Part shown: one piece after another, positions 1 to 64,000 of the stretch
Layout of the letters: each line of letters starts with the position of its first letter
Numbering within the stretch: the stretch's first letter is position 1
NCBI GenBank assembly: GCA_022710645.1
Contig: JAKLGL010000001.1
Span: 274,712-338,711 of the forward strand
Length of the DNA stretch: 64,000 nucleotides
Origin: Patescibacteria group bacterium
GTDB lineage: Bacteria > Patescibacteriota > Patescibacteriia > Magasanikbacterales > GWA2-37-8
Reading direction: 5' to 3'
Made by a program: the position numbers and the translations under genes
Notes under the pieces: model-generated
Database searches by the model: none
Seen by the model: the letters and a program-made list of their open reading frames with translations, nothing else
Told to the model about the DNA's origin: nothing

Positions 1-137
1 AAGTTTACAAGTTGTTAACGTCCATTAAGTAATATATAAAGAAGACAGTTGAACTGACAGACCTAATTTACTTTTTTCTTTTTACCTAGCTATTTTCCAA
101 AATTATTTATTATCATCATTTTATAGGGAGACCTACC

Positions 138-710
138 ATGAACGCCAAGAACATCGCCTTTATCGCCTTCTTTGCTTTCGTTTCCATCGTCTTCATCGCC
201 TGCGGCGGTGAGGGTCCGGACGACCCCGTTGATACCGATCCTGTCGATGACACTGTCGTTGTTGACGACAATGAACCGGTGGACAACGATGTTGAGCCGA
301 CTGACGATGCTTCCGATTCCGAACCGACGGATGATCTTACTGATGAGAATCCAGATGATGATGGGCTCATAGATAACGAGCCCACTGACGACGATACCAC
401 TCCCCTGAACTGTGAAGATGACGAGAATTGCAAGGAGATTTGTAAAAATTTCCTTGATATTCAGGGTCATTGGAATAATATCGATCCCGAAGATGTCGGA
501 TCAGTCGATATTACCCTTGCAGTCAAGGATGCGAAGTGCGAGATCAAGATGGTCGGACAATGGACTTTGATGTGGTACGGATTAGACTACCCCCTTGACC
601 CCTGTAATGAAGGATACCTTCTCTACCTCAGTAAAAAAGGGCAGAATCTACTAGTGGAGAGAAAGGACACCGATGGTTCATTAATGGAAACCAAAGAATT
701 CTCCAGATGA
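138..710 (+). CDS. Putative secreted lipoprotein with a highly acidic D/P/T/E-rich linker and a small Cys-containing C-terminal domain
   Basis: N-terminal signal peptide ending in a FIAC-GG lipobox-like site. A long Asp/Pro/Thr low-complexity stretch follows. A rho-independent terminator lies downstream at 729-760. There is no family-level match by eye. Confidence 0.5.
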   Translation: MNAKNIAFIAFFAFVSIVFIACGGEGPDDPVDTDPVDDTVVVDDNEPVDNDVEPTDDASDSEPTDDLTDENPDDDGLIDNEPTDDDTTPLNCEDDENCKEICKNFLDIQGHWNNIDPEDVGSVDITLAVKDAKCEIKMVGQWTLMWYGLDYPLDPCNEGYLLYLSKKGQNLLVERKDTDGSLMETKEFSR

Positions 711-728
711 AAACACATACTCTTAACA

Positions 729-760
729 AAAAGCCGGGACAATAGTCTCGGCTTCTTTTT
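729..760. terminator. Bidirectional rho-independent terminator between convergent genes
   Basis: Hairpin AAGCCGGGAC-AATA-GTCTCGGCTT (one G.U pair) followed by a T-run. It sits between the stop of the + gene (710) and the stop of the giant minus-strand gene (789). Confidence 0.6.
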
Positions 761-788
761 ATTCAAAAACTTCCTTAATTTTAACTAT

Positions 789-3700
789 TTATTTTACTGA
801 TATACCTCCATTATATTCTTTCCACGCTTTATTTGAAGAATCACAATCATTAAAAGTATTAGAACCAAAAACTATTTCACTATAACATCCAATTCCATTA
901 TATCCTGCTGGATAATTAGTTGTATTATCACATTTTCCACTACACCACCCCCAATTATCTTTCACCTGAACAGCGGGTTTATATGTAATATTGGTATTGG
1001 CGATGTTAAGATAAAATTCATAATAATCAGCGCGACAGCCTTCTCCTCTGTTGTTTCCAAAACCTTCCGGATCATCATCAAGCGCCTGATTTTGAGGTTG
1101 ACATTTACCTTCTACTAAATTATCGGAAGATTCGTTATAAAAGACACAATCCCAATCTCCGTCGCAAGGAATTTGATATTTATAATCATCCGCGTTTGAC
1201 CAATTGGTTCCGCTTCCACCGACACAATAACCAAAATTGGTACATTTTGGTTTGCGGTTGCCCATACTCTCGGCTTCCACTTTTACAAAATCAACGTCAG
1301 AAATATTCTTTTTAACCCAAATACTGCGAAGAGGCATTTGCGCCGGATCGGCCCAAGCGTAAAATCGCAAGATAAGCGGTTGGCCGTAAGCTATTTGGAT
1401 ATCTTTACCCGTAACATTATCTCCAGTCACACTCATTTGATCAAGGACAAAAGAATTGCAAACTTTTTCCGCCTCGCATCCGAATTTATTGGCAGCCGCG
1501 GAATCTTTGCATTTTTGAATTTTAATATCACAATCTTCTTTTGACATTTTTACCGGAGCGGCGATTACCGGCGGACGGATTTTGATACCTAAATCTTTAG
1601 CTGCTTTAGGGGAAGCAAAATCAACTTTTAATCCTGCAGATCCAACCCACCCTTTAACAAACATTTTTCTGAACATGTTGCATATTGGAGAATCGTTCTT
1701 TTTAGAATTATCGCCATCTGGTAAAACATTTTCAAAAGGTATATTCTTTGAACAATCTGCCGCGATTTGATTTAAAGGAATGCGATATTTATAGGTATAT
1801 ATTTCTCCGTTTTCATAAGTACCATAATCCATCAAGTCGTTTTGCTTAGCTTCTTTAGAATCATAGTTAATTAATGCTACACCTCCATTTAAACTACCGC
1901 TATTACCCAATAAACCAAATGGTTGTTGATTGTCAGCATCCCAAAAATTAAAATATTTTCTAAAAGAATTTAAGAATTTCGGGTCTTCACCGTTTGTTAA
2001 ACCATAATACAATGAAGGGACGGCTTCTCTGCGAGCATAAATAGTTCTATATTTATAACTATTTGAATAAGCCGCAGATGAAGGTTGGTTATCATTAGAA
2101 TTATTAAAAAGAAATACCTTGTCCTTAATCAAACGCCAGGTTACAGGCTTTATGGAAAAAACATCTGTGTTGTCTCTAACAATGATTTTATCACTATTAT
2201 CCGCAGAACATGTCCCGTCAGAATAATGAACTATAAATATAAAAGCATTACCTCTTGACCCGTTTTCATCACCACCATCTATAGTGTTACAATTTGTAAT
2301 ATCACCAGAATGTTTTTCGTAAGTACCCCTAACATCTTTTGTTTCAACAGATAAACCGTCCAAAATTCCGTTTTCTGTCCATTTTATTTTCACAGTAAAT
2401 CCATTACTACCCTCTTTATATTTATCTTCTTCACAATTTATATTTCCATTAACACCCCAAATTTGCAGACCCCAATCGTTGCCGGTTAATTTTTGATAAC
2501 ATGTATTTGAAGGCTTAAAATAAGTTGAGGAAACAAAATACCCGCCATCACTATCTTTAAAAGCATCTGGCAAATTGTCATTTTTTGTGTTTAATTCAAA
2601 AAATTCTCCATTATAAAAAGTAAAGCGATTATTATCAAAATTATTTTCTATTCCTTCTTTAACCGAATCTGATACCAATACTTCTATTTTGGTAATTGAT
2701 TTTCTATCTATCTTTTCAAAAACGACATCAGAATCAGAGGAAGGAATACTATAATCTTCATTATCATCTGATGCATAAATATAATATGCTGTAGAATTAG
2801 GTGATAAATTTTTAATTAAAAGCTCCTGTCCGTTAACACCTTCGATCCCGGCATCATCATTATTTCTTTCACAGCCGAATTTTTTACCTTGAATATAATA
2901 AGGGTACATATAATTTCCTTGCCAGGAAATTTTTTGACCATTATCCGAATTTGAACACAATTCAGGAGAAGGGTTTTCACATTTTCCATTTATGTCATTT
3001 CCACAAATTTGCGTTGTACCACCAAAAGAATTAAGTGGTTCCAACTTTTCTCCCTCACCCCTAAAATCACTTCCTTTTACATACCACTCTCTCACAGGAT
3101 CCCCACTAGCATGGCTGATATATGAATTTAATTTTTGCGCATATTTATATGGTTCTATATTTGAAGCAGAACATGCCCAACTTGTATTATTAATACTATT
3201 TTTTACCGGATTATTATAAGCACATACTTCCAGAGGTGTTTTTTCTGTAACTCTCCACCCTGCTGTATCATCATAAACATACAAATCCGTAGCTCCTTCC
3301 ACTGATTCCACCGGCCACCAGGTCAAACAGGTATTATCCGTACCTCCGGCTGTGTAAAACGGATTTCTGACATCTTTTTCTACACAATAACCTTCCCAAC
3401 CAAGCAAAGCATTGATGGATTTCAAAGGAGAACAAATACCGCCACTGTTTTCATCTCCACAAGAATTGACAACTGTGGGATCACACCCTTTTCCTTCTTC
3501 CAATCCTCCCAAACAAACACCTTTGGCATAATCACCTTCAACAGCATTGCTTCCCAAATAAACATTTTGACTTTTATAATTGTATTTTTTATAACTGCAA
3601 TCACAATCTCCTCCAGAACACAGATTAACTTTATCGCTAAATCCTTTTTTAAACTCTCGATTAACTCCCGTAGCAGTACTATCTCGCAAAACCCAAAGAT

Positions 3701-6700
3701 TGAAAGGACTGTCCTGTTCCGGATATCCGCGACAGGATAACCCCGGAGATGCTTTGGGGTCTTCCATAACATCTGTTTTTTCCGTAGCATCCAAATCATA
3801 ACTTGAATAAGGCATTGCCGGGAATACGCATTCTTCTCCAGAGCAATAACCTTTTAAGCCTGGCATTTTGGCGCTTGAACATTCTTTCTTGGATGAAATA
3901 ACATCATTGACATTGCACACCGTAGTTGTAACTTCAGTATGAACAAGTTTATTTTCCGGAAGAATTATAAGTGGAATTCCATTTAAACCTGACACAGACG
4001 GATATTTTATTTCTCTAACTTGTAAATCGTAAATTTGATAAGAATTAAACAGAGAATATCCAGTAAACTCTTCGGCGTTCCAAGCCGTGGACCTGCTTTG
4101 ATAAACTTTTTTGGTAAGCGGAATATCTTTTTCCGAAGTCGAAGTGACTATATCCACACACTGTCCGTCACTGGTCGCACCGGCCTGGGCTTTGGTACAT
4201 AAACCCAAACGATAACAACGACTACTGAGTTGTCCCGTATCCCCGTCTCTATTGGTCATATATTCACTACAATAAGACCAGAGAGAACAAGTTCTATCCA
4301 ACATCACTTTCATGACAATATTGGCGTCATTGGTTGAAGCGTTATTTATCGGATCTACCAGGGCTCCGCCTTTTGCATTTGAAGCCGCGTAAGTTGCAGC
4401 CGTATCCCATGTTTTAGTCGGATTATCGGTTTTATCAAACAAAACACAACCGCTATTTAAACTTACTTTTCCCGAGCAATCTTTTTGCGCGTCGGAAATT
4501 TTACTGTTATTTATCAAATAGTATTCTTTATCCGGATCAGAACAAACATCTTTGGCATCACTAGTGCAATCTTTATCAAATTGACATTTTTTGCCGCTGA
4601 CGGCGCATTTCTTGCTTTGCGATTCTGAATATCTGTCGGTAAACAAAGTACAATCAGATTGATCAGCTGGACAAACACCGGTGTAATTCGCATAATTATC
4701 CGAACCGTAAGACGGTAAATAGCTTCCATTTACTGCCGAATTGTCCGCATAACAAATCGTGCTAGTAGTTCCTTTCATTAACCATTTATAAACGCCAGTA
4801 TCGTCTTTTTTCCATTCACAAATCAAATTGCCGTAAATCTCCGGATCTTTGAAATAATAATTGCTTGAACCGGATTTCCAAGAATCACAACCTTCGGCTT
4901 TATCATTACAAATAGAATTATCAAAATCTGAAGTATTAGGTTTGATTTTCAAATAAACATCTTGATATTTACGACTATCATCGGAAAGTAAAACAGAAGA
5001 ACCCAGAGCCGTACAACCTTTTTCCGCTTCCGCACATGAAACATTTTGATCTTTGAGCACCAGATAAATCGGTGATTCCGATCTTGGCGGAATAACTATG
5101 GTGGCAGTGGTGTAATATTCCGATAAAGCGCTCAATGCTCCGGACGGAGCGACTATTTTTTCTACATAACAACCATTTTCTTCTTTGGCGGCAAAACATT
5201 TCAAAGACACTCCGCCGACAGTCGTAGACAATTCTCCGCTTACGCCCGGTGTGCCAAATTCTGATTTTTTCAACCACAAATTATAGACAATATATTTTTT
5301 ACTGTCCGTACCGGCAAGTTCCCTATTGTTCGTATCGTAAACTTTGGTACACCCCTGTGCTCCATCACGGCAAAGATAACTAAAATTGTGCAAATATACG
5401 GGATTTAAACTTGCAGTGGTTTTGTAAGCGCGGCAACCCAAAGCTTGACCCGGTAAATTGTCTGTCTGGTCGGCATCGCACAAAGACGGCACTGTTAATT
5501 TATCTTTTACCAAATAAACAATATCGGAAACCAATTCAACTTTCACATTATCAACATACAAAATTTGACTTTGAACAGTGTTTGGTTTTAAAACCAATTG
5601 AGCTGTCAATTTATTTTGAGCGTCAGCATTGGCATCTTTTACAGCTTCAAAAACATATTCGTATCTCTTCCAATTATCCGTTAATGTAAAATCGGCAACA
5701 TTATTATTCAATAAATGCCAGAATCGTAAACCCCAAGATCCCGATCCTTTGGCCAAGAAAGAAACACGATAGCTTTTGCCCGGCGTCAAAGGTAGAGCAT
5801 AATATTTTGTCCCACTGGCTCCGCCGGCGTTTACCACTACTTTGAGAGAATGACCGTTATTTATCAAGCTTTCAGTAGAAACAGACAATGAAGTAAAAGA
5901 ATCCGCCGGATTGGCTTTTCCCCAAGTTTGAGTTTGGTTATCAGTGCCAAATACAACACTACCTTCAAAAGTTTGATTCATTAATGTATTGGAATAATTT
6001 CCAGTATTACCTTTATAAGGACGGCAAGAAACTTTTTCTTTGGCGCAAGCAAAACTGCCTCCGGCTGTCGTTTGTATTCCAGAAGGCAAACCGTTATAAA
6101 CACAATAACCAGTATTTACATCATAAAAAACCACCTTGTCTCCCCCGTCGTTTATACTTCCCAAGCAATCGGTACCAGTATCAAATTCAGGTTTAACTGC
6201 CCGATAAGAAGTACATTTGTCGGAAACCGCCACTGTTTTATTCAAGAAAACATAATATTTTTTACCCGTATCGTCTATCAATTCACGACATTGTTCTCCA
6301 TCGTCGGTTCTAAAATTGAAATCTTGAGCGGTTTGACTGCATTTTGAACGTAGCAAATCTCTTTCCGCAGTATCACGATACATTTGTTTCGGAGCGCCGG
6401 AACTTTCTTTTAATAAAACATAACTTATCAATTGATAACCACCGGCATCTCTGCCTTCATAAGTATAGAAATTCTTTTGTCTGTTTTTATCCGGCAAAAT
6501 ACAAGTTCGCAAATCAGTGAAATATTCCGTTTGTTCCAGGTTATTGCTAACCGTGGAAAGATTTACAAACGCGCTACAACCAGATTCTGAAGCACTGCAA
6601 CTCGCTTCTTTTTGCGGAATTATATAAGCCAAATCCGTCCCTTTACCGTATTTTGTCGGCATCTCTTTGTAAGAATTATAACCGACACAAGACGCATCGC

Positions 6701-9050
6701 ACTGATCATTCCAAGCAGTTACCACATTACTACTATTAACCGTGGCCGGAACAAATTTTCCAGTCACACTTTCTCCTGTCAAAAGACCGTCAAAATTAAG
6801 CGTCTGATACAATCCGCATCTTTCTTCTTCCGGCAAACAAACCGGAGAGTAATTTTTACAAGCGTCAGTACTGACTGGTTTTATTTTGTTGAAATCCGCT
6901 AAATTTTGTGGCCACTGCACGCCGTTACTGCGATTGTTATCACTATCATAACAACCTAAATAATCCGGCGCTTTTTTGAAATAAACAACATTTGATTCTG
7001 TCGAAGTATTCAGAGCCAAGGCCGTACAACCGGCATCTTTAGCTTGGCAAGTCTCTGTTTTTTTATTCAAATAAAAACCTTTTCCTTTGCCGTAATCCCA
7101 AGTTCCGCTGGCAAAATTACTGTTGGGATAAGTTTTGAAATTACTATAAAAAATACAACCAACATTATCACTGTCACACATCTCGCTATTGAGCGTTCTA
7201 GTTAAATAAGAAGAAGTTTTTCCTTTACTATTGGTTAAAACTTTACAAGTCGCATATTGACTATCGCAATAGTCAGCATCAAAACGCCAAACGCTTTTTT
7301 CTTTCAAACAATAACCGTAAGCCAAACATTTTCCGTTTTTGTCATAATCCACACAGGTTTGCAAATCAGCGCATTCTTCTTGACGAACCGGAGTATCTTT
7401 ATCTACAAGCTGAGTTCCGTAAACCAGAGATTTGCAACGAGCCGGCGGAATTTTCAAAACCCAATTCGGATTTATCAAGTGATAATAAGGAGAACGCACA
7501 TTATCAAAATTTTCCAAAATTTCTTTCAATGTCGGCGGACCGGAAACAAAAACATTTACCCCATTTGCATAAGCGGTGTTGGTAGCATTCACCTCGGTCA
7601 AAGAAGCTATTTCAAAACCAAGAGGTAGCACTCCGGCTTTGCGAAGAAGTTTGATATTTTTGTAACAAAAAGCTCCGGCATAACAATCTTTTTCACTATG
7701 TTGACGCTCAGTGGCTTCACCGGGGCCTATCAATTTCCAATTTTCATCCAAATAACCTTTTTCAATAGCGCCTCGAATAGTTAAAGGCTGACCTAATTCC
7801 GCCGATCTTATAGCTTGAGCAAACTGTTCATCAATCACGCAATTTTCAACTCCAGGATTATCCGGACAAGAAGAAAATTTTGATAAAAGATCATATTTGC
7901 TAATTTCTCTGGATTTGGCCACCAATAACAATTCGGCAAAAAGCGAAGCTGCTTCTTGTTTATAGGAAGATTCCCCGCCGGCATAATAATTTCCTTCAGC
8001 ATCGTATTTACTTTCCACGCAAGTATCTATGCTCAAACCGCCGATCTTGAGGTAACTCGGAACACATTTAACTTTTCCTAAACCAAAAGGAAACATGCCT
8101 TTGGTAAGAAAATTATCCATAGCCGTACCAGCGAAAGTATCTATAAAAGTAGAAGCCGCGTTCATCAAAACTTGTATAGAGCCTTTTTGTAAAGCCGCAG
8201 CCATATATTCTTGAGTGCTTTGTTTTTTACCCTCAACTTGTGCTCCTTTGCCGGCTTTTACTAACATATCTTTATTAACTTCAGCTGGAGTAATAATGTC
8301 GCCGGAAATAGCCGTGGTCAAAGATTTTACTCCCCCACCTTCGGTTCTTTCAGCCTTAGCAGCAGCCTCAGCATCGAGCGCATAACTATCCATTTTGCTT
8401 TTGGCTTCTATACCTATACCTAAATCAGTGTCGGAAATTTCCAAAGAAGTATTAAATCTCTTACTAAAACCTTCGCCGTTTTCCCCCCAATATTTACTTT
8501 TGATATTTTCCGCACTATAAGTATCTTTGAGCTGTTGAAAAGAACAGGTAGGTTTTGGTTCGGAGTAAGCCAAGTGCAAACCCATTTTCAAAGCCAAATC
8601 AAGTTTCGGATCAGGTAAACTACAAAGATTAAAACCGACACCTTTGGCAAAACTGTCCAAAGCCGTACCTAAAGCATCACCAGCCACTCCGGCCCAATAA
8701 TCACCCATGCTCTTGGTATTGAAAAGCGGAGATTGTCCCCAATTACCGGAAGCCAAACTCACAGCCATATCATATGCGACTTTATTTAAAAGAAAATCTA
8801 AACCTTTCATCGCACCAACCATTACCGAATCAATAAAATTATCTTCCACCTTATTCCAATTTTCTTCTAATTGAGCTTTTGTTTCATTCCATGTGTTCCA
8901 CATGTTTTGAGTATTGTCATAAGTTGGCAAGCCCTGAGCCATGGCCGGTGAGGCAAAAACAAAAGAAAAAGAAAAAATAACCAGAAGAAGGACTGGAAAT
9001 AGTTTAGGTTTAAGACGGGGAAAAAGGGACATAAAATATATAATTTTCAA
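789..9050 (-). CDS. Giant (2,753 aa) secreted Cys-rich extracellular protein; function unknown (candidate surface or adhesin protein)
   Basis: Single uninterrupted ORF. N-terminal signal peptide MKIIYFMSLFPRLKPKLFPVLLLVIFSFSFVFASPAMA. Composition is N/S/T/G/D/Y/C-rich with many paired Cys throughout. No catalytic motif was recognised. It is the last gene of a minus-strand operon. Confidence 0.6.
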   Translation of the reverse strand: MKIIYFMSLFPRLKPKLFPVLLLVIFSFSFVFASPAMAQGLPTYDNTQNMWNTWNETKAQLEENWNKVEDNFIDSVMVGAMKGLDFLLNKVAYDMAVSLASGNWGQSPLFNTKSMGDYWAGVAGDALGTALDSFAKGVGFNLCSLPDPKLDLALKMGLHLAYSEPKPTCSFQQLKDTYSAENIKSKYWGENGEGFSKRFNTSLEISDTDLGIGIEAKSKMDSYALDAEAAAKAERTEGGGVKSLTTAISGDIITPAEVNKDMLVKAGKGAQVEGKKQSTQEYMAAALQKGSIQVLMNAASTFIDTFAGTAMDNFLTKGMFPFGLGKVKCVPSYLKIGGLSIDTCVESKYDAEGNYYAGGESSYKQEAASLFAELLLVAKSREISKYDLLSKFSSCPDNPGVENCVIDEQFAQAIRSAELGQPLTIRGAIEKGYLDENWKLIGPGEATERQHSEKDCYAGAFCYKNIKLLRKAGVLPLGFEIASLTEVNATNTAYANGVNVFVSGPPTLKEILENFDNVRSPYYHLINPNWVLKIPPARCKSLVYGTQLVDKDTPVRQEECADLQTCVDYDKNGKCLAYGYCLKEKSVWRFDADYCDSQYATCKVLTNSKGKTSSYLTRTLNSEMCDSDNVGCIFYSNFKTYPNSNFASGTWDYGKGKGFYLNKKTETCQAKDAGCTALALNTSTESNVVYFKKAPDYLGCYDSDNNRSNGVQWPQNLADFNKIKPVSTDACKNYSPVCLPEEERCGLYQTLNFDGLLTGESVTGKFVPATVNSSNVVTAWNDQCDASCVGYNSYKEMPTKYGKGTDLAYIIPQKEASCSASESGCSAFVNLSTVSNNLEQTEYFTDLRTCILPDKNRQKNFYTYEGRDAGGYQLISYVLLKESSGAPKQMYRDTAERDLLRSKCSQTAQDFNFRTDDGEQCRELIDDTGKKYYVFLNKTVAVSDKCTSYRAVKPEFDTGTDCLGSINDGGDKVVFYDVNTGYCVYNGLPSGIQTTAGGSFACAKEKVSCRPYKGNTGNYSNTLMNQTFEGSVVFGTDNQTQTWGKANPADSFTSLSVSTESLINNGHSLKVVVNAGGASGTKYYALPLTPGKSYRVSFLAKGSGSWGLRFWHLLNNNVADFTLTDNWKRYEYVFEAVKDANADAQNKLTAQLVLKPNTVQSQILYVDNVKVELVSDIVYLVKDKLTVPSLCDADQTDNLPGQALGCRAYKTTASLNPVYLHNFSYLCRDGAQGCTKVYDTNNRELAGTDSKKYIVYNLWLKKSEFGTPGVSGELSTTVGGVSLKCFAAKEENGCYVEKIVAPSGALSALSEYYTTATIVIPPRSESPIYLVLKDQNVSCAEAEKGCTALGSSVLLSDDSRKYQDVYLKIKPNTSDFDNSICNDKAEGCDSWKSGSSNYYFKDPEIYGNLICEWKKDDTGVYKWLMKGTTSTICYADNSAVNGSYLPSYGSDNYANYTGVCPADQSDCTLFTDRYSESQSKKCAVSGKKCQFDKDCTSDAKDVCSDPDKEYYLINNSKISDAQKDCSGKVSLNSGCVLFDKTDNPTKTWDTAATYAASNAKGGALVDPINNASTNDANIVMKVMLDRTCSLWSYCSEYMTNRDGDTGQLSSRCYRLGLCTKAQAGATSDGQCVDIVTSTSEKDIPLTKKVYQSRSTAWNAEEFTGYSLFNSYQIYDLQVREIKYPSVSGLNGIPLIILPENKLVHTEVTTTVCNVNDVISSKKECSSAKMPGLKGYCSGEECVFPAMPYSSYDLDATEKTDVMEDPKASPGLSCRGYPEQDSPFNLWVLRDSTATGVNREFKKGFSDKVNLCSGGDCDCSYKKYNYKSQNVYLGSNAVEGDYAKGVCLGGLEEGKGCDPTVVNSCGDENSGGICSPLKSINALLGWEGYCVEKDVRNPFYTAGGTDNTCLTWWPVESVEGATDLYVYDDTAGWRVTEKTPLEVCAYNNPVKNSINNTSWACSASNIEPYKYAQKLNSYISHASGDPVREWYVKGSDFRGEGEKLEPLNSFGGTTQICGNDINGKCENPSPELCSNSDNGQKISWQGNYMYPYYIQGKKFGCERNNDDAGIEGVNGQELLIKNLSPNSTAYYIYASDDNEDYSIPSSDSDVVFEKIDRKSITKIEVLVSDSVKEGIENNFDNNRFTFYNGEFFELNTKNDNLPDAFKDSDGGYFVSSTYFKPSNTCYQKLTGNDWGLQIWGVNGNINCEEDKYKEGSNGFTVKIKWTENGILDGLSVETKDVRGTYEKHSGDITNCNTIDGGDENGSRGNAFIFIVHYSDGTCSADNSDKIIVRDNTDVFSIKPVTWRLIKDKVFLFNNSNDNQPSSAAYSNSYKYRTIYARREAVPSLYYGLTNGEDPKFLNSFRKYFNFWDADNQQPFGLLGNSGSLNGGVALINYDSKEAKQNDLMDYGTYENGEIYTYKYRIPLNQIAADCSKNIPFENVLPDGDNSKKNDSPICNMFRKMFVKGWVGSAGLKVDFASPKAAKDLGIKIRPPVIAAPVKMSKEDCDIKIQKCKDSAAANKFGCEAEKVCNSFVLDQMSVTGDNVTGKDIQIAYGQPLILRFYAWADPAQMPLRSIWVKKNISDVDFVKVEAESMGNRKPKCTNFGYCVGGSGTNWSNADDYKYQIPCDGDWDCVFYNESSDNLVEGKCQPQNQALDDDPEGFGNNRGEGCRADYYEFYLNIANTNITYKPAVQVKDNWGWCSGKCDNTTNYPAGYNGIGCYSEIVFGSNTFNDCDSSNKAWKEYNGGISVK

Positions 9051-9080
9051 TTTTTAATTTTCATTAAATTTTCAATCATC
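9040..9080. repeat. Left inverted-repeat arm (family B, ATTTTCAAT units) flanking a four-helix-bundle gene
   Basis: Sequence 'aattttcaatttttaattttcattaaattttcaatcatcaatttacaatttc'. Its reverse complement matches 9455-9510 and the gene-less copy at 22095-22200. Confidence 0.6.
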
Positions 9081-9483
9081 AATTTACAATTTCTTTATCA
9101 TTGCCTTTTCTGCTAGTCATGCCTATTTTTTGAAATATCATAGTTAGCTCCTGTGCTTCTGACCAGTATATCCTGAGTTCTTTTTTTAAATCTTCGTTAC
9201 AAACTGCTAACATTCTTAACCAGTGTTTTGTTTCTTGCGCTTCTTTTTTGCAAATAAATATTTTGTTTATAAAATCTTTTTTTGATGCCGCCCCATTGGC
9301 TTCCATATAATTAGCTCCCACACTAGTAGCTGATCGAATAATTTGACCAATCAAAGATTTGTTATATTCATTAATTCTTATTCTTTGACACAATTTAATA
9401 ATGTCTTCACCAAACTTTGCAGTCCTCTCTTCCAAATCATAACCAGATACCATATTTTGAAAATTAAAATATTGAAAATTCAA
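9079..9483 (-). CDS. Four-helix-bundle protein (PF05635/TIGR02436-like, '23S rRNA intervening-sequence protein' family)
   Basis: Motif ...SATSVGANYMEANGAASKKDFINKIFICKKEAQETKHWL... is typical of the family. The track ORF starts at a TTG; the probable true start is the ATG at 9453 (MVSGYDLE...). The gene is flanked by inverted repeats. Confidence 0.6.
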   Translation of the reverse strand: MNFQYFNFQNMVSGYDLEERTAKFGEDIIKLCQRIRINEYNKSLIGQIIRSATSVGANYMEANGAASKKDFINKIFICKKEAQETKHWLRMLAVCNEDLKKELRIYWSEAQELTMIFQKIGMTSRKGNDKEIVN

Positions 9484-9510
9484 TGAAAATTGTAAATTGT
9501 AAATTTTATT
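9455..9510. repeat. Right inverted-repeat arm (family B, ATTGAAAAT units)
   Basis: Sequence 'aaattaaaatattgaaaattcaatgaaaattgtaaattgtaaatttt'. Its reverse complement resembles 9040-9080 and 22105-22140. Confidence 0.6.
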
Positions 9511-10413
9511 TTACACTCCCCATTCAAATTTTCCCGTCGCTTCATTGTAATAATAAAGCTCTTTGATTTTTTCATCATTGTATTTGGCGGCAGTTTTTTC
9601 CAAAACTTCAAAAACACCTTCGCTATCTATAATTTCACTGGCTTCATTTTTAGGGAAAAATTGAATGATTTTTGATTTTATTTCCGAATATGACGGAACC
9701 GGCAAAGATTTACCGCCCGCCTTTTCTTCTTTTTGTGAAACAACATTATCTCCGATTTTCAAATTTCCGGTGCGAGCATATTCATCGGCAATTCTAAAAA
9801 TATCTTTTTTTTCAGAACCGAACATAAAATCTGTAAATTTATAGACATTTTCGACAAAAACCCCTTTATCATTCAAAAAATATTCGTTAAAATATTCATC
9901 TTTTGTTTGCAAATCTTCAAAAAGAACGTTTAAATATTTTTTAAATTCTTCTTTATTTTGAATTTGTCGAAATTTCACGATTACTTCCGAAAAAGCTATA
10001 CTTTTCTCTCCGATTTTCCCGATAATCGCTCCGGAATTTTTCATCGATTCTTTACAGGCGTTAAAATCTCCCAAAACTTCATCTTGGCTTTTCAAATAGT
10101 AATTTGAAGCTACATACAATAAAAATCTATCCAAAACATCGTATCCAAGCAAAAAAGACATGGCTATTTCTTTTTTAAAAAAAATGTCCTTGAGAAAATT
10201 TATAGGTAAATTCAAAAATCTTCTGAAACTTATCTCTGTAAACCAGCGCAAATATGATTTTCTCATTTCATAATCTTCTTCAAAATCGGTCGATGAAAAA
10301 ACATTTATCAAATCGCCAAAAAAAACATCCGCCTGTTCATTGGTAAACAAATCTATTTCAGCTTGCATTTTTTCCAATTGGCTATCATCCAAATTTAGCT
10401 GTGTTTTGATCAT
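9511..10413 (-). CDS. Hypothetical cytoplasmic protein (300 aa), middle gene of the giant-protein operon
   Basis: Intact ORF lying 8 nt downstream of the 1,054-aa gene. No TM segment or signal peptide. No recognisable family. Confidence 0.45.
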   Translation of the reverse strand: MIKTQLNLDDSQLEKMQAEIDLFTNEQADVFFGDLINVFSSTDFEEDYEMRKSYLRWFTEISFRRFLNLPINFLKDIFFKKEIAMSFLLGYDVLDRFLLYVASNYYLKSQDEVLGDFNACKESMKNSGAIIGKIGEKSIAFSEVIVKFRQIQNKEEFKKYLNVLFEDLQTKDEYFNEYFLNDKGVFVENVYKFTDFMFGSEKKDIFRIADEYARTGNLKIGDNVVSQKEEKAGGKSLPVPSYSEIKSKIIQFFPKNEASEIIDSEGVFEVLEKTAAKYNDEKIKELYYYNEATGKFEWGV

Positions 10414-10421
10414 ATGTCTTT

Positions 10422-13400
10422 TTATTTTTTATTTTTTCCTTGTTGTTTAGCGCCTTGTTCTACTCCTTTTTTAACAGCATCAGCTATTTTCTCGCTGGAT
10501 TTTGACAAAGCTTGGGCGACTTCTTTGGGAATTTTGGATAAAACCGCCTGAGCCGATCTCGAATTGTTTTCTATCATTTTCTCAAAAGTATTTACAAAAT
10601 CCTTGCCTAAATCCAAGTTTTTGAAACTTCCTGTCTTGGAATCAAGTAAATTCAAAAGTTCCGTGGAAAGACGGCCGTGGATACGTCCTTGGAAAGTGAA
10701 GTTTCTCAATGTTTGTATGATCATATTTTGAGCATGTTCATCCAAACCGACCATTTCTCCACTACTGTTAATTGAAGCTATACCGGACAAGCTCTCTAGG
10801 TCTCCGACTTTATTGGAAAGCGGGCCGGTAAAATATTTTTGACCTTCTAAAATTTTATTTTTATTTGTCTGTAATTTATATTCGGCTAAGCCATTCTTTC
10901 CCAAAGAAGTACCGTCGTAAATGGAAACCGTGTGCGAAAAACCGGAGGGCGCCGCAGCTCTGGCGGAAATATCGTTATTACGCAAAACTGTTTGCCAACT
11001 CTCGGCACCCATTTTTTCTTGACCAATTTTAAACATTTTTTTAGTTTCGTCCAACAACATTCTATCTCTTGTTTTTCCATATTCTTCGGCAAAAGCTTGA
11101 TCATAATCTTCATCTTTTAGAGGACCATACTTTTCTTCAATGTCTTTATCTGTTTCTGCTGATACCTTTTTGCTGTCAAGAATATCTTGCAAATCTATTT
11201 TTTCGCCAGCCATCCTTGCAGTTTCAACCAATTGATGAGCAAACGCATCTCCAGAATCGAGTTTGTCATATTTTATACCATAAGCTTCGTTAATGGATTT
11301 TTGTACCGCAGCAATACCGTCGGAACCGAAATTTTTAGCAGCCACGGATTCCATAGCAGCTTGATTGGATAATAAAGCTTTTCTTTCTCTTTCATAACTT
11401 TCTTTAGGCATAGCGGCTTTATTTTTATCCAATTCTATGACTTTATTGGCATTTTGAGCTGACATAGCTACCAATTCAGCATACTGTAAATTACCAAAAC
11501 TTTTCTCGCGTCCGGACTGTAACTCCGCCCAATAAGCAGCTTCGTTTGTCTTTGGTATAAATCTTTTTTCAGCTTGTTCATCTTTGGCTTTGGCAATTTC
11601 CAATTTTTTCTCATCTTCAACAATCATTTTGAGGGTTTCCGCACTGGCCTGTTGTCTATACACTTCATTTTGTTTTTCTCTGAATTTTTTATCTTGTTTT
11701 AATAATTCTTCTATTTTTTTGAGTTCTCTTATAGATTCTCTGGAACCGACTTCTTCTTTGAGTTGTTGTGTTTCAAGTTTAGTTTTAACAGTTTCTTCTT
11801 TCATGGTTCTGAAACGACTTTCTGATCTCAATTTTTCCTCAGCCGCTATTTTTTCTTGTTGTGCGGCAGTAAATTTTTTATAATCTTCAGATTCGCTTTT
11901 TAATCTTTCCAATTCTTTTTGTCTTTCCACATAACCGGCTTCACCCATTTTCAATTTAGCCATTTGATCCTTTATACGATCTTCTCTGGCTTGTTTCAAA
12001 CCTCCGGCTTGCGTTCCTTCCAATTCTTTTGCGAGAGTTTCTTCCATAATACCGGGCGCTTCAGTTTCAACCCAAGCTTGAGCATTTTCTTTAACACCAA
12101 TACCTCCAGCTTCTTTTCGTCTTTTTAATAATTCAGCATATGCTTTTACTCTTTCGTTTTGATTTTTTTGATTCCAGTTAGCTTTGGTTCCGGATAAATC
12201 ATCCAAAACACTATCCCATGCTTCGTTTTCTCCTTTGAGCTGTTTATTTAGTCTTTCATTCTTAACGGAACGATTATACATTTCGCCTACAAAACCACCT
12301 TCTCTGAGACTTCTGGCTGTAAATCTTTTTAAACCTGTTTTTGCGCCTTCATATCGATTCATCCAAGCATAACCGCCGATTCCCGGTGCATTCATAGCAA
12401 TACCCTTGGTAATACCAAGAGCAGCTCCTTTTGCTTTTTCCCCCGCCCAACCGGCCAATCTAACACCGGTAGCAACAGTAGCAATTTTCTTGGCCGTACT
12501 CATTGCCGAGCTTAAAGCGCTGGCACCAGTAACTCCAAGTTCCTGAGTTTTTTTAACACCGGTAATAAGCAAAGCAATAGCTATGGCAAAAGAAGCCATT
12601 TTACCCCATTCCATAGCCTGGGAAATACCGGTAGCCGTGCTACCAAATAACGCATTAGTTTCGTAACGTTTTGCCTGGTCAGTCGGCAAGACTTCATTAA
12701 AAGAATCTCCTCCACCAACTATGGCAAATGACAACCAGAAAAAGAAAGCTAAGATAGGACCAGCCATTACGTGATTGTTAAATTCTTTCCACCACTCAGA
12801 AGCGTATTTTTGGGTGTTTGGTAAAACACTACTCATAAACGCTATTGGCGAAAGAACTATCAAAGTCCACAAGGCTACAACACGAGCGATAACCACCAAT
12901 AAATAAGCTCCTATAACAAAAAAACTGATAACGGAAAAAAATACAGCAGCTACTCCGGTCACAAAAACATCCGTAGCGCTGGCGGCTTTTTGAGCCAATT
13001 CCTGATCCGGACTTAAATTGTAAATAGTATCTAAATTCAAACCTTTTATCACATTCCCTCCAGCAGTAGCGGCAAAGCCATTTACAAAAGTCATCATAAA
13101 AACCTGAGAAACATCGATAATCACACCGCAAATAACTCTGCTAAAATTCACCAACACGGCGGCGAAAACCAATTTTACTAAAAGTTTTTTCCATTCATAT
13201 TGTTCAATACCGAGAACCGTACCAAAAGCTATCACCAAAAGAATCAAAACAAAAAACATGTTCACTACATCGCGAACCAAAACCCAGCCCAGAATAACAG
13301 CTTGGGAGTTGATAAAATTATTATATGAAGCTATGACAATGAAAAGTTGCGACGCCCAAACCGTCAATTTGATAAAAAACTGGGCAATAAGCAACAACAT

Positions 13401-13586
13401 CCAAGTAATAATCGAGGCTATGCCCATAGAAATTTCTTCCGTAGTCGGCCAACCCCAAGCCAAAGCATACCCGGCAGTCAAAATCCCGCTAAAAACAAAT
13501 ACAAAAAATAACACAACCAGAAGTTTGTTTTTCTTGTTTTTTCCAAATCTGAATTTCTCCTTAATTTTCCCAAAAAAAGACGACAT
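10422..13586 (-). CDS. Polytopic membrane protein with a TrbL/VirB6-like N-terminal multi-TM domain (~330 aa) and a ~700-aa charged coiled-coil C-terminal extension
   Basis: At least 6 hydrophobic helices within residues 20-330, with a layout and Trp/Pro pattern reminiscent of TrbL/VirB6 (PF04610). The remainder is E/K/Q/A-rich predicted coiled coil. It is the first gene of the operon, with promoter at 13667-13695. Family assignment is by eye only. Confidence 0.4.
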   Translation of the reverse strand: MSSFFGKIKEKFRFGKNKKNKLLVVLFFVFVFSGILTAGYALAWGWPTTEEISMGIASIITWMLLLIAQFFIKLTVWASQLFIVIASYNNFINSQAVILGWVLVRDVVNMFFVLILLVIAFGTVLGIEQYEWKKLLVKLVFAAVLVNFSRVICGVIIDVSQVFMMTFVNGFAATAGGNVIKGLNLDTIYNLSPDQELAQKAASATDVFVTGVAAVFFSVISFFVIGAYLLVVIARVVALWTLIVLSPIAFMSSVLPNTQKYASEWWKEFNNHVMAGPILAFFFWLSFAIVGGGDSFNEVLPTDQAKRYETNALFGSTATGISQAMEWGKMASFAIAIALLITGVKKTQELGVTGASALSSAMSTAKKIATVATGVRLAGWAGEKAKGAALGITKGIAMNAPGIGGYAWMNRYEGAKTGLKRFTARSLREGGFVGEMYNRSVKNERLNKQLKGENEAWDSVLDDLSGTKANWNQKNQNERVKAYAELLKRRKEAGGIGVKENAQAWVETEAPGIMEETLAKELEGTQAGGLKQAREDRIKDQMAKLKMGEAGYVERQKELERLKSESEDYKKFTAAQQEKIAAEEKLRSESRFRTMKEETVKTKLETQQLKEEVGSRESIRELKKIEELLKQDKKFREKQNEVYRQQASAETLKMIVEDEKKLEIAKAKDEQAEKRFIPKTNEAAYWAELQSGREKSFGNLQYAELVAMSAQNANKVIELDKNKAAMPKESYERERKALLSNQAAMESVAAKNFGSDGIAAVQKSINEAYGIKYDKLDSGDAFAHQLVETARMAGEKIDLQDILDSKKVSAETDKDIEEKYGPLKDEDYDQAFAEEYGKTRDRMLLDETKKMFKIGQEKMGAESWQTVLRNNDISARAAAPSGFSHTVSIYDGTSLGKNGLAEYKLQTNKNKILEGQKYFTGPLSNKVGDLESLSGIASINSSGEMVGLDEHAQNMIIQTLRNFTFQGRIHGRLSTELLNLLDSKTGSFKNLDLGKDFVNTFEKMIENNSRSAQAVLSKIPKEVAQALSKSSEKIADAVKKGVEQGAKQQGKNKK

Positions 13587-13666
13587 GTATTTGTTTTTTT
13601 AGTCGCCTAAATCAATCCTAAAAATCAAATTAAACTAAAATTTTCAGGATCGCTTTGGACAATTAG

Positions 13667-13695
13667 ATTATAACACATTTTGGCTAAACTTACAA
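13667..13695 (-). promoter_or_regulatory. Sigma70-type promoter for the giant-protein operon (minus strand)
   Basis: Reverse complement reads TTGTAA-17 nt-TATAAT with an extended -10 (TGtgTTATAAT). It lies about 75 nt upstream of the start at 13586. Confidence 0.5.
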
Positions 13696-13856
13696 AATTA
13701 AAACTATCCACAGGGTTTATAAAATTAAAAAGATTGAAAAATTAAAAAATTAAAAGATTAAAGAACTAACAAAATCAACAAAACAAGCTTTGAAAAAACT
13801 GTAAAATTTATAAACCTTATAAACTATTTTTAACTAATTTTAGCTAAAATATACCC

Positions 13857-13903
13857 TTGACAAAACTGCTAAAATGTGCTATAATAATCTGTTCTTTAAC
13901 AAT
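13857..13903 (+). promoter_or_regulatory. Consensus sigma70 promoter (TTGACA-17-TATAAT, extended -10) plus conserved leader motif GTTCTTTAACAAT
   Basis: TTGACA at 13857-13862, a 17-nt spacer, TATAAT at 13880-13885, leader motif at 13891-13903, GGAG RBS at 13911, ATG at 13921. Confidence 0.65.
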
Positions 13904-13920
13904 CAAAAAAGGAGAAAGAA

Positions 13921-14160
13921 ATGGTTAATTTTGGAGAAAAGATAAATTCCAAACCGGCTGAAAAGCACAAAATCCTGCAAAACTTGCAAAAAGATACGGT
14001 AAAAGAGTTTTTTGGAAAAAAGGATGCTTTTGCCAAAAAAACCTTTTTTATCGCCATGGTGATTTTTATCACAGCGGGATTGGTCGCCTGGTTTTCCAGT
14101 TCACTGGTGCCAATAGGTATTTTCGCCTTTTTGGCATTCATGAGCACATTTCTCATTTAA
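13921..14160 (+). CDS. Small membrane protein (79 aa), unknown function
   Basis: Has its own promoter and RBS. Contains two hydrophobic helices. Confidence 0.4.
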   Translation: MVNFGEKINSKPAEKHKILQNLQKDTVKEFFGKKDAFAKKTFFIAMVIFITAGLVAWFSSSLVPIGIFAFLAFMSTFLI

Positions 14161-14178
14161 AAAGGGGGAGGAAAAAAG

Positions 14179-15042
14179 ATGAACGAAAGATATGAAAAGA
14201 TCAGAGAGGAAATCAGAAATTTCAAACTGTGTGTCGGAAAAGAAAAATATCCGACCATGACAGTACATGAATACACCGGATTTGAAAACATTTTGAAGGA
14301 GATGGAAAAGGAGAAAGAGATAACGGACAGTGCGGTTAATATACTGGAACAGAACTGGCTCAAAACTCTTCTGTTTAATCTCGGAAAAGAGATTGAGCGG
14401 TATGAAACCGCTCTGGATATTGAATATGTTCAGAACTTGAACGCGGAAAAGTATGTCTCTCTCAACAGAGAGGACTACTACCGCGTAGTAGAAGATTACA
14501 ATCGTCTGGTTGAAAAAGCGCATCTGAGGCGAGAAGAGCTCAACGCTCTGGCGAAAAGCTGGAGAGATGACGAGGAAGTAAAAGCCTTCGACAAAGGTGA
14601 GTTGAAAGTCGCATGGTCCTACCGCATGAAGGAAGAAATGCGAGAACAAAAACGAGAAGCCACTGAAAAAAATTACCAAGAGAGATGGGCCGCGATATGG
14701 CACGATATATTCGCGGTAATCTGTTTCGTGGTAGGAATCTGTCTAGGCTTTTTCACAAAAAGTCTCATTACTACCTTGTTTGTCACTTTCACTTCGCTAT
14801 TGGTTATGAAGGAGGCTTTTGAAACCTCCAATATTACCGTAGCGCCACGCAGTGCCAACGCTTATCTGTTTTCCTACACTGCCTATTCGGTCGTCGTGGG
14901 TGTGGGCAGTTCCCTTTGGACATTATACCTTTCTCTTTTCAGCAAGGTTGGTGGAAACTCGTTGATAGTTTTTGTCATCACAATGCTGGCGCTTTTATTG
15001 ATCCTATCTTCTTACAATAAGAAGATATTCAAAAAAGCATAG
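14179..15042 (+). CDS. Membrane protein: N-terminal cytoplasmic coiled-coil domain plus 3-4 C-terminal TM helices, unknown function
   Basis: GGAGG RBS upstream. Terminator hairpin at about 15054-15085. Confidence 0.5.
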   Translation: MNERYEKIREEIRNFKLCVGKEKYPTMTVHEYTGFENILKEMEKEKEITDSAVNILEQNWLKTLLFNLGKEIERYETALDIEYVQNLNAEKYVSLNREDYYRVVEDYNRLVEKAHLRREELNALAKSWRDDEEVKAFDKGELKVAWSYRMKEEMREQKREATEKNYQERWAAIWHDIFAVICFVVGICLGFFTKSLITTLFVTFTSLLVMKEAFETSNITVAPRSANAYLFSYTAYSVVVGVGSSLWTLYLSLFSKVGGNSLIVFVITMLALLLILSSYNKKIFKKA

Positions 15043-15053
15043 TCGTTCTTTTC

Positions 15054-15085
15054 ACAGAGACCCTTTCAGAGGGTCTCTTTTTATT
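15054..15085 (+). terminator. Rho-independent terminator
   Basis: Hairpin GAGACCCT-TTCAG-AGGGTCTC followed by a T-run. Confidence 0.65.
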
Positions 15086-15095
15086 TAAAAAAATC

Positions 15096-15147
15096 TTGAC
15101 CAAATTTAAAAATTAAGATAAACTAACACGATTGGTTCTTTAACAAT
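15096..15147 (+). promoter_or_regulatory. Sigma70 promoter (TTGACC-17-TAAACT) plus conserved leader CACGATTGGTTCTTTAACAAT
   Basis: -35 at 15096-15101, -10 at 15119-15124, leader at 15125-15147, AAGGAGG RBS at 15160, ATG at 15172. Confidence 0.6.
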
Positions 15148-15171
15148 TTTTACAACATAAAGGAGGTTATC

Positions 15172-16395
15172 ATGGAAGACTGGCAAAGAAACGGCATGGT
15201 GAAATGGGACGCCTGGCAATACATGTTTGTCGGGGAGGCTTTCAAATTTCAGGCTAATGCCCTTGATGAATCGTTGAGTAAACATCGTGAGCTGGTTTGT
15301 CGGGAATATTTAAAAAATACCGATCGACTCATTGCCAGCCAAGAAACTGTTTATGAAATCATTGACGGAATCGTAGAAAAAATCAGCAACAAACAAAACC
15401 CGTCAGCTATCATTGCAAACAGTAACAGCCAATTGTCAGAAACTTTTATTCGCGGCACCAGTCAAGTTTTATCTAGTTTATCTTTTCTGCAGGAGGATAT
15501 TAACAACGGATTTTCCAATATCAGTGATAAACTTGAAGACATCAGTGACGCAATTGGTAATTTAGGAGCTTCTTTTAACTGGGGTGTAGACAGATTGGTT
15601 TGGCATCTGAGCGACATCAAAAAAACCATTCAAATGCCGATTGACAATAAAGCGCTAAACTATCGTATGCGTGGCATTAATGCTTATCAAAACGGTTGGT
15701 TTGACGAAGCCCTGAAAGAATTTATCCAGGCTAACTCTTACTACGAATACGATTTCATCACTCATCAGTACTTGGGAGATCTTTATCTTTACTACAAGAA
15801 AGATCTGAATAGAGCGCTTGAACATTTTCGCCGCGCGGCGAAATATTCAATGGTAAAAAACGCTTCGGTAGAACACAAAAAAATCAGTAGCTGGGCAGAA
15901 CTGCACATCGGTCTTGTCTTCTACAAAAAAAATGATTTCGAAGAAGCAGCTCAAGCCGCTTATCGTGCCGCCACCAAAAACCCTAGTCCGGAAGCTATGT
16001 ATCAGATAGGACACTATATGTCTTTGACCAAACAAAAGGATGAGAGATTAAAAAATATTCTCAGTGCTTTCGAGCAAGCCATCCGCGAAGATCCTGTTTA
16101 TTTTCTCAAAATAGACATGGATCATAATCTTTTTGAAAGAGACCTTTATAAAATCAGAAATGAAATGAAAGCACTCAAAGAATCGCTTTTTAGAGAAGAA
16201 CGGGAAAAAGCTTGGCAAAAAATCTCTAAACTCAAGCATATTTTTGAATCGACCAAATGGCATTATAACGCCAGCACAATAACCGAGATAGATAAAATGA
16301 AAGAAGACCTGCGTTTAGTGGAAGAAATGTTCAAAAACCGCCAAAGTTATCTTGATTTCAGAATAATCCAAGAAATATGCGGAAAAAACATATAA
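15172..16395 (+). CDS. TPR-repeat protein (407 aa), cytoplasmic
   Basis: Several 34-aa TPR-like units (for example ALNYRMRGINAYQNGWFDEALKEFIQA and WAELHIGLVFYKKNDFEEAAQAAYRAA). Confidence 0.55.
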   Translation: MEDWQRNGMVKWDAWQYMFVGEAFKFQANALDESLSKHRELVCREYLKNTDRLIASQETVYEIIDGIVEKISNKQNPSAIIANSNSQLSETFIRGTSQVLSSLSFLQEDINNGFSNISDKLEDISDAIGNLGASFNWGVDRLVWHLSDIKKTIQMPIDNKALNYRMRGINAYQNGWFDEALKEFIQANSYYEYDFITHQYLGDLYLYYKKDLNRALEHFRRAAKYSMVKNASVEHKKISSWAELHIGLVFYKKNDFEEAAQAAYRAATKNPSPEAMYQIGHYMSLTKQKDERLKNILSAFEQAIREDPVYFLKIDMDHNLFERDLYKIRNEMKALKESLFREEREKAWQKISKLKHIFESTKWHYNASTITEIDKMKEDLRLVEEMFKNRQSYLDFRIIQEICGKNI

Positions 16396-16423
16396 AAAAC
16401 TAAACATGTTGTGAAGCGTTAAT

Positions 16424-16452
16424 GAGCGAGTCTTATATGACTCGCTTTTTTA
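16424..16452 (+). terminator. Rho-independent terminator
   Basis: Hairpin GAGCGAGTC-TTATAT-GACTCGCTC followed by TTTTTTA. Confidence 0.65.
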
Positions 16453-16470
16453 TTTAATAATTTACGACTC

Positions 16471-16523
16471 TTGACTGAACTTCAAAATTAAGCTATATTA
16501 GCACGATTAGTTCTTTAACAATT
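16471..16523 (+). promoter_or_regulatory. Sigma70 promoter (TTGACT-17-TATATT) plus conserved leader CACGATTAGTTCTTTAACAAT
   Basis: -35 at 16471-16476, -10 at 16494-16499, leader at 16500-16523. Confidence 0.6.
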
Positions 16524-16530
16524 TTATATA

Positions 16531-17166
16531 ATGGAGATTAAAATGAATGGTAAAGGCAGAGAGACTCCGCTTTCAGAACGCTTAGAAAATTTAAAAAAAT
16601 TATCGGAATCAGAGAGAGCAAAGGATGAAGCTGAGGCTAAGAGAAAAAAAGAAGAAGAGGAAAGAAAAAGAAAAGAGGAGGAAGAAAGAAAAAAAGAAGA
16701 AGAGGAAAGAAAAAAACGAAGACAACTATCTGAAGAATACAAAAAACTAGCAGAAGAAAAAGAGAGAAAAGAAAAGATAGAAGAAGAAGAAAGAAAAAGA
16801 ATTTATCATGAAATCATCGATATTCATAAAACCAGGAACATTGCTGCCGTTGTTTTAAGTATTATTGGTACGATTATCGCTCTTTCTGTTGCGGGTATGG
16901 ATGAAAGTAACTCAATGAAAGAAATGTTTGGACTTTTGATAGTCGGGGGCCTGGTGGCTATTGTATTTCCTCCAGCCATCGTTGTTGCCGGAATCGCCCT
17001 TATCATTATTCTGTTAGTCTTAGCAATAATCATAATTCCTGTTGTTTTGGGAGTGGTAATTATCATATTCATGATAGCGGAAATTTATTGTAATGCAAAT
17101 TATGGCTGGGGTTATCGAAAATACATACAATATCATTCAGCCAAAAATAATTATTACGACGATTAA
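16531..17166 (+). CDS. Membrane protein with an E/R/K-rich single-alpha-helix-like N-terminal region and 3 C-terminal TM helices
   Basis: EEEERKRKEEEERKKEEEERKK low-complexity charged helix followed by hydrophobic helices. The likely true start is the ATG at 16545, 7 nt after GGAG. Terminator at 17194-17222. Confidence 0.5.
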   Translation: MEIKMNGKGRETPLSERLENLKKLSESERAKDEAEAKRKKEEEERKRKEEEERKKEEEERKKRRQLSEEYKKLAEEKERKEKIEEEERKRIYHEIIDIHKTRNIAAVVLSIIGTIIALSVAGMDESNSMKEMFGLLIVGGLVAIVFPPAIVVAGIALIIILLVLAIIIIPVVLGVVIIIFMIAEIYCNANYGWGYRKYIQYHSAKNNYYDD

Positions 17167-17193
17167 TCTCATTTGACTAAAAAGTTTTGTTAT

Positions 17194-17222
17194 TAAGCGG
17201 GCTAATTAAGCTCGCTTTTTTA
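17194..17222 (+). terminator. Rho-independent terminator
   Basis: Hairpin AAGCGGGC-TAATTA-GCTCGCTT (one G.U pair) followed by a T-run. The sequence is similar to the terminator at 16424. Confidence 0.6.
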
Positions 17223-17259
17223 TTTAATTTAAGCTGTTTTTAAACCCTATTTTCCCCTC

Positions 17260-17288
17260 TTGACATCTTCTTTCTCATATAATATAAT
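17260..17288 (+). promoter_or_regulatory. Consensus sigma70 promoter (TTGACA-17-TATAAT)
   Basis: TTGACA at 17260-17265, TATAAT at 17283-17288. It drives the DHH gene at 17335. Confidence 0.6.
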
Positions 17289-17334
17289 GATTGGTTCCTG
17301 AATAACCGGAGAGAGAAGGGACGAAAAGAAAGAT

Positions 17335-18465
17335 ATGCTAAACACCGTTGAACAATTTAAAAAACTAATAGATAGCAGTCGTAGTGTACTGATTGTTTTT
17401 GCTAACAAAAATAGCGAAGATTGCGCCGCCGGAGCTAATGCTTTGAAAAAATACATCAAGAAAATGAATAAGTTTTCCGAAATAGTGGCTGAGGATTTCA
17501 AAACTCCGAAGCAACTTTCCTTTTTGTCTGAAATAGAAAAAATAAAACCAGCCATCACCAATCTGCAAAAGATGATCATCAAAGTGGATATTTCCAGAAC
17601 AAAATTGGAAACCATAAGTTATGATGTCAAAGATAGCACTCTATCTATTTTTCTAACACCCAAAGAAGGCTTCATAACCAAAAACGATTTACGTACCGCG
17701 CAATCAACTTACAAATACGATTTGATAATCACTATCGGTGTTTCTGATTTAGAAGCATTGGGACAAACTTTTTTCAACAACACCGATCTTTTTTATCGCA
17801 CACCTATAGTAAATTTTGACAATCATGCCGGCAACGAAAATTTCGGACAGATAAACTTCAATGAAATAACCGCTACTTCCAATTGCGAAGTTATTTTCAA
17901 TACTTTAACCAAAATCAACGAAACTTTGATAGATAAAGATATTGCTACTTCCCTACTTACGGGCATGATAGCTCAAACCAAAAGTTTCAAAACGCCGAAT
18001 GTCACTCCTTATACGTTGAACTTGGCAAGTAAACTGATGAATTTGGGAGCTGATCGCGAACTTATCGTGCAAAATCTTTATCGCACCAAAACTTTATCAA
18101 TTTTAAAACTTTGGGGTCAGGCTCTCACCAAATTACAAAACATCCATGATATCGGATTGTTTTGGACCGCTATTACGATTGAAGATTTCAACAAAGCGGG
18201 AGCTCGCGAAGACGATCTCAAAGATATTATCGGAGAACTCATCAGTAATTCTCCAGAAGCAAAAGCCGTTTTGTTGCTCTACGAAAATAAAGATAATGAA
18301 ATAAGCGGAATATTAAATACGGAAAAAGAATTTGACGCGATGAATCTGCTACAAAAATTTACACCCACTGGTAATCGCAAACAAGCTAATTTCAAAATCT
18401 CCGGTAAAAATATCAAACAGGCCGAAAATGAAGTTATTGAAGAATTAAAAAAGAAAATGAAATAG
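17335..18465 (+). CDS. DHH/DHHA1-family phosphoesterase-like protein (NrnA-like architecture) with non-canonical catalytic motifs
   Basis: Length and motif order resemble NrnA. By-eye alignment shows motif III as DNH rather than DHH and motif IV GDTG replaced by AQTK. The DHHA1 GGGH motif is not evident. Confidence 0.5.
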   Translation: MLNTVEQFKKLIDSSRSVLIVFANKNSEDCAAGANALKKYIKKMNKFSEIVAEDFKTPKQLSFLSEIEKIKPAITNLQKMIIKVDISRTKLETISYDVKDSTLSIFLTPKEGFITKNDLRTAQSTYKYDLIITIGVSDLEALGQTFFNNTDLFYRTPIVNFDNHAGNENFGQINFNEITATSNCEVIFNTLTKINETLIDKDIATSLLTGMIAQTKSFKTPNVTPYTLNLASKLMNLGADRELIVQNLYRTKTLSILKLWGQALTKLQNIHDIGLFWTAITIEDFNKAGAREDDLKDIIGELISNSPEAKAVLLLYENKDNEISGILNTEKEFDAMNLLQKFTPTGNRKQANFKISGKNIKQAENEVIEELKKKMK

Positions 18466-18466
18466 C

Positions 18467-18507
18467 GAGTCTATAAAGTCCTTAATGTCTGTAATGTCTA
18501 TAAAGTC
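18467..18507. repeat. Left inverted-repeat arm (family A, GACTTTAYRGAC units) flanking the second four-helix-bundle gene
   Basis: Sequence 'gagtctataaagtccttaatgtctgtaatgtctataaagtc'. Its terminal 15-mer is the reverse complement of GGACTTTATAGACTC at 18926-18940. Confidence 0.6.
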
Positions 18508-18533
18508 AAAAAATCCGCATATTGCGGATTTTT

Positions 18534-18884
18534 TTAGTCTTTTAATGCTTTTATTAATCCTGAAAGCAACCTCGAAATTTCTATCGATAACTGATAACAA
18601 TTATCGTAATCACACTGCTGGATAATCTTTAAACTGAAAGCTAAATCAAGCATTGACCTCACTTCACCACAAGAACCCTTGGCAATAAACAGAAATTTTT
18701 TAAACTCCTTATCCCCTCTTCTTTCAAAACCTTCAGCAATATTATTCATTATAGAAACGCTTGCTCGTTGAATTTGGTCTTTAAACGAATAATCTCGTGA
18801 TGGTTCAAAAATCTTAAATATTATTATTGTTATTTGTTTGGCTTTTTGCCAAGCAATAATATCTTCAAACTTTTCGATTTTCAT
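18534..18884 (-). CDS. Four-helix-bundle protein (PF05635/TIGR02436 family)
   Basis: Motif ...ASVSIMNNIAEGFERRGDKEFKKFLFIAKGSCGEVRSML... is canonical for the family. Confidence 0.7.
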   Translation of the reverse strand: MKIEKFEDIIAWQKAKQITIIIFKIFEPSRDYSFKDQIQRASVSIMNNIAEGFERRGDKEFKKFLFIAKGSCGEVRSMLDLAFSLKIIQQCDYDNCYQLSIEISRLLSGLIKALKD

Positions 18885-18945
18885 AAATTTAACTTTACGG
18901 ACTTTAAAGACTTTACGGACTTTATAGACTCACACTAGACTTCTT
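18885..18945. repeat. Right inverted-repeat arm (family A)
   Basis: Sequence 'aactttacggactttaaagactttacggactttatagactc'. Confidence 0.6.
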
Positions 18946-20507
18946 CCATTCATCTCTTCGGGTTGGGGTAAGCCCAACAGTCTCAAAACAGTCGGCGCAA
19001 CGTCGGCCAACATCCCGACCGGAGAAAGTAAACTCAAATCTCCTTCAGGAGCATCTCCGCCGGGTCCAGCCTGTCCCATCAAATCTTTACTCACAATATA
19101 AATCGGAACCGGATTGGTGGAATGTTCTTTATCCATGCCGCCGGTTTGTAAATTGAAAATTTCTTCAGCATTTCCATGGTCGGAAGTTATAACCAAAGCG
19201 CCATTTTTCAATAAAACTTTATCAACTATTTCACCTAAACACTCGTCAATGTTTTCCGCTGATTTTACCGTGGCTTCTAAGTTTCCAGTGTGTCCAACCA
19301 TATCGCCGTTGGCAAAATTAACAGCGATGAAGCCATACTTTTCTTCCTCCACCGCTTCAAGAACTTTTTTGGTTATTTCTTTTGCCGCCATCTCCGGAAC
19401 TTCGTCAAAAGAAGAAACTTTGGGAGAAACAGCTATAAACCTATCTTCTCCGGGAAACGGTTCTTCAACAGTTCCGTTCAAAAAAAATGTTATATGCGCA
19501 TATTTTTGGGTTTCCGCGACATGCAATTGTTTTAACCCGGCTTTACTAACCACTTCAGCCAAAACATTTCGCAAAACCACGGGTTTATAAGCGACTTCAA
19601 CCGGCAATTCCTTTTCATATTCGGTCATGGTAACAAAAAATAAATTATTTATTTTTTTTCGCGGAAATTTTTCAAATGCCGGCAAAACAAAAGCCTTGGT
19701 CAATTGTCTGGCTCTGTCCGGACGAAAATTAAAAAATATAACAGCGTCATTTTCCTCTATCAAGCCGACAGGTTTATCTTTTTCTGTGATCAATGTCGGG
19801 AAAAACTCCTCATCATAATTTTTTTCCGCATACGAAGAATCAATAGCTTTGAGAGGGTCTTCGTTTTTTCTTTCAGATATCCCTTCGGTCAACATTTTAT
19901 AAGTTTTTTCCGTTCGATCCCATTGATTATCTCTGTCCATAGCCCAATAACGCCCGGTCAAACTGGCTATTTTTCCTATTTTTAATTCTTTGATCTGCGC
20001 TTGTAATTTTTCCGTAAAATATTTCCCGGAATTATAAATAGAATCTCTACCATCCAAAAAAGCATGGATAAACACATCGTTTTTTAACCCGTTTTGTTTA
20101 GCTATTTTTAACAAAGCAAACAGATGTTCTTCATTACTATGAACTTTTCCACCTATCAATCCCATGATATGTAATTTTGATTTATTTTTTTTCACATGTT
20201 CCATCGCTTGCAAAAAAACAGGGTTATTCAAAAATTTCCCCGTTTCTATTTCGTTATCTATGCGAGGTAGAGTTTGATAATATACCCGCCCGGCTCCGAT
20301 ATTCAAATGTCCAACTTCGCTATTCCCCATTTCTCCAAAACTCAAACCGACTTCCGTACCGGAAGCATGCAAAGTCGCAACAGGATAATTTTTACCCAAA
20401 CGATCCAGAACCGGAGTCTTTGCCAAAGTAATGGCGTTTCCCGGGCCTTTTGGCGCCACCCCCCAACCATCCAATATAATCAATACAACTGGTCTGTATT
20501 TATACAT
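18930..20507 (-). CDS. gpmI: 2,3-bisphosphoglycerate-independent phosphoglycerate mutase (iPGM)
   Basis: Motifs DGWG, GNSEVGH (catalytic Ser), TSDHGNAEE. Length is 525 aa. Confidence 0.85.
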   Translation of the reverse strand: MYKYRPVVLIILDGWGVAPKGPGNAITLAKTPVLDRLGKNYPVATLHASGTEVGLSFGEMGNSEVGHLNIGAGRVYYQTLPRIDNEIETGKFLNNPVFLQAMEHVKKNKSKLHIMGLIGGKVHSNEEHLFALLKIAKQNGLKNDVFIHAFLDGRDSIYNSGKYFTEKLQAQIKELKIGKIASLTGRYWAMDRDNQWDRTEKTYKMLTEGISERKNEDPLKAIDSSYAEKNYDEEFFPTLITEKDKPVGLIEENDAVIFFNFRPDRARQLTKAFVLPAFEKFPRKKINNLFFVTMTEYEKELPVEVAYKPVVLRNVLAEVVSKAGLKQLHVAETQKYAHITFFLNGTVEEPFPGEDRFIAVSPKVSSFDEVPEMAAKEITKKVLEAVEEEKYGFIAVNFANGDMVGHTGNLEATVKSAENIDECLGEIVDKVLLKNGALVITSDHGNAEEIFNLQTGGMDKEHSTNPVPIYIVSKDLMGQAGPGGDAPEGDLSLLSPVGMLADVAPTVLRLLGLPQPEEMNGRSLV

Positions 20508-20529
20508 AAAAAGTTAAAAATTAAAATTT

Positions 20530-22113
20530 TTAAATCAGGCTTTTCCCTGTCATTTCTTTGGGTTTTTTCAAATTAAATAATTTTAAAATTGTCGGCGCAA
20601 CATCGGCTAATCTTCCTTTTTTTAACTGTTTTTTCTTTTTATAAAAATCATTGTTCATCAATATCAGAGGTACTGGGTTGGTAGAATGTTCGGTATCGAC
20701 TTCACCTGTTTTGAGATTTATCATCGCTTCCACATTTCCATGGTCAGCTGTCACCAACACGGTACAATCTTTTTTCAAAGCCGTTTTTATCAATCTATCA
20801 ACTTCCGTATCCACGGTTTTGACGGCCATAACTCCGGCAATCAAATCTCCGGTATGACCTACCATGTCCGGGTTTGGATAATTGACGCAAATAAAATCAT
20901 ATTCTTTTTTTTCCAAATTTTTTATCAAAATATCAGTCATTTGTTTTGAACTCATTTGCGGACACGCGACATAACTGTCCACAACTTTTGATTCCACTTT
21001 TATCCAACGATCATCACAAAAATGTTTGGCGTAACCTCCGTTAAAAAAGTAAGTTACATGGGCGAATTTTTCGGTTTCGGATATATAAAGTTGTTTCATC
21101 GGACAAAGTACTTGGGTCAAACTATTAACAACATCGCGAGAAGGAAAAGCCGTCAATACACCGGGGAGATCGGGTCCAAAATCGGTCATGGCTACAAAAC
21201 GGGTGTTTTTGGGAACGCGAGAACGACGAAAAGAATCGGGATTAACTTTTTCAAAATCAGGTTGTACAAAAGCTTTGGTTAATTGCCTGGCTCTGTCAGA
21301 TCTTAAGTTAAAGAAAAAAATCGCATCATTATCGTTTATCTTGGCAATAGCTTTATTTTTTTCAACAATCACTGTCGGTACTATAAATTCATCTGTCTCT
21401 CCCGAATTGTAAGCCAGAGTCAAAGCATCTTCCGCCGATTCAGCGGTTCGGCAACTTTTACATTCAACCAAAGCATCGTAGGCCTTTTTTATCCTTTCCC
21501 AATTTTTACCCCTATCCATACCGTAAAACCTTCCCAAAACAGTAGCGATTTTTTCATTACCATGAAATTTTTCTTTTAATAATTTCAAATGTTTTGGAGC
21601 GTCATGTTGCCCGGAATCACGACCGTCGGTAAAAAGATGCAGATAAACTTTTTGAATTTTTTCTTGATAAAAGTAATCCAATAACGCGTATAAATGCTCC
21701 GGACAAGAATGGGCGCTGTTATGGTTTGATAATAATCCTATCAAATGAACGGCGGTATTATATTTTTTTATATGATGAACAGCTTGATCAAAAGCCGGAT
21801 TTTTGAAAAAAGTCCCATCTTTGATAGCATCGGAAATATATACCGCATCTTGTTTTACCACACGTCCCGCTCCCAAATTCATATGCCCGGCTTCACTATT
21901 ACCTTCTTCATCTTTAAAAAGACCTACTGCTTCTCCACTAGCTTCAAGTTTAGTATTGGGAAAATCTTTGAGCCAACGAAAATAATTCGGCGCATTCTCC
22001 GGAGTTATCGGATTGCCTTTATTTTTTGGACTAGCTATTCCCCAGCCATCCATAATGACGAGCATGACTGGGTTCTTTTTATTAGTCGGCATACAGAAAA
22101 AACAAATTTTCAA
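20530..22113 (-). CDS. gpmI: Second, divergent iPGM paralog arranged in tandem
   Basis: Motifs MDGWG, GNSEAGH, TADHGNVEA. Length is 527 aa. Only 22 nt separate it from the downstream paralog. The track start is a TTG; the probable ATG is at 22092 (MPTNKKNPVMLVIMDGWG). Confidence 0.8.
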   Translation of the reverse strand: MKICFFCMPTNKKNPVMLVIMDGWGIASPKNKGNPITPENAPNYFRWLKDFPNTKLEASGEAVGLFKDEEGNSEAGHMNLGAGRVVKQDAVYISDAIKDGTFFKNPAFDQAVHHIKKYNTAVHLIGLLSNHNSAHSCPEHLYALLDYFYQEKIQKVYLHLFTDGRDSGQHDAPKHLKLLKEKFHGNEKIATVLGRFYGMDRGKNWERIKKAYDALVECKSCRTAESAEDALTLAYNSGETDEFIVPTVIVEKNKAIAKINDNDAIFFFNLRSDRARQLTKAFVQPDFEKVNPDSFRRSRVPKNTRFVAMTDFGPDLPGVLTAFPSRDVVNSLTQVLCPMKQLYISETEKFAHVTYFFNGGYAKHFCDDRWIKVESKVVDSYVACPQMSSKQMTDILIKNLEKKEYDFICVNYPNPDMVGHTGDLIAGVMAVKTVDTEVDRLIKTALKKDCTVLVTADHGNVEAMINLKTGEVDTEHSTNPVPLILMNNDFYKKKKQLKKGRLADVAPTILKLFNLKKPKEMTGKSLI

Positions 22114-22200
22114 TTTACAATTTTCATTGAATTTTCAATGACGTAATTTACAAAATAGCCATTGATAATTGAAAATTGATAATTGATTGAAAATTAAAAA
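22095..22200. repeat. Gene-less copy of the family-B inverted-repeat element (MITE-like) between gpmI and eno
   Basis: 'attttcaatttacaattttcattgaattttcaatga' ... 'cattgataattgaaaattgataattgattgaaaatt'. The first part nearly matches the reverse complement of 9487-9520. Confidence 0.55.
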
Positions 22201-23448
22201 TTAAAAATTCTTTAGTTCACCCTCTATCTCCATCAATCTATTGTATTTTTCAACTCTCTCAGAACGAGATAATGAGCCGGTTTTTATCATGTCCGCATTT
22301 ACCGCCACCGCCAAATCGGCTATAAAAGTATCGGAAGTTTCTCCACTACGATGTGAAACATTAATTTTATAATTGGCTGCTTTAGCCATTTTAATAGTTT
22401 CTATCGTTTCACTCAAAGTGCCTATTTGATTAACCTTGATCAACACGGCATTACCTATTCCTTGTTTAATGCCTTCGGCAAAAATTTCAGGATTAGTTAC
22501 AAAAATATCGTCTCCGACTAAAATTAATTTTTCATCGGTTTTAGCAGTTAAAATCTTCCAACCCTGCCAGTCTTGTTCCGCCAAACCGTCTTCTACCAAA
22601 ATAAGAGGATATTTTTTTATCCATTCTTCATAGATTTTAATCATCGCATCAGCCGTAATATTCTTTCCTTTTTCAAATTGATATTTACCATTTTCAAAAA
22701 ATTCAGAAGCGGCCACATCTAAACCCAAAAACACATCTTTACCGGGTTTATATCCAGCGGAAATAATGGCTTTTACAATAGTTTTTAGCGCTTCTTCATT
22801 ATTTTTAAGATGCGGAGCAAAACCACCTTCATCCCCCACCGAAGTTGCCAATTTCTCCGTTTTCAAAATTTTCTTCAAACTATGGAATACTTCAGCTCCC
22901 ATTCTGACTCTTTCGCTCATTAATTTATGTTGCGGAATAATCATAAACTCCTGAATAGACAAACCACTGTCAGCATGAGCTCCACCATTGATAATATTCA
23001 TTGTCGGTACCGGTAAAAGAAATTTATTTTCTTTAATAGAAAAAACTTTACGTAAATATTTATAAAGAGGCATTTTTGCATTTTCCGCTCCGGCACGAGC
23101 AACCGCCATAGATACGGACAAAATAGCATTAGCTCCCAATTTCTCTTTATTTTTTGTTCCATCCATTTTTATCATTTTTGCATCTATTTCTTGGATTTTA
23201 TCCACGTCCATTCCGATGATAGTTTTAGCTATTTTTTCATTAACATTTTTTACCGCTTTAAGCACTCCTTTACCTCCGTATCTTTTTCCGCCATCGCGCA
23301 ATTCCAAAGCTTCTCGACTGCCTGTCGAAGCTCCGGATGGAACTTTGGCAACACCAATAACGCCGTTTTGCAAAACAACTTTGGTTTCAACCGTCGGATT
23401 ACCGCGAGAATCAAGAATTTCCCTGGCAATTATTTTTTTTATCTTCAT
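22201..23448 (-). CDS. eno: Enolase
   Basis: Canonical enolase sequence throughout (SGETED-like [27 protein letters not shown]). Confidence 0.95.
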
Positions 23449-23621
23449 AAATAAAAATTCTATTAAATTATTGTTTATTGTTTATTAATTATTTAAAATT
23501 AAACACAAAAATCATCAAAAATAATCAACAAACAATAACTAATAATCGCCGTTATCATAACATAAATTTTAATAAAACAAAAGACCCTTAGAATATTCTA
23601 AGGGTCTTTATTATTTTTCTT

Positions 23622-24473
23622 TTATCTCAGTATTTCGTAAGTAACACTGACATTCATAACCACATCTTTACTACCACCAGCTGTAGATTCCGGCGAATAA
23701 CCTCCGCCGATTCCACCACCTTCAGCTCCGGTAAAATATTTCGGAGCGTAATAGTCGTTACTGGCTTCGTATTCACTATAATACATGACGCCGCCCAATT
23801 TTACTCCAAGTTTATCGGCCAAAATTTGAGCTTTTTCTTTGGCATCAGCCAAAGCTTTTTCTCTGGCTTGTTTTTTCAAATTTTCCGGATCATCAATGGT
23901 AAAATTCAGTCCGCTTACTTCATTGGCTCCGTATTTTCCCGCTAAATTCAAGACATCGTTAACTTTACTCAAATCACGAACCTTGACGGTAATATTGTTA
24001 GTAACTTTATACCCTTTAAGTTCAGTACCTTTATTTTGAGTATAATTATACTCCGGATAAATCATATAATTACTTTGAAGATCTTTGTCTTCAATACCCA
24101 TTTTTTGTAAATCAACCATGACCTGATCCATAACTTTTTTATTGGCCAATTGAGCGGTTGAAACCTCTTTATCCGTATTACTAAAACCGATAGTGGTTAC
24201 GGCAATATCATTACGACCGGTAATTTTTCCATAACCGTTAATGGAAATACTGCGTTCATTTTGTGGCGCTTTCCCAATAAAATTATACCCTTTGATGGTA
24301 TTGCGGGAGATAGCTCCGATATAAAAAATACCATAAAGCAATAAAACCGCCAATATTACCATAATTATTTTTTTGCCGTAAGTATACCCGCAACGGCAGC
24401 AGACGCAACCTGTTCCGCAAGCTTTTTTATCAAGCTCGGAAGAAGGTGTCGCGATTTTTGGATTGATAGGCAT
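23622..24473 (-). CDS. SIMPL-domain (DUF541/BP26-like) membrane-anchored protein with an N-terminal Cys cluster
   Basis: N-terminal CGTGCVCCRCGYTYG segment, one TM helix, and a C-terminal SIMPL-like region. A strong palindromic hairpin lies at 23582-23607. Confidence 0.55.
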   Translation of the reverse strand: MPINPKIATPSSELDKKACGTGCVCCRCGYTYGKKIIMVILAVLLLYGIFYIGAISRNTIKGYNFIGKAPQNERSISINGYGKITGRNDIAVTTIGFSNTDKEVSTAQLANKKVMDQVMVDLQKMGIEDKDLQSNYMIYPEYNYTQNKGTELKGYKVTNNITVKVRDLSKVNDVLNLAGKYGANEVSGLNFTIDDPENLKKQAREKALADAKEKAQILADKLGVKLGGVMYYSEYEASNDYYAPKYFTGAEGGGIGGGYSPESTAGGSKDVVMNVSVTYEILR

Positions 24474-24558
24474 AAAACCCTCCGATTATCCTTACGTCGT
24501 CCGACGCAAAGAAAAATTAATAAATAAATTTTGTATTTTGAATTATATCACTTTTTCG

Positions 24559-25797
24559 TTATTTTGTCACAATTTTTACTCCGGGTAATTTTTTCCCGCT
24601 CAAAAATTCCAACATGGCTCCTCCGCCGGTACTGACCAAATCAATATCTTCCATTAAATCGAGTTTTTTCAAAACTTCCACTGTTTCTCCTCCGCCGCAA
24701 ACTCCGAAAGCTCTGCCTTTGGCTCGAGTGGCAAACAATCTGGCAACCGCATAAGTACCGTATTCATAAGGGTGTTGTTCAAAATATCCCAAAGCCCCGT
24801 TCCAAACCAAAGTCTTAGCATTTTTGATAATTTTGGCAAAATAAGTAATCGTCTTCGGCCCGATATCAAAAATAGCTTCATTATTTTTTAAATTTATTTT
24901 TTCATCAACATCAACTATATGACATTTTTGACCTTTTTCCGTACCAACAATAAAATCAAGCGGCATAATGACATTTTTCTTTTTACCGTAAAAAAGAGCT
25001 TCTTTTTTATGATCTTTATCTATCAACGATTTGCCAATTCGGGCGCCCTTGGCAAAGTAATACGTATTCGCTATTCCTCCCCCTACCAATATATAATGCG
25101 CTTTGGAGGCAAATTGTTTCAAAAGAGGTATTTTGGTTTCCATCTTTGAACCGCCAAGAACTACCACAAAAGGTTTTTTCGGTTTTTGCATTATTTTATT
25201 CAAACCGTTAATTTCTTCTTCCATCAACAAACCGGCTACCGTTGGTAAATGTTTGGCTATACCGGTAACGGTTACCGCATCACGATGAGCCACAGCAAAA
25301 CCGTCCAAAACAAAAATATCTCCCAGAGCGGCGAATTTTTTTGCCACAACTTTGTCATTTTTTTCTTCACCTTTGATAAAACGAACGTTTTCCAAAACAA
25401 CCACTTCTCCGTTTTTCATATTGTCTGTCAAATTTTTCGCTTCTACCCAATAACTTTCCGGATTTTTTTTGATTTTTTCAAAATTAATTATTTTTACTTC
25501 TTTTTCCAATTTATTTTCCAAAGCCGCGGCTACCGGTTTCAAACTTAATTCTTTTTCTATTTTTTCCGGACGACCCAAATGACTCAACAAAATAACTTTC
25601 GCTCCTTTTGCTAATAAAAATTTTATTGTCGGTAAACTTTTTTCAATTTTATACAATTCTTTGATTTCTCCTTTTTTCAAAGGCACGTTAAAATCGGCGC
25701 GAAGCAAAACATGCTTACCTTTCCAATTTTTGATTGATTTTAAAGTTTTGAGTTGCATAATAATTTTAATTTCAAATATATAGTCATTATACCACAC
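24559..25797 (-). CDS. pgk: Phosphoglycerate kinase
   Basis: N-terminal LRADFNVPL and C-terminal GGGA...STGGGA motifs. Confidence 0.9.
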   Translation of the reverse strand: MWYNDYIFEIKIIMQLKTLKSIKNWKGKHVLLRADFNVPLKKGEIKELYKIEKSLPTIKFLLAKGAKVILLSHLGRPEKIEKELSLKPVAAALENKLEKEVKIINFEKIKKNPESYWVEAKNLTDNMKNGEVVVLENVRFIKGEEKNDKVVAKKFAALGDIFVLDGFAVAHRDAVTVTGIAKHLPTVAGLLMEEEINGLNKIMQKPKKPFVVVLGGSKMETKIPLLKQFASKAHYILVGGGIANTYYFAKGARIGKSLIDKDHKKEALFYGKKKNVIMPLDFIVGTEKGQKCHIVDVDEKINLKNNEAIFDIGPKTITYFAKIIKNAKTLVWNGALGYFEQHPYEYGTYAVARLFATRAKGRAFGVCGGGETVEVLKKLDLMEDIDLVSTGGGAMLEFLSGKKLPGVKIVTK

Positions 25798-25818
25798 TAA
25801 AGACAGGCCTCCAAAAGA

Positions 25819-26847
25819 CTACTTATCAAGTTCGTTATAACCAATTTCGTCCGGCCAAACATATTGATGAAAAATCCAATTCCCCAAATCCCTTGCTTCC
25901 AAAAATCTAGCCTCATTGCTCGCCGCACCCAAAACTACCACTATGATTTGGTGTTTTTTTTCATCAGTCAAACGAACAACAAAATTATAACCGGAATCAT
26001 TGATAAAACCCGTTTTGCCGGCTATACAGTTGGCAGCATATTGATTTGGTATCCAATCAGTTAACAACCAGTTGGTGCTATAAATTTTTCGAGGCTTTTC
26101 ATTATTCAAAGGTTTGGTAAAATATTCCCCTATTTGTAAACTCTTCAATATCTTTTCCGATTTTAAAGATTCTTTCAATAAACCGGCGATATCTTTGGCG
26201 TTGCCTATATTTTTAGAACTCAAACCTGTCGGTTCGGAAAACGACAGTGAAGCTAATTTTAATTCTTTGGCTTTTTTATTCATTAAGGCCGCGAAGTTTT
26301 CCTCACTAAAACCACTATTACGAACCAACGTCTTTATAGCGCTATTGGAAGAACCGACCAAAGCAACATTCCAAAGATCGCTTAATTTCAGATTATCTCC
26401 GGCTTTCAATTGGTGCGAGGAAGAATCGCAATCTTCTTCTATGATTATGGTGGAGGTATTCCAATCGATAGGCAAATCCAACAATGTCATAGCGGTCATA
26501 AGTTTGGTAATACTGGCCAAAGGCCTTAATTCTTCGCTTTTTTTCTCAAAAAGAACTCTGTCGGTTTGAACATCGATTGCCAAAAGAGCCGCGGCAGTAC
26601 TGGTGCCGCTAAAATTATTTTCTTCTTTTTTCAAAGGCCAAACCGGTCGGCTGTCAGGAAACTTTTCAGATGTCGAAGCGGTAAGAAAATATTCTTTTCT
26701 TTCCGCCGCTTTCGGAAAAAAATTCTGTTCGGTTTTTTTGTTTTCAATCGTCACAGAAAAAATAAAAAGCAAAAATAACCCGATAAACATCAAGCCGAAA
26801 GAAAAGAAAAAATCTTGAAATTTTTGAGAAAATTTTAACACAAACAT
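25819..26847 (-). CDS. D-alanyl-D-alanine carboxypeptidase (S11 peptidase, PBP5/6-like)
   Basis: SxxK motif (SITK), SxN motif (SSNS), KTG motif (KTGF). N-terminal TM/signal anchor. Confidence 0.7.
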   Translation of the reverse strand: MFVLKFSQKFQDFFFSFGLMFIGLFLLFIFSVTIENKKTEQNFFPKAAERKEYFLTASTSEKFPDSRPVWPLKKEENNFSGTSTAAALLAIDVQTDRVLFEKKSEELRPLASITKLMTAMTLLDLPIDWNTSTIIIEEDCDSSSHQLKAGDNLKLSDLWNVALVGSSNSAIKTLVRNSGFSEENFAALMNKKAKELKLASLSFSEPTGLSSKNIGNAKDIAGLLKESLKSEKILKSLQIGEYFTKPLNNEKPRKIYSTNWLLTDWIPNQYAANCIAGKTGFINDSGYNFVVRLTDEKKHQIIVVVLGAASNEARFLEARDLGNWIFHQYVWPDEIGYNELDK

Positions 26848-26848
26848 T

Positions 26849-27394
26849 TTATTTTTCCGTCGTTTCTCCCAAAGCTTTCAGAATATATTCATGATTATGC
26901 AAGGATTCATAATCAGGAAGCTCCCTGATATCATTCAAGCCCAGATGACGCAAATATTCTATAGTAACTTCATATTTAGGCAATAACCCCGTAGGGTCTT
27001 CATGTTCTTTCACTAAACCGCGCATCAATAAATTTCGCAAAATCAAACTGCAGTTTACTCCGCGTATTTGTTCTATTTCCGGTTTGGTCAAAGGACCGCG
27101 ATAAGAAATAACCGTTAAAGTTTCCAATTGCGGTCGTGTTAATTCTCCACCTATTTCCGCTTTAACAAATTTTTCAGCAGCTTCCTTATTTTCACTGGAA
27201 CTTGCCATTTGATAATCTCCGTTATTGGAAATAATCACCACTCCCGATTCGGGAACATTATATTTATTAATCAAATTTTCCAAAGCGGTTTGTACTTCTT
27301 GTTCATCACAAGATAAAACTTTGGAAATTTTTTTCGTATTTAACGGCTTTCCAGCTACAAACAAAATAGATTCGATTTGAGAAATCAAGGACAT
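26849..27394 (-). CDS. scpB: Segregation and condensation protein B
   Basis: ScpB-like winged-helix repeats (IESILFVAGKPL). Adjacent to scpA. Confidence 0.75.
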   Translation of the reverse strand: MSLISQIESILFVAGKPLNTKKISKVLSCDEQEVQTALENLINKYNVPESGVVIISNNGDYQMASSSENKEAAEKFVKAEIGGELTRPQLETLTVISYRGPLTKPEIEQIRGVNCSLILRNLLMRGLVKEHEDPTGLLPKYEVTIEYLRHLGLNDIRELPDYESLHNHEYILKALGETTEK

Positions 27395-27398
27395 AAGA

Positions 27399-28088
27399 TT
27401 ATATTTTATTTATTTCAATATCTTCGAAGGAATTATTTTGAGTAATAAAAATTTTTTCCGCTTTTATTAATTCCAACAAAGCTAAAAAATTTACAATCAC
27501 TTCGGTACGCGAACCGGAACCTTTGATTATTTCCGAAAAACTGACTTTTTTGGTTGTCTTTAATAAATTATAGATACTCTCAATTTGTTTTTTTACAGAA
27601 ATTGATCTGTCTATTTTTACTTGAGGCAACGGATCCGCGGGTTTCAATCTTTTCAATAAATTCAGATAAAAAATTCTAAGATTTTCCAAATCAGCATTTT
27701 GAGGTAAAACAAATTCTAAGGGACGAATCGGCGGTTCAAAACGACCATAGGCCAATTTATCACCGTTCCACATTTCATCTATTTTAACACTGGCTTTTAC
27801 AAACATTTTATACAAACGAAGTTGGTCGGCCAAATCCGGACCCTCATCTTCTTCAGGCAAGAGATATGGCAATAAATTTTTGGATTTGAGATAAACCAAA
27901 CGCGTAGCCACCACCAAAAAATCCGATAATTCTTCGGGGCATTTTTCTTCCAAAGCATTGAGATAAACAAAAAACTGTTCCGTCACTTGAGAGATGGATA
28001 CTTCGGAGATTTCCATTTTCTCTTCTTCTATCAAACCCAAAAGCAAATCCAACGGACCGGTAAATTTTTCAAGTTTTACCTCTTTCAT
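27399..28088 (-). CDS. scpA: Segregation and condensation protein A
   Basis: ScpA-like N-terminal segment (FTGPLDLLLGLIEEEKMEISEVSISQV). Position is immediately upstream of scpB. Confidence 0.7.
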   Translation of the reverse strand: MKEVKLEKFTGPLDLLLGLIEEEKMEISEVSISQVTEQFFVYLNALEEKCPEELSDFLVVATRLVYLKSKNLLPYLLPEEDEGPDLADQLRLYKMFVKASVKIDEMWNGDKLAYGRFEPPIRPLEFVLPQNADLENLRIFYLNLLKRLKPADPLPQVKIDRSISVKKQIESIYNLLKTTKKVSFSEIIKGSGSRTEVIVNFLALLELIKAEKIFITQNNSFEDIEINKI

Positions 28089-28089
28089 T

Positions 28090-29511
28090 TTATTTTAATT
28101 TTATATGGGCATCGTCCAGCGCTTTGGGAGAAACCGACGAAGGGGCGCCCATCATTAAATCCCGAGCATCGCTGGTCTTCGGAAAAGCCATCACCTCGCG
28201 AATATTTTCTTCACCTTGTAACAACATCACCAATCTGTCCAAACCCAAAGCCAAACCTCCGTGCGGAGGCGGAGAAAAAGTAAAAGCTTCCAAAATATGA
28301 CCGAAACGAGATTCTATTTCTTCTTTGGTCAAACCCAATAATTCAAAAATTTTATTTTGTAAATCACGTTCATGTATTCTCATACTACCACCACCGACTT
28401 CAAAACCGTTAAGCACTAAATCGTACGCGACGGCTCTGGCTTTGAGAGGTTCTTTTTCAAGCAAAGACAAATCTTCTTCTTGAGGACGAGTAAAAGGATG
28501 GTGCACGGCTACCAATTTTTTTTCTTCTTCACTATATTCAAACATTGGAAAGTCCACTACCCAAGCAAAAGCCAATTCATTTTTATCGGTTTTATCTTGA
28601 CGTAAATCCGGTTTGTCGGAATCATATTTATCTTTGGCTTCTTGCCAAGTCAAACGCGGAAAAGGTTTTTGCATTATCTTTTTTTCCGGATAATATTCTT
28701 CTACCAATTTTATCATGGCTTCTTCCAATAAATTCAGAATTTCTTCCTGATTTGTAAAAGACATTTCCATATCAAATTGCGTAAATTCCGGTTGTCTGTC
28801 TCCGCGCTGATCCTCATCTCTGAAACATCTGGCAATTTGAAAATAACGTTCCAATCCGGCTACCATCAAAAGCTGTTTAAATTGTTGCGGAGATTGAGGT
28901 AAAACGTAAAATTCGCCTTTGTAAATACGAGATGGCACCAAAAATTCGCGGGCTCCTTCAGGTGTTCCTTTGGTCAAATAAGGAGTTTCAATTTCAGTAA
29001 AACCTTTGGCTGAAAAATAATTTCGTAAAAATAAATTTATTTTGTGACGATTAAAAATATTTTTTTTCATTCTTTCACTACGTAGATCAAGATAGCGATA
29101 CTTCATGCGAAGCGGTTCGGAAAATTCACGCGTATCTCCACTAATTTCAAACGGCAAAGCGACAGTTTCGTTGATAACTTTGATTTCTTTGGCCAAAATT
29201 TCCACTGTTCCGGTCGGCATATCCGGATTGATTTGTTTGGCTCCGCGAGTTTGAACCACACCGCGCAATTCAACCAGATCCTCAAGACGAACTTTCTTCA
29301 ACTCTTCATTGGATTGTTCATCCAATTCAGAAGGCACTCCGACAACTTGTAAAATACCGTCTTTATCGCGCAAATCCAAGAAAGCAATCTTACCCATATT
29401 GCGTCGAGCATTAACCCATCCTTTTAACACCACTTCCTCCCCTATTTTATTTACCGTTTCGATAGAAAAAATTCTATTCATAATTATTTTATTAATGTAG
29501 ATTCGTGTCAA
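28090..29511 (-). CDS. aspS: Aspartyl-tRNA synthetase, bacterial-type core lacking the GAD insertion domain
   Basis: Class II motifs FRDEDQRGDRQPEFTQFDME and GGGSMRIH. SDKPDLR is followed directly by WVVDFPMFE with no ~130-aa GAD insert. Length is about 460 aa. Confidence 0.85.
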   Translation of the reverse strand: MTRIYINKIIMNRIFSIETVNKIGEEVVLKGWVNARRNMGKIAFLDLRDKDGILQVVGVPSELDEQSNEELKKVRLEDLVELRGVVQTRGAKQINPDMPTGTVEILAKEIKVINETVALPFEISGDTREFSEPLRMKYRYLDLRSERMKKNIFNRHKINLFLRNYFSAKGFTEIETPYLTKGTPEGAREFLVPSRIYKGEFYVLPQSPQQFKQLLMVAGLERYFQIARCFRDEDQRGDRQPEFTQFDMEMSFTNQEEILNLLEEAMIKLVEEYYPEKKIMQKPFPRLTWQEAKDKYDSDKPDLRQDKTDKNELAFAWVVDFPMFEYSEEEKKLVAVHHPFTRPQEEDLSLLEKEPLKARAVAYDLVLNGFEVGGGSMRIHERDLQNKIFELLGLTKEEIESRFGHILEAFTFSPPPHGGLALGLDRLVMLLQGEENIREVMAFPKTSDARDLMMGAPSSVSPKALDDAHIKLK

Positions 29512-29523
29512 AATTTGTGTTTT

Positions 29524-30528
29524 CTATTTTCCCATTCCAAACAATTCCGCCATTTCCACCAATCTTCCGGCATAACCGTATTCATTATCATACCAAGCAA
29601 CGATTTTTACCAAATCACCGCCGACTACGTTGGTTAATTTCAAATCCACAATAGAAGAATATGGATTACCTATAAAATCGGCCGAAACCAATTCTTCTTC
29701 GGTTGCATCAAGTACTCCGGCAAATCTTTTACTCTTGGCGGCTTTAACAAAAGCGGTATTAATTTCTTCTTTGGTAACTTTCTTTTTGAGAACAGCGGTA
29801 ATATCGGAAAGAGAGACAGTAACTACAGGTACGCGCAAAGCTACTCCGTCAAAAATACCTTTCATTGCCGGAATCGTCTCTGCTACGGCTTTGGCCGCGC
29901 CGGTTGTAGTCGGCACTATACTTTCCGCGGCTGCGCGAGCGCGACGAAGATCTTTGTGCGGACCGTCTTGAATATTTTGATCTGCAGTATATGCATGAAC
30001 CGTACTCATCATAGCTTTTTCAATACCAAATTCTTCTTCCAAAACCGCCATTACCGGAGCAATACAATTGGTAGTACAAGAAGCATTACTGATAACTTTT
30101 GCTTCCTCATTTTTTACTTCACCACAATTAACTCCGCGAACATAAGTTGGTACACCTTCACCTTTAGCCGGCGCGGAAAGCACAACTTTCTTAGCCCCCG
30201 CTTTTATATGAAGTTCAGCCCCTTCTTTTTTGGTAAAATGTCCGGTACATTCCAAAACCACATCTATTTCCATATCTTTCCAAGGTAATAAAGCCGGATC
30301 TTTTTCCGCAAATACCGGAATTTTTACTCCGTCAACGATAATATTTTTTTCATCATAACCAATTTCTTTGTTATAGGTAGGATAAGCAGTGTCGTATTTG
30401 AGTAAATGCGCCAAAGTCTTGGTATCAGTCAAATCATTTATAGCTACGATATTAAAATTTTTCCTCCCAAAACCGGCCTTGAAAGAATGACGGCCGATAC
30501 GGCCAAAGCCGTTGATTGCTATATTCAT
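29524..30528 (-). CDS. gap: Glyceraldehyde-3-phosphate dehydrogenase
   Basis: NGFGRIGR Rossmann motif. SCTTNC active site. Confidence 0.9.
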   Translation of the reverse strand: MNIAINGFGRIGRHSFKAGFGRKNFNIVAINDLTDTKTLAHLLKYDTAYPTYNKEIGYDEKNIIVDGVKIPVFAEKDPALLPWKDMEIDVVLECTGHFTKKEGAELHIKAGAKKVVLSAPAKGEGVPTYVRGVNCGEVKNEEAKVISNASCTTNCIAPVMAVLEEEFGIEKAMMSTVHAYTADQNIQDGPHKDLRRARAAAESIVPTTTGAAKAVAETIPAMKGIFDGVALRVPVVTVSLSDITAVLKKKVTKEEINTAFVKAAKSKRFAGVLDATEEELVSADFIGNPYSSIVDLKLTNVVGGDLVKIVAWYDNEYGYAGRLVEMAELFGMGK

Positions 30529-30548
30529 ACAAAATTTATAAATAATAA

Positions 30549-30866
30549 TTATTTAAGATGTAATATTACCATGATTAATAAAAAGAAAATAAAAAACATC
30601 GCAAACCAACCGATCATATAACCCAAAAAAGAAAAGGCTTCTTTCTTTTGGTTGTCCAAATACAGTTGCACCGGACGACCAAAAAATAAAATCGCCATAA
30701 TCGCCGCCGACAATACGAGCAACATCAATGCAATAACGGGCGAGAAAAAATTATCTTCTCTCCCCAAAAGAAATTCGGCATTTTGGAAAAAAGCGGCTAC
30801 GCAAAAAATATACGCGATTGCCAAAACAACATGCAAAAGCGATTGTTTAATCAATTTTTTATTCAT
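30549..30866 (-). CDS. Small membrane protein (105 aa, 3 TM), unknown
   Basis: Hydrophobic helices. Lies between gap and the methyltransferase gene. Confidence 0.4.
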   Translation of the reverse strand: MNKKLIKQSLLHVVLAIAYIFCVAAFFQNAEFLLGREDNFFSPVIALMLLVLSAAIMAILFFGRPVQLYLDNQKKEAFSFLGYMIGWFAMFFIFFLLIMVILHLK

Positions 30867-30891
30867 ATGTTTTGTGATTATTATACATTTT

Positions 30892-32076
30892 TTATGTCAC
30901 TAACGCAAATATAACTTTGAGGTATTCTCCTTCGGTATAAGCGGCTATTTCCGGATGATCTATACCATGGGTAAAAGTTTCTAAAATTTGTAATTTTCTC
31001 CCCGCCCGACCAGCTGCATTGGCTAACATTCGCCGAAAATCTGATAAGTTCAAATGAGCCGAACACGAAGCGCTAACCAATATTCCTCCAGGTGGCAGTA
31101 AACGCATTGCCGCTTCATTGATTTTACGATAACCGTTTAACCCTTCTTGAATTTTGTGACGGTCTTTGATAAAAGCCGGCGGATCAAGAATTATGACATC
31201 GAAATTTTCATCTTTTATTTCCGAACCGTTCAAATAATTTTTAACATCATCAGCAATAAACTCCGCTTTTTTAAAATCCAACTTATTTAATTTAAAATTT
31301 TCTTTTGCCAATTCTATTGCCGGAACGCTGGCGTCTACACTCACGGTTTTTGTTGCCCCCGCAGCAGCCGCATATACGCTAAATCCTCCGGTATACGAAA
31401 AACAATTTAAAACTTTTTTATTTTTGACATACTTTTGCAATGCCAATCTTTTGTCGCGTTGATCCAAGAAAAATCCGGTCTTCTGCCCGTTTATTATATC
31501 AACCCAAAATTTATAACCGTTTTCTTTAATCTCCACTTTATTGGGAACTTTACCAAAAAGCAAACCGCTTTTCTTTTCCGCACCTTCTATACCACGGACT
31601 TTAACATCAGATCTTTCATAAACTCCTTTTGGTTTTAATGTTTTTATCAAAGCGGTTAAAATTTGATCTTTCCAAAATTCAATCCCTCGATTATGAAATT
31701 GCACGGACAAATAATCGGCGTATTTATCCACTATCAAACCGGGAAGAAAATCGTTTTCACCGTAAATAAGACGACATGAATCCGTATTTTTGTCTAAAAC
31801 AAACTTATCGCGCAATCCTAACGCATTTTTTACTCGCTTATTGAAAAAATCTTGATTCACTTCTTCTTTTTCATCAAAACTCCATAAACGCACCGCGATT
31901 TGAGAATAAGAATTGAAATATCCCTGTCCCAAAAATTTACCCTGTTCATCAACCAAAGCTACCGGCATACCACAATCCAAACCTTCGGGAATTTGCTTTA
32001 TTGCTCCGGAAAAAACCCATGGATGACGAGCCAAAACCGGCCCCAAACGTTTGGTATTAATAATCAATTTAATCAT
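30892..32076 (-). CDS. PUA-domain class I SAM-dependent rRNA methyltransferase (RlmI/RlmK-like)
   Basis: N-terminal PUA-like segment (ARHPWVFSGAI). MTase motifs (LNCFSYTGGFSVYAA, ILDPPAF). Confidence 0.65.
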   Translation of the reverse strand: MIKLIINTKRLGPVLARHPWVFSGAIKQIPEGLDCGMPVALVDEQGKFLGQGYFNSYSQIAVRLWSFDEKEEVNQDFFNKRVKNALGLRDKFVLDKNTDSCRLIYGENDFLPGLIVDKYADYLSVQFHNRGIEFWKDQILTALIKTLKPKGVYERSDVKVRGIEGAEKKSGLLFGKVPNKVEIKENGYKFWVDIINGQKTGFFLDQRDKRLALQKYVKNKKVLNCFSYTGGFSVYAAAAGATKTVSVDASVPAIELAKENFKLNKLDFKKAEFIADDVKNYLNGSEIKDENFDVIILDPPAFIKDRHKIQEGLNGYRKINEAAMRLLPPGGILVSASCSAHLNLSDFRRMLANAAGRAGRKLQILETFTHGIDHPEIAAYTEGEYLKVIFALVT

Positions 32077-32170
32077 AAAAAATTATAGTTTAGGTCCCTT
32101 TATTCTAAAGCAAAAACAAAATAAAAACAACCCCGTAGAAAAACGAGGTTGTTTTTTAACTTTTTTGATT

Positions 32171-33055
32171 TTATTGACCCATCTGTTCAGCCACTTCAGC
32201 GGCAAAATCATTGGTTTTCTTAGCTAAACCTTCACCAAGTTCATATCGGACAAAAGTTTCCACTTTAATATCAGTCCCTTTGCCAGCCAAATAAGCGGTA
32301 ATACTTTTTTCTTCGTCTTTGATAAAAGGTTGTTCAAGCAAACAAACTTCGCTGTAAAATTTATCCATTTTACCTTTGAGAATGTTTTCAATGATATTTT
32401 CCGGTTTACCTTGGGCACGTAATTGCTCAGCGTAAATTTCTTTTTCTTTATTGAGAGTTTCAACATCTACCATTTCACGATTCAAAAATTTCGGATTAGC
32501 GGCGGCAGCCTGCATGGAAATATCACGAGCCAAAGCTTCATCATCGGTATTTTTAAGCATGGACAAGACGGCAATTTTTCCACCCATATGCAAATACGGA
32601 CCAAAAACATCTTTATCGCCTTTTTCTAAAATAGCAAATCTGCGAAAAGAAATTTTTTCTCCGATTTTTGCCACAGCATTACTGATAAATTCATTCAAAG
32701 TAATATTACCGATGGTTCCATTTAAAGCATCTTCCAAAGAAGACGGTTTTTTTACCAATAGAAAATCGGCAATCTCGTCAACCATCTTTTTGAAATCATC
32801 GTTTTTGGCGACAAAATCGGTTTCAGAATTAACTTCCAAGACTACTCCGATATTACCTTGAGTTTTAACGGCAACCAAACCTTCTGCGGCGATTTTATCT
32901 CCGCGTTTAGCAGCTTTCACAATACCTTTTTTACGCAATATTTCCGCGGCAGCATCCATATCTCCATTGGCTTCTTCCAAAGCTTTTTTGCAATCCATCA
33001 TACCTGCGCCGGTTTGTTCGCGTAATTTGGCTATATCATTTGCGGTTATACTCAT
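32171..33055 (-). CDS. tsf: Elongation factor Ts
   Basis: N-terminal LREQTGAGMMDCKKAL UBA-like signature. Confidence 0.9.
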   Translation of the reverse strand: MSITANDIAKLREQTGAGMMDCKKALEEANGDMDAAAEILRKKGIVKAAKRGDKIAAEGLVAVKTQGNIGVVLEVNSETDFVAKNDDFKKMVDEIADFLLVKKPSSLEDALNGTIGNITLNEFISNAVAKIGEKISFRRFAILEKGDKDVFGPYLHMGGKIAVLSMLKNTDDEALARDISMQAAAANPKFLNREMVDVETLNKEKEIYAEQLRAQGKPENIIENILKGKMDKFYSEVCLLEQPFIKDEEKSITAYLAGKGTDIKVETFVRYELGEGLAKKTNDFAAEVAEQMGQ

Positions 33056-33075
33056 AATATTAACAAATTAACTTT

Positions 33076-33858
33076 TTATAAAGATTCTTCTTTTTTAATT
33101 ATGCGACGAGGTGTTTTTTTAACAATCGCGGAAACAGGTTTTTCTTCTTTTACTTCCGCTTTTTTCTTTTCCCATTCTTTTTTACCTTCATTAACAGCTT
33201 CAGCCATTAATTCGGCGATTATTTTGATGGCGTTTATAGCATCATCATTAGCCGGTATCACATAATCGGCTTTTTCCGGGTTTACATTACTATCGCATAC
33301 TCCCACAATCTTCACACCTGTTCTTTGAGCTTCGGCAATAGCTGTTTTTTCTACACGCATATCAGCGACATAAATAGCTTCCGGCATTTTATCCAATTTT
33401 ACCAAACCGCTCAAATAAGAACCCATTTTTTCCAATTCTTTTTTAAATTCTATCTGTTCTTTTTTGGTATATTTTTCAACTTCGCCGGTTTTAACTTCTT
33501 CTTGCATTTGCAAATATTTTTTGATGCGTTTTTTCACTTCATCAAAATTAGTAAGCAAACCGCCAATCCAACGTTCTACGGTAAAAGGCATACCGCAACT
33601 TTCCGCGGCGGCTTTTACGAGATCGCGAGATTGTCTTTTGGTAGCTACAAACAAAATAAGCTTGCCGTTGGCCGCCAAACTTTTTACATATTCGTAAGCT
33701 TTTTCCAATTCTACCAAAGATTTTTCCAAATCAATGATATGCACGCCATTTCTGCTACCGAAAAGGTATGTAGCCATTTTCGGATGCCAGCGTGATTTTT
33801 GATGGCCGAAATGTGCCCCGGCCTTAAGCATTTCCAACAATGTTGGCATTTTTGACAT
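33076..33858 (-). CDS. rpsB: 30S ribosomal protein S2
   Basis: MLKAGAHFGHQ start. Canonical uS2. Sits upstream of tsf. Confidence 0.9.
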   Translation of the reverse strand: MSKMPTLLEMLKAGAHFGHQKSRWHPKMATYLFGSRNGVHIIDLEKSLVELEKAYEYVKSLAANGKLILFVATKRQSRDLVKAAAESCGMPFTVERWIGGLLTNFDEVKKRIKKYLQMQEEVKTGEVEKYTKKEQIEFKKELEKMGSYLSGLVKLDKMPEAIYVADMRVEKTAIAEAQRTGVKIVGVCDSNVNPEKADYVIPANDDAINAIKIIAELMAEAVNEGKKEWEKKKAEVKEEKPVSAIVKKTPRRIIKKEESL

Positions 33859-34061
33859 ATATTTTCCTTATTACTACCTCCTCGTCTATACCCCTTGAAT
33901 GGTCAAAGGGAGGAAAAATGGCTAATTTTAGCCAAAACGAGTGAGTGATAAAAAACAAATTTTATTTGTGGAAATACTATAACCGATTTTTTGGCTACTG
34001 TCAAGTAAAAAAACAATCAAATCAATAAACGTTCTTCAATTTTACGGTCAATACCCTACTC

Positions 34062-34090
34062 TTGACAAAAAAATACAATTCGGTTAGAAT
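34062..34090 (+). promoter_or_regulatory. Sigma70 promoter for rpmE (TTGACA-17-TAGAAT)
   Basis: TTGACA at 34062-34067, TAGAAT at 34085-34090. Confidence 0.55.
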
Positions 34091-34121
34091 AAACGCACTA
34101 ACAGTTGAAAAATAATATTTT

Positions 34122-34415
34122 ATGAAAAAAGAAATTCATCCTGAATTTTACAATGACTGCAAAGTCACTTGTGCTTGCGGCAATACCTTTGTTACCGGAG
34201 GTACAATGAAAGAAATCCGTGTGGAATTGTGCAATCAATGCCATCCTTTTTATACCGGAAAACAAAAATTCGTTGACACCGCTCGTCGCGTAGAAAAATT
34301 TCAAGAACGCTTTGAAAAGAAAGCGGCCGCCGCGACTGTTCGCAAAGGCAAAAAAGCCAAAAAAGCCGCGACTGTAGCCAAAAAGAAAGCAACCAAAACC
34401 AAAAAAGAAGCTTAG
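34122..34415 (+). CDS. rpmE: 50S ribosomal protein L31 (Zn-ribbon type A) with a Lys/Ala-rich C-terminal extension
   Basis: CxxC...CxxC (CACGN, CNQCHP). About 30 extra K/A-rich residues at the C-terminus. Confidence 0.85.
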
Positions 34416-34495
34416 ATAAAATAAATTAAAAACAGACCAGGTATTTTAACCGAGTCTGTTTTTTATTTTAATTTTATAAATAATACCAAACTTTT

Positions 34496-35581
34496 ATGCT
34501 GAAAAATTTTATTGAGATTAAAGATAAGTTTTTAAAATTAGAAAACGATCTGTCCGACCCCGTTATTCTTAACGATACAAAAAAACTAAAGGAGGTTTCT
34601 CAAGAGTATAATGAATTGAAACCGGTAGCTGAAAAAATAGAAGAATTGAATAAATACGAAAAAAATTTACAATCAACCAAAGAAGTGTTGGAAAAAGAAA
34701 CCGACGAAGAGGTAAAACAAATGGCCAAAAACGAAATCCAAGAACTTGCGGAAAAAACCGAAAAACTAACTAAAGAATTGGAAGAATTAACCAGGCCGAA
34801 AGATCCGATGGATAAAAAAGATGTTATCGTGGAAATTAGAGCAGCTGCCGGCGGAGACGAATCAGCGCTTTTTGCCGCCGAGCTTTACCGTATGTACAAC
34901 AAATATTCAGAAAGCAAAGGGTGGAAAACTTCGCTTATAGATTCTAATATTATCGGAATAGGCGGATTCAAAGAGGTTATTTTTTCGGTAAAAGGACAAA
35001 ACGTATACAAGGATTTGAAATACGAAATGGGTGTTCATAGAGTACAACGGGTTCCGGAAACGGAAAAAGCCGGACGCGTTCATACTTCTACCGTCACGGT
35101 TGCGGTAATGCCGGAAATCGAGGAAACAGAATTCAAAATAGAAGCCAAAGATTTACGTATTGATACTTTCTGCGCCGGCGGACACGGGGGTCAAAGTGTG
35201 AATACCACTTATAGCGCCGTGCGTATCGTTCATGTTCCGACCAATACTATAGTTCAGTGTCAAGACGAAAGATCGCAAGCCGCCAACCGTGAAAAAGCCA
35301 TGGCGGTTTTACGTTCTCGTCTTTATGAAATAGAACGCGAAAAACAACAAAAAGAAATGTCTGATAAAAGAAAAAATCAAATCGGTTCCGGCGATCGCAG
35401 TGAGAAAATTCGCACTTACAATTTCCCGCAAGACAGAATAACCGATCATCGAATTCATCAAAGCTGGAACAATATCGGGACCATTTTGAACGGTGATTTA
35501 TCAACCATTATCGAAGCTTTACGTAAAGCGGATTATGAAGGTGTAACCGCTTCGGATTTTAACGATGAAGATGAAGAATAA
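34496..35581 (+). CDS. prfA: Peptide chain release factor 1
   Basis: GGQ motif ([10 protein letters not shown]). PxT-type recognition region. Confidence 0.9.
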
Positions 35582-36458
35582 AATGTTTAAAATAAATAAT
35601 AACGAAGAGCTCCTGCTACTTTGCCAGGCCACCGGCAAGACCAAAGAATGGCTTTTGGCACATCCTGAATATAAAAATTTTTGGGCGCTTTTGAAATATA
35701 AACATTATCTGAACAAATTAAAAAAAGGAACTCCTGTCGCTTATATCTTGGGACATAAAGAATTTTTTAATTTGGATTTTTTGGTCAATAAACATACCCT
35801 CATCCCCCGCCCAGACACGGAAATACTCGTTGATATGACCATCAACGAAATTTACAATTTCCTCCGCCTAGGCGGACCAATTTCCAATTCATTACTAATA
35901 GACATTGGTACAGGAACAGGGTGTATACCTATTACAATATTACAAAAATTACAAGATTGTAAAATGAACACAAGTGCCATAGATATTTCTAAAGGAGCTT
36001 TAAAAATTGCAAAAAAGAATGCCAAAAAATATAATGTTGATATTAAATTTATTCAAGGTAACCTTTTAACACCCGTTGTTAAATCTCTGCAATTTCTGCA
36101 ATCTTTGAAATCTCTTCAATTCATTGTAATCACCGCCAATTTGCCGTATTTGAAAGAAGAATGGTGGAAAAAAGAACCTTCAATTCAAAAAGAACCAAAA
36201 TTGGCTTTAGTATCTGATAATGAAACAGGTTTAAATATTTACGAACAACTCTTAATACAAATCGTCATTCTAAAATCTAAAACCTTGCCTACCGGCAGGC
36301 AGGTCAAAAATCAAAAATTGTTAATCTTACTCGAAATCGATCCTCGCCAAAGCACGCAAATTTTTCCTTTAATACAAAAATACCTGCCGTCGGCAAGTAT
36401 TGAAATCATCAAAGATTTATCGGGTTTTGATCGAGTTGTTAAAATCAATTTATTGTAA
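35565..36458 (+). CDS. prmC: Release-factor glutamine N5-methyltransferase (HemK/PrmC); NPPY degenerated to NLPY; contains repeat-derived in-frame insertions
   Basis: Overlaps prfA by 17 nt. GTGTGCI SAM motif. ANLPY motif. Extra tandem-repeat and palindrome-derived segments at 36080-36125 and 36264-36304. Confidence 0.7.
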
Positions 36459-37476
36459 TTTCTTTTTCCGTAGGTACGGACATAAACCAAATTTTACCCG
36501 GTGGCACGGATAATTCCGCGCCGAAATCATCATAAAAACGAGTACGAAATTCGGCTTTACTTTTTCGCCATTGACCCTTTATCATCCTTCCGCCGGATAA
36601 AATATAAGCATCGCCGGAGCCGATGTTATAAATAGACAAACGGCCAACTTCATCCAAAACTTTTGTCTTATTTTTTACAATAATAATAGTTTGCGCAAAA
36701 ATAGGATCATTTTTATCATCCAAAAATTTTTCTCCGCGAAAATATCTTTCGTAATTTTTTTTCAAATAATTATATTTCCAGCCGACTTTAAAATTACCCG
36801 AATAAGCCACTTCGATTTCAACAGCCGGTGTAGTTGAATTGTTTTGCCCGAAAGTAAAAGATTGCCAAAAAGATTCTTTTCCATATTTTTCCCAAGCCGA
36901 TTGCCATAAAGAACTCGATGTATATAAATTATGCGGAGCCAGACGAGTAGAATCGCGCCAAAAATAAGAACCGTTATAAAATTCATTAAAATCGATAAGT
37001 CCGCGTTCGGTTTTGAGACGGGACAAAGCATCCGGAGAACCGCCGCAATGCATATACAAAGGAATACCGTATTCTTGCGCCCAGTCTAAATAATCAGGCC
37101 GTGCGCTTCTGACAGGTCCGACTTTATTCGCAGTTTGATTTTGAGCAAATATAGCCATGAACCTGGTCATATTTCCTTCAACAGGCGCTTCATAAATCAC
37201 TTTAGCTTCATTAAGACCGCTTATGGGAAAAGCTTCAGGGTGGTTATCTATCATAATAGCCAAAGGGACGGGATTGGAATCTTCAAAATTGTCCGTACCT
37301 ATTCCTGTTAACTTATCTATATAAGCCGGTTTTTTTTCAGCCGATTTTTCCTCGGTTTTTTCTGACGAAAACCAAGTGGTACTATCGGAACCGAATTGCC
37401 AAAACAAAAAACCGACCAAACATAAACTGGTAAAGATAAAGACTAAATCCAAAATTTTGTAAGTTCTTTTTTGCAT
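36445..37476 (-). CDS. DUF3048 (YerB-like) domain protein with N-terminal membrane anchor
   Basis: PLAIMIDNHPEA...ISGLNEAKVIYEAPVEG signature of DUF3048. Confidence 0.55.
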   Translation of the reverse strand: MQKRTYKILDLVFIFTSLCLVGFLFWQFGSDSTTWFSSEKTEEKSAEKKPAYIDKLTGIGTDNFEDSNPVPLAIMIDNHPEAFPISGLNEAKVIYEAPVEGNMTRFMAIFAQNQTANKVGPVRSARPDYLDWAQEYGIPLYMHCGGSPDALSRLKTERGLIDFNEFYNGSYFWRDSTRLAPHNLYTSSSLWQSAWEKYGKESFWQSFTFGQNNSTTPAVEIEVAYSGNFKVGWKYNYLKKNYERYFRGEKFLDDKNDPIFAQTIIIVKNKTKVLDEVGRLSIYNIGSGDAYILSGGRMIKGQWRKSKAEFRTRFYDDFGAELSVPPGKIWFMSVPTEKEITIN

Positions 37477-37538
37477 ACCACCCTATTATATCACAAAACC
37501 CGTCCACTTGCGCGGAACGGGTTTTGAAAATAAGCAAA

Positions 37539-38204
37539 TTATTTTTTCTCTTCTCCGGCTTCTCCTTCTTCAGCTTCTTCTTTCTTCTTGCCGGCTGTTT
37601 CAATTTTACTCAAATCTACAGGCTCGGAAGTAGATTCCATAGCTTTGATTTGTTCTTCAGTTAACGGAGCCAACACTTTGGCCAAAATCTGATCACCATG
37701 AGATTCCGTAATTTTTACACCCTGCGGCAATTTCAAATCGGAAACTTTAACGGCATCATCAAAAGTTTTCAAAGAAGCTAAATCGATATCCAAATGAGAA
37801 ATCAAATCTTTCGGTAAACATTCGATTTCAATTTCTTCAACATTACGAACTAAAGTGCCACCCAATTCTTTAACAGCCGGGGCTTCTCCAACAAACACTA
37901 ATTTTACAGTGGCTGTAATAGCCTTATTCATGTCTACTTTTTTCAAATCAGCATGAATAATTTTACCTTTGACAGGTTCGACATCCACTTGATAAATCAA
38001 AACTTTACCAAAATCTTTATTGTCCAAAACCAAATCAATCAAGCTGGCTTCGCCGGCTTCATTATAAATTTTTTCAAATTCTTTCAAAGAAAGAGAAATA
38101 GATTCGGTCGGAGAACCTGCGCCATAAACAACGGCCGGGATTTTTCCTTCCGCTCTTACTTTGGTGCTTTTTTGTTCTCTCTTTTCAGCGTTAAGTTTAA
38201 ACAT
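37539..38204 (-). CDS. rplY: 50S ribosomal protein L25/general stress protein Ctc (bL25) with acidic C-terminal tail
   Basis: MFKLNAEKRE...GKIPAVVYG N-terminus. E/K-rich C-terminal extension. Confidence 0.8.
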   Translation of the reverse strand: MFKLNAEKREQKSTKVRAEGKIPAVVYGAGSPTESISLSLKEFEKIYNEAGEASLIDLVLDNKDFGKVLIYQVDVEPVKGKIIHADLKKVDMNKAITATVKLVFVGEAPAVKELGGTLVRNVEEIEIECLPKDLISHLDIDLASLKTFDDAVKVSDLKLPQGVKITESHGDQILAKVLAPLTEEQIKAMESTSEPVDLSKIETAGKKKEEAEEGEAGEEKK

Positions 38205-38222
38205 AACTTCGTTATTTAAAAT

Positions 38223-38555
38223 TTAAATTATTATTTTATTATTTTGAATGTCATTATGATATCCAATCACTTCATCTAAAGTTATTTCCGGCAACGTAAT
38301 TTTGTTTTTCGCATCTTCAAAATCCAAATCCGAAACCAAACCGATAGTGCTCAAACCATGATTCATAGACATAACCATGGCGATGAAATTTCCTTGACAA
38401 TTTTCGCAAGCAAAATGAATCATTTGCGCTTTTTCTTTTTGCGCGAACAATCTGGCTTTTTGCGTATTGTAAACAGACCCGCATACCGGACAACGGCTGA
38501 TAACATTTAAAACATCTTTCCAAGAATGCGAATGATCTTTTTTGGGACCCATCAT
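38223..38555 (-). CDS. Small zinc-ribbon protein (CPVCG...CENCQG), unknown
   Basis: Two Cys pairs. No family recognised. Confidence 0.4.
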   Translation of the reverse strand: MMGPKKDHSHSWKDVLNVISRCPVCGSVYNTQKARLFAQKEKAQMIHFACENCQGNFIAMVMSMNHGLSTIGLVSDLDFEDAKNKITLPEITLDEVIGYHNDIQNNKIII

Positions 38556-38602
38556 AAAGTAGCGTTATACTAACGAAAAAACCGCTTTTTGTCAAGATTA
38601 AC

Positions 38603-38884
38603 TTATTCCTTGTCGTTTTTACTCAAAAATTTGGCTAAAAATACGGTAAATATTGTCAAACCGACGGTAATTATCAAAGCATAAACAAATTTCGCCCATA
38701 CCCCCGAAGCTGTGGCCGGATAAATATGATCAATAAGACCTTTTATGGCTTCATTCCAAGACAAACCGGCTATTAGACTGAAAGCGCCCATGATGTAGCC
38801 TAATGTTTTTTCCCGCACTTCTTTTTTCAGTGCCACAGTTTCATTTTTGAGATTATCCAATTTTTGGTTTATTTCATTGTTCAT
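38603..38884 (-). CDS. Small membrane protein (93 aa), unknown
   Basis: Coiled N-terminus followed by 2 TM helices. Confidence 0.4.
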   Translation of the reverse strand: MNNEINQKLDNLKNETVALKKEVREKTLGYIMGAFSLIAGLSWNEAIKGLIDHIYPATASGVWAKFVYALIITVGLTIFTVFLAKFLSKNDKE

Positions 38885-39022
38885 ATTTTTGCAAAATTAA
38901 GAAATAATACACTTTGATTTTAGCACACAAATAATCTGAATTCAAATCCGCTAAATCTTGACTAAACACCGATAAACAGGGTAAAATAAAATCGGTTATA
39001 ATTTAATACTAACCAATATTTT

Positions 39023-39409
39023 ATGGACGAACAAAACAACGGCGCTCCGATACAAAACGAAGCTCCACAGCCACAAGTAACAAACAACAACTCCGATGTC
39101 GATAGCGGTAAAGTATGCGCTATTTTATCATACTTGTTTATCGGTATCGTCTGGTTTTTTATCGATGAAAACATGAAGAAAAATGCTTTTGCAAAATTTC
39201 ATGTTAAACAAAGTTTAGTGCTTTTGGTTGTTTCTTTGATTTTACAAATCGTCGGAACAATTCTACCAATCATCGGTTGGTTCTTGATTTTGCCTTTATC
39301 CGGACTTTTCAGTTTAATCTGGATGTTGTTGGGCATATTAAACGCCTTTAACGGAGAATCAAAAGAATTACCTATTATCGGTAAATATTCTTCAAAATTC
39401 AATTTCTAA
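39023..39409 (+). CDS. DUF4870-family membrane protein
   Basis: YLFIGIVWFF...FAKFHVKQSLVL motif is typical of DUF4870. A TTGACT-17-TAAAAT promoter lies upstream. Confidence 0.5.
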   Translation: MDEQNNGAPIQNEAPQPQVTNNNSDVDSGKVCAILSYLFIGIVWFFIDENMKKNAFAKFHVKQSLVLLVVSLILQIVGTILPIIGWFLILPLSGLFSLIWMLLGILNAFNGESKELPIIGKYSSKFNF

Positions 39410-39585
39410 AAAATTTCAAACAAAAAACGATCCGTTTATACGGGTCGTTTTTTTTGTTGTTATAAATATTATTATATTACTACAAAACCAATCCTACAAT
39501 TGTAAACTGTATTCATTATATATAAAATGCTTTTTCTTGAACCGTATATTGTGCCGTCATATAACACATGACGCAATAAAAGAGC

Positions 39586-40074
39586 TTATTTTCTAATCTT
39601 ATCTAACCAATCATTAAAACCCTTATAGAATTCTCCATTAATTTTTAGGTCTTTATTGATTATTTCTTCATTTTGATTGTTTACAATTTCTAAACTTTTT
39701 TGTGGATTGAAAATTTTGGTTGGTTTTACAGCAATTTCTGTATCTGATTTTCCATCCCATTTGTTAATATGGAAAATCTCTTTCAAACCACCATCCCATG
39801 TAGCATCTAAAATTTTCCATTCATTGTTAATCTTTATTTCCAAATAAGTATGGGTACAATCTTCGTCATGAGGAATTTTTTCCAATTCTAGAGGAAGTTT
39901 TAAATCACTCCACAAAAAAACACAAACACGATATCTAACCTTATAACCATTATTCTTTAATAAATTGAATAACTTTTCATGTTTGCCGCTACAACAATTA
40001 TCTTCCTCTCCCCACTTCAAGGGAATTCTATAAGGCATATCTCTGATGGATTCAAAAATTGAAATTAAGTCCAT
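39586..40074 (-). CDS. Transglutaminase-like (Cys-His-Asp) superfamily protein
   Basis: Candidate catalytic Cys in CCSGKH. HTYLEI...ILDATWD resembles the transglutaminase-like core. Confidence 0.45.
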   Translation of the reverse strand: MDLISIFESIRDMPYRIPLKWGEEDNCCSGKHEKLFNLLKNNGYKVRYRVCVFLWSDLKLPLELEKIPHDEDCTHTYLEIKINNEWKILDATWDGGLKEIFHINKWDGKSDTEIAVKPTKIFNPQKSLEIVNNQNEEIINKDLKINGEFYKGFNDWLDKIRK

Positions 40075-40193
40075 AAAATTAGATTGTATATAAATTTATT
40101 ATAAAGCTCTTGCCCGAGTAATATTACACACAACTTATTGTTATACAAATAAAATTTAAATATCTGTTTTATTGCTTATTCGTTTATCAGCTT

Positions 40194-41951
40194 TCAGACT
40201 TCAATCGTATATACATTCACCTCTTCATTTTTCCCTTTCACTTTCACCGCGCCCAAAAATTTAAAAATGTATTTTCCTTGCGCTTTTTTCATCACACTTT
40301 CACCAACAATTATTTGCGTGCCGTATTCTTTATTGAGTCCTTCCAAACGCGAAGCAGTGTTTACCGTATCGCCCATAGCTGTATAATTCAATCTTTCAAA
40401 TGAACCGATATTACCAACCACCGCTTTGCCATGAAATAAACCAATACCGATTTTGATTTCCGGCAAGCCTTCTTTCAATAATTCTTTATTCAATTCTTTC
40501 AAATTATTCAACATGCTCATTGATGTTTTTAAAGCGTTTTCCACTTGATTTTCATCTGCCAGCGGAGCGCCCCAAAAAGCCATGATAGCATCGCCGATAT
40601 ATTTATCCAGAGTTCCGCGATTTTTGATAATTTCTTCGGTCATCAGAGTAAAATAACGATTCAACATAGAAACCAATTTTACCGAACTCATACTTTCGGA
40701 AATTGTGGTAAAACCGCGAATATCGGAAAAAAACACGGTGATTTCTCTTTCTTCTCCGCCAAGCGTTATCGCGTCCGGATTTTTCATGATTTCCCCCACC
40801 ACTTCCTTGCTGACATATCGAGAAAAAATATTACGAAGTTGTCTTTTTTCTTTTTCTACAATCAAATAACGATAAACAAACAATATAATCGCGGAAAAAA
40901 TGATGGAAAAAATAATATTGCTTAACGGCAAAATATAACCGAGGTCAAAAAGCGCCATGGCCAGAAAATAAAAAATCACGGTCAAAATAGTGGCGCAAAA
41001 AACCGACCAAACTATTTTTTTGAAACGTTGAAAGAAAAAAGCCGTCAATAATACGCAGAAAAAAATCAAAATGATGTTTAAATTTTTCGGCAAAACTGTA
41101 AGTTTATCGCCGCTTAGAAGAGCGTTAGCAATATTGGCTTGAATTTCCACTCCGGCCATCGGTTTTTCTTTACTAAACGGAGTTATCTGATAATCATGCA
41201 AATCCGGAGCTGTCACACCCATAAAAACTATTTTATCCTTCCAAAAATTCGCTTTCTCTTCAAAAATTCTATAAAAAGAAATCGTGCGTATGCTTTGCGC
41301 CGGACCGGAATAAACGATTTTTTCCGTTAAATCGAGGTTATCTTCATTTTTTATTTTCAATCCGCTTCTTGAAATCGTCTCGTAAGCCAGAGAACGAATT
41401 TCGATCTTACCAAAAATTTCATCAATAAATATTTTTGTCGGATATGAACGCGCCACTTTATCGGAATCCAAAACAATATTAGCGTGTCCCAAACTTACTT
41501 GAGAAGCTGTTTGAAAAACAGAAAGAGGTTTGATCAAAAAATCCGCAATATTTTCTTTTTGTAAAAAAACTTTATTTCCTTCAACCGCCAAAATAATCGG
41601 ATAATTTATTTTATTTAAAACTTCCGCCAATTTAGCGTCATCTTCCGCGCCGACACGAGAATTTTCCGCCAACATCAAATCCAGAGCCACTGCTTTGGGT
41701 TTTTCTTCATTCATTTTTGATAACGCCGAAGCCAAAGCCTCTCTATTCCACGGCCATTGTCCGTATTTTTGCAAATCAACATTATCAATACCTATAATCA
41801 AAATATCCGCGCTCTTTGGTTTTACGGTAAAAAAAGAATCATTGATAAAATTATCCAAACCGGAAAAAAATCCAAAATAAACTCCAGCGGAAAAAATCAA
41901 ACCGATAATAAGACTCAAAAAGAAATAAATTCCGTTGGTTATTTTTTTCAT
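40194..41951 (-). CDS. CHASE2-domain class III adenylate/guanylate cyclase
   Basis: N-terminal TM, periplasmic CHASE2-like region, further TM helices, and cyclase motifs (FSDIRGFTTISE, YIGDAIMAFWGAP). Confidence 0.75.
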   Translation of the reverse strand: MKKITNGIYFFLSLIIGLIFSAGVYFGFFSGLDNFINDSFFTVKPKSADILIIGIDNVDLQKYGQWPWNREALASALSKMNEEKPKAVALDLMLAENSRVGAEDDAKLAEVLNKINYPIILAVEGNKVFLQKENIADFLIKPLSVFQTASQVSLGHANIVLDSDKVARSYPTKIFIDEIFGKIEIRSLAYETISRSGLKIKNEDNLDLTEKIVYSGPAQSIRTISFYRIFEEKANFWKDKIVFMGVTAPDLHDYQITPFSKEKPMAGVEIQANIANALLSGDKLTVLPKNLNIILIFFCVLLTAFFFQRFKKIVWSVFCATILTVIFYFLAMALFDLGYILPLSNIIFSIIFSAIILFVYRYLIVEKEKRQLRNIFSRYVSKEVVGEIMKNPDAITLGGEEREITVFFSDIRGFTTISESMSSVKLVSMLNRYFTLMTEEIIKNRGTLDKYIGDAIMAFWGAPLADENQVENALKTSMSMLNNLKELNKELLKEGLPEIKIGIGLFHGKAVVGNIGSFERLNYTAMGDTVNTASRLEGLNKEYGTQIIVGESVMKKAQGKYIFKFLGAVKVKGKNEEVNVYTIEV

Positions 41952-41952
41952 A

Positions 41953-43152
41953 TTAACGAATAAGATTGGTAGTTCGTAATTTGGTGGTTGTAGTGGAGGT
42001 CGTGGAAGAAGTCGGGGCTGTAACCGGAGTCAGACTTGATCTGTTGGTAATAGTCGGATTATTTATAACCTCTGAAGGAGCGGTAGCGGTAACATCGGTT
42101 TCGTTTTGATTGCTAACCGAAGTGTCTGAAGGAGTAACCGCGCCGGTAGGATCGACGCTTTGACTTGTGTCCGGTTCAATATTTGTTTCATCGCTTTCAA
42201 CACTGCTGTAAAAATCATTTGTCGTATCGCTTGTCGTCGGATTATCCGATACTGTCTCGGAGTTTTGACTTGGAGAAATCACAGCGGAATTTCCTCCGTC
42301 AGATACTGGCGCGGTTGAAGAAACAACCGAACCAACTCCGGGTTTTTCTATCGGTTTAGTAGTTAATTCTTCATCAACTTCCGGTTTAGTAATAGTTGTA
42401 GTCGCAGTTTGTCCGTCCAATTTTTCATCCTGCGTTTTGGCGTTTATAATCCAAGGATCATTTTCTACGGCTTTGGAATAAGGTTTGACTTTGGAAGTTA
42501 ATTTAATTCCGTTTAACAAACCTTTGATATCCTGATCGTTAATCTTGACATATTGATCATTGCCGACATAAGCTGTGTTATTTTCAACAATTTTACCGGT
42601 TTGTGGATCTTTGGCATTTACATTTATCAGATGTATGGAGCCGATAATCGTAGTTTGACCGGGAACATATACGACACCAAAAGAAGTTCCGCGTACTGCC
42701 GCGACCGCGTTGGCTGTTTCCACTTCCCAATAAGACTGCGTTGTCATGAGCGCTTTTATTCGCGACCAAACACGGCCGGTTTGTAAAAATATTTTTACTT
42801 TCAATGTTTTATTACCGGGAAAATATTCAAAATCTTTCAAATCAATTTTGGTTTGCGTTTCCAAACGCGCCACTGAACCGTCGGAAAAATAAAGATTTGC
42901 CAAACCGGTATTATCCGTCATCACAGTTTGTCCGCCGGTTATCTCATCTCCGGTTTTTAACTCACTGCCAAGCGTGCCGTCGGAATTTACCAAATATACT
43001 CCCCTGTTTAAAACTTCTATCCAGCCCTTTTCCGCAGTTTCAGAATTTTTTCCTTCCGGAGCCGTAACCGGAATTTGTTTTTGCCAAAAGAAAAACCAAA
43101 TTAAACCGGCGATGATTAAAATAGAAATAAGACCTAAAAATATTTTCTTCAT
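41953..43152 (-). CDS. FecR-domain protein with Ser/Thr-rich C-terminal low-complexity tail
   Basis: FecR-like core (ANAVAAVRGTSFGVVY). N-terminal TM. A 1-nt gap to the cyclase gene suggests co-transcription. Confidence 0.6.
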   Translation of the reverse strand: MKKIFLGLISILIIAGLIWFFFWQKQIPVTAPEGKNSETAEKGWIEVLNRGVYLVNSDGTLGSELKTGDEITGGQTVMTDNTGLANLYFSDGSVARLETQTKIDLKDFEYFPGNKTLKVKIFLQTGRVWSRIKALMTTQSYWEVETANAVAAVRGTSFGVVYVPGQTTIIGSIHLINVNAKDPQTGKIVENNTAYVGNDQYVKINDQDIKGLLNGIKLTSKVKPYSKAVENDPWIINAKTQDEKLDGQTATTTITKPEVDEELTTKPIEKPGVGSVVSSTAPVSDGGNSAVISPSQNSETVSDNPTTSDTTNDFYSSVESDETNIEPDTSQSVDPTGAVTPSDTSVSNQNETDVTATAPSEVINNPTITNRSSLTPVTAPTSSTTSTTTTKLRTTNLIR

Positions 43153-43257
43153 AAGAAATAAATTTTTAATTTTAGTTCTACTATTTTAAACTTTTACTGT
43201 AAAAAAAGCAAATAAAAAACCCCGATTTCGTATCGGGATTTTTTTATTCAATTTAAA

Positions 43258-43914
43258 TTAATCTAAAAACTTAACCACCAAGATAAAAATAATAGACATA
43301 AAAAACAGCACACCCCAAGGTTTCCATTCATTTTGTATTTCATTAAATTTAGCTACGCTCTCCCATTTTTTAGCTCTCCATGCCAATTCACTACCTTTCA
43401 TTCCCAAATATATCCAGAAAACAAAATTTATAATCGGAACGAAAGATAAAAGAGAAATCCAAACTCTATTAGACGCTCCCCAAATCCAAAACAAACCAGC
43501 CGCTCCCCAATTCCACCCTTTTATTTCTTCCGGAATTGTTGAATCTTTTCCTTTACCGGAACGATTATCAAAAGTTAAATCGGGAAAAATATTTTTATTT
43601 TTAAAAGTTACAATTAATATCAAAATACCTGTGATAATTCCCAAAAAAGAACTTAACCCTAAAATACCTAATAGTCTTCTTAATATTATCGCAATTAATT
43701 CTAAATTATAACTTCTACTTTCACCGGGCACAGAACCAGCTTCTACCATTGGATTAATAGAATAAATTGTTATTGTAAAAATAAACAAAACAAAAATTAA
43801 AATAAAAAACGGAACCCAAAAACAATATTTGCCTATTTTTTTATTTATTCTTTTAATTTCCTCACGTTCCTCTTCACTCATTTTACTAATATATTGTTCA
43901 TTGTCGGTAATCAT
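43258..43914 (-). CDS. Membrane protein (218 aa, 4-5 TM), unknown
   Basis: Hydrophobic helices. A 5-nt gap to the upstream band-7 gene. Confidence 0.4.
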   Translation of the reverse strand: MITDNEQYISKMSEEEREEIKRINKKIGKYCFWVPFFILIFVLFIFTITIYSINPMVEAGSVPGESRSYNLELIAIILRRLLGILGLSSFLGIITGILILIVTFKNKNIFPDLTFDNRSGKGKDSTIPEEIKGWNWGAAGLFWIWGASNRVWISLLSFVPIINFVFWIYLGMKGSELAWRAKKWESVAKFNEIQNEWKPWGVLFFMSIIFILVVKFLD

Positions 43915-43919
43915 ATTTT

Positions 43920-44672
43920 TTACACTGTCGGTTTATTATTACCACTTACTTTTTCAAACGCTCGTAAAACTTCGAGCGGTACAGCGAATAAAATCGTATT
44001 TGATTGATCTGTGGAAACATCCGAAATTGTGCTCAAAGTACGAAGATGCAGGGCGCCTGGAGCGCTATTCAAAACTGTAGCAGCTTTGGCCAAGTTTTCC
44101 GAAGCGATTACTTCACCGGTGGATTTGATGATCACCGCGCGTTTTTCACGTTCAGCTTCCGCTTGTTGAGCAATCACACGTTGCATATTATCCGGTAAAA
44201 TAATATCTTTGAGTTCCACGCTTTCCACTTTGATTCCCCACGGATCAGTGGCTTTATCCACGATATTTTTTATTTTTTGCGCAGCTTCTTCACGATTTGC
44301 CAAGAGTTCATCCAATTCCATTTGACCAACTACATTTCTCATTGTGGTTTGTGCCAATTGAGAAGTCGCATTCCAAAAATTTTCCACTTCCAACACAGCT
44401 TTGGCCGCATCAACGATTTTGTAATAAATTACCGCATTGATTTTTGCGGAAACATTGTCGCGAGTGATAGCTTCTTGAAAAGGCACATCCACGGCTTTGA
44501 CGCGAATATCCACTTTTTTCATTCCTTGGATTATCGGGATAACCAAACGCCAACCCGGTTCCACGGTTTTGACATATTTTCCAAGTAAAAACTTTACCCC
44601 TCTTTCATATTGATCCACCTGACGAATGCTGGCGATAATCAATACCGCCAAAATGATCCAAAATATAGGCAT
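43920..44672 (-). CDS. SPFH/band-7 (stomatin/HflC-like) protein
   Basis: N-terminal TM. The SPFH core is alignable to stomatin/prohibitin. Confidence 0.75.
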   Translation of the reverse strand: MPIFWIILAVLIIASIRQVDQYERGVKFLLGKYVKTVEPGWRLVIPIIQGMKKVDIRVKAVDVPFQEAITRDNVSAKINAVIYYKIVDAAKAVLEVENFWNATSQLAQTTMRNVVGQMELDELLANREEAAQKIKNIVDKATDPWGIKVESVELKDIILPDNMQRVIAQQAEAEREKRAVIIKSTGEVIASENLAKAATVLNSAPGALHLRTLSTISDVSTDQSNTILFAVPLEVLRAFEKVSGNNKPTV

Positions 44673-44718
44673 ACGAATTATTTATTTAAATGATTTAAAA
44701 AATTTAAAAGATTTATCT

Positions 44719-44794
44719 GTCATTCTGAGCGTAGCGAAGAATCTGCAAGCAAAATTATTGCTTTTTACAGATCCTTCACTGCGTTCAGGATGAC
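44719..44794. repeat. GC-rich inverted-repeat element (family C): GTCATTCTGAGCGTAGCGAAGAATCTG ... CAGATCCTTCACTGCGTTCAGGATGAC
   Basis: Imperfect 27-nt arms; most arm differences are transitions, several giving G.U wobbles in RNA. Lies between the methyltransferase stop and the band-7 start. Confidence 0.6.
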
Positions 44795-44798
44795 ATTT

Positions 44799-45548
44799 TT
44801 AGTTTGCCTTTGCTTGTATAAACAGAAACAACGGGAATTCCGCTCTAGCTCTATCAATCGCTACTGCCCTCGGTCCTGGTGTGGTCTTCTTTTCCGATAC
44901 CCACTCCTCTATTCTTTCTACCGCAAAACCGGATTTTTGTAAATGTTTGAAATAATATTGAAGCGGACGATGAAAAGAAGATGTTGTTTCGCTGTTTTTT
45001 TCTCCCGGATGCATCACAATTTTATTTTTACTTTCGGATAAATACGCATCCATGCGACGATATTGAATTTTATTTTTTTCATCCCAATCCCAACTGCTTT
45101 TTCCCGGAATTCTGAAACATGGGTGGTTCATAACTATGTATAGATTTCCGCCTTTCTTGATTTTCTTGGCGCACTCTTTGATAACCAAATCCGCCTTTTC
45201 CATATTTTGCAAAGACAAGACCATGATTATTTTGTCAAAAGTTTCTTTGAGAAAAGAAAGATTGTCAGCCGAACCGACTTGATAAGAAATGCTTTTGGGA
45301 GAGTTTTCTTTCGCCAAAGTTATCAACTTTACACTATTATCCACGCCATATAGTTTTGCTCCGCCTTTTTCCAACTCCCGACTGAAAAATCCTTGTCCGC
45401 AACCCAAATCCAAAATCTTTTCTCCGGGTTTAGAAGTTATCAAACGCAACAAATTCGGTAAAATCAAATCTTTTTGATAAGTACCGTCAGTGTTTAAAAG
45501 TTCATTATACCAATCCGCGCTTTTGTTCCAAGAAGTGTCGTTCGCCAT
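44799..45548 (-). CDS. Class I SAM-dependent methyltransferase
   Basis: Motif I ILDLGCGQGFFS. Confidence 0.7.
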   Translation of the reverse strand: MANDTSWNKSADWYNELLNTDGTYQKDLILPNLLRLITSKPGEKILDLGCGQGFFSRELEKGGAKLYGVDNSVKLITLAKENSPKSISYQVGSADNLSFLKETFDKIIMVLSLQNMEKADLVIKECAKKIKKGGNLYIVMNHPCFRIPGKSSWDWDEKNKIQYRRMDAYLSESKNKIVMHPGEKNSETTSSFHRPLQYYFKHLQKSGFAVERIEEWVSEKKTTPGPRAVAIDRARAEFPLFLFIQAKAN

Positions 45549-45594
45549 AATTTTAGATTTATGATTTATGATTTTAGATTGATAAGTTATTTAT

Positions 45595-45707
45595 GTCATT
45601 CCCGCGGGCCAACGGCCTCCCTTTGGGAAAGACGGAAACCTGCCTGCCGGCAGGCAGGTCCAGTGGCTATCTTACTTTTCCTGGATCCCCGCCTTCGCGG
45701 GGATGAC
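45595..45707. repeat. Composite palindromic element (family C variant): GTCATTCCCGCG ... CCTGCCTGCCGGCAGGCAGG ... CGCGGGGATGAC
   Basis: Terminal inverted repeats GTCATYCCCGCG. Internal perfect 20-bp palindrome at 45639-45658. Two additional GC hairpins. Confidence 0.6.
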
Positions 45708-45711
45708 AACT

Positions 45712-46425
45712 TTAATAATTAACCGCTAGAAATGAAGCGACGATTCCTGCGGTTTCTCCACGTAAAATATTTTTTCCGATTCCGGTTATTTTCATATTAT
45801 TTTCTTTGGCTAAAACCAATTCTTCCGTACTCCAACCGCCTTCCGGACCGATAAATAAACCGACATTTTTAGAATTTCTGTCAATTGTTTTTCCCGGAGA
45901 AAATTCCGTGCCACCCGGAGCAAAAAATAAATTTACATCATTATTTTTTACTTCCAAAATCGCTTCTTTAAATTTTATCATCTTTACGACTTCCATCAAA
46001 GTCCCTCGCCCGGAAAGTTCACAAGCTTCTTTACTTATTTTATTCAGTCTTTCCAAATTAATTCCGGTTTTGATAGTTCTGTCGGTAATTATCGGCACCA
46101 ATTTATTCACCCCGATTTCCGCCGCTTTTTGCACAGCGAGTTCAAAATTCTCGCGTTTCAAAACAGCTAAATACAATATAATATTTCTACCTTCGGTTGA
46201 AAATTCTTTGTATTCCACAACTTTCAAAATCAATTCTTTTTTATCAATACCTTCCAATACACAAATAATCTCCTTGCCTTTTCCGTCACAAAGCGCCAAT
46301 TGTTCGCCTATTTTCAATTTCAAAACTTTTACAATTTGATGGACAATCTCTTTATCGGACAATTTGATTGATTTTTCTTTTTCATCCAAAACCAAATTGG
46401 ATAAGAAAAAACGATGAATTTTCAT
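45712..46425 (-). CDS. rsmE: 16S rRNA (uracil1498-N3)-methyltransferase
   Basis: RsmE-like N-terminal PUA-like region. C-terminal LRGETAGIVA motif. Confidence 0.7.
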   Translation of the reverse strand: MKIHRFFLSNLVLDEKEKSIKLSDKEIVHQIVKVLKLKIGEQLALCDGKGKEIICVLEGIDKKELILKVVEYKEFSTEGRNIILYLAVLKRENFELAVQKAAEIGVNKLVPIITDRTIKTGINLERLNKISKEACELSGRGTLMEVVKMIKFKEAILEVKNNDVNLFFAPGGTEFSPGKTIDRNSKNVGLFIGPEGGWSTEELVLAKENNMKITGIGKNILRGETAGIVASFLAVNY

Positions 46426-47681
46426 ATTTTTCTTTTACTTCTATTAAATTTTATCGCAAACCGATGCGCTTCATCGCGCACGCGGATGAGTAATTCTTGA
46501 TGACCGAAAACCCAAGCCACAAATTCCGGATTTTTTTCACCTAAGATAAATTCGTTTTTCTTTCGCGCCGGTCCTTTGGCAATACCCACAACCGGAAGAG
46601 AAATGTTTTTTTCTTCCAAAATAGTTTTTACCGCATTCACTTGTCCTCTGCCCCCGTCAATCAATAATAAATCCGGTCTCCCCCATTCACTGTGCGTAAA
46701 ACGACGAGAAATAATTTCTTTGAGACAGTCTACATCGCTCTGACCGACAACGCCTTTGATATTAAATTTTTTATATCCGCTTTTTTTGGGGATCCCGTTT
46801 TGGAATAATACCAAACTCCCCACTTTGTCGCTACTGCCCAAATTGGAAATATCATAACCCTCAATTCGCGAATATTTTTCTTTGAGTTTTTTACCCGCGT
46901 CTTTTTCCAAAAATAATTCGTCTTCAAAAAAACTACGATTGATGAGCGTGATGTCTTGAATTTTTTTCAATTGATAAAGTTGATTTCGCAAAAGCGTCGC
47001 TTGTTCAAAATTTTCTTTTTCCGATGCTTGTTTCATCTTTTTTTCAAAATCTCGCATCACTTGTTTTTTCTGACCGAGCAAAAACAAAGTTAGAGGTTTG
47101 ATAACTCTGCTTTCATATTCCTCTGCGCTGATTTCACCCGTACATACGCCCAAACATTGATCCAATTGATAATAAAAACAAGGCTTGTCGCTGTTTGGTT
47201 CGCAGTCCGACCAAAAAAACATTTTTCGCAATACTGTCATTGCTTCTTTGGTATTGAGTCCCGGATACGGACCGAAAATCGCTTTTATTTTACCTTTATC
47301 AATTTTACTTAATTCATGCTGACGTAAAGATTGCAACTTTGGAAATCTGTCTTTGGTCAAATATAGATAGTTCCAACTTTTGTCGTCCTTACCCAAAACA
47401 TTATATTTGGGATTAAACTTTTTGATATAATCGGCCTCCAAAATAATCGCTTCCAAAACCGACTCGGTTTCCACCCAAGCGATATCCTCTACTTGATAAA
47501 TCATTTCTTCTATCGGACGAGGATTTCTTTGTTTTTGCCAATAACTTTTTACTCGTTGTTTTAACGAGGTGGCCTTGCCAACATAAAGCAAAGCGTTGTT
47601 TGCGCCATAAAACAAATAAACTCCGGGGTTATCGGGTAAATTGGCTAATTTTAGAGATATTTTTGACTCGACTCTTGACAT
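46422..47681 (-). CDS. uvrC: Excinuclease ABC subunit C, short form lacking the C-terminal (HhH)2 domain
   Basis: GIY-YIG (PGVYLFYG...LYVGKA). C-terminal endonuclease region (RIEGYDISN...RDEAHRFAI). Length is 419 aa. Confidence 0.75.
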   Translation of the reverse strand: MSRVESKISLKLANLPDNPGVYLFYGANNALLYVGKATSLKQRVKSYWQKQRNPRPIEEMIYQVEDIAWVETESVLEAIILEADYIKKFNPKYNVLGKDDKSWNYLYLTKDRFPKLQSLRQHELSKIDKGKIKAIFGPYPGLNTKEAMTVLRKMFFWSDCEPNSDKPCFYYQLDQCLGVCTGEISAEEYESRVIKPLTLFLLGQKKQVMRDFEKKMKQASEKENFEQATLLRNQLYQLKKIQDITLINRSFFEDELFLEKDAGKKLKEKYSRIEGYDISNLGSSDKVGSLVLFQNGIPKKSGYKKFNIKGVVGQSDVDCLKEIISRRFTHSEWGRPDLLLIDGGRGQVNAVKTILEEKNISLPVVGIAKGPARKKNEFILGEKNPEFVAWVFGHQELLIRVRDEAHRFAIKFNRSKRKI

Positions 47682-47703
47682 TTTAGCTAAAATATGCTAT
47701 TAT
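47675..47703 (+). promoter_or_regulatory. Consensus sigma70 promoter (TTGACA-17-TATTAT, extended -10)
   Basis: Shares the spacer core GCTAAAATATGCTA with the promoters at 13857 and 48764. Its -35 overlaps the uvrC start codon on the opposite strand. Confidence 0.55.
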
Positions 47704-47757
47704 ATTCTGTTATAGATCTTTATAAATTTGTTTCCCTGAATAAGGGAGGAGGAAGTT

Positions 47758-48027
47758 ATGGATGAGGTTTTGAAAAAAATTGTCTCCGAAGATACGGAGA
47801 TGAAAAAGCTCTTTGCCGAACTTTATGTCGATATGGGGGCTGAAAAAGCCTGCAATGATCTCCAGATCACCGAGGAAAATAAAAAGAGCATTATTCCGAT
47901 TCCGGTGAAAGACCAGATTACCGAGATAATAAAGAATCTGGCATGGAGAAACATCAATATTGCCGAAGAGGAAGTGATTAAATTTGCCAAAGAATTCGGC
48001 AGAGAGAACTTCAACTTTCTCAAATAA
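47758..48027 (+). CDS. Small hypothetical protein (89 aa)
   Basis: GGAGG RBS. Own promoter, and a terminator at 48035-48062. Confidence 0.4.
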   Translation: MDEVLKKIVSEDTEMKKLFAELYVDMGAEKACNDLQITEENKKSIIPIPVKDQITEIIKNLAWRNINIAEEEVIKFAKEFGRENFNFLK

Positions 48028-48034
48028 CCTCCAC

Positions 48035-48062
48035 CCGGGCCCTATGCGGCCCGGTTTTTTTA
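48035..48062 (+). terminator. Rho-independent terminator
   Basis: CCGGGCC-CTATGC-GGCCCGG followed by a T-run. Confidence 0.65.
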
Positions 48063-48683
48063 TTTCAAAACATCAGTCAATTTGATAGCCCAAGCGCCGA
48101 GAGATTTTCTATCATCCAAATTTACATCATCCGGACAAATAATATTTTTAGGAAATTTAATTCTTTTGACATCCAAAACCATATTTCCTCTTTCTTCTTG
48201 TTCTTCTTCCCATTTATCCAAAAGATTACGATTGATGTCGCCAAAATTAAAATTTATGTACCTGATAGTTTTTTTGATAGCATCCAGCAAAACATTATGG
48301 CTTGCAGTGCGAGATTTTCCCAATCTTTCATGTTCTTCCTGATATTCCTTAATATCATCTTTTGAATTGCTCTTGGTCATACCCACAGCTTCATGTTGTT
48401 TCTTTAAATACATTATAGTTTTTTTATAGTCCGAAGTTTTTTTGATAATTTCAGCCAGAAGTCTGTTGACTTCTTCTTTTCTTTTTTCAAATTCAGCCAA
48501 TTCCTGTTCATCACCACTTTTTAATTCCGCATCCATAATCATTTTTTTAACACTCACCAAATGTTTAGTTTCCGGAGATTGATCTATATTTTCATATTTT
48601 TCCTTATTCATACATTCTTGTGCATGACTGGTGATTTCACCTTCTTCTCCAAATTGACTTCGAAACTCTCTTAGAAAAGACAT
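48060..48683 (-). CDS. Hypothetical protein (207 aa), charged and coiled
   Basis: Intact ORF with no recognisable family. Confidence 0.4.
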   Translation of the reverse strand: MSFLREFRSQFGEEGEITSHAQECMNKEKYENIDQSPETKHLVSVKKMIMDAELKSGDEQELAEFEKRKEEVNRLLAEIIKKTSDYKKTIMYLKKQHEAVGMTKSNSKDDIKEYQEEHERLGKSRTASHNVLLDAIKKTIRYINFNFGDINRNLLDKWEEEQEERGNMVLDVKRIKFPKNIICPDDVNLDDRKSLGAWAIKLTDVLK

Positions 48684-48763
48684 ACTATAAAAAAATTAAA
48701 ATTTACTCTTTTAATTTACCACATTTTCGGCTTTTTTTCAAGTATTTCGTAATGTAGCGACTA

Positions 48764-48792
48764 TTGACAAAATCGTTAAAATATGCTACAAT
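48764..48792 (+). promoter_or_regulatory. Consensus sigma70 promoter (TTGACA-17-TACAAT, extended -10)
   Basis: TTGACA at 48764-48769, TACAAT at 48787-48792. Confidence 0.55.
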
Positions 48793-48824
48793 TCTTTGTT
48801 GTTCCTTAAAATTTTAACTGCTTT

Positions 48825-49076
48825 TTGGAGGATATCATGAGAAATGCAATAGCTCTAGCTATCGCTACTGAGCCAAGAATTGAACAAACTATCAAACTTC
48901 TCGTCTTGAAAATCTTAACGGAGAAAATATCTCCAAAAGATGTTGCCAAAGTAGTTGAGGCTTTGGTCAATTTATTCAAACGGAAAAAAATCGACGATAT
49001 TACGCAGGATGAAGTTCAAAAAATCGTCGAGGAGTGGACTGTGGTCAAAATCAACCGAATATTGAAGGGAGGCTAA
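48825..49076 (+). CDS. Small hypothetical protein (83 aa)
   Basis: GGAGG RBS. Terminator at 49109-49132. Confidence 0.4.
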   Translation: MEDIMRNAIALAIATEPRIEQTIKLLVLKILTEKISPKDVAKVVEALVNLFKRKKIDDITQDEVQKIVEEWTVVKINRILKGG

Positions 49077-49108
49077 AATGCCGAATCCTCCCAAAAGAAA
49101 AACTTATT

Positions 49109-49132
49109 AGCCCCGCTCAGGGGCTTTTTTTA
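49109..49132. terminator. Rho-independent terminator shared by convergent genes
   Basis: AGCCCC-GCTCA-GGGGCT followed by a T-run. Confidence 0.6.
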
Positions 49133-51715
49133 TTTCAAAACTCTTTTTAAGTAAGCCCCCGTATAACTCCCTGCTTTTCGCGCGACTTCCTCCGGTGTAC
49201 CGCTGGCAACTATTTTTCCGCCTTTATCCCCGCCTTCAGGTCCGAGATCTATTATCCAATCCGCGCATTTGATAACATCCAGGTTATGTTCAATCACCAT
49301 CACCGTATTTCCAACAGATACCAGACGTTGTAAAACTATCAATAATTTTTTTACATCTTCATAATGCAAACCAGTAGTCGGTTCATCCAACAAATAAAGT
49401 GTTTTGGTATTTCCCGGACGCGCCAATTCACGCGACAGTTTGATACGTTGTGCCTCTCCGCCGGAAAGTGTGGTGGCAGATTGTCCGAGAGTCAAGTAAT
49501 CCAAACCGACTTCGTTGAGTATTTTCAATTTATCGTGAATAAACGGAATATCTTTGAAAAATTGTTCCGCTTCCGCCACAGTCATGTCTAGCACATCGGC
49601 AATATTTTTTCCTTTGTAATGCACTTGCAAAGTTTCGGAAGTAAAACGCTTGCCTTTGCAAACATCACAAACCACTTCTACACTTGGTAAAAAATGCATT
49701 TCAATTTCCAGCACTCCTTTACCTTCGCAATGTTCGCAACGTCCGCCCGGCACATTAAAACTGAATCGACTGTTTTTATAACCGCGCATGCGCGCTTCCG
49801 GAGTAGTAGCAAAAATTTCTCGAATATGATCAAAAGCTTTGGTGTAAGTGGCGGGATTACTGCGTGAAGTGCGACCGATAGCGCTCTGATCGATAGAGAT
49901 AACTCTTTCTATATATTCGGTGCCAGTCAAATTTTTATAATTCGGTTCGTGTTTTTTTATTCTGTTTAATCTTTCAAACAACGCGCGATAAAGCACATCG
50001 TGCATCAAGGTGGATTTGCCCGAACCTGATACGCCGGTCAAACAAACAAAACGACGAAGCGGAATTTCCACATCAACATTTTTCAAATTATGTTCCACTG
50101 CGCCTTTGATTTTGATTTTTGGTGTAGAAGAATCCACACTGCGATATTTTTCGGGAATTTCTATTTTTTCCTCCCCGCGCAAATATTTTCCAGTCAGAGA
50201 TTTTTGCGTGGAACCCAACACTTTACAATCAAATTCTTTGGATTTCCCTATTTTATTATTCAGCATGTCTTGCAAAGGTCCGGAATAAATCACTTCTCCC
50301 CCGTGTTTACCGGCCATAGGTCCGATATCTACCAACCAATCGCTTTCCAAAATAGTATCTTCATCATGTTCTACTACGATAATAGTATTTCCAACATTGC
50401 AAAGATTGCGTAAAGTTTTTATCAATTGATCATTATCTTTTTGGTGCAATCCGATAGTCGGTTCATCCAATACATAAAGAGCGCCGACCAATTTAGTGCC
50501 GACTTGCGACGCTAGACGGATACGTTGTGCTTCCCCGCCGGATAATGTGCCGGCGCGACGCTCTAGTGTGAGATAATGAAGCCCGACATTAAACATAAAA
50601 TCCAAACGATTGCTGATTTCACGCAAAACTACAGCGCTGATTTCCAATTCTTTGGGTGTTAATTTTTTTGTTAAATCGTTGAAAAATTCTCGCGATTGTG
50701 AAATTGTTTGTTTGGTGACTTCATAAATATTTTTTCCACCAATTTTCACACTCAACGCGGTTTCGTTTAATCTTTTACCGTGACATTTCGGACAAACTTC
50801 TTCGGAGAACAAACTTTCTGTGCCCAAACCCGTACATTTTTCACAATAACCATAAGGACTGTTGAAACTGAATAATCGCGGTTCAATTTCGGGAAAAGAA
50901 AAACCGTCGTGAGGACAAGAATAAAGCGTAGAATAAATTTGTTCGGTTTTATCCGGATAAATTATCGTTACCAAACCGTTACTCAGATCAATCGCGCTCT
51001 CCAGCGCTTCGGACAATCTTTGTAGCTCTTCTTTTTCCGTCATTTTTTCCGCGCTGTTCAAAAACAATCTATCCGTCACCACTTCAATATCGTGTTTTTT
51101 GTTTTTTGACAAAATCAAAGTTTCTTTGAGTTCTTTATAAACTCCGTCCACGCGAACTTGCGCAAATCCGGAATTATAAAAATCATAAAGCATCTGATAA
51201 TACTCCCCTTTTCTTCCACGCACTACGGGAGACAAAATCACCAATTCTTTTATACTTTTTTTATTATCTTTGAAATTTTCAATGAGTTTGTCCAAGATAT
51301 GACTTTTGATTTCATCTGTGCTCATCCGGTCAATTTTGGTTCCACATTGCGGACAATATGGTTTGCCTACGCGCGCGTAAAGCACACGTAAATAATCATA
51401 AATTTCCGTGATAGTTGCGACTGTGGATCTCGGGTTGGCAGTATGAGCTTTTTGATCAATAGAAATAGCCGGTGACAAACCTTCTATTTCATCAACATCA
51501 GGTTTTTGCATCCCGCCCAAAAATTGTCGCGCGTAAGCGGACAAACTTTCAATGTATCGGCGTTGGCCTTCGGCAAAAATGGTATCAAAAGCCAGAGACG
51601 ATTTGCCCGAACCGGACAGTCCCGTGAAAACTATCATTTTATTGCGCGGAATTTCCAAAGAAATATTTTTCAAATTATGTTCTCGCGCGCCTTTGATAAC
51701 AATTTTTTCTTGCAT
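49130..51715 (-). CDS. uvrA: Excinuclease ABC subunit A
   Basis: Two ABC ATPase modules ([22 protein letters not shown]). Zn-finger Cys pairs. Length is 861 aa. Confidence 0.95.
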
Positions 51716-51836
51716 AATAATTGTAATATAGGAAAATGCCCTCCAGTTGGTTTACTAGGGGGGTATAGTGAAAAGTTTACTATAAAATTAACGAAAAGTC
51801 AACCGTGTTTTAATAACCAAATCCTAATGTCCAATT

Positions 51837-51940
51837 GTCATCCTGAACGAAGTGAAGGATCTGCAAAAGGCAATAATCTTTTTTACAGACCTACCTGCCG
51901 GTAGGCAGGTTCTTCTCCGCCTGAGGCGGATCAGAATGAC
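51837..51940. repeat. Composite family-C element: GTCATCCTGAACGAAGTGAAGGATCTG ... CCTACCTGCCGGTAGGCAGG ... CCGCCTGAGGCGG-ATCAGAATGAC
   Basis: Lies upstream of the uvrA start, between divergent genes. A spurious track ORF (51506-51904) translates it as ...CHPERSEGS.... Confidence 0.6.
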
Positions 51941-52011
51941 AGATTATTGACAAACTCCCCAATCTCCTATTAAATAACTTTATAAGTCCTTTATATTATT
52001 AATTTCCTATA

Positions 52012-52326
52012 TTGGAGGAAAATATGGATTGGTTAGAAAAAGCCAAAGATGAAGCCAAAAAAAATCTGGAAAAAATCCAACAGATCATCCAGGAGAGATA
52101 TGACTACAGCGAAAAAGTGGAAGAACTCCGAGAAATCTGCACAAAATCGGAAAAGGAAAAGGTTTGTAATCTTTTTTCTGATGCGGATTATTGTTTGAAA
52201 GAGTGGCAAAACGGTCCTGTTCTGGGACTGAATTCTCCAGGACTAATAATTTCAGCAGCGGAAAACTACAAAAAAACCTTGGATAAACTGATTGCAGAAA
52301 TTAACAAAGAACTTTTTCCTTGTTAA
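52012..52326 (+). CDS. Hypothetical protein (about 100 aa)
   Basis: GGAGG RBS. Probable ATG at 52024. Terminator at 52339-52366. Confidence 0.4.
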   Translation: MEENMDWLEKAKDEAKKNLEKIQQIIQERYDYSEKVEELREICTKSEKEKVCNLFSDADYCLKEWQNGPVLGLNSPGLIISAAENYKKTLDKLIAEINKELFPC

Positions 52327-52338
52327 TCCACACTTCAA

Positions 52339-52366
52339 GCGGTTCTACACAGAATCGCTTTTTTTA
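52339..52366 (+). terminator. Rho-independent terminator
   Basis: GCGGTTCT-ACAC-AGAATCGC followed by TTTTTTTA. Confidence 0.6.
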
Positions 52367-52432
52367 TTGACAAAAAACATCAATTATAATAAATTAAACT
52401 TATACTAAATAACAATTAATTTATATAAAAAT

Positions 52433-52846
52433 ATGTCAAAAAAGCTACTTTCGCTTTTCGCAATTTTCGCCTTGGTTATTCTCATGGGAGCCGGATGTCA
52501 AAAAACGACTGTTGAAGAAAACAACAGTGAAATTGATGATTTATCTGTTTTGGAAGAAGAAGATTTGACTGAAGAAAATGATAATGAACTTATTTTGTCC
52601 GTGGAAGATTTGGGAAGTGGTCAAGTAAAATTTATTTGGAATACTTCCAATAACCCGGAAGGTTATCGTATGCTTCACAGCGCGCGCAAAAACGCTGAAA
52701 ATCCTTTTTGGCAATTTGTAGGAACAAATAATGATGAAGGGATATTTTATCAAGTCCCGACTGGCACAAGATTTTTCCGCGTTTGCGAATTATTGGATAA
52801 AAAATGTGTGAATTATTCAAATGAGGTGGAACTTGAAGTAAAGTAA
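52433..52846 (+). CDS. Putative lipoprotein (137 aa)
   Basis: Signal peptide ending LILMGAGC. Terminator at 52866-52897. Confidence 0.45.
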   Translation: MSKKLLSLFAIFALVILMGAGCQKTTVEENNSEIDDLSVLEEEDLTEENDNELILSVEDLGSGQVKFIWNTSNNPEGYRMLHSARKNAENPFWQFVGTNNDEGIFYQVPTGTRFFRVCELLDKKCVNYSNEVELEVK

Positions 52847-52918
52847 ATCTATCTAAAAAAATAAAAGACACATCAAACTTGGTGTGTCTTTTTTTTGTTT
52901 TAATATTAAATACTGAAT

Positions 52919-52940
52919 ACCTGCCTGCCGGCAGGCAGGT
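52919..52940. repeat. Solo copy of the 20-bp palindrome CCTGCCTGCCGGCAGGCAGG (family-C core)
   Basis: Identical to 45639-45658. Lies between two terminator hairpins. Confidence 0.55.
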
Positions 52941-52966
52941 TGGAGATATTGTTTTAAATATCATAA

Positions 52967-52988
52967 AACCTCGGCCGAAGCCGAGGTT
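52967..52988 (-). terminator. Rho-independent terminator for the minus-strand gene ending at 53008
   Basis: AACCTCGGC-CGAA-GCCGAGGTT, with a T-run on the minus strand. Confidence 0.55.
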
Positions 52989-53007
52989 ATAAAAGGAACA
53001 AAACTTA

Positions 53008-53547
53008 TTATTCAAGCAACCATCCTGAAAATCCTTTAAAGATTTTGCTCAGAAAAACCAAGCAATCTTTAAAAAATTCTTTTCTAAAAATGGTTAACAG
53101 AATTAGAAACAGTGACTCAATGCTTAAAAAAACAAAAAGGGCAACGGTAACACTAGAGTAAGTGGCAATAGAAATACTCATCTGAAAGCCAAAAAATATC
53201 GAAAACGAAAAACTTATCAAAAATAACAAGCCAAAAATAAAGCCTATATCCGTTTCTATTTTTCTGAAATCTTGTAATCGGTCGAGAGTCTTAGTAGATA
53301 CAATGATAGTACAGTATAACAATGGTCCTGCAAATAAATCCCACCATCTGGTTATGCTGAATGACAAATCATAATAAGCATCAGAAAAAAAATAAATACG
53401 ATTTGTAGTTGGTACACTGCCTTTGGTAAAGAAATATATCCCCCAATAAATCCCAATCGGAACTGAAAATGCCAAAAAGAATTTAAAAAAAACCTTTGTT
53501 AATCTTTTCATTTTAATCTCCGGTCGTATTTGGCCCGACTCCGGCAC
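53008..53547 (-). CDS. Membrane protein (179 aa, about 5 TM), unknown
   Basis: Hydrophobic profile only. Confidence 0.4.
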   Translation of the reverse strand: MPESGQIRPEIKMKRLTKVFFKFFLAFSVPIGIYWGIYFFTKGSVPTTNRIYFFSDAYYDLSFSITRWWDLFAGPLLYCTIIVSTKTLDRLQDFRKIETDIGFIFGLLFLISFSFSIFFGFQMSISIATYSSVTVALFVFLSIESLFLILLTIFRKEFFKDCLVFLSKIFKGFSGWLLE

Positions 53548-53686
53548 TATTTCAATAAATTGTAAGGAACATAAACTAACTGCACATTATAGCACATTTT
53601 AGCCTTTTTGTCAAGATTTAAATGTGGCTAATTTAAGCCATTTTTCTAAACAAAAAACCGCCGTTTTTGGCGATTTTACTATTTTT

Positions 53687-53767
53687 GTCATTCTGAGGAG
53701 CTTAGCGACGAAGAATCTGTAAAAGCAACTATCTTACTTGCAGATCCTTCACTACGTTCAGGATGAC
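53687..53767. repeat. Family-C inverted-repeat element: GTCATTCTGAGGAGCTTAGCGACGAAGAATCTG ... CAGATCCTTCACTACGTTCAGGATGAC
   Basis: Lies just downstream of uvrB. Its arms are homologous to 44719-44794 and 51837-51863. Confidence 0.6.
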
Positions 53768-53852
53768 AACCGGTCTTATTATTCAATCCGCCTTCGCCCA
53801 AAAAGGGCTACGGACGGACAAGTATCCAATATCCAATATTTAATATTTTTTA

Positions 53853-55937
53853 CTACTTATCCGCTTTGCGTCCTTTCAACTCTCTCACCTCATCTCGCAA
53901 AATCGCCGCTAATTCAAACTCCAAATGTTCCGCAGCCTCGCGCATTAATTTTTCTTTTTCTTTGATAATAACTTCAAGCGGTCTGCCATCCCCTATCAAA
54001 TCCAAATCCGTGACTGATAATTTTTTCGCTTTGTTTCTTAATTTGCCTTTTTGTTTTTCTTCGTTGAGTGTCAATCCGAAATCCGCCAAAATATTTTTGA
54101 TAGTTTTTTCAATAGTCTTTGGCGTAATGCCGTGTTTTTTATTGTAAGCAAGTTGAATTTCTCGGCGACGAGCGGTTTCATCTATCGCCTTTTGGATAGA
54201 ACCGGTGATATTATCCGCATACAAAACCACTTGACCGTTCGCATTGCGCGCCGCGCGTCCGATAGTTTGGATGAGCGAAGTGCTACTGCGCAAAAATCCT
54301 TCTTTGTCAGCATCAAGAATTGCGACAAGTGATACTTCCGGCATATCCAAACCTTCACGCAATAAATTCACACCAACCAAAACATCAGTTTTGCCTTTGC
54401 GCAAATCTGTAATAATTTGGATACGTTCCAAAGTTTCTATATCACTATGTAAATAAGTAACTTTTATTTTTTTCTCTTTCAAATACTCGGACAAATCTTC
54501 GGCCATTTTTTTGGTCAAAGTTGTCACCAAAGTTCTTTCGTTATTTTTGATTCTTTCTTCAATACGAACCAGCAAATCCTCAATCTGGCTTTTAACTCCG
54601 ACTTTGCCTGTAACTGGCGCGATAATAACTTCCGGATCAATAAGACCGGTCGGACGCACGATTTGTTCCACGACCTGGTCGCTCAATTTCATCTCATAAT
54701 CATCCGGCGTAGCGGAAACATAAATCACTTGTTTGGTTCTTTCATCAAATTCTTCGTAAGTGAGCGGACGGTTGTCACGCGCTGAGGGAAGTCGGAAACC
54801 ATGTTCAATCAAAGTGTCTTTTCTTGATCTATCGCCGGCAAACATCCCGCGTAATTGCGGAATAGTCACGTGCGATTCGTCAATCACAGTCAAAAAATCC
54901 CCTGCTCCATAATGGAAATAATCCAGCAGTGTAAACGCCGGTTCGCCAGCTTTGCGTTCTTCAAAAAATCTGGAATAATTTTCTATCCCGTTGCAATAAC
55001 CGATGTGTTCTATCAATTCCAAATCATAATTTGTTTTGCGTTTCAATCTTTCCGCTTCCAATAATTTTCCGTGTCGCATCAATTCATCATAACGAACTTT
55101 GAGTTCGTCGCGAATTGCTTGCAAAGCATTGTTTTTTGTTTCTTGCGACACCACATAGTGTTTAGCCGGAAAAAGCCACATATCGGGACTTTCTCCGATT
55201 CGTTTACGGGTCAGCGCATCAAAAATTTCAATAGAATCTATTTTATCGCTAAGTCCGAAACGATAAATTTTTTCTTCATTTACCGGAACCAATTCCAAAA
55301 CTTGTCCGCGTAACAAAAATGTCCCACGTTTGAGTTCACCATTGGTGCGTTCAAATTTCATTTCCACGAGTTTTTCCATCAAACCGCGACGATCCAATTT
55401 TTGCCCGACTTCCAAATGTAAAATCGTGCGTTCATATTCTTTTGGTGAACCAAGGTTATAAATCGCAGAAACAGACGCCACGATTATCACATCTTTGCGA
55501 GTGAGTAGTGCTTGGGTGCAAGCATGGCGTAATCTGTCTATTTCTTCATTGATTTGCGCTTCTTTTTCAATATAGGTGTCGGTATGGGGCATGTAGGCTT
55601 CCGGTTGATAATAATCATAAAAAGAAACAAAATATTCCACCGCGTTATTGGGAAAAAATTCCCGAAATTCATTGCAAAGTTGAGCAGCCAAAGTTTTGTT
55701 GTGTGCTATTACCAAAGTTGGCTTCTGGGTTTTTTCTATCACATTGGCAACGGTAAAAGTTTTACCCGAACCGGTCACACCGAGTAAAGTCTGACGACGC
55801 ATATCACAAGAGATACCATCTACTAATTTAGCAATGGCCTCTGGCTGATCCCCGGCGGGTTTATATTTTGAAACTAATTTAAATTTCATCTGAATAAACT
55901 TTATGAACTTTATAACTTTACAAACTTTATAACTCAA
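53853..55937 (-). CDS. uvrB: Excinuclease ABC subunit B
   Basis: Begins at residue 17 of the track ORF (MKFKLVSKYKPAGDQPEAI, about 55889). Helicase motifs GVTGSGKT and DESH. C-terminal UVR domain. Confidence 0.95.
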   Translation of the reverse strand: MSYKVCKVIKFIKFIQMKFKLVSKYKPAGDQPEAIAKLVDGISCDMRRQTLLGVTGSGKTFTVANVIEKTQKPTLVIAHNKTLAAQLCNEFREFFPNNAVEYFVSFYDYYQPEAYMPHTDTYIEKEAQINEEIDRLRHACTQALLTRKDVIIVASVSAIYNLGSPKEYERTILHLEVGQKLDRRGLMEKLVEMKFERTNGELKRGTFLLRGQVLELVPVNEEKIYRFGLSDKIDSIEIFDALTRKRIGESPDMWLFPAKHYVVSQETKNNALQAIRDELKVRYDELMRHGKLLEAERLKRKTNYDLELIEHIGYCNGIENYSRFFEERKAGEPAFTLLDYFHYGAGDFLTVIDESHVTIPQLRGMFAGDRSRKDTLIEHGFRLPSARDNRPLTYEEFDERTKQVIYVSATPDDYEMKLSDQVVEQIVRPTGLIDPEVIIAPVTGKVGVKSQIEDLLVRIEERIKNNERTLVTTLTKKMAEDLSEYLKEKKIKVTYLHSDIETLERIQIITDLRKGKTDVLVGVNLLREGLDMPEVSLVAILDADKEGFLRSSTSLIQTIGRAARNANGQVVLYADNITGSIQKAIDETARRREIQLAYNKKHGITPKTIEKTIKNILADFGLTLNEEKQKGKLRNKAKKLSVTDLDLIGDGRPLEVIIKEKEKLMREAAEHLEFELAAILRDEVRELKGRKADK

Positions 55938-57028
55938 TACTTCTTCTCCACCATACTCTGCACTATTCCGATAAGTAATAAATTCATTATTAAAGAAGAT
56001 CCACCGTAACTTACAAAAGGAAGAGTAACACCGGTAACAGGTAAAATACCTATATTTGCTCCTATATTTATAAAAAACTGGGTAAAAAATAAAGCTGCGG
56101 TTCCGGAAACCGTCAAAGCGATAAAATCATTGCTTGTTTTGGAGGCCAAAGAAAGCAAACGCCAAAAAACTATTAAAAATAATATCAAAATCACTCCGAC
56201 TCCCAAAAAACCCATTTCTTCGGCAATAACGGAAAAAATAAAATCAGTTTGTGTTTCCGGTAAAAAGCGCAATTGGCTTTGCGAACCAAATCCCAAGCCT
56301 CGACCAAAAATATTTCCCGAACCAACGGCAATAGTCGCTTGCATTACATTATATCCCGAACCCAAAGGATCATGACTCGGATCAATAAATGTCATCAGGC
56401 GATCTTTTTGATAATCTTGCAATAAGAAAAACCAACTAAAAATCGCACCAGTGACAAAAAGCATTATAAAACCGAAAATTAAAGATTTTTTGGCGCCGGT
56501 TAAAAGCATCAAAGAAAACCAGATAGTCCCCACTAAAACAGCCGAACCTAAATCAGGTTGGATCATGATAAGAAAAATCGGCAATAAAGTCAAAAATAAA
56601 GTCCAAAAGAAAAATTTCGGTTTTTCAAACTGTCGTCCGAAATTGGAAATAGTATAAGCAAGCATTAAAATCACTCCGACCTTAGCCAACTCCACCGGTT
56701 GAAAAGAAAAACCTCCGAAAGAAAACCACCCCGTAGTACCGCGAATATTATGTCCCAAAATCAAAACAGCCAAAAGAGCAAAAAGTGAAGCATAGTAAAA
56801 CCAACGGGCGTAAGTTCTGAAAAAAGTATATTGGGTCAAACTCCCGGCAAACAAAATTCCGAGACCTATAGCCAATGCTATAACCTGTTTTTTGAAATAA
56901 ATAAGCTCACTACCGCGAGATAAATCCACACTATAAATAGCCATCAATCCAAAAGCAATCAGAAAAAACACAGCCGAAAAAAGAAGCCAGTCAAAACTCC
57001 TCCCTGAGAATTTGGCCAAATTAAACAT
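55934..57028 (-). CDS. SEDS-family peptidoglycan glycosyltransferase (FtsW/RodA)
   Basis: 10-TM profile. Conserved PETHTDFIF-like segment (LPETQTDFIFSVIAEE). Overlaps the uvrB start by 4 nt. Confidence 0.8.
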   Translation of the reverse strand: MFNLAKFSGRSFDWLLFSAVFFLIAFGLMAIYSVDLSRGSELIYFKKQVIALAIGLGILFAGSLTQYTFFRTYARWFYYASLFALLAVLILGHNIRGTTGWFSFGGFSFQPVELAKVGVILMLAYTISNFGRQFEKPKFFFWTLFLTLLPIFLIMIQPDLGSAVLVGTIWFSLMLLTGAKKSLIFGFIMLFVTGAIFSWFFLLQDYQKDRLMTFIDPSHDPLGSGYNVMQATIAVGSGNIFGRGLGFGSQSQLRFLPETQTDFIFSVIAEEMGFLGVGVILILFLIVFWRLLSLASKTSNDFIALTVSGTAALFFTQFFINIGANIGILPVTGVTLPFVSYGGSSLIMNLLLIGIVQSMVEKKY

Positions 57029-57029
57029 A

Positions 57030-57989
57030 TTATCTCACCGGTTCAAAATATTCTCCTCGTTCAAAATAATTTATAGAAGGATACACAACAACTTCATCAA
57101 CAAAAAGATTGTCGGCAAAACTTCGCAAGTCCACGTTTTTTGTTTGTAATGATTCGAATTTTTCTATTTTAATTTCAGCCATACCAACTTCAATTCCACC
57201 GTTTCTGAATTCTACTATAAAATGCGGTTCATAAAAATGAAACGGACTGCCGTTCTTCAAATCAAATTTTATAATATTGGCGTTGGCCCCTTCCGGATGT
57301 AAAACGCTTTTATATTCGAAATTTTCAACTTCAAACATATTTCTTTCCGCCATATAAGAGATCGGATCTGCATAAAGATGAGCGTTGATACGTTTGTAAA
57401 CGATATTTTCCAAAACCAAGACCCCGCCAATACCGTCTTTTAAGCCAAATTCAACCACGGGCTTGGTTTCTTGCGGTAAAATAAAACCCGATCTTTTTTC
57501 GGTTTTCAGACCTCCTTGATCAAAATAATAATCAAAATACGCTATATGTTTTTGATTTGGATTGGTTACTTTGGTAAAAGCATCGTATTTATCTACTCCG
57601 GCCGGAATTACCACAGTTTCATCTACCGCTAAATTCTGAGGAGATAGGGCTCTGTTGATTCTTTCGTAATCATCCACCTCTGTCATTTGGACAAATAATT
57701 TTTCATCGCGAGGCACTTCTACTATCAAAATCCATGCTGCTTTAATCACGGTATATATCACTGTGTAGGCTGAAAATAAAATCAAAAAACCGACTAAAAG
57801 ACGGTAAAGTAAAATCCTGTTATTTACATACCAAGCGGCAAATTTAAACTGTCCCGCAGTCATCGTGCCGGTAGGATCTTCGTATTTGGATAATCCGTTT
57901 TTCACGACTTTTTTGGCAGTAGGCAAACTTGATGCGATAGTACCGGTCTTCCTTTGAGTTAAATTATTTTTTTGAGTATAGAAATCCAT
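57030..57989 (-). CDS. Membrane-anchored hypothetical protein (319 aa), translationally coupled to the SEDS gene
   Basis: Single TM near the N-terminus. A 1-nt gap to the downstream SEDS gene. No recognisable family. Confidence 0.45.
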   Translation of the reverse strand: MDFYTQKNNLTQRKTGTIASSLPTAKKVVKNGLSKYEDPTGTMTAGQFKFAAWYVNNRILLYRLLVGFLILFSAYTVIYTVIKAAWILIVEVPRDEKLFVQMTEVDDYERINRALSPQNLAVDETVVIPAGVDKYDAFTKVTNPNQKHIAYFDYYFDQGGLKTEKRSGFILPQETKPVVEFGLKDGIGGVLVLENIVYKRINAHLYADPISYMAERNMFEVENFEYKSVLHPEGANANIIKFDLKNGSPFHFYEPHFIVEFRNGGIEVGMAEIKIEKFESLQTKNVDLRSFADNLFVDEVVVYPSINYFERGEYFEPVR

Positions 57990-58029
57990 ATATAAAAATT
58001 TTATAAACTTAAAAGTATTTTATCATTCT

Positions 58030-58614
58030 TTGACTTTTTTTACAACAAAAGACAGGGTGAGTTTGACTTTTGAAACTTTTCATTGTAAACTCCGACACGC
58101 AGTACTTTATAATCTCTCAACGGAGAAAAACATGGCCCCTTATTTGACCGTCTTTTTTCCTTTTCGTTTACCGATTCACTTTGAAAACAACTTGCCCGCT
58201 CTTTTTATTTACGAAAAAAAAGAGCTTGATCGAGAAAATCTTATCAGTCTCCTTGCCGAACACAGAGAAAAATATTTATTTGTGTTCACTGAAAAAAAAG
58301 ACGACTTCGGAAAATTCAAAAATCCGAGAGTCAAAATCAATCCGGAACAAGTAATGGTTAGCGGTTTTAAACCCGTTATACTCCTCAAAACAACTCTTGA
58401 GGTATCTGAACTGACCGATGGTATATTAACCGTCAGTCAAAAAATGATACCTGGAAAAAAAGAAAAAATTTATGGGATGAAAGATAAATTATTCCATAAA
58501 ATAAGCCTATGGAGTATAAATTCCAACCCTACAGAATTGAAGAACATCTTAATTTCTTTTTTCGGCTTTTTACTACTGCCAGAAGAGAAATTTTTCTCCG
58601 ATCAATGGAGATAA
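58030..58614 (+). CDS. Hypothetical protein; probable start at 58132 (MAPYLTVFF...)
   Basis: Followed by a terminator at 58629-58652 (AACCCCGC-CAAT-GCGGGGTT plus T-run). Confidence 0.4.
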   Translation: MTFFTTKDRVSLTFETFHCKLRHAVLYNLSTEKNMAPYLTVFFPFRLPIHFENNLPALFIYEKKELDRENLISLLAEHREKYLFVFTEKKDDFGKFKNPRVKINPEQVMVSGFKPVILLKTTLEVSELTDGILTVSQKMIPGKKEKIYGMKDKLFHKISLWSINSNPTELKNILISFFGFLLLPEEKFFSDQWR

Positions 58615-58683
58615 ATCAGTAGGATTCCAACCCCGCCAATGCGGGGTTTTTTATTTTTTATACACTTGCTTGTCTCTTTTTAA

Positions 58684-60786
<2,103 letters not shown>

Positions 60787-60881
60787 AGATAATAAAAAAT
60801 AAAACAAAAAAACTTCGCTATTACGGCGAAGTTTTTTAAATAAAAAAGACGGGTTTTAACCGTCTTAAAAATATTATAGAA

Positions 60882-61634
60882 CTAAGCACTGGCGGTTTTT
60901 CCGCCTGATATTTCAACTTTTTCAAGATAAAGTCCGGTTTTGAACACGCTCGCCGGTTCAAAGTTCGGATCTTTATTCAAACAGAGATCCAATTGTTTCA
61001 AACAAGATTCACTATCCCCCATCTGGTGAAGAATAACAGCGTAATAATAACGCAGCATCAAATAGTGAGGAAAACGAACCAAGATATTTTCAGCATAAGC
61101 GCGAGCCTCTGTTAAACTTTTCATCCGAACAACAATCGCGGCATGGAAAAAAGGATCTTCAGCAAACAAGAGTCCTTGTTTACTATATTTGACCACTTGT
61201 TCTTCTTTTTCAAGAAGAACGCAACACCCAACAGCCAATTTTGCAATCTCGACTTTCGTCTGATTGTCGGAAAACTGATGTCTCAAAGCCGCATCAAAAT
61301 GCTTCAGAGCCTTTTCTGGCTCATTGCGTTGATACAATAAATTCCCGATATCAAAATGGATATTGTGTCGAACAAACATTTCCGGTATCCTCACTAACAA
61401 AAGACACTGCTCCAGATCTGAAAGGGTTTGGTCGATTTTTTTCTGAAATCTGAATGCCAAACTTCTACCAAGAAAAGCTTGAACAGCCATACCAACACTA
61501 GCTTCTTCTTTGGAAAAAGCTTCGATAATTTTACCAAAGAACCGTTCTGCGGTGATAAATTCCTTTTTGTCAATACACCCATAACCTTGTTGAAGATTTT
61601 CAAAACATTTGTTGTCGTCCATGGCTATCCCCAT
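60882..61634 (-). CDS. TPR-like helical-repeat protein
   Basis: Helical-repeat pattern only. Confidence 0.45.
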   Translation of the reverse strand: MGIAMDDNKCFENLQQGYGCIDKKEFITAERFFGKIIEAFSKEEASVGMAVQAFLGRSLAFRFQKKIDQTLSDLEQCLLLVRIPEMFVRHNIHFDIGNLLYQRNEPEKALKHFDAALRHQFSDNQTKVEIAKLAVGCCVLLEKEEQVVKYSKQGLLFAEDPFFHAAIVVRMKSLTEARAYAENILVRFPHYLMLRYYYAVILHQMGDSESCLKQLDLCLNKDPNFEPASVFKTGLYLEKVEISGGKTASA

Positions 61635-61839
61635 TAAAGAATGTTTTTAAGGAACTACGATAGCGCATAATATCACAAAATAAAATAATGTCAATCATCA
61701 AACAAGTTTTTTGGCTTTATTTAGCTATAAAAACAAGTGTATATTTACCTTGACTAATCTCTAACTTTATGCTAATATACTTAGCGTAAATCGGCTAACA
61801 GGCCGTTTTTAAATTCACCCGGTTAATAATTAAAAATCT

Positions 61840-62025
61840 ATGGACAAACTAATCCAATATTTCAAGGATTCTTACGCCGAGATGAAAAAAGTCACTTGGC
61901 CGACCAAAAAACAAACCATCAATTACAGCGCCCTGGTTATCGCTTTGAGCGTTGGAATGGCAGTGTTTTTTTCCGTTTTGGACTATGTGTTCAACCTGGG
62001 TTTAACCAAACTCATCACTCAGTAA
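61840..62025 (+). CDS. secE: Preprotein translocase subunit SecE
   Basis: 61 aa with a single C-terminal TM. Sits immediately upstream of nusG. Confidence 0.75.
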   Translation: MDKLIQYFKDSYAEMKKVTWPTKKQTINYSALVIALSVGMAVFFSVLDYVFNLGLTKLITQ

Positions 62026-62060
62026 TTTTTATCAGTAATCTATTTTAAGGAGATAATAAT

Positions 62061-62606
62061 ATGGCCAAACAAACAATGAATCTTGGTCGCCGCTGGTATG
62101 TACTGCATACTTATAGCGGTTATGAAGAAAATGTAAAACACAATTTGGAACAAAGAATCGCTTCTTTTGACATGCAGGATAAAATTTTCAATATTTTGGT
62201 ACCAAAAGAAAAGAAAATAAAAATCAAAAACGGCAAACGCACTACTGTGGAAGAAAAAATCTTTCCAGGTTATGTACTTTGCGAGATGATTGTTACCGAT
62301 GATTCTTGGTATGTAGTTCGCAACACTCCTAATGTTACCGGCTTTGTCGGTTCAGGTACAACCCCGACTCCGATAGATCAAAAAGAAATAGAAGGTCTGA
62401 TGAAAAGAGTTATGGCCGAACATGCACAACAAAAAATAGATATGGAAGTCAATGACATCGTTCGCATAGTAGACGGGCCTTTCAAAAATTTTGAAGGTAA
62501 AGTCAGTCATGTTGACGAGGAACGTGGCAAAATAAAAGTTATGGTTACCATGTTTGGTCGTGAAACTCCGGTGGAATTGGATGCCTTACAAGCAAAAAAG
62601 ATTTAA
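62061..62606 (+). CDS. nusG: Transcription termination/antitermination factor NusG
   Basis: RWYVLHTYSGYE NGN domain. C-terminal KOW. Confidence 0.9.
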   Translation: MAKQTMNLGRRWYVLHTYSGYEENVKHNLEQRIASFDMQDKIFNILVPKEKKIKIKNGKRTTVEEKIFPGYVLCEMIVTDDSWYVVRNTPNVTGFVGSGTTPTPIDQKEIEGLMKRVMAEHAQQKIDMEVNDIVRIVDGPFKNFEGKVSHVDEERGKIKVMVTMFGRETPVELDALQAKKI

Positions 62607-62671
62607 TAAAAAAATTTTCAAATTACCGCCCCGCTAAGCGGGGGCTTCTCGGTAGATATAAATAAACTAAT

Positions 62672-63094
62672 ATGGCAAAAAAAGTATTAACCCAAATCAA
62701 ATTGCAAATCATTGGTGGTGCGGCCAACCCAGCCCCGCCAGTCGGTCCGGCTCTCGGTCAACATGGTGTAAACATCGCCGGTTTTTGCAAAGAATTCAAT
62801 GACAAAACTCAAGATAAAAAAGGTGAGGTCGTCCCGGTAGTTATTACCGTTTATGATGATAGAAGTTTTTCTTTCATCACCAAAATCGCGCCTATGGCCG
62901 AATTAATCAAAAAAACCGCCAAACTTTCCAAAGGTTCTTCCAAACCTTTGCAAGAAAAAGTCGGTAAATTGACCAAAGCTCAAGTTCGCGAAATTGCTGA
63001 GAAAAAAATGCCCGATCTTAATGCCAATGATATCGAAGGCGCAATGAAATTGGTAGAAGGCACCGCCAGACAAATGGGAGTAACGATTGAATAA
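62672..63094 (+). CDS. rplK: 50S ribosomal protein L11
   Basis: [14 protein letters not shown] motif. Confidence 0.95.
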
Positions 63095-63097
63095 GCC

Positions 63098-63218
63098 GAA
63101 AGTCCATAAAGTCCGTAAAGTCAAAAAGAAAATTAAAAAACTTTCCCATTTGGGAAAGTTTTTTAATACTTTTTAAAAAGACTTTACAGACTTTAAGGAC
63201 TTTACGACTTTACAGACT
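63098..63218. repeat. Gene-less family-A inverted-repeat element enclosing the rplK terminator hairpin
   Basis: AGTCCATAAAGTCCGTAAAGTC ... [ACTTTCCCATTTGGGAAAGT-TTTTT] ... GACTTTACAGACTTTAAGGACTTTACGACTTTACAGACT. Confidence 0.55.
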
Positions 63219-64000
63219 AATATATCATCATCGCATCGCCAAAACTAAAAAACCTGTAATCTTCTTTTACCGCCTCTTCATAACATTTCAAAATAAATTC
63301 CCTATCTCTCGCAAAGGCGCACACAAGCATCAACAAAGTGCTTTTTGGTAAATGAAAATTAGTTATCAAAACATCTACGACTTTAAATTTAAAGCCGGGA
63401 ATAATAAATAAATTTATATCCCCCTGAAAAGGCTTGATAACTCTTTTTTCGTTTTGATCATCTTTAATCGTGCCGGCAACACCTTCCAAAGTTCGTACTG
63501 TGGTTGTACCGACCGCTATTATTCTTCTACCTTCGGCTTTGGCGTTATTTATCAAAGAAGCGTTTTTATCCGTAATTTCAACCCATTCATGATGCATTTT
63601 GTGAGATTCCAATTTTTCAGTTTTTACAGGTTGAAAAGTGCCCAAACCGACATGCAAAGTAACTTCAGCAAATTCAACTCCTTTTTGTTTTATTTTTTCA
63701 ATCAATTCAGGAGTAAAATGAAAACCTGCGGTAGGAGCTGCTACCGAACCTTCATTTTTAGCATAAACAGTTTGATATTTTTCCACCAATTCATCTTGAG
63801 TCGTGTTCATATTTTTAATATACGGCGGTGTCGGCACTTCTCCATATTTATTGGCTTTGGCTCGAATATTAACATCGCTATCGTTAAAATCAACTAAAAC
63901 AGTACCATCGCTATCTTTAAACAAAACTTCAGCGGAAAAATCCGGACCAAAAACTATTTTCATTCCTAAGCGCAAACGTTTGCCGGGTTTGGCCAACACT
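63217..64000 (-). CDS. queA: S-adenosylmethionine:tRNA ribosyltransferase-isomerase (C-terminal approx. 260 aa; N-terminus beyond the window)
   Basis: Conserved QueA C-terminal region (TAGFHFTPEL, HVGLGTFQPV). The ORF runs off the 3' edge. Confidence 0.85.
   Translation of the reverse strand, partial: VLAKPGKRLRLGMKIVFGPDFSAEVLFKDSDGTVLVDFNDSDVNIRAKANKYGEVPTPPYIKNMNTTQDELVEKYQTVYAKNEGSVAAPTAGFHFTPELIEKIKQKGVEFAEVTLHVGLGTFQPVKTEKLESHKMHHEWVEITDKNASLINNAKAEGRRIIAVGTTTVRTLEGVAGTIKDDQNEKRVIKPFQGDINLFIIPGFKFKVVDVLITNFHLPKSTLLMLVCAFARDREFILKCYEEAVKEDYRFFSFGDAMMIY

Follow-up and report, generated by a model that had tools for sequence, protein, structure and literature searches.

The closest described counterpart of the locus analyzed here is the monoderm, MPF-FATA-like type IV secretion system (T4SS) of Patescibacteria (Quinonero-Coronel et al. 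2025, PMC12102498; Wang et al. 2023, PMC10633639). According to the former survey, VirB4 is encoded in 2,417 of 3,035 Patescibacteria assemblies, and VirB4, TrsD, VirB3/PrgI and VirB6 are present; relaxases are largely absent, no adhesin was found, PrgB HMMs had no match in this phylum, and in the class ABY1, comF, recG and radA lie near the T4SS genes. The T4SS is essential for a Saccharibacterium to grow as an epibiont (PMC10633639), and extended VirB6 is a class of proteins already recognised (PMC12857230). In PMC12102498, genes count as 'associated' when they lie within 20 CDS of virB4, so that a detached VirB6-like gene, such as the one described below, falls outside that set.

We analyzed a 64-kb segment, here called the window, from a Candidatus Magasanikbacteria (CPR/Patescibacteria) genome; one end of it carries what is probably a detached sub-module of such a T4SS. 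The three co-directional minus-strand ORFs listed in the preliminary description, 13586-10422 (1054 aa, VirB6-like), 10413-9511 (300 aa, family 'B') and 9050-789 (a giant secreted protein), all exist, but the gene count is four because a gene for a PF05635 four-helix-bundle protein had been overlooked. The giant ORF, described as one unbroken 8.3-kb frame of 2,753 aa, is indeed unbroken, but the likely start codon is ATG 9032, chosen by two gene calls, and not TTG 9050, yielding 2747 aa (789-9032, minus strand; the same gene is called in independent assemblies). Given that three independent assemblies match across the locus except for one SNP, a chimeric assembly artefact is ruled out. The promoter previously proposed upstream of the first ORF is retained as a candidate: a consensus-match scan places a sigma-70-like site, TTGTAA-17 nt-TATAAT with an extended -10 TG (13667-13695, minus strand; score 10/12), 80 nt upstream of the VirB6-like start codon. 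Such sites are frequent in such AT-rich DNA (71 found versus 43 expected in 15 kb), and a perfect 12/12 promoter-like site points in the opposite direction from the same intergenic region (13857-13885, plus strand). At the other end, a GC-rich hairpin flanked on either side by T-runs (731-754), resembling a bidirectional terminator, lies 35 nt past the stop codon of the giant and is shared with the convergent gene 138-710.

The preliminary description held that this is not a known named system, which proved wrong: in related Magasanikbacteria, orthologues of the trio are embedded in a conserved Patescibacteria MPF-FATA-like T4SS cluster, which also encodes PrgI/VirB3, a TraC-like protein and VirB4. 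In three look-ups, distant homologues had their genes arranged as giant, VirB6-like, B, C, PrgI (PF12666), TraC-like (PF26593) and VirB4 (DUF87 / AAA_10 / P-loop_TraG domains), where the TraC-like protein is probably the TrsD-like component of PMC12102498. KsgA is encoded upstream of this canonical cluster, and downstream the cluster closes with a ComF-like gene, which combines a double zinc ribbon with a phosphoribosyltransferase, as that paper gives for ABY1. Among 80 GTDB loci, VirB4 is downstream in 35 of the 39 that are informative. The pairing of the giant with the VirB6-like gene is evolutionarily conserved: the two adjoin in 43 of 58 informative loci (40 with the giant upstream, 3 downstream), the remaining 15 having no giant gene beside the VirB6-like gene, and the VirB6 domains are only 40-50% identical between loci sharing this adjacency. 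The window differs from the canonical arrangement in its order, VirB6-like, B, giant. In the sections of PMC12102498 that were consulted, neither the giant protein nor the B family is named, unannotated genes being grey there. We did not find described before either the giant and B as conserved T4SS-cluster neighbours, or a clade in which the trio stays united and apart from VirB4 while under purifying selection.

The 1054-aa protein is an 'extended VirB6', in which a polytopic core of the VirB6/TrbL fold is followed by a long, fast-evolving hydrophilic tail. In the N-terminal membrane domain (residues ~1-411; 12354-13586, minus strand), residues 22 to 344 hold 7-8 hydrophobic segments, in agreement with the earlier count of at least 6 TM helices in the first ~330 aa, and all 43 invariant residues of the domain are kept. 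The TrbL/VirB6 assignment made previously is supported by the fold, by weak family-level Pfam matches and by the gene neighbourhood of the orthologues. Foldseek E-values for the membrane-domain model are modest (5e-3; mean pLDDT 66), and Pfam TrbL, the sole family common to several relatives, matches 5 of 19 family members, one of them above the curated cut-off. The window protein itself does not match Pfam TrbL even at E 10, and a sequence search of the PDB with the family profile retrieved no VirB6. With TrwI/VirB6 of R388 (PDB 7O3V, 8RT9), it shares only 11-15% sequence identity, and it differs further in having no PF04610 match and in coming from a monoderm system that lacks VirB5, VirB7, VirB9 and VirB10. 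The tail (residues ~412-1054; 10422-12353, minus strand), rightly described before as long and charged, is K/E-rich (12.3% K and 11.8% E in the C-terminal 634 aa, with zero Cys); across 74 homologues, identity per 30-aa block is 8-21%, and homologues vary in length between 612 and 1782 aa. This ~640-aa tail, highly variable as it is, has no relation to the extensions of known extended VirB6 proteins (PMC12857230). Because the termini are K/R-rich and the number of TM segments is even, the tail is predicted to be cytoplasmic.

The start codon of B (9511-10413, minus strand) lies 8 nt past the VirB6-like stop codon. This soluble, acidic protein is matched (E 7.8e-24) by an HMM for the gene found next after the VirB6-like one in three clusters of the canonical type; the family has 308 representatives in a 1.84-billion-protein library, every one of them single-architecture, and has no match in Pfam, NCBIfam or PDB. 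In the alignment, a nearly invariant C-terminal domain of ~62 aa, PSYSEIK..ILQFFPKDE.GEIID.EGVFEVLEKTA.KY.D.KIKELYYYNEATGKFEWGV (9514-9699, minus strand), stands out, and its HMM, both in the window and in 38 loci, hits nothing but the C-terminal end of the gene that comes after the VirB6-like one. Where B is detected, it is the next detected family after the VirB6-like gene, usually immediately downstream. Between B and the giant lies the fourth gene (9079-9453, or to 9483 by the furthest start, minus strand; 124-134 aa), a member of the four-helix-bundle/23S-rRNA-IVS family (PF05635, E 4.8e-15; TIGR02436, E 2.4e-21), within an inserted cassette (9035-9512) bounded by 42-nt inverted repeats (9035-9076 and 9471-9512; 86% complementary); in both the MFE and the centroid fold, the two cassette ends are predicted to pair in a long terminal stem that encloses the ORF. 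A blastn comparison of the junctions shows that the clade loci L011 and L012 carry the cassette and that L013 and the closest relative, L009, lack it. The genomes of L011 and L013 are represented by further assemblies, L004 and L007, respectively, whose gene tables agree: L004 has a 78-aa ORF at this position, and L007 a 98-bp gap. The protein family and the ORF inside a long terminal stem are shared with 23S rRNA IVS elements, whereas the location in an mRNA intergenic spacer rather than in rRNA, and the variable presence at one site among close relatives, are not.

The giant is rich in S, G, K, N, D and Y and, as noted previously, in cysteine, with 100 residues counted, of which about 75 are conserved. 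The classical signal peptide recognized earlier stands as a Sec-type prediction (residues 1-32, MSLFPRLKPKLFPVLLLVIFSFSFVFASPAMA before QG; 8937-9032, minus strand): it is the sole hydrophobic segment, and the Ala of its AxA cleavage site is invariant in alignments of 23 and of 12 homologues. Neither a further TM segment nor an LPXTG sortase motif nor a C-terminal anchor was detected, and Pfam yielded no adhesin domain. Residues ~1005-1175 (5508-6020, minus strand) apparently form a CBM4/9/16/22-like beta-jelly-roll domain: the Pfam CBM_4_9 match is below the cut-off (E 0.012; 16.5 versus 25.9 bits), PF02018 is recorded for several homologues, and Foldseek against PDB retrieved CBM22, CBM4 and CBM16 (E 3e-7, TM 0.64-0.70). 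In an otherwise poor AF2 tile of residues 30-1190 (pLDDT 43.8), this domain alone was modelled confidently (block pLDDT mostly 64-85); the N-terminal 290 aa were modelled as all-helical with low confidence. Among 23 full-length homologues, residues ~1950-2550 (1383-3185, minus strand) form a variable region, flanked by the conserved core (1-1950) and a conserved Cys-rich C-terminus (2550-2747); per-block identity is 0.13-0.19 here and 0.25-0.57 over most of the core. The protein is homologous to giants encoded beside VirB6-like genes elsewhere (phmmer, 1029 bits for L005 and 1003 bits for L006), and all 19 of the 19 named homologues in databases are called 'hypothetical protein'.

VirB5 is a Sec-exported protein that docks on VirB6 and makes contact with the target cell. 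The giant resembles VirB5 (TrwJ) on the R388 VirB6 pentamer in being a Sec-exported extracellular protein encoded with VirB6; this is a functional analogy only and we claim no membership, the giant being >10 times larger and Cys-rich, with no detectable sequence similarity. As with the PrgB-type adhesins of Gram-positive conjugative T4SSs, a large secreted protein, plausibly mediating cell-cell contact, is encoded with a monoderm T4SS, but the giant differs from these in its 100 cysteines and in lacking LPXTG, a C-terminal anchor and a Pfam adhesin domain.

The window plus 10 kb past each end (~84 kb) contains no secretion ATPase gene, and genes for VirB4, PrgI, the TraC-like protein, C, D and E are absent from this interval and from the 23-kb loci of the clade relatives, which is why a working T4SS in this genome is only assumed. 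The separation from VirB4 could be taken to indicate three unrelated, incidentally adjacent genes or a T4SS remnant decaying after loss of the core, all the more so because in the L003 assembly, a 2-bp deletion splits the giant ORF into 86 + 2659 aa. Conserved adjacency in the face of such divergent VirB6 domains, the intact 8.2-kb ORF in three other assemblies and dN/dS values against L009 of 0.05 (VirB6-like), 0.25 (B) and 0.09 (giant), with dS near 1, which imply that the trio is still functional, largely refute this reading and make it the least credible of all. The same purifying selection, the absence of a T4SS ATPase gene from the ~84 kb and the persistence of the trio as a unit, apart from other T4SS genes, in all clade members seen (window, L009, L012, L004/L011, L007/L013) fit an autonomous surface module, in which the VirB6-like protein would anchor or assemble the giant without VirB4, and B would be a cytoplasmic partner. 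We consider this doubtful: genes of one machine can be scattered, the membrane domain retains its full set of invariant residues, VirB4 is widespread in Patescibacteria in the survey cited above, and its 74-96% identity among related Magasanikbacteria loci suggests that it is indispensable.

It is quite unlikely that the giant is a T4SS substrate, the cargo role suggested in the preliminary description, even though its adjacency to the channel gene is conserved and the relaxase-free Patescibacteria T4SSs may export proteins (PMC10633639, PMC12102498). Against this role stand the conserved signal peptide with its invariant Ala and the conserved cysteines, the latter implying that the protein folds oxidatively outside the membrane; Sec export alone is enough in a monoderm to put the protein outside the cell, so that a T4SS step is unneeded. 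Besides, it is in the cytoplasm that T4SSs normally pick up their substrates. An extracellular adhesin or stalk is probably the better fit to the signal peptide, the conserved cysteines and the CBM4/9-like domain. A further alternative is that the module belongs to a system which, as a whole, takes up DNA in the manner of the Helicobacter ComB T4SS and does not serve to attack the host or attach to it, with the giant capturing or processing the substrate at the surface. This reading draws on the ComF-like gene that closes the canonical cluster and, from PMC12102498, on the neighbours reported for ABY1 and the scarcity of relaxases. It is unlikely, given that nothing in the window bears on DNA, that the CBM-like domain would point to glycan rather than DNA binding, and that in the one Saccharibacterium tested, competence (comEC) is dispensable and the T4SS essential (PMC12857230, summarising PMC10633639).

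The detached T4SS sub-module thus seems the best, if still provisional, explanation. Under this scenario, the giant, on account of its conserved signal peptide and cysteines, would be exported by Sec and fold outside the cell with many disulfides, and could stay on the cell surface because it docks onto the VirB6 platform from the extracellular side, by analogy with VirB5 on VirB6 in the R388 stalk. On the cytoplasmic side, B, and probably the VirB6 tail as well, would couple the platform to ATPase machinery encoded elsewhere in the genome. The giant itself would act as an adhesin or stalk contacting the host cell, where its CBM-like domain may bind glycan and its variable region may set specificity.

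The orthologues of the minus-strand gene trio in the window sit in the known MPF-FATA-like T4SS cluster of Patescibacteria, at odds with the preliminary description, which took the trio for something other than a known named system. The three ORFs are located where they had been placed, namely, at 13586-10422 (the 1054-aa VirB6-like protein), 10413-9511 (a 300-aa protein, hereafter B) and 9050-789 (the giant protein), but this layout overlooks a fourth gene, detected between the B and giant genes by PF05635 and TIGR02436 matches. The 1054-aa protein has an identical counterpart in a Candidatus Magasanikbacteria MAG. In two independent gene calls, the giant gene begins at the ATG at 9032, which yields a protein of 2747 aa with the N-terminus MSLFPRLKPKLFPVLLLVIFSFSFVFASPAMA followed by QG, the predicted cleavage falling between the two. 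That the giant is encoded in a single unbroken ORF is corroborated by the ENA and JGI assemblies, which carry the same locus one SNP apart from the window, so that the 8.2-kb ORF is no chimeric artefact. In a third assembly, also from JGI (L003; JGI 3300025715, L003 positions 13002-13264), a 2-bp deletion at window positions 8774-8775 (AT within GCATATGAT) frameshifts the giant gene, splitting it into 86 and 2659 aa, and may represent either a gene-inactivating strain variant or an assembly error.

The single good promoter initially assigned to these genes was recovered in a consensus scan, at 13695-13667 of the minus strand (TTGTAA-17-TATAAT, with an extended -10 TG), within a 330-bp divergent intergenic region that has a perfect 12/12 site on its opposite strand. 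In this AT-rich DNA, matches of the kind are common (71 found vs 43 expected), and the site is therefore a plausible but unproven promoter. Downstream, 3' of the giant stop codon, the sequence scan identified a hairpin flanked on either side by T-runs (731-754), and an Rfam search of the window yielded zero matches. On the other side of the divergent region, opposite the VirB6-like gene, lies a plus-strand operon (13921-18465) encoding a 79-aa two-TM protein, a 287-aa protein, a 407-aa TPR protein, a 211-aa protein and a DHH-family protein; similar divergent series ending in a DHH protein appear in the gene tables of two relatives (L004 and L007), and no link of this operon to T4SS families was found.

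The assignment of the 1054-aa protein to the VirB6/TrbL family is well supported by the combination of family-level TrbL matches, the predicted fold and gene context in relatives. The protein is polytopic, with 7-8 hydrophobic segments within residues 22-344, compared with the five or more TM segments expected of TrbL/VirB6. The proposed PF04610 comparison gave a divided answer: the window protein itself has no match in Pfam at E values up to 10, and NCBIfam is likewise empty, but 5 of 19 family members match at E up to 1, with the best E value of 3.1e-4, and one homologue, P0076, scores 26.1 bits against the cut-off of 25.9. TrbL is the sole Pfam family touched by several members of the VirB6-like family; a precomputed PF19590 label on two homologues was absent when these were rescanned, and the family profile recovered no VirB6 among PDB sequences. 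The AF2 model of residues 1-420 is all-helical (mean pLDDT 66, core 70-90) and superposes on the experimentally solved VirB6, with the best seven Foldseek matches in the PDB all being chains of R388 stalk or Stalk-Arches-IMC entries. Among at least 362 homologues, residues ~60-411 form the conserved part (41-52% identity in most), and the tails are variable. In the window protein, the core (residues 1-411) is followed by a 640-aa hydrophilic tail rich in K and E, by virtue of which it fits the 'extended VirB6' class (PMC12857230), defined by the combination of a VirB6 core with a large hydrophilic domain in a central or C-proximal position.

The gene context in relatives was assessed by scanning GTDB species representatives, which produced 80 loci that were analysed with HMMs built in this work. 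In distant homologues, the gene order is a ~200-aa protein, the giant (2,500-2,780 aa), the VirB6-like protein, B, a further family denoted C, PrgI, a TraC-like protein and a VirB4-type ATPase, followed by two small genes, one of them ComF-like. The Pfam labels in these clusters are PF12666 for PrgI, the VirB3 equivalent of the cluster, PF26593 for the TraC-like protein, and DUF87, AAA_10 or P-loop_TraG for the ATPase; no relaxase and no VirD4 family are among the labels of the inspected loci. In the 39 loci with 7 kb or more of sequence downstream, VirB4 follows the VirB6-like gene in 35 and PrgI does so in 36. The giant is directly upstream in 40 of 58 loci. The core of this cluster corresponds to the MPF-FATA-like T4SS that Quinonero-Coronel et al. 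(PMC12102498) describe in Patescibacteria; in a table of that paper, the Magasanikbacteria lineage is entered as class ABY1. The VirB4 proteins of the clusters are 74-96% identical (L005, L006 and 11 of the L009-L088 loci, alignment A5), compared with ~40-50%, measured against the window, for the VirB6-like domains of the same genomes; evolution is far slower in the ATPase than in the membrane and surface parts. Six loci (L019, L042, L060, L061, L072 and L082) have no upstream giant and tend to encode much longer VirB6-like proteins (1560-1930 aa) and to lack a detectable B, and in L087, the giant is placed after PrgI; these arrangements suggest alternative solutions to the same role. An apparent giant-VirB6 fusion in L043, a single 3577-aa open frame, is artefactual, produced by a 100-N gap in the scaffold.

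In the clade of the window, the trio is detached from this core. The order VirB6-like, B, giant is shared by the window, its closest relative L009, L012 and two genomes each represented by two assemblies (L004/L011 and L007/L013), and the flanking genes are housekeeping ones, namely, enolase, two iPGM genes, a DHH protein and tRNA synthetases. Neither VirB4 nor VirB3 adjoins the VirB6-like gene in the window, where the neighbours' Pfam labels denote housekeeping functions, and C, PrgI, the TraC-like protein, VirB4 and two further cluster families, D and E, went undetected in the window and its 10-kb flanks, together ~84 kb of a ~560-kb contig, and in the loci of the clade relatives, with nothing at E < 0.2 in searches with HMMs of 55-59 sequences each and filters off. 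A weak PrgI match to the 79-aa ORF at 13921-14160 (E 7.8e-4) was not reproduced with 3-sequence or 58-sequence HMMs and is regarded as spurious. Nevertheless, the prior for an ATPase core elsewhere in this genome is high, given the presence of VirB4 in 2,417 of 3,035 assemblies (PMC12102498) and the 74-96% identity among related loci.

Protein B is soluble and acidic (D+E 53 vs K+R 40) and has no relative in Pfam, NCBIfam or the PDB, by direct scans and by comparison of the family profile with PDB sequences. The window protein belongs to a family (HMM, E 7.8e-24) with 308 representatives in a library of 1.84 billion proteins, all ~280-440 aa long. In the family alignment, the N-terminal 240 aa diverge to ~30% identity, whereas the final 62 aa are almost invariant, and a domain HMM finds this 62-aa module in the gene that follows the VirB6-like gene and, there, at the C-terminus only, suggestive of a docking domain.

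The giant protein is homologous to the cluster giants of relatives (1029 and 1003 bits). Its sole hydrophobic segment is the N-terminal signal peptide, with the predicted cleavage-site Ala invariant among aligned homologues, and it lacks an LPXTG-like motif and has neither a TM segment nor an anchor at its C-terminus. Of the 100 Cys in the protein, ~75 show conservation of at least 90% across 23 full-length homologues, many of them in Cx6C pairs; residues 1-1950 form a conserved core, residues 1950-2550 are variable, and the Cys-rich C-terminal end is again conserved. BLAST self-comparison of the giant reveals no internal repeat pairs, only the recurring Cx6C motif. Because the AF2 model of residues 30-1190 is poor (pLDDT 43.8) with the exception of residues ~1005-1175, we make a fold claim for this part only: it resembles the jelly-rolls of CBM4, CBM16 and CBM22 (Foldseek E 3e-7, TM 0.64-0.70), in agreement with a weak Pfam CBM_4_9 match (PF02018; 16.5 bits vs the cut-off of 25.9). 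Pfam and NCBIfam give nothing else on the giant, PF02018 is on record for its homologues, in some cases marked weak, and a phmmer search against the PDB produced marginal matches only. The giant shares the N-terminal signal peptide with PrgB-type adhesins of Gram-positive T4SS but differs from them in lacking an LPXTG sortase anchor or recognisable adhesin domains.

The additional gene between those for B and the giant, encoding 124-134 aa, belongs to the four-helix-bundle/23S-rRNA-IVS family (PF05635, E 4.8e-15; TIGR02436, E 2.4e-21). In the predicted transcript fold, inverted-repeat arms at 9035-9076 and 9471-9512 pair as a long terminal stem around this ORF, and the downstream arm stops 3 nt short of the giant ATG. 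Blastn comparison of the junctions shows that L011 and L012 carry this cassette, whereas L009 and L013 lack it at the corresponding site; the gene tables of L004 and L007, second assemblies of the L011 and L013 genomes, respectively, are in agreement. The cassette resembles an rRNA IVS but is placed in an mRNA spacer, so that what was described as one operon may be a processed transcript. A second PF05635 gene (18467-18931; folding z-score -7.3) also lies within inverted repeats, which, in both cassettes, are ~42-44 nt long and fold into long terminal stems, and the AT-rich repeat recurs a third time, without an ORF, between iPGM and enolase (22098-22217); the two cassettes and the ORF-less copy look like rRNA-IVS-type cassettes in mRNA spacers. 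The Avd-like four-helix-bundle gene beside the giant raised the possibility of a diversity-generating retroelement, which was rejected: no template/variable pair for the giant was credible among 20 of at least 60 direct-repeat families, those of the 20 that touch the giant gene are short A/T-rich matches, and no RT was seen among the window ORFs scanned.

Several other features of the window are recorded here. A promoter-like motif, CTTGACA...GCTAAAAT.TGCTATAAT, precedes unrelated genes at 13851-13893, 47669-47711, 48758-48800 and 53586-53631 and is conserved beyond the need of a -35/-10 pair. A ~57-nt element, TGTCATCCTGAACG.AGTGAAGGATCTGCA..., occurs in both orientations (44742-44798, 51833-51889 and 53738-53769), and the GC-rich palindrome CCTGCCTGCCGGCAGGCAGGT is found in four intergenic copies (36271-36304, 45626-45659, 51877-51910 and 52907-52940); these possibly act as terminators or represent small mobile repeats. 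Two tandem paralogues of the cofactor-independent phosphoglycerate mutase iPGM (18930-20507 and 20530-22113) adjoin enolase, an arrangement kept in L004 and L007, and a CHASE2/adenylate-guanylate cyclase gene followed by a FecR-domain gene (40194-43152) forms a signalling pair amid housekeeping genes.

Which role could such a trio play? The suggestion that the giant is cargo of the T4SS is opposed by its Sec signal peptide and conserved disulfides, which argue for an extracellular structural or adhesive protein, the interpretation that we favour. The trio could also be an incidental or decaying cluster, but its dN/dS values relative to L009 (0.05 for the VirB6-like protein, 0.25 for B and 0.09 for the giant, at dS near 1), together with the retention of all 43 invariant membrane-domain residues in the window protein, show that it is not decaying. 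Further, less likely alternatives are that the three genes form an autonomous surface module or that they have a ComB-like role in DNA uptake.

In the mechanism that we propose as the likeliest, the extended VirB6 would provide a membrane platform, with B and the VirB6 tail working on the cytoplasmic side, and the giant, exported by Sec, would be retained at this platform and touch a host glycan via the CBM-like domain, with specificity tuned by the variable region. As a more tentative proposal, which we consider possible rather than probable, the giant might be the missing extracellular stalk or adhesin of the monoderm Patescibacteria T4SS, seated on VirB6 and binding glycans, with the trio making up a separable 'contact module'. 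If the giant is such a missing component, it would take the role of VirB5 and the pili of diderms, the glycan bound by the CBM-like domain would be one of the host envelope, the variable region would set the host range, and the genes for VirB6, B and the giant could lie away from those of the ATPase core.

The T4SS and its VirB6 are already known, and the present result is hypothesis-generating, refining a known system rather than revealing a new kind. In the literature searched, no giant or cysteine-rich T4SS partner is described in CPR, and the conserved linkage of the giant to the T4SS cluster, the conserved linkage of B to the VirB6-like gene and the detached trio are all undescribed; the phylum-wide T4SS survey reports no adhesin (PMC12102498). 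The detachment of the trio implies that T4SS-linked genes can escape surveys confined to the surroundings of virB4. The T4SS is the one machine on which the epibiotic life of a cultivated Patescibacterium has been shown to depend, being required for epibiotic growth of the Saccharibacterium Southlakia epibionticum (PMC10633639). The conserved, Sec-exported giant with a CBM-like domain (2,500-3,200 aa), which many Magasanikbacteria encode beside the VirB6-like gene, is a concrete candidate for host contact, and B, with its almost invariant 62-aa domain, is likewise a candidate for a contact component.

What the first reader, a model, noticed from the sequence alone, without database searches (positions are those of the whole stretch)
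9040..9520. Four-helix-bundle (PF05635) gene carried by an inverted-repeat element inserted inside the giant-protein operon
Seen: the 134-aa four-helix-bundle gene sits between the 300-aa gene and the giant gene. It is bracketed by imperfect inverted repeats built from ATTTTCAAT / ATTGAAAAT units (9040-9080 and 9455-9510). A near-identical repeat pair with no gene between its arms occurs at 22095-22200, between gpmI and eno. Established knowledge: this protein family was first described inside 23S rRNA intervening sequences, which are bounded by inverted repeats that form RNase III-cleaved stems. Inference: this is an IVS-like or MITE-like mobile cassette that can exist with or without the four-helix-bundle cargo. 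Here its stem-loop would lie inside a polycistronic mRNA, possibly causing processing or uncoupling of the giant gene from the upstream genes.
Basis: partly seen in the sequence, partly recalled or inferred. Interest (0 to 1): 0.7.

Follow-up and report, generated by a model that had tools for sequence, protein, structure and literature searches.

The report
Hairpin-bounded four-helix-bundle gene cassette
A small gene of the "23S rRNA intervening-sequence protein" family sits between two operon genes of a Candidate Phyla Radiation (CPR) bacterium, enclosed by inverted arrays of 7-base units; the same design recurs in about 120 relatives examined across CPR bacteria, with and without the gene, so it is a widespread, apparently mobile cassette that has not, as far as I could find, been described outside ribosomal RNA.

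Summary
A 124-aa PF05635/TIGR02436 gene (9453..9079, minus strand) lies between the 300-aa gene and the 2747-aa secreted giant gene. It is bracketed by 42-nt arms (9035-9076 / 9471-9512, 86% complementary) built of AATTTTC-type heptads. A gene-less hairpin at 22096-22218 shares 29 identical bases with one arm.

- A second, unrelated PF05635 gene in the window (18884..18534) has its own 44-nt arms of a different unit (AGTCYNTAA), and its own gene-less copy at 63095-63216.
- Among relatives fetched from genomes and metagenomes, 93% of 76 family-1 genes and 69% of 67 family-2 genes have significant flanking inverted arrays. Only 0.8% of control ORFs do.
- The ends are sharp and conserved across CPR phyla.
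- The upstream neighbour is co-directional in 123 of 126 cases.
- dN/dS is 0.06-0.09 for the closest pairs.
- A close relative (giant protein 93% identical) has an empty 27-nt site. Other relatives carry a different hairpin or a different cassette there.

Best reading: an IVS-like, foldback/MITE-like promoter-less cassette outside rRNA. RNase III processing and the way it moves are untested. The mismatch pattern gives no sign of RNA-level selection. This is a new variant of a known kind.

The parts
9454..9512 (-). 5' arm of cassette E1. It is an array of AATTTNC-type heptads plus a short leader, and fills the whole spacer from the 300-aa gene's stop (9513-9511) to the ATG at 9453.
   Evidence: family consensus
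9079..9453 (-). Four-helix-bundle gene (124 aa plus stop), PF05635/TIGR02436, with an S23p/Avd fold.
9033..9078 (-). 3' arm of cassette E1 (GNAAATT-type heptads). It ends 1-3 nt before the giant gene's ATG (9032).
9511..10413 (-). Upstream host gene (300 aa, no Pfam match), co-directional with the cassette.
789..9032 (-). Downstream host gene: a giant (2747 aa) protein with a signal-peptide-like N-terminus.
22096..22218 (.). Gene-less family-1 hairpin between eno and iPGM. Core arms are 22105-22139 / 22168-22202. It aligns to the E1 5' arm plus leader up to -1 of the ATG, and to the last codons plus 3' arm.
18888..18931 (-). 5' arm of the second cassette E2: 9-nt units AGTCYNTAA (AAAGT core).
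18534..18884 (-). Second PF05635 gene (116 aa), only 29% identical to E1 over 49 aa.
18467..18510 (-). 3' arm of cassette E2. An intrinsic-terminator-like hairpin (18508-18534) lies between the stop codon and this arm.
63095..63216 (.). Gene-less family-2 hairpin (AAAGTCC... / ...GACTTTA arms). It encloses a bidirectional terminator-like hairpin (about 63137-63165) and lies between convergent genes.

Best explanation
Window 9033-9512 is one copy of a large family of roughly 0.45-0.5 kb promoter-less gene cassettes of CPR (Patescibacteria) bacteria. The host is a Candidatus Magasanikbacteria.

Design. Each cassette is one four-helix-bundle gene (PF05635; the S23p/Avd fold) enclosed by two terminal arrays of four to six short units in inverted orientation. 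The unit is specific to the protein subfamily: AATTTNC / GNAAATT for the E1 family, and an AAAGT core / ACTTT for the E2 family.

What is shown.
- The cassette sits in a spacer that is only 27 nt long in a close relative.
- It has the same orientation as the operon, with no room for a promoter of its own, so it must be transcribed by read-through from the 300-aa gene.
- The protein is under strong purifying selection.
- The ends are sharp and conserved across phyla at unrelated insertion sites.
- Gene-less internal-deletion derivatives exist.
- Orthologous sites differ between relatives.

What is inferred (about 0.75 overall). It is a mobile or selfish element of the same design as the ORF-bearing intervening sequences of 23S rRNA, and its gene-less copies behave like MITEs.

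What is inferred more weakly.
- In the polycistronic RNA the arms pair into a duplex of about 45 bp. This duplex closes off the gene as a loop, hides the giant gene's start region (3 nt away), and is a plausible RNase III substrate that would cut the 300-aa and giant-gene messages apart (about 0.4-0.5).
- The repeated units are binding sites for the cognate pentameric protein, by analogy with Avd, which binds an RNA stem-loop in DGR RNA. The arms would then act as the element's recognised ends (about 0.3-0.35).

The enzyme that moves the DNA is unknown. The cassette encodes no transposase or integrase domain.
For: Anatomy in the window.

Family-wide inverted arrays. For family 1, 76 genes from 80 GTDB genome loci give a median Smith-Waterman score of 39 and z of 9.0, and 93% score at least 30. 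Control ORFs in the same loci have a median of 14, and 0.8% score at least 30 (Mann-Whitney p=8e-30). For family 2, 67 genes from metagenome loci give 69% scoring at least 30 and 73% with z>5.

Conserved sharp ends. The distance from the 5' boundary to the ATG is most often 40-41 nt. Sub-lineages change both arms together, for example AATTTTG/CAAAATT and AATTTAA/TTAAATT.

Orientation. The upstream neighbour is co-directional in 68/71 and 55/55 cases, against a baseline of 0.82/0.80 for adjacent gene pairs. The gap from the upstream stop to the ATG is 47-49 nt, which is about the arm length.

Context. No rRNA is found in the window or in 20 of the loci, so these copies are not in rRNA.

Purifying selection. 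The closest pairs have dN/dS of 0.06-0.09, all pairs are below 0.4, and median pN is 0.22 against pS of 0.76-0.85. The protein core is nearly invariant.

Fold. Mean pLDDT is 90.9. The best structural matches are 2RLD and 2GSC (pentameric S23-family proteins), followed by the DGR Avd entries 8UBE and 4DWL.

Gain and loss at the same spacer.
- L086: giant protein 93% identical, 27-nt empty site.
- L089: a different gene-less hairpin.
- L092: a PF05635 gene only 55% identical, with different and nested arms.
- The E2 site is empty in L086.

Gene-less derivatives that keep the ATG and first codons: L038, L027, L082.

Background. rRNA IVSs are bounded by inverted repeats, are cut by RNase III, and occur with an S23p ORF (PMC4990558). 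Avd is a pentamer that binds an RNA stem-loop (bioRxiv 10.1101/2023.10.23.563531).
Against: - No target-site duplication was seen at the family-1 boundaries, and no recombinase is encoded, so transposition in the classical sense is unproven.
- Mismatches in the arms show no G:U over A:C bias. Cross-element arm pairs score almost as well as own pairs. So RNA pairing as such is not visibly under selection.
- E2 and the gene-less family-2 hairpin carry a terminator-like hairpin between the arms. This would often stop transcription before the 3' arm. It is rare in the wider family by a crude test.
- The empty site in L086 already contains about 20 nt that align with the outer 3' arm. 'Insertion into an arm-like target' cannot therefore be told apart from 'deletion leaving one arm'.
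- No RNA data, RNase III gene or binding data were available (one search found no RNase III motif in the window, which says nothing about the rest of the genome).
- The fetched loci were chosen by protein similarity, so the ratio of gene-bearing to gene-less copies is biased.
Confidence: 0.75

Rival explanations
1. This is a host regulatory module rather than a mobile element. Each four-helix-bundle protein would be a sequence-specific RNA- or DNA-binding regulator. The unit arrays would be its operators. Arrays around its own gene would give autoregulation, and gene-less hairpins or single arrays next to host genes (eno/iPGM, uvrB, the giant gene) would form its regulon.
For: - Units are conserved as sequence, not only as pairing.
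- Each protein subfamily has its own unit.
- Single arrays fill the spacer directly upstream of the uvrB ATG and lie downstream of its stop.
- The protein is under strong purifying selection.
- The Avd homologue binds a structured RNA (10.1101/2023.10.23.563531).
Against: - The orthologous spacer is empty, or is occupied by different hairpins or cassettes, in close relatives.
- The same ends occur next to unrelated genes in many phyla.
- Gene-less copies are decayed cassettes that still hold the ATG and first codons.
- No defence or regulator family matches.
Confidence: 0.12
2. This is a host-selected RNA processing or stability hairpin, and the gene is an incidental passenger. The long stem would exist to separate or stabilise the messages of the 300-aa and giant genes, as REP, ERIC or Correia hairpins do. 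The ORF in the loop would have no role.
For: - The stem forms in the MFE and centroid folds.
- The cassette lies exactly between stop and start codons inside operons.
- The same spacer carries some hairpin in three of four related lineages.
Against: - There is no G:U over A:C asymmetry.
- The ORF is under strong purifying selection, with an almost invariant core.
- The 98% sense orientation is not needed for a symmetric hairpin.
- A close relative does without any hairpin at this site.
Confidence: 0.08
3. This is an orphan accessory gene (Avd) of a diversity-generating retroelement that diversifies the neighbouring giant protein.
For: The Avd-like fold. PF05635 is the Pfam family most often found next to DGR reverse transcriptases (PMC10053308). 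DGRs are common in CPR bacteria (own knowledge).
Against: - No reverse-transcriptase Pfam appears in the gene tables within about 10 kb.
- No YxDD motif is found in the window.
- The same cassettes sit beside unrelated genes.
- A template/variable repeat pair was not looked for.
Confidence: 0.03
4. This is a chance inverted low-complexity A+T-rich sequence in an A+T-rich genome.
For: The total count of one-mismatch AATTTTCAAT matches in the window is not above the shuffled expectation.
Against: - The matches are clustered at two loci only.
- These are the top-ranked inverted repeats of the window.
- There is a 29-nt exact identity between the two loci.
- The feature is family-wide, at 93% against 0.8% in controls.
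Confidence: 0.01

Closest known systems
ORF-bearing intervening sequences (IVS) of 23S rRNA (Leptospira, Coxiella, Xanthomonas; S23p ORF)
   Same: - A PF05635/S23p-type gene of about 115-125 aa inside an element of about 430-480 nt.
- Termini that are inverted repeats forming a long stem (Coxiella: 428 nt with a 28-bp stem; PMC4990558).
- Transcription as part of a host RNA.
- Sporadic distribution, and existence of ORF-less forms.
   Different: - It is not in rRNA. It lies between protein-coding genes of an operon.
- The arms are arrays of 4-6 short tandem units whose sequence is conserved within a protein subfamily across phyla.
- The ORF is clearly under purifying selection here, whereas S23p appears not to be made in Coxiella.
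- RNase III excision is not shown.
MITEs and co-transcribed hairpin repeats of bacteria (Correia/NEMIS, ERIC, REP/BIME)
   Same: The gene-less copies (22096-22218, 63095-63216 and those) are hairpins of about 80-120 nt in intergenic spacers. They share their ends with a longer coding element and look like internal-deletion derivatives.
   Different: No transposase partner is known and no target-site duplication was seen. The 'autonomous' partner encodes only a four-helix-bundle protein.
Foldback elements of Drosophila (own knowledge)
   Same: Long inverted arms that are themselves made of short tandem repeats. Copies occur with or without a coding middle segment.
   Different: They are eukaryotic and far larger, and the coding copies carry transposase-related genes. 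This is an analogy of form only.
Avd, the accessory protein of diversity-generating retroelements
   Same: The same fold (TM 0.69/0.78 to 4DWL). Avd is a basic pentamer that binds a structured RNA element.
   Different: No reverse transcriptase is nearby. Sequence identity is about 12%.
Integron gene cassettes
   Same: Promoter-less single-gene units, co-directional with and dependent on an upstream promoter, and associated with an imperfect palindrome.
   Different: The palindrome is split around the gene instead of being one attC at its 3' end. No integrase, attI or cassette array is present.

Membership tests
23S rRNA intervening sequence (IVS) with S23p ORF | Located inside a 23S rRNA gene (helix 9, 25 or 45) | tested here: not met
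   Rfam finds no rRNA in the window or in 20 related loci. The neighbours are protein-coding genes.
23S rRNA intervening sequence (IVS) with S23p ORF | Bounded by inverted repeats that can form a long stem | tested here: met
   Arms are 42 nt and 86% complementary. The stem forms in the MFE and centroid folds. The feature holds family-wide.
23S rRNA intervening sequence (IVS) with S23p ORF | Encodes a PF05635 / S23p four-helix-bundle protein | tested here: met
   Pfam 4.8e-15 and TIGR02436 2.4e-21. Structural matches to 2RLD and 2GSC.
23S rRNA intervening sequence (IVS) with S23p ORF | Excised from the precursor RNA by RNase III | not testable with these tools
   No RNA data are available. No RNase III motif occurs within the 64 kb, which is uninformative for the rest of the genome.
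MITE / terminal-inverted-repeat transposon | Conserved terminal inverted repeats at many unrelated insertion sites | tested here: met
   The same ends appear in more than 50 loci from many CPR phyla. Gene-less copies are listed.
MITE / terminal-inverted-repeat transposon | Target-site duplication flanking the element | tested here: inconclusive
   No recurrent direct repeat is seen at the boundaries of 54 elements. The boundaries are uncertain by 1-2 nt because AATT is palindromic.
MITE / terminal-inverted-repeat transposon | A cognate transposase encoded by the full-length partner | tested here: not met
   The only ORF is the PF05635 protein. It matches no other Pfam or NCBIfam family and no transposase-like fold.
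MITE / terminal-inverted-repeat transposon | Presence/absence polymorphism at orthologous sites | tested here: met
   The site is empty in L086, whose giant protein is 93% identical. L089 and L092 carry different occupants.
DGR accessory protein Avd | Adjacent DGR reverse transcriptase and a template/variable repeat pair | tested here: not met
   No RT Pfam appears in the gene tables within about 10 kb, and no YxDD motif is in the window. A TR/VR pair was not searched for.
DGR accessory protein Avd | Avd-type four-helix-bundle fold | tested here: met
   Foldseek matches 8UBE_D and 4DWL_D with probability 1.0 and TM up to 0.69/0.78.
Integron gene cassette | A single attC palindrome 3' of the ORF, plus IntI and attI | tested here: not met
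   The arms lie on both sides of the ORF. No integrase is in the gene tables.

The most novel reading that the evidence does not exclude
The PF05635 pentamer may itself be the end-recognition factor of a transposase-less class of mobile cassettes. Each protein subfamily would read its own 7-9-nt unit, arrayed four to six times in inverted orientation at both ends. It would bring the ends together and recruit host nucleases or repair enzymes, or act on the RNA, to move or maintain the element. The gene-less hairpins and single arrays would be non-autonomous copies and footprints that depend on the protein in trans. This would give the 30-year-old 'IVS ORF' and the free-standing relatives of Avd a function. 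It would also explain why such elements land at helix tips of rRNA.
Probability: 0.2. Interest if true: 0.85.

Novelty: new variant of a known kind. Interest (0 to 1): 0.62.

Why it matters
PF05635 ('S23 ribosomal protein', 'four helix bundle protein') is a very large family. Each of the two searches here hit the 8000-candidate ceiling. It has no known function apart from its distant relative Avd. The rRNA intervening sequences where it was first found have been suspected, but never shown, to be mobile.

This work shows three things about its members in CPR bacteria. They are systematically packaged as hairpin-bounded, promoter-less cassettes inside ordinary operons. Their terminal unit arrays are specific to the protein subfamily. 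They have gene-less derivatives and show gain and loss between close relatives.

That turns the old question into a simple experiment: does each protein bind its own array, and is the stem cut? It also matters for annotating and assembling CPR genomes. In loci L003, L017, L036 and L051 the fetched contig ends at or within about 100 nt of such a cassette. Finally, it matters for reading operon structure, because the stem lies 3 nt from the start of the next gene.

Tried and rejected
- RNA.duplexfold energies of the flanks did not separate cassettes from control ORFs, because loose duplexes and the higher G+C of coding flanks blur the signal. I replaced this with a gapped local alignment of the upstream flank against the reverse complement of the downstream flank.
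- The first dN/dS script had an indexing error for pairs with N-terminal gaps. I corrected it, and only one search is used.
- I asked whether protein identity follows arm type. G-type to G-type pairs average 0.69 and G-type to C-type pairs 0.66, too small a difference to count as co-evolution.
- I asked whether cassettes preferentially sit inside older hairpins. Outer arms occur in only 3 of 115 cases, so the nested arms of L092 are an exception and not a rule.
- A crude search for terminators between the stop codon and the 3' arm found 0/44 and 1/69. The window's E2 is therefore unusual in this respect. The same detector also missed obvious hairpins after the 3' arm, so it is not reliable.
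- Rfam gave no match. PADLOC gave no match.
- PDB by sequence gave only two uncharacterised pentamers.
- Promoter-like matches inside the arms are weak, at 9 of 12 positions, in A+T-rich sequence. I did not use them.
- Motif searches for RNase III, reverse transcriptase and GIY-YIG in the window found nothing.
- Six literature searches found nothing on hairpin-bounded PF05635 genes outside rRNA. Ralph and McClelland 1993 could not be read.

Full report
**What is at the coordinates**

The genes around the finding are on the minus strand. In order they are a 1054-aa gene (13586..10422), a 300-aa gene (10413..9511), a small ORF, and a giant gene. The small ORF is listed as 134 aa from a TTG. Its in-frame ATG at 9453 gives 124 aa, and the identical database protein has that length. 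That protein is named 'four helix bundle protein [Candidatus Magasanikbacteria bacterium]'. It matches PF05635 (E=4.8e-15) and TIGR02436 (E=2.4e-21) and nothing else.

The giant gene most likely starts at ATG 9032 with a signal-peptide-like N-terminus (called as 2747 aa). The window is part of a 527-kb metagenome contig.

**The repeat arms are real**

The arms lie at 9035-9076 and 9471-9512. They are 42 nt long, 86% complementary, and made of AATTTTC/AATTTAC/AATTTTT heptads. One-mismatch matches to AATTTTCAAT are not more frequent in the window than chance, but they are clustered at exactly two loci. In a scan of all 64 kb for inverted repeats within 700 nt, ranks 1 and 2 are the brackets of the two PF05635 genes, and rank 4 is the gene-less hairpin.

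Folding the minus-strand RNA 9025-9520 closes the long-range stem in both the MFE and the centroid structure (z=-2.46).

The gene-less hairpin between eno and iPGM has arms at 22105-22139 and 22168-22202. It shares a 29-nt exact run with the cassette's 5' arm. It aligns with that arm and leader up to the base before the ATG, and then with the last codons plus the 3' arm. It therefore looks like a cassette whose ORF has been deleted.

**A second cassette, and a second gene-less copy, in the same window**

A 116-aa PF05635 gene lies at 18884..18534, downstream of a second iPGM paralogue. It is bracketed by 44-nt arms (18467-18510 / 18888-18931, 84% complementary) of quite different sequence, made of 9-nt units AGTCYNTAA. 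Its RNA closes the long stem with z=-7.4. The two proteins are barely alignable, at 29% identity over 49 residues.

At 63095-63216 there is a gene-less hairpin with the same second kind of unit. It folds at -52.4 kcal/mol with z=-11.4, and it encloses a terminator-like hairpin. So this window holds two arm families, each with one gene-bearing and one gene-less copy.

**The architecture is a property of the protein family**

Family 1: using an alignment of relatives of the first protein (A1), I fetched 80 loci from one-genome-per-species bacterial and archaeal assemblies. They come from many CPR phyla. For each gene I aligned the 120 nt upstream of its ATG against the reverse complement of the 120 nt downstream of its stop codon.
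- For the 76 testable genes the median score is 39 (z=9.0), and 93% score at least 30.
- For 123 control ORFs in the same loci the median is 14, and 0.8% score at least 30 (p=8e-30).

Family 2: relatives of the second protein (A2) were fetched from metagenomes. Of 67 testable genes, 69% score at least 30 and 73% have z>5. Even low scorers visibly carry AAAGT / ACTTT units.

Family-1 elements have sharp, conserved ends:
- 5' end: [host] AATTTtc AATTTtc AATTTtc AATTTtc AATnAATTTnnA ATG, most often 40-41 nt from the boundary to the ATG.
- 3' end: ...AAATTnAnTGA AAATTga AAATTnn AAATTgA AAATT [host].

Sub-lineages that use AATTTTG or AATTTAA in the 5' arm use CAAAATT or TTAAATT in the 3' arm. None of 20 loci tested, nor the window, contains rRNA.

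**Position and orientation**

The upstream neighbour is co-directional in 68 of 71 cases (family 1) and 55 of 55 cases (family 2). The baseline for adjacent gene pairs in the same loci is 0.82 and 0.80. The distance from the upstream stop codon to the ATG is 47-49 nt, essentially the length of the arm. The next gene starts 34-57 nt after the stop codon. The cassettes thus sit inside or at the end of operons, with no room for a promoter of their own.

**The protein is functional**

The core is almost invariant across phyla. For the closest pairs dN/dS is 0.06-0.09, and every pair is below 0.4. The predicted structure is a confident four-helix bundle (pLDDT 90.9). Its best structural matches are the pentameric S23-family proteins 2RLD and 2GSC, followed by the DGR accessory protein Avd (8UBE, 4DWL). 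No defence-system model matches.

**Gain and loss**

I found homologues of the 300-aa gene in sister genomes. They show four different states of the same spacer.
- L086-L088: the giant protein's first 400 residues are 93% identical to the window's. The spacer is 27 nt, with no gene and no hairpin.
- L089-L091: the spacer is 97 nt and holds a different gene-less hairpin.
- L092-L094: the spacer holds a PF05635 gene only 55% identical to the window's. That is lower than the 60-70% typical for family-1 genes of other phyla. It has different inner arms (CCAATGA units) nested within outer arms of a third kind (AATATTG units).
- The window itself: cassette E1.

The site of the second cassette is likewise empty in L086.

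The 27-nt empty spacer aligns with the outer part of the window's 3' arm. It could be a one-arm footprint of a lost cassette, or an arm-like target. I cannot tell which.

About 20 gene-less hairpins occur in the 0.84 Mb examined. Several keep the ATG and first codons of the lost ORF, for example ATG TCT CAA TTT (MSQF) in L038.

**How it probably works**

Shown: this is a promoter-less, sense-oriented, hairpin-bounded single-gene unit. It has conserved ends, gene-less derivatives, and presence/absence differences between close relatives.

Inferred: it is a selfish or mobile cassette of the same design as the ORF-bearing 23S rRNA intervening sequences. Those are bounded by inverted repeats and cut out of the precursor by RNase III (Coxiella: 428 nt, 28-bp stem; PMC4990558). 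In the operon transcript, the stem of about 45 bp would enclose the gene and cover the region just upstream of the giant gene's ATG (3 nt away). It would also be a plausible RNase III substrate.

Two results caution against treating the RNA stem as the selected feature.
- Mismatched positions show no excess of G:U over A:C (63 against 66, and 36 against 36).
- Arms from different elements pair almost as well as arms of the same element (39 against 35, and 39 against 31).

The unit sequence and its orientation are conserved, not merely the pairing. That suggests a factor reads the units. The encoded pentamer is the obvious candidate, because Avd binds a stem-loop of its DGR RNA (10.1101/2023.10.23.563531). 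This remains untested.

No target-site duplication was seen, and no recombinase is encoded, so the way the DNA moves is unknown.

**Comparison with what is known, and novelty**

The element meets the IVS criteria of size, inverted termini and S23p-type ORF. It fails the defining one, location in 23S rRNA. It resembles a MITE and its parent element in ends, copy number and polymorphism, but it has no transposase and no visible target duplication. It is not a DGR: no reverse transcriptase lies within about 10 kb.

Six literature searches found nothing on PF05635 cassettes outside rRNA. The library is incomplete, and the 1993 founding paper could not be read.

I rate it a new variant of a known kind. 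Interest is moderate to high, because it makes an old question directly testable.

Noticed in passing
window 55890-55933 (minus strand): A single array of family-2-type units (GTTATAAAGTTTGTAAAGTTATAAAGTTCATAAAGTTT) fills the whole 44-nt spacer between the stop of a 364-aa gene (55934) and an ATG at 55889. The product from that ATG begins MKFKLVSKYKPAGDQPEA, which looks like UvrB (recalled from memory, not tested). No inverted partner is present. It may be a one-arm footprint of a lost cassette or a stand-alone binding array.
   Followed up: partly
window 53825-53850 (minus strand): Just after the stop codon of the same (putative uvrB) gene lies a short array of a third unit type, AATATTAAATATTGGATATTGGATA. 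It is the same kind of unit as the outer arms of the nested cassette in L092 (6893-6922). No inverted partner occurs within 53300-53900.
   Followed up: partly
L092 6893-7462: Nested inverted repeats. Outer arms of AATATTG units (29 nt, 93% complementary) enclose inner arms of CCAATGA units (47 nt, 74%), and these in turn enclose the PF05635 gene. Such nesting is rare elsewhere (3 of 115).
   Followed up: partly
window 18508-18534 and 63137-63165: Both family-2 elements of the window (with and without the gene) carry a strong bidirectional terminator-like hairpin inside the arms. Transcription would therefore often stop before the 3' arm. A crude test found this in none of 44 family-2 relatives.
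   Followed up: partly
window 18930-20507 and 20530-22113 (minus strand): Two tandem cofactor-independent phosphoglycerate mutase (iPGM) genes, only 42% identical to each other, lie directly downstream of enolase. The gene-less hairpin lies before the first one and the second cassette lies after the second one.
   Followed up: partly
window 9511-10413 versus 789-9032; L086: Divergence between the window and L086 is very uneven. The 300-aa protein is 65% identical, while the first 400 residues of the adjacent giant protein are 93% identical. The boundary between the two regimes is the cassette site.
   Followed up: no
L003 (8196 bp), L017, L036, L051: In these four loci the fetched contig ends at or within about 100 nt of a cassette. 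For example, L003 stops 37 nt after the 300-aa gene, where the window has the 5' arm. This is as expected if the arms are multi-copy repeats or polymorphic sites that break assemblies.
   Followed up: no
window 53740-53775 (minus strand): The sequence GTCATCCTGAACGTAGTGAAGGATCTG downstream of the putative uvrB gene resembles, from memory, a short repeat seen next to small nuclease genes in other bacteria. I did not examine it.
   Followed up: no

What the first reader, a model, noticed from the sequence alone, without database searches (positions are those of the whole stretch)
13857..17222. Cluster of four consecutive orphan genes, each with its own duplicated promoter-leader cassette containing GTTCTTTAACAAT
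Seen: the genes at 13921, 15172 and 16531 are each preceded by a near-consensus promoter followed immediately (about +5 to +25) by the conserved leader (A/G)CACGATTRGTTCTTTAACAAT. The first copy reads AATCTGTTCTTTAACAAT. The three 50-55-bp modules are alignable end to end. Two of the three terminators are also near-duplicates. The products are a 79-aa 2-TM protein, a coiled-coil plus 4-TM protein, a TPR protein and an ER/K single-alpha-helix plus 3-TM protein. None matches a known family, and they sit divergently from the giant-protein operon. Inference: a co-regulated set of monocistronic units, in which the conserved +1-proximal box could be an operator for a common repressor or a shared 5'-UTR element. 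It is a candidate uncharacterised membrane-associated system.
Basis: seen in the sequence. Interest (0 to 1): 0.65.

Follow-up and report, generated by a model that had tools for sequence, protein, structure and literature searches.

The report
BoxA-type leaders on orphan gene cassettes
The repeated leader in front of these orphan membrane-protein genes of an uncultured Magasanikbacteria (CPR) bacterium matches BoxA, the RNA signal that loads the NusB/S10 elongation factors on ribosomal RNA transcripts, so the genes are probably controlled through the transcription-elongation machinery rather than by a new repressor.

Summary
GTTCTTTAACAAT occurs exactly three times in the window (13891, 15135, 16510, + strand; none expected). 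Each copy lies 5-10 nt after a sigma-70-type -10 box and 17-24 nt before a start codon. There are three cassettes for four genes, because the 79-aa and 287-aa genes form one operon.

The box is a perfect match to the published BoxA consensus GYTCTTTAANA, the NusB-NusE binding site, and differs at one base from the E. coli rRNA-leader BoxA. The same promoter-plus-box layout precedes 16S rRNA, tRNA arrays and tmRNA in other uncultured bacteria.

In this window all six matches to a relaxed box, GTTC[CT]TTA[AC]NA, are promoter-proximal and in the sense orientation. The box is kept in relatives: perfect upstream of unit 1 in 5 of 6 species, and more variable upstream of the TPR and ER/K genes.

The four proteins are true orphans. 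The conserved core is a TPR protein paired with an ER/K-helix membrane protein.

Best reading (about 0.6): these are BoxA Nus-factor loading sites on mRNA leaders, most likely acting as in suhB (repression). This is a new member of a known kind.

The parts
13857..13885 (+). Unit 1 promoter: TTGACA, 17-nt spacer with TG extension, TATAAT
   Evidence: Consensus scan scores it 12/12. It is conserved in species B, C, F, G and H.
13891..13903 (+). BoxA-type box 1, GTTCTTTAACAAT. It starts 5 nt after the -10 and ends 5 nt before the Shine-Dalgarno sequence AAGGAG (13909-13914).
   Evidence: Exact copy that matches GYTCTTTAANA. It is perfect in 5 of 6 species; species H has GTTCTTTACAA.
13921..14160 (+). 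Gene 1: 79-aa protein with two C-terminal hydrophobic segments, no known family
   Evidence: Orthologs are the C 78-aa and L320 83-aa proteins.
14179..15042 (+). Gene 2: 287-aa protein with a charged helical N-terminal half and a hydrophobic C-terminal half. It is in the same operon as gene 1.
   Evidence: An 18-nt gap separates it from gene 1, with no promoter. Homologs are 25-53% identical, with paralogs in B and C.
15056..15083 (+). Intrinsic terminator of unit 1
   Evidence: A 10-bp stem followed by a T tract.
15096..15124 (+). Unit 2 promoter: TTGACC-17-TAAACT
   Evidence: 9/12. The whole cassette is 44-47/53 identical to the unit 2 cassettes of B, C and D.
15125..15147 (+). Unit 2 leader AACACGATTG followed by BoxA-type box 2, GTTCTTTAACAAT (15135-15147)
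   Evidence: ACGATTGGTTCTTTAACAAT is 20/20 identical in species D, whose TPR protein is only 55% identical.
15172..16395 (+). Gene 3: 407-aa soluble TPR protein. The N-terminal 155 residues are helical and of unknown fold, TPR repeats span about 160-320, and the C-terminus has long helices.
   Evidence: The family is very narrow: 6 clusters among 5.8 billion proteins, and 8 hits among 1.84 billion representatives.
16424..16457 (+). Intrinsic terminator of unit 2
   Evidence: The 3' arm and tail CTCGCTTTTTTATTTAA are shared with the unit 3 terminator.
16471..16499 (+). Unit 3 promoter: TTGACT-17-TATATT
   Evidence: 10/12.
16500..16522 (+). Unit 3 leader AGCACGATTA followed by BoxA-type box 3, GTTCTTTAACAAT (16510-16522)
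16531..17166 (+). Gene 4: ER/K-rich helix followed by a hydrophobic C-terminal half, 211 aa. The likely true start is ATG 16543, giving 207 aa.
   Evidence: Orthologs occur in B, C, D and E and share the N-terminal motif LSxRLxxxxxLSxxER.
17195..17227 (+). Intrinsic terminator of unit 3
17260..17307 (+). Promoter and separate conserved leader (GATTGGTTCCTGAATAACC) of the DHH/NrnA-like gene. It resembles the boxes but is not a consensus BoxA.
   Evidence: The diverged form is conserved in species A, B, E, G and H.
48801..48811 (+). Variant box GTTCCTTAAAA, 8 nt after TACAAT of promoter 48764, ahead of a ~79-aa orphan gene (ATG 48837)
53560..53570 (-). Variant box GTTCCTTACAA after promoter 53614(-), ahead of the membrane orphan gene 53008..53547
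61645..61655 (-). Variant box GTTCCTTAAAA after promoter 61694(-), ahead of a second TPR protein gene (60882..61634)
   Evidence: The terminator tail CTTTTTTATTTAA at 60848(-) is shared with units 2 and 3.

Best explanation
The conserved 13-mer is a BoxA element: an RNA signal at the very 5' end of each transcript, about +1 to +20, that is bound by the NusB-NusE(S10) heterodimer. That dimer, together with NusG and NusA, converts RNA polymerase into a Nus-modified elongation complex.

**Layout.** Each unit is a strong sigma-70-type promoter, a BoxA, a Shine-Dalgarno sequence 5-12 nt further on, one or two genes, and an intrinsic terminator. Every unit therefore reloads the factors independently.

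**Shown here:** sequence identity with BoxA, promoter-proximal sense-strand placement, conservation in relatives, and the same architecture in front of stable-RNA genes elsewhere.

**Inferred: the outcome.** The boxes sit next to the ribosome-binding site of short units, as in E. coli suhB, where the BoxA is 6 nt from the SD. The 13-kb giant operon next door has no box. I therefore favour suhB-like control: the Nus complex loops the leader to the polymerase, hinders 30S binding and lowers expression. That would tie these lineage-specific envelope/TPR proteins to the pool of free NusB/S10, and hence to ribosome synthesis.

The other possible outcome is protection of these transcripts from Rho. 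It is less likely but not excluded.
For: 1. **Consensus match.** All three copies match the published BoxA consensus GYTCTTTAANA exactly (PMC5725501). They differ at one base, the permitted Y, from the E. coli rrn leader GCTCTTTAACAATTT. I verified that sequence as present about 7 times per genome, about 130 nt upstream of 16S.
2. **rRNA context of the extended sequence.** Among 82 hits in 185,579 species genomes, the exact 18-mer GATTRGTTCTTTAACAAT lies, in sense orientation, in rRNA operons of Paenalcaligenes (188 nt before 16S), Sinimarinibacterium, Colwellia and Alteromonadaceae (16S-23S spacers), and a Pyrinomonadaceae MAG.
3. **Same architecture before stable RNAs.** CTTGAC-N28-38-box precedes 16S rRNA (L252: box 8 nt after TATAAT, 16S starting about 105 nt after the box; L315), tRNA arrays (L259, L326, L221, L290) and tmRNA (L321, L278) in metagenomic contigs. 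The nearest named homolog of L252's neighbouring gene is from Ca. Woesebacteria (36% identity).
4. **Placement in the window.** All six matches to GTTC[CT]TTA[AC]NA on either strand lie within 15 nt downstream of a TTGAC-type promoter's -10 box and in the sense orientation. Shuffles give 1.0 matches in total and 0 promoter-proximal. The spacing varies (5-13 nt), as expected for an RNA element and not for a core-promoter element. Promoters of rpsB, prfA, secE-nusG and the giant operon lack the box.
5. **Conservation.** Unit 1 is perfect in A, B, C, F and G. The TPR-gene box is perfect in A, D and E even where the promoter has diverged (E). Species E also has the C variant GCTCTTTAAC, which is the allowed Y position. 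The A-to-G change in species B corresponds to a position where a purine swap is tolerated structurally (PMC3177189).
6. **Trans factors and precedent.** nusG is present in the window. BoxA elements within 50 nt of start codons of non-rRNA genes are documented and functional (suhB, a ParE-like toxin; PMC5725501), as are those before CRISPR arrays (PMC7665894).
Against: 1. The organism's own rRNA leader and spacer could not be reached. There is no rRNA in the window or within 10 kb either side, so it is not shown that this lineage uses this BoxA sequence.
2. nusB, rpsJ, nusA and rho were not seen. Whether this CPR lineage has Rho is unknown.
3. Some orthologous boxes carry changes that inactivate BoxA in E. 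coli: species B unit 3 GTTATTTAACA (C4A), species B and C unit 2 GTTCATT (T5A), and species C unit 3 GTTCTTTTTAT. Constraint is therefore uneven.
4. Between close species the box is no better conserved than the rest of the cassette, including the -35/-10 spacer. Whole-cassette selection or recent duplication explains part of the signal.
5. Six boxes in 64 kb is far denser than the 0-7 per genome reported for gamma-proteobacteria. That could mean a different, more general promoter-associated function.
6. There are no expression data, so transcription start sites are predicted only.
Confidence: 0.6

Rival explanations
1. The box is a DNA operator. A lineage-specific transcription factor binds the +1 to +20 region of these promoters and co-represses or co-activates a regulon of envelope and TPR genes.
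For: - The position just downstream of the -10 box is classic for repressors.
- The full cassette, including the spacer, is conserved between species.
- Units 2 and 3 contain ATTG-N9-CAAT, and unit 1 contains TGTT-N4-AACA.
- The element marks lineage-specific genes and not housekeeping genes.
Against: - The dyads are short and differ between copies; unit 1 lacks ATTG...CAAT.
- All 6 copies have the same orientation relative to transcription.
- No protein in or next to the cluster has a recognisable DNA-binding domain.
- The sequence is identical to an RNA signal found in rRNA, tRNA and tmRNA leaders across phyla, which a private operator would not be expected to be.
Confidence: 0.15
2. The box is simply part of a duplicated strong-promoter module, possibly copied from a stable-RNA promoter. 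It acts, if at all, at the level of initiation or promoter escape, through its initially transcribed sequence or a sigma-dependent pause at the -10-like AACAAT. No Nus factors are involved.
For: - Units 2 and 3 are 44/53 identical paralogous cassettes.
- Terminator tails are also shared, which suggests duplication of whole units.
- The consensus scan sees TTAACA...TAAAAT as promoter-like.
- Boxes decay in some orthologs.
Against: - The distance from the -10 box varies from 5 to 13 nt.
- The box survives where the promoter has diverged (species E).
- The box is identical in cassettes that are otherwise unrelated (unit 1 versus unit 2).
- The match to the 11-position BoxA consensus would have to be coincidence.
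Confidence: 0.12
3. The pyrimidine-rich box acts in cis on translation. It either pairs with the purine-rich Shine-Dalgarno region as an anti-SD mimic or binds another RNA-binding protein such as S1 or a cold-shock protein.
For: In unit 1 the minimum-free-energy fold pairs UUCUUU with AAAGGA of the SD. The box is 5-12 nt from the SD in all three units.
Against: - The predicted structures are weak (-6.6 to -9.2 kcal/mol over 70-80 nt).
- The pairing partner differs between units.
- The box is about 40-47% unpaired in the ensemble.
- This reading does not explain the same box before untranslated RNAs.
Confidence: 0.08

Closest known systems
BoxA of rRNA operon leaders and spacers (the rrn antitermination complex: NusB, NusE/S10, NusA, NusG, SuhB, S4)
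   Same: The core sequence is the same: GTTCTTTAACAAT here against GCTCTTTAACAAT in E. coli. It is on the sense strand, in the transcribed leader, downstream of a strong promoter. The same promoter-proximal arrangement occurs before 16S rRNA in L252.
   Different: Here it heads short protein-coding units that end in intrinsic terminators. It starts within about 10 nt of the predicted transcription start. No boxB- or boxC-like partners were identified. Binding and antitermination are untested.
BoxA in the 5' UTR of suhB and other mRNAs (Baniulyte et al. 2017, PMC5725501)
   Same: It is a perfect GYTCTTTAANA within 50 nt of a start codon and only a few nt from the Shine-Dalgarno sequence (6 nt in suhB, 5-12 nt here). 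The targets are protein-coding and monocistronic.
   Different: suhB encodes a Nus-complex component, so its control is autoregulation. Here the targets are orphan membrane and TPR proteins. There are three boxes within 2.7 kb and six box-like leaders in 64 kb, against 0-7 per genome. The phylum differs (CPR), and its Rho status is unknown.
BoxA upstream of CRISPR arrays (Stringer et al. 2020, PMC7665894)
   Same: BoxA has been recruited outside rRNA, it is phylogenetically widespread, and it was identified by the same consensus logic.
   Different: Those elements protect long untranslated transcripts from Rho. Here the transcripts are short and translated.
Phage lambda nut sites (boxA plus boxB, with N protein)
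   Same: A BoxA-type NusB/E site that modifies the elongation complex at the start of a transcription unit.
   Different: No boxB hairpin and no N-like protein is present, and the locus is chromosomal and syntenic in relatives.

Membership tests
BoxA (NusB-NusE binding RNA element) | Sequence matches the consensus GYTCTTTAANA (E. coli rrn: UGCUCUUUAACAA) | tested here: met
   Match is 11/11 in all three window copies. The E. coli leader sequence was verified. Of 16 orthologous or paralogous cassette boxes in 8 species, 11 are perfect.
BoxA (NusB-NusE binding RNA element) | Lies in the transcribed region, on the sense strand, downstream of a promoter | tested here: met
   The box lies 5-10 nt after predicted -10 boxes. 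All 6 relaxed matches in the window are promoter-proximal and sense, against 0 in shuffles. Transcription starts are predicted, not measured.
BoxA (NusB-NusE binding RNA element) | The same element is present in the organism's own rRNA leader and/or 16S-23S spacer | not testable with these tools
   There is no rRNA in the window or in 10-kb flanks. Collection scans were capped and did not return this genome's rRNA locus. Indirect support only: the same architecture precedes 16S in L252, a possibly CPR contig.
BoxA (NusB-NusE binding RNA element) | The genome encodes the trans factors NusB, NusE (S10), NusA and NusG | tested here: inconclusive
   nusG is at 62061..62606. nusB, rpsJ and nusA are not in the 64 kb plus flanks.
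BoxA (NusB-NusE binding RNA element) | Specific binding by the NusB-NusE heterodimer, and box-dependent change in termination or translation | not testable with these tools
   Needs biochemistry or reporter assays.
BoxA (NusB-NusE binding RNA element) | The box is accessible as single-stranded RNA | tested here: inconclusive
   No strong structure is predicted. Mean P(unpaired) over the box is 0.38-0.47.
BoxA (NusB-NusE binding RNA element) | Purifying selection on the box across species | tested here: inconclusive
   Selection is strong for unit 1 (5 of 6 species perfect) and for the TPR unit in A, D and E. Inactivating-type changes occur in B and C units 2 and 3.
Transcription-factor operator | Dyad or direct-repeat symmetry shared by all copies | tested here: not met
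   ATTG-N9-CAAT occurs only in units 2 and 3. Unit 1 and the variant boxes lack it.
Transcription-factor operator | A cognate DNA-binding protein is encoded in or near the regulon | tested here: not met
   No DNA-binding domain was found in the cluster or in its neighbours in Pfam or NCBIfam. The N-terminal domain of the TPR protein is modelled as long helices at low confidence.
TPR-containing proteins (gene 3 only) | Tandem 34-residue helix-turn-helix repeats | tested here: met
   The profile hits consensus TPR structures at E = 3e-16. The AlphaFold model is confident over residues 160-320, and Foldseek finds only generic TPR matches. This gives no functional subfamily.

The most novel reading that the evidence does not exclude
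In this CPR lineage BoxA-like leaders may not be confined to rRNA and one or two autoregulated genes. They may be a genome-wide promoter-proximal signal, extrapolating to dozens of copies per ~1-Mb genome, that marks lineage-specific envelope and TPR genes. That would put a large accessory regulon under direct control of the Nus elongation machinery and so couple surface remodelling to ribosome synthesis. This would be a much broader regulatory use of BoxA than in any studied bacterium.
Probability: 0.2. Interest if true: 0.7.

Novelty: new member of a known kind. Interest (0 to 1): 0.5.

Why it matters
Nus-factor/BoxA control was long regarded as an rRNA and phage speciality. Only a few mRNA targets are known, and all are in proteobacteria. 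A CPR bacterium in which several orphan envelope-protein units each start with a canonical BoxA would extend this control to a deep, uncultured lineage and to a new class of genes. It also gives a concrete, testable handle on gene regulation in organisms with almost no known regulators: a 12-nt RNA, two conserved proteins, and a simple reporter design.

The result also removes the need to postulate a new repressor system. In addition it singles out a conserved two-gene module, a TPR protein plus an ER/K-helix membrane anchor, as the real core of the 'orphan cluster'.

Tried and rejected
1. **Rfam and tRNA scan of the window.** Nothing was found, so the element is not a known structured RNA family.
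2. **Reaching the organism's rRNA operon.**
   - The genome scan with the 18-mer did not return this species.
   - Extending the window by 10 kb on each side gave only tRNA-Ile and tRNA-Leu, with no box upstream.
3. **Fourth copy at the DHH gene.** Rejected as BoxA. It has 2 mismatches and is conserved in that diverged form.
4. **Minus-strand near-match at 13766** (GTTCTTTAATC) in the divergent intergenic region. It is not conserved in B, C, G or H, so it is chance. The giant operon's promoter has no box.
5. **Function of the proteins.**
   - Pfam, NCBIfam, PADLOC and PHROGs gave nothing above threshold.
   - The AlphaFold model of the TPR protein has mean pLDDT 64 and only generic TPR fold matches.
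   - An exhaustive HMMER search with its N-terminal domain found 8 proteins in 1.84 billion.
6. **Hairpin or anti-SD idea for the leader.** The predicted structures are too weak and inconsistent between units.
7. **Literature.** Searches found no paper on BoxA, NusB or Rho in CPR/Patescibacteria.

Full report
**1. What is in the sequence**

The region 13857-17227 (+ strand) holds three promoter-to-terminator units.

| Unit | Promoter | Box (5'-3') | Ribosome-binding site | Genes | Terminator |
|---|---|---|---|---|---|
| 1 | TTGACA-17(TG)-TATAAT, 13857-13885 | aatct-GTTCTTTAACAAT, 13891-13903 | AAGGAG | 79 aa (13921-14160), then 18 nt later 287 aa (14179-15042) | 15056-15078 |
| 2 | TTGACC-17-TAAACT, 15096-15124 | aacacgattg-GTTCTTTAACAAT, 15135-15147 | AAGGAGG | 407-aa TPR protein (15172-16395) | 16424-16447 |
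| 3 | TTGACT-17-TATATT, 16471-16499 | agcacgatta-GTTCTTTAACAAT, 16510-16522 | GGAG | ER/K-rich membrane protein (16531 or, more likely, 16543 to 17166) | 17195-17217 |

- The 13-mer occurs exactly three times in 64 kb, against zero in shuffles.
- There are therefore three cassettes for four genes.
- Units 2 and 3 are alignable end to end (44/53 identical). Unit 1 has a shorter spacing between the -10 box and the box.
- The terminators of units 2 and 3 share an identical 17-nt 3' arm and tail.

**2. Identity of the box**

- GTTCTTTAACA is a perfect match to GYTCTTTAANA. That is the BoxA consensus Baniulyte et al. used to find Nus-factor targets within 50 nt of start codons (PMC5725501).
- It differs only at the permitted Y position from the E. 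coli rrn leader GCTCTTTAACAATTTATCAG. I confirmed that this sequence is present at a median of 7 places per E. coli genome and lies about 130 nt upstream of a 16S gene.
- BoxA RNA is the binding site of the NusB-NusE(S10) heterodimer (PMC3177189).

**3. Independent support from public sequence**

*Species-representative genomes.* A scan for the extended 18-mer GATTRGTTCTTTAACAAT gave 82 hits. Many are chance hits in coding sequence. Rfam shows that several lie in rRNA operons in the sense orientation:
- 188 nt upstream of 16S in a Paenalcaligenes MAG (L207);
- in the 16S-23S spacer of Sinimarinibacterium (L141, L162) and of Colwellia and an Alteromonadaceae assembly (L156, L166, L179);
- between 23S and 5S in a Pyrinomonadaceae MAG (L132).

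It returned the same promoter-plus-box architecture in front of:
- 16S rRNA: L252, with the box 8 nt after TATAAT and 16S starting about 105 nt after the box; and L315;
- tRNA arrays: L259, L326, L221, L290/L305;
- tmRNA: L321, L278.

The gene next to the L252 rRNA promoter has its best named homolog in Ca. Woesebacteria (36% identity). L252 may therefore itself be from a CPR organism, but this is weak evidence.

The same scan also found the architecture in front of SD-plus-ATG of diverse, mostly hydrophobic, unannotated proteins in other contigs.

**4. Distribution inside the window**

I relaxed the box to GTTC[CT]TTA[AC]NA. The C variant is the Aquifex-type position discussed in PMC3177189. 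This gives six matches on both strands. All six lie within 15 nt downstream of the -10 box of a TTGAC-type promoter and in the sense orientation. Shuffles give 1.0 matches and none promoter-proximal.

The three extra copies head:
- a ~79-aa orphan (48801);
- a multi-TM orphan (53570, - strand);
- a second TPR protein (61655, - strand), whose terminator also carries the CTTTTTTATTTAA tail.

Other points:
- Promoters of rpsB, prfA, secE-nusG and the divergent 13-kb giant-protein operon have no box.
- Spacing from the -10 box varies from 5 to 13 nt.
- Fixed orientation with variable spacing fits an RNA-level signal better than a core-promoter element or a symmetric operator.

**5. Source and relatives**

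The window comes from a Candidatus Magasanikbacteria MAG (GCA_035454185.1; JGI 3300010429).

| Species | Loci | Relation to the window | Arrangement |
|---|---|---|---|
| B | L006 | TPR 80% identical | Same synteny: giant operon, then divergent small membrane genes, TPR, ER/K, DHH, iPGM |
| C | L009/L010 | TPR 64% identical | Same synteny |
| D | L174, L214-216 | TPR 55% identical | Only TPR + ER/K, as one operon, downstream of cspA |
| E | L213 | TPR 55% identical | Small gene + ER/K, then TPR, then DHH |
| F | L320 | Close to C | Unit 1 cassette |
| G, H | L342, L343 | 287-aa protein 53% identical | Only unit 1, then DHH |
| Distant lineage | L344 | Remote TPR homolog | TPR + ER/K pair, without any box |

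Boxes in these species:
- **Unit 1:** perfect in A, B, C, F and G; GTTCTTTACAA in H.
- **TPR unit:** perfect in A, D and E; GTTCATTGACA in B; GTTCATTAACA in C.
- **ER/K unit:** perfect in A; GTTATTTAACA in B; GTTCTTTTTAT in C; GCTCTTTAACC in E.

Conservation is therefore real but uneven. Some variants correspond to changes that inactivate BoxA in E. coli (C4A).

**6. The proteins**

- All four lack hits above threshold in Pfam, NCBIfam, PADLOC and PHROGs.
- The TPR region of gene 3 is genuine. The model is confident only for residues 160-320 and matches only generic TPR folds.
- The family is extremely narrow.
- The small membrane proteins evolve fast and duplicate (25-53% identity).
- The ER/K proteins share an N-terminal motif, LSxRLxxxxxLSxxER.
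- The conserved functional core is the pair of TPR protein and ER/K-helix membrane anchor. I cannot assign its function. A membrane-tethered scaffold is the plain reading.

**7. Mechanism**

*Shown:* a canonical BoxA sequence sits at the 5' end of each predicted transcript, next to the ribosome-binding site.

*Inferred:* NusB-S10 binds it and, with NusG (present at 62061-62606) and NusA, modifies the elongation complex.

For BoxA placed close to an SD, the experimentally documented outcome is repression of translation followed by Rho termination. In suhB the BoxA is 6 nt from the SD, and the effect persists with up to 100 nt of spacing. The long giant operon lacks a box while the short, terminator-bounded units have one. 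For both reasons I favour suhB-like negative control over processive antitermination. Both remain open.

**8. Rivals**

- A DNA operator.
- A duplicated promoter module acting only at initiation.
- A cis anti-SD element.

Each is weakened by the cross-phylum identity with BoxA, the orientation bias, the variable spacing and the weak predicted structures. None is excluded without the rRNA leader of this organism or binding data.

**9. Verdict**

- This is a new member of a known kind in an unstudied phylum.
- It is of moderate interest. A less likely but more interesting reading is that BoxA control is used genome-wide in this lineage.

Noticed in passing
window 17283-17307; L006, L213, L342, L343 upstream of the DHH gene; window 47675-47757: The DHH/NrnA-like gene has its own strongly conserved leader, TATAAT-ATAATGATTGGTTCCTGAA, in five species. 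A similar TTTCCCTGAATAAGGGAGG follows the promoter at 47675, before an 89-aa gene. This may be a second recurrent leader motif that can form a small hairpin next to the ribosome-binding site.
   Followed up: partly
window 48801-48811 (+), 53570-53560 (-), 61655-61645 (-): Three variant boxes (GTTCCTTAAAA twice, GTTCCTTACAA once) sit directly after strong promoters of a 79-aa orphan, a multi-TM orphan and a second TPR protein. Together with the three canonical boxes, they are the only matches to the relaxed pattern in the window.
   Followed up: partly
L344:4001-5626; L215:1869-3507; L213:317-1938: The TPR protein is paired with a short ER/K-rich, C-terminally membrane-anchored protein even in a distant lineage (L344, no box) and at unrelated genomic sites. 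This two-gene module, not the four-gene cluster, is the conserved unit.
   Followed up: partly
P0006 / L217:741-2438: A 30%-identical homolog of the TPR protein, from a high-GC contig, carries a C-terminal ribosomal L7/L12 domain (PF00542). That hints at a link to translation factors.
   Followed up: no
window 13587-13720 (- strand); L006, L010, L342, L343 equivalents: The promoter of the divergent giant-protein operon is conserved. It has an upstream CCCTGTGGATAG motif and no box. Species H (L343) has three tandem ~36-nt repeats (cctgcctgcagggtacgcaagcgaagcttctagtag) in this intergenic region.
   Followed up: no
L221, L290/L305, L321/L278, L259, L326: In AT-rich metagenomic contigs a consensus promoter plus GTTCTTTAACAAT directly precedes long tRNA arrays and tmRNA genes. 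Their origin, whether bacterium or large phage, was not determined.
   Followed up: no
L174 (CAYRYH010000012.1): This MAG is labelled 'uncultured Gammaproteobacteria'. It nevertheless carries the Magasanikbacteria-type TPR/ER-K module with an identical 20-nt leader and is AT-rich, so the taxonomic label looks doubtful.
   Followed up: no
window 18930-22113 (-): Two tandem paralogous cofactor-independent phosphoglycerate mutase genes (525 and 527 aa) lie next to enolase, PGK and GAPDH genes. This is conserved in the relatives.
   Followed up: no
window 9079-9483 (-) and 18534-18884 (-): Two '23S rRNA intervening sequence protein' (PF05635) genes flank the cluster region, and neither is inside an rRNA gene. 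The one at 18534 is absent from species B, C, G and H.
   Followed up: no
window 16531-16545: Public gene calls disagree on the start of the ER/K gene (211 aa versus 207 aa). GGAG at 16533-16536 favours ATG 16543.
   Followed up: yes

Follow-up and report, generated by a model that had tools for sequence, protein, structure and literature searches.

Genes for small four-helix-bundle proteins occur at two places in the 64,000-nucleotide stretch of DNA analysed here, from a Candidatus Magasanikbacteria genome of the Patescibacteria (hereafter the window), and both are enclosed by inverted arrays of a short repeat. This arrangement raises the question of whether such genes are ordinary residents of the chromosome or whether they ride on small elements delimited by the repeats. 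A first, sequence-only reading of the window had favoured elements, arguing that two repeat families each occur with and without a gene.

The cassette at positions 18467-18931 measures about 465 bp and is built on a 9-mer repeat unit, YRT-AAAGTC. It takes up the whole spacer between two convergent genes, a DHH-family gene (stop at 18465) and gpmI (stop codon at 18930-18932). Its two arms are 44 nt long each, lie 377 nt apart and are 84% complementary, and Tandem Repeats Finder assigns a period of 9 to both. Read on the sense (-) strand of the enclosed gene, the arm on the gene-start side is GAGTC-TATAAAGTC-CGTAAAGTC-TTTAAAGTC-CGTAAAGTT, and the outermost 15-mers of the pair, GAGTCTATAAAGTCC and GGACTTTATAGACTC, are perfect complements. 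The repeat analysis, together with the PF05635 match described below, confirms the initial description of tandem-unit inverted arms with perfect 15-mers around a 116-aa four-helix-bundle gene. In that description the right arm had been extended to 18945, which is about 14 nt too long and enters the end of gpmI. In the predicted fold, the arms pair around the ORF (-133 kcal/mol, z = -7.4). With at most one mismatch, the pattern GACTTTANNGAC is found 16 times in the window against 3.2 times expected, a count which none of 100 shuffles reached, and 13 of the 16 occurrences fall in this cassette and in the gene-less copy at 63099-63218. Furthermore, the two longest inverted repeats of the 64 kb, at a spacing of up to 1.5 kb, are the pairs flanking the two PF05635 genes. 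Target-site duplications, for which the first reading had proposed a search, were found at neither copy of this unit type: no direct repeat is present at the outer flanks of the cassette (...ATAGC/GAGTC and GACTC/ACACT, the slash marking the boundary) or of the gene-less copy (...AGCCG/AAAGTC and AGACT/AATAT). The genome itself has 37% G+C and many short tandem repeats. The coordinates of the individual features are collected in Table 1.

Table 1. Cassettes, arrays and hairpins of the window, in window coordinates.
Feature	Position	Strand	Remarks
Distal arm	18467-18510		mirror copy of the gene-start-side arm; begins 1 nt past the stop codon of the DHH-family gene
Bidirectional intrinsic-terminator hairpin	18508-18534		AAAAAATCCGCA-TAT-TGCGGATTTTTT; between the gene stop codon and the distal arm
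Four-helix-bundle gene	18534-18884	-	116 aa; PF05635/TIGR02436; Avd-like
Gene-start-side arm	18888-18931		4-5 units of 9 bp, core AAAGTY; shares 2 nt with the gpmI stop codon at its outer end
Second cassette	9035-9512	-	encloses a PF05635 gene
PF05635 gene of second cassette	9079-9453	-	124 aa
Arms of second cassette	9035-9076 and 9471-9512		42 nt, 86% complementary; 7-bp AATTTTC/AATTTAC units
Gene-less copy, AAAGTC family	63099-63218		between rplK (+) and queA (-)
AAAGTC array of this copy	63099-63122		
Terminator hairpin of this copy	63125-63174		
GACTTT array of this copy	63180-63218		
Gene-less hairpin, AATTTTC family	22105-22202		spacer between enolase and second gpmI paralogue; arms 22105-22139 and 22168-22202
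Gene-less hairpin, third unit type ATTGTTT	23467-23546		arms 23467-23494 and 23519-23546, 86% complementary

The same repeat type does enclose the rplK terminator with no gene inside, as had been noticed at the outset. This segment folds at -52.4 kcal/mol (z = -11.9), and its hairpin (CTTTCCCA..TGGGAAAG) is similar to the internal hairpin of full cassettes in two related loci, L171 and L189. The two copies of the AAAGTC unit type in the window are unlike in unit order and in internal hairpin. In the AATTTTC family, the second cassette carries a gene and the hairpin between enolase and the second gpmI paralogue has none; a similar hairpin is present in the orthologous spacer of L173. The occurrence of gene-bearing and gene-less states in two repeat families is thus borne out. 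A third unit type, ATTGTTT, forms a further gene-less hairpin, and L020 has a PF05635 gene between ATTTGTTT units.

The 116-aa protein matches PF05635 (E = 1.3e-31, 109.4 bits, cut-off 33.8) and TIGR02436 (E = 9e-31, 106.3 bits, cut-off 24), and the 124-aa protein of the second cassette is assigned to the same two families (56.1 and 76.3 bits, same cut-offs). PF05635 is a very large family for which we know of no function outside DGRs. An AlphaFold2 monomer model of the 116-aa protein consists of four helices (pLDDT 95.6). Foldseek aligns this model with 2GSC (XCC0516, TM 0.90), 2RLD (BT_0352, TM 0.83) and the DGR protein Avd (4DWL and 8UB7, TM about 0.75). The match to 2GSC is also apparent in the sequence (E = 4e-11), and the sequence identity with Avd is only about 10-13%. 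Homology to Avd has been remarked upon earlier (PMC10053308). Homopentamers of this fold are known for 2GSC, 2RLD and Avd (PMC4990558; bioRxiv 10.1101/2023.10.23.563531). The DGR reverse transcriptase cannot do without Avd as an RNA-binding cofactor, and all five protomers of the Avd pentamer contact an RNA stem-loop through the same residues (bioRxiv 10.1101/2023.10.23.563531). The cassette protein is mildly basic, with a pI of 8.8-9.0. No domain beyond PF05635 and TIGR02436 was found in the 116-aa protein, which is not a HUH/Y1 transposase, and a PADLOC search gave no match. Because homologues were absent from a cultured-phage collection and only three, all distant, were retrieved from IMG/VR, phages are not an obvious vehicle for the gene.

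About 170 related loci were compared overall. For the subfamily of the 116-aa gene (fhb1), 80 loci with homologues 58-94% identical were fetched from species-representative genomes, and 77 of them entered the statistics. The carriers are found among Patescibacteria, Bacteroidota (including cultured Segatella and Labilibacter), Spirochaetota and others. At nearly all fhb1 loci the gene is bracketed by AAAGTY arrays upstream and RACTTT arrays downstream, with a period of 7, 8 or 9. On the sense strand of the 77 loci, the 120 nt upstream of the gene contain 281 AAAGTY and 28 RACTTT motifs, and the 120 nt downstream contain 267 RACTTT and 17 AAAGTY motifs. The number of units per arm peaks at 4-5, over a background of at most 2. 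For the gene flanks, the median inverted-repeat score is 39, compared with 17 for 378 control genes from the same loci, and 67 of the 77 loci lie above the 95th percentile of the controls (p = 8e-38). Since the comparison of cognate and non-cognate arms is confounded by lineage-specific unit preference, a shuffle of the unit order was added. The real order is more complementary than the shuffled one (Wilcoxon p = 7e-5, 34 loci); as judged from unit order, the two arms are true mirror copies. Exceptions exist: arrays are weak or absent at about 10 of the 77 loci, L187 has weak arrays, and in L168 the arrays around the gene are in direct, not inverted, orientation.

For the subfamily of the second cassette gene (fhb2), 80 metagenome loci were collected (61-85% identity), almost all of which have AATTTNC/CAATTTN arrays. 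The two unit types do not mix. AAAGTY arrays on both sides are present at 41 of 77 fhb1 loci and at none of 75 fhb2 loci, and AATT-type arrays, counted with a strict pattern, are present at 13 of 75 fhb2 loci and at none of 77 fhb1 loci. At least seven further PF05635 subfamilies use other units of 6-9 bp (ACGTTSA, TAGCTWT, CGTGAAA, ATTTGTTT, GGGAAAA, GGTTYAA, AGTAGGG, GGTGACA and AGGAGTC), and in nearly every subfamily examined the gene is packaged between mirror arrays of its own short repeat. The loci compared show that the unit type is fixed per protein subfamily and accompanies the subfamily across phyla. Since the repeat is subfamily-specific and travels with the protein, gene and arms are best regarded as one co-evolving unit. 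This specificity divides the original interpretation: the element stands, and the notion of the gene as cargo on a generic MITE does not. The arms do not belong to any curated RNA family, as Rfam searches gave no match for them, either at E values up to 10 at the locus or at the gathering threshold over the whole window and 20 homologue loci. In our literature searches, flanking tandem-unit arrays, their subfamily specificity and gene-less derivatives were not described; the coverage of these searches is incomplete and an earlier description is possible.

Does the cassette come and go in related genomes? Five contigs with exactly the same protein (L001-L005, from GCA_035454185.1 and several metagenomes) match the window at 99.98% identity or more and are uninformative on polymorphism. 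Among more distant relatives, the comparison of orthologous DHH/gpmI spacers revealed three states. The full cassette is present in L171 (DHH gene 81% identical to that of the window), L006 (77%) and L189. In L191 (79%), AAAGTT arms surround a terminator hairpin and the ORF is absent. The cassette is absent in L169 (89%), where the spacer holds a plain terminator hairpin without units, and in L173 (75%); in L175 (58%) the two genes overlap. The spacer between gpmI and gpmI2 varies in the same manner for the AATTTT type, with a full fhb2-like gene in L171, a hairpin in L173 and a spacer of 22 nt in the window. In addition, gene-less hairpins with loops of 5-15 nt are found in other genomes (L026, L030, L036 and L043), and in L019 the arms enclose a relic of about 88 nt which still resembles the protein N-terminus. 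At least some gene-less copies arise in place through loss of the ORF, as in L191 and, with its decayed N-terminus, L019.

The comparison of the window with L006 is particularly informative about exchange. Nucleotide identity is about 96% over the cassette, including the terminator hairpin which has been kept along with it, and about 75% in the flanks, and the step coincides with the arms. At fourfold-degenerate sites, identity amounts to 0.89 for the fhb gene, 0.375 for gpmI and 0.47 for the DHH gene. Because a cassette about 96% identical lies within synonymous-saturated flanks, it must have been exchanged between lineages recently. The event could have been a homologous replacement of a resident cassette and not an element-driven insertion. 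In L171 and L189, divergence from the window is about the same in the cassette as in its flanks, and the protein is still 87% identical. Since this amino-acid identity with L171 coexists with saturated synonymous sites, the protein is, by this comparison, under purifying selection. Taken together, these cases show a cassette which behaves as a single unit bounded by the arms: it is acquired and lost, can be left without its ORF, and passes from one species to another. The full, arms-only and absent states support the proposal that four-helix-bundle genes ride inverted-repeat elements and are not ordinary resident genes, and so do the cassette shared with L006, the gene-less and decayed copies in other genomes and an insertion in rRNA to which we now turn.

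The ORF-bearing intervening sequences (IVSs) of 23S rRNA, and with them the S23p protein, have to our knowledge lacked an explanation since 1993. In Coxiella and Leptospira, these IVSs measure 430-760 nt, have terminal inverted repeats which form a stem cut by RNase III, and carry an ORF for a PF05635-family protein, 'S23p' (PMC4990558). They are suspected to be mobile, with no mechanism known, and show a sporadic distribution and signs of horizontal transfer (PMC4990558). ORFs annotated as 23S_rRNA_IVP have also been reported in rRNA insertions of bacteria of the Candidate Phyla Radiation (CPR) (PMC11270868). Within our survey, a gene-less hairpin of the AAAGTY family lies inside a Magasanikbacteria 23S rRNA gene (L043, 7797-7867). 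Alignment to the Rfam LSU model places it as an insert within the helix 45 loop, the classical IVS site. The cassettes share with the IVSs of Leptospira and Coxiella burnetii the PF05635 protein, the size class, a terminal-inverted-repeat stem enclosing the ORF, the sense orientation in a host transcript, the sporadic distribution and the signs of horizontal transfer. In contrast, the window copies sit between protein-coding genes and not in rRNA helix 9, 25 or 45, one of them has an internal terminator, and their arms consist of subfamily-specific tandem units, a feature which we did not find described for IVSs. ORF-bearing IVSs of rRNA are thus already known; what is new is an IVS-type element outside rRNA with a defined anatomy, which moreover supplies an annotation rule for full cassettes and for their relics.

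The placement of the cassettes bears on how they are transcribed. The upstream neighbour is co-directional with the gene at 71 of 73 fhb1 loci and 44 of 49 fhb2 loci, and the arrangement (+,+) is found in 64 cases, (-,-) in one. These loci show that the gene nearly always follows a host gene and is read in the same direction. A sigma-70-type promoter scan of the arm upstream of the window gene detected no promoter-like site. The units are therefore probably not promoters, and the 116-aa gene is probably co-transcribed with gpmI. From the sense orientation and the empty scan, the gene appears to depend on read-through from host genes, which parallels the dependence of 23S IVSs on rRNA transcription. 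Because the flanking genes of the window cassette are convergent and its bidirectional terminator precedes the distal arm, only read-through transcripts would hold both arms. Where the arms fail to match, G:U-compatible types are not in excess over A:C types (63 vs 89), and for this reason we claim no covariation support for a stem in the sense RNA.

We consider it fairly probable that the cassette is an IVS-type selfish element which is transcribed by read-through, with an arm stem that is putatively cut by RNase III and putatively bound by the element's own pentamer. Such a hitch-hiker would be transcribed from its host gene, gpmI in the window. Wherever a transcript includes both arms, their pairing over about 44 bp would close off the ORF, and the resulting stem, by its likeness to classical IVSs, is predicted to be an RNase III substrate. 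Cleavage could then free an rRNA or a polycistronic mRNA of the insert, so that the host would lose little by it. The units, repeated 4-5 times, would be putative binding sites of the pentameric, mildly basic protein encoded between them, one for each protomer. By analogy with Avd, we infer that binding sites are the simplest explanation of a repetition which is both 4-5-fold and subfamily-specific. The vague idea of a 'selfish ORF' is made concrete in this way, as binding of the repeats by a pentamer and cleavage of the stem by RNase III are testable predictions. Several observations count against this best reading. No enzyme of movement is visible and the window copies lack target-site duplications; the arms are only about 84% complementary, there is no G:U signal and the terminator stands before the distal arm; and the direct arrays of L168 and the roughly 10 of 77 loci with weak or no arrays do not fit the scheme.

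A domesticated host system is, in our judgement, unlikely but is the rival which survives best. Here the arrays would be host elements for termination, insulation or mRNA stability, and the protein would act in trans on all arrays of its type, with mostly vertical inheritance and frequent loss, in the manner of RAYT-REP/REPIN systems. The likeness to RAYT/REP is considerable: both have a single gene between inverted copies of a short repeat, gene-less hairpins scattered over intergenic regions, and a repeat type proper to each gene subfamily. Gene-less hairpins at intergenic positions typical of terminators, their coexistence in the window with one gene copy of the same type, the agreement of unit type with protein subfamily and the purifying selection on the protein would all be understandable. 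However, the closest relative, L169, has a plain terminator without arrays at the very same spacer, an insertion within helix 45 of 23S rRNA cannot be a terminator, and the cassette shared with L006 is too similar for its saturated surroundings. Protein identities of 60-70% between phyla, cultured Bacteroidota among them, also fit horizontal better than vertical transmission. RAYTs are HUH/Y1 transposases of known chemistry, whereas the cassette protein is a small helical bundle without known catalytic motif; the arms of the cassettes are tandem arrays and not single palindromes.

It is improbable that the cassette is an ordinary MITE-like or foldback transposon which depends for its movement on a transposase from another locus and carries the four-helix-bundle gene as a passenger. 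With MITEs and foldback transposons the cassettes have in common their small size, terminal inverted repeats and internally deleted derivatives, so that gene-bearing and gene-less states are expected; foldback-type elements with tandem-unit arms, as seen here, are known in eukaryotes. The target-site duplication and the partner transposase of such transposons were not found, no transposase having been noticed in the window or in the surveyed loci, and the window copies are not near-identical. In addition, the arms-only copy of L191 arose in place at an orthologous site. The interior always belongs to a single gene family matched to the arms: a passenger would not be expected to co-vary with the arm unit across phyla, and it is this co-variation which makes a generic MITE with a passenger gene unlikely.

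Movement through RNA is more improbable still. In such a scheme, the Avd-like protein would recruit to the arm-bounded transcript, in trans, the reverse transcriptase of a DGR or of a group II intron, and the cDNA would be integrated by retrohoming. The fold shared with Avd and with the DGR RNP (TM about 0.75), the role of Avd as a cofactor of reverse transcription and the sense orientation of the cassettes in transcribed spacers are in keeping with it. The basic pentameric barrel of Avd binds a structured RNA from just beside the Avd gene, different protomers employing the same residues. DGRs differ from the cassette in that no reverse-transcriptase domain is present among the public gene calls in the 20 kb around it, as judged by Pfam, and that tandem-unit arrays stand on either side of the gene for the cassette protein. 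No reverse transcriptase was noticed beside the surveyed loci in an unsystematic look, and neither a template/variable repeat pair nor poly-A nor any further retro-signature stood out in repeat scans which were not designed for such pairs. Lastly, a chance likeness among AT-rich intergenic sequences of low complexity that happen to surround an ordinary gene, for which the base composition and the short tandem repeats of the genome might speak, has a negligible probability and was excluded by the shuffles, the control genes and a motif polarity (281:28 and 17:267) which recurs over 77 independent loci.

The reading of the cassette as a read-through-transcribed, IVS-type selfish element can be extended to the family as a whole. 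It is conceivable, although we regard it as doubtful, that PF05635 proteins bind, in a sequence-specific manner, the ends of an unrecognised superfamily of ORF-bearing foldback cassettes without a recognisable transposase, in which each subfamily has its own 6-9-bp unit, one for each protomer of the pentamer. The cassettes would then be the source of bacterial rRNA IVSs, and the DGR protein Avd would be a relative recruited to a retroelement. If true, this may also explain further dispersed hairpins of short tandem repeats, the STRR arrays of cyanobacteria being an example, and the reported association of '23S rRNA IVP' with cas operons.

STRRs (short tandemly repeated repetitive sequences) have been reported within one of the helices of RNase P RNA in cyanobacteria, and such heptamer arrays were reportedly described by Mazel et al. 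in 1990. In our survey, PF05635 genes on plasmids of Nostoc, Anabaena and Geminocystis are surrounded by inverted arrays of tandem heptamers (AGTAGGG, GGTGACA, AGGAGTC and GGGAAAA). These are the same kind of sequence as STRRs but are not known to be among the three canonical STRR sequences, and we treat the connection between STRRs and PF05635 as a lead. In two cyanobacterial plasmids, cassettes are located between cas6 and cas4. This offers a simple alternative reading of the statistical association between '23S rRNA IVP' and CRISPR adaptation genes (PMC10910872).

The ATTGTTT hairpin listed in the table below lies upstream of enolase. In one of the compared loci, L020, the PF05635 four-helix-bundle gene (7120-7509) carries ATTTGTTT units on its flanks, and for this reason the hairpin may be the relic of a third type of cassette, that is, of such a gene enclosed by inverted arrays of short tandem units. 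The one-sided array overlaps the TTG codon that is annotated as the start of the uvrB-like ORF (53853-55937, minus strand). No inverted partner of this array was seen nearby, and it could represent half of a decayed cassette.

Further features of the window (positions are those of the window)
Feature	Position	Remarks
Very large ORF	789-9050	2753 aa; on one side of the second cassette
Very large ORF	10422-13586	1054 aa; on the other side of the second cassette
Lys/Glu-rich repeat protein	16531-17166	AAG-rich tandem repeats at 16639-16801
Gene-less inverted hairpin	23467-23546	ATTGTTT units; arms of 28 nt, 86% complementary
GC-rich insert	45594-45707	~114 nt; intergenic, with one gene on either side
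One-sided array	55897-55934	AACTTTAT/AACTTTAC units; just upstream of the uvrB-like ORF

Cofactor-independent phosphoglycerate mutase is encoded by two paralogous genes in tandem (18930-22113; 525 and 527 aa, ~41% identical). They belong to a run of glycolysis genes (eno, pgk, gap), the spacers of which repeatedly hold cassettes or their hairpins in relatives. Around the second cassette, neither very large ORF has a Pfam hit on record; the 1054-aa protein is conserved beside the DHH region in the relatives L006, L169 and L171.

In Nostocales, PF05635 genes are flanked by tandem heptamers (AGTAGGG, GGTGACA, AGGAGTC and GGGAAAA in the cyanobacterial plasmid loci L182, L181, L183-L186 and L188). 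The STRR repeats, long known in heterocystous cyanobacteria, are the same kind of sequence, and a common origin of both is therefore possible. On two cyanobacterial plasmids, from Pseudanabaena and Anabaena, a PF05635 gene with heptamer arrays is located between cas6 and cas4 (L168 1504-1863 and L181 601-969, respectively). The ‘23S rRNA IVP’ has been statistically associated with CRISPR adaptation modules (PMC10910872). Cassette insertion, rather than function, may explain this association.

The 23S rRNA gene of the Magasanikbacteria locus L043, which holds a gene-less hairpin in helix 45, contains a second insertion of ~730 nt at about 6347-7077. This site corresponds to nucleotide about 1931 of the E. 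coli 23S rRNA, a position at which introns or homing endonucleases are typically found in CPR rRNA.

The GC-rich insert, set in a host genome of 37% G+C, has inverted repeats of 13 nt at its ends (TGTCATTCCCGCG ... CGCGGGGATGACA), and a 7/21-bp tandem array (45550-45590) lies ahead of it. Rfam gave no match at the insert, which looks like a MITE-like palindromic element, different in kind from the cassettes. Lastly, among the near-identical strains a length polymorphism was seen only in the Lys/Glu-rich repeat protein: contigs that are otherwise identical encode a version of either 207 or 211 aa (genes compared: L001 11719-12342 versus L002 11719-12354, respectively).
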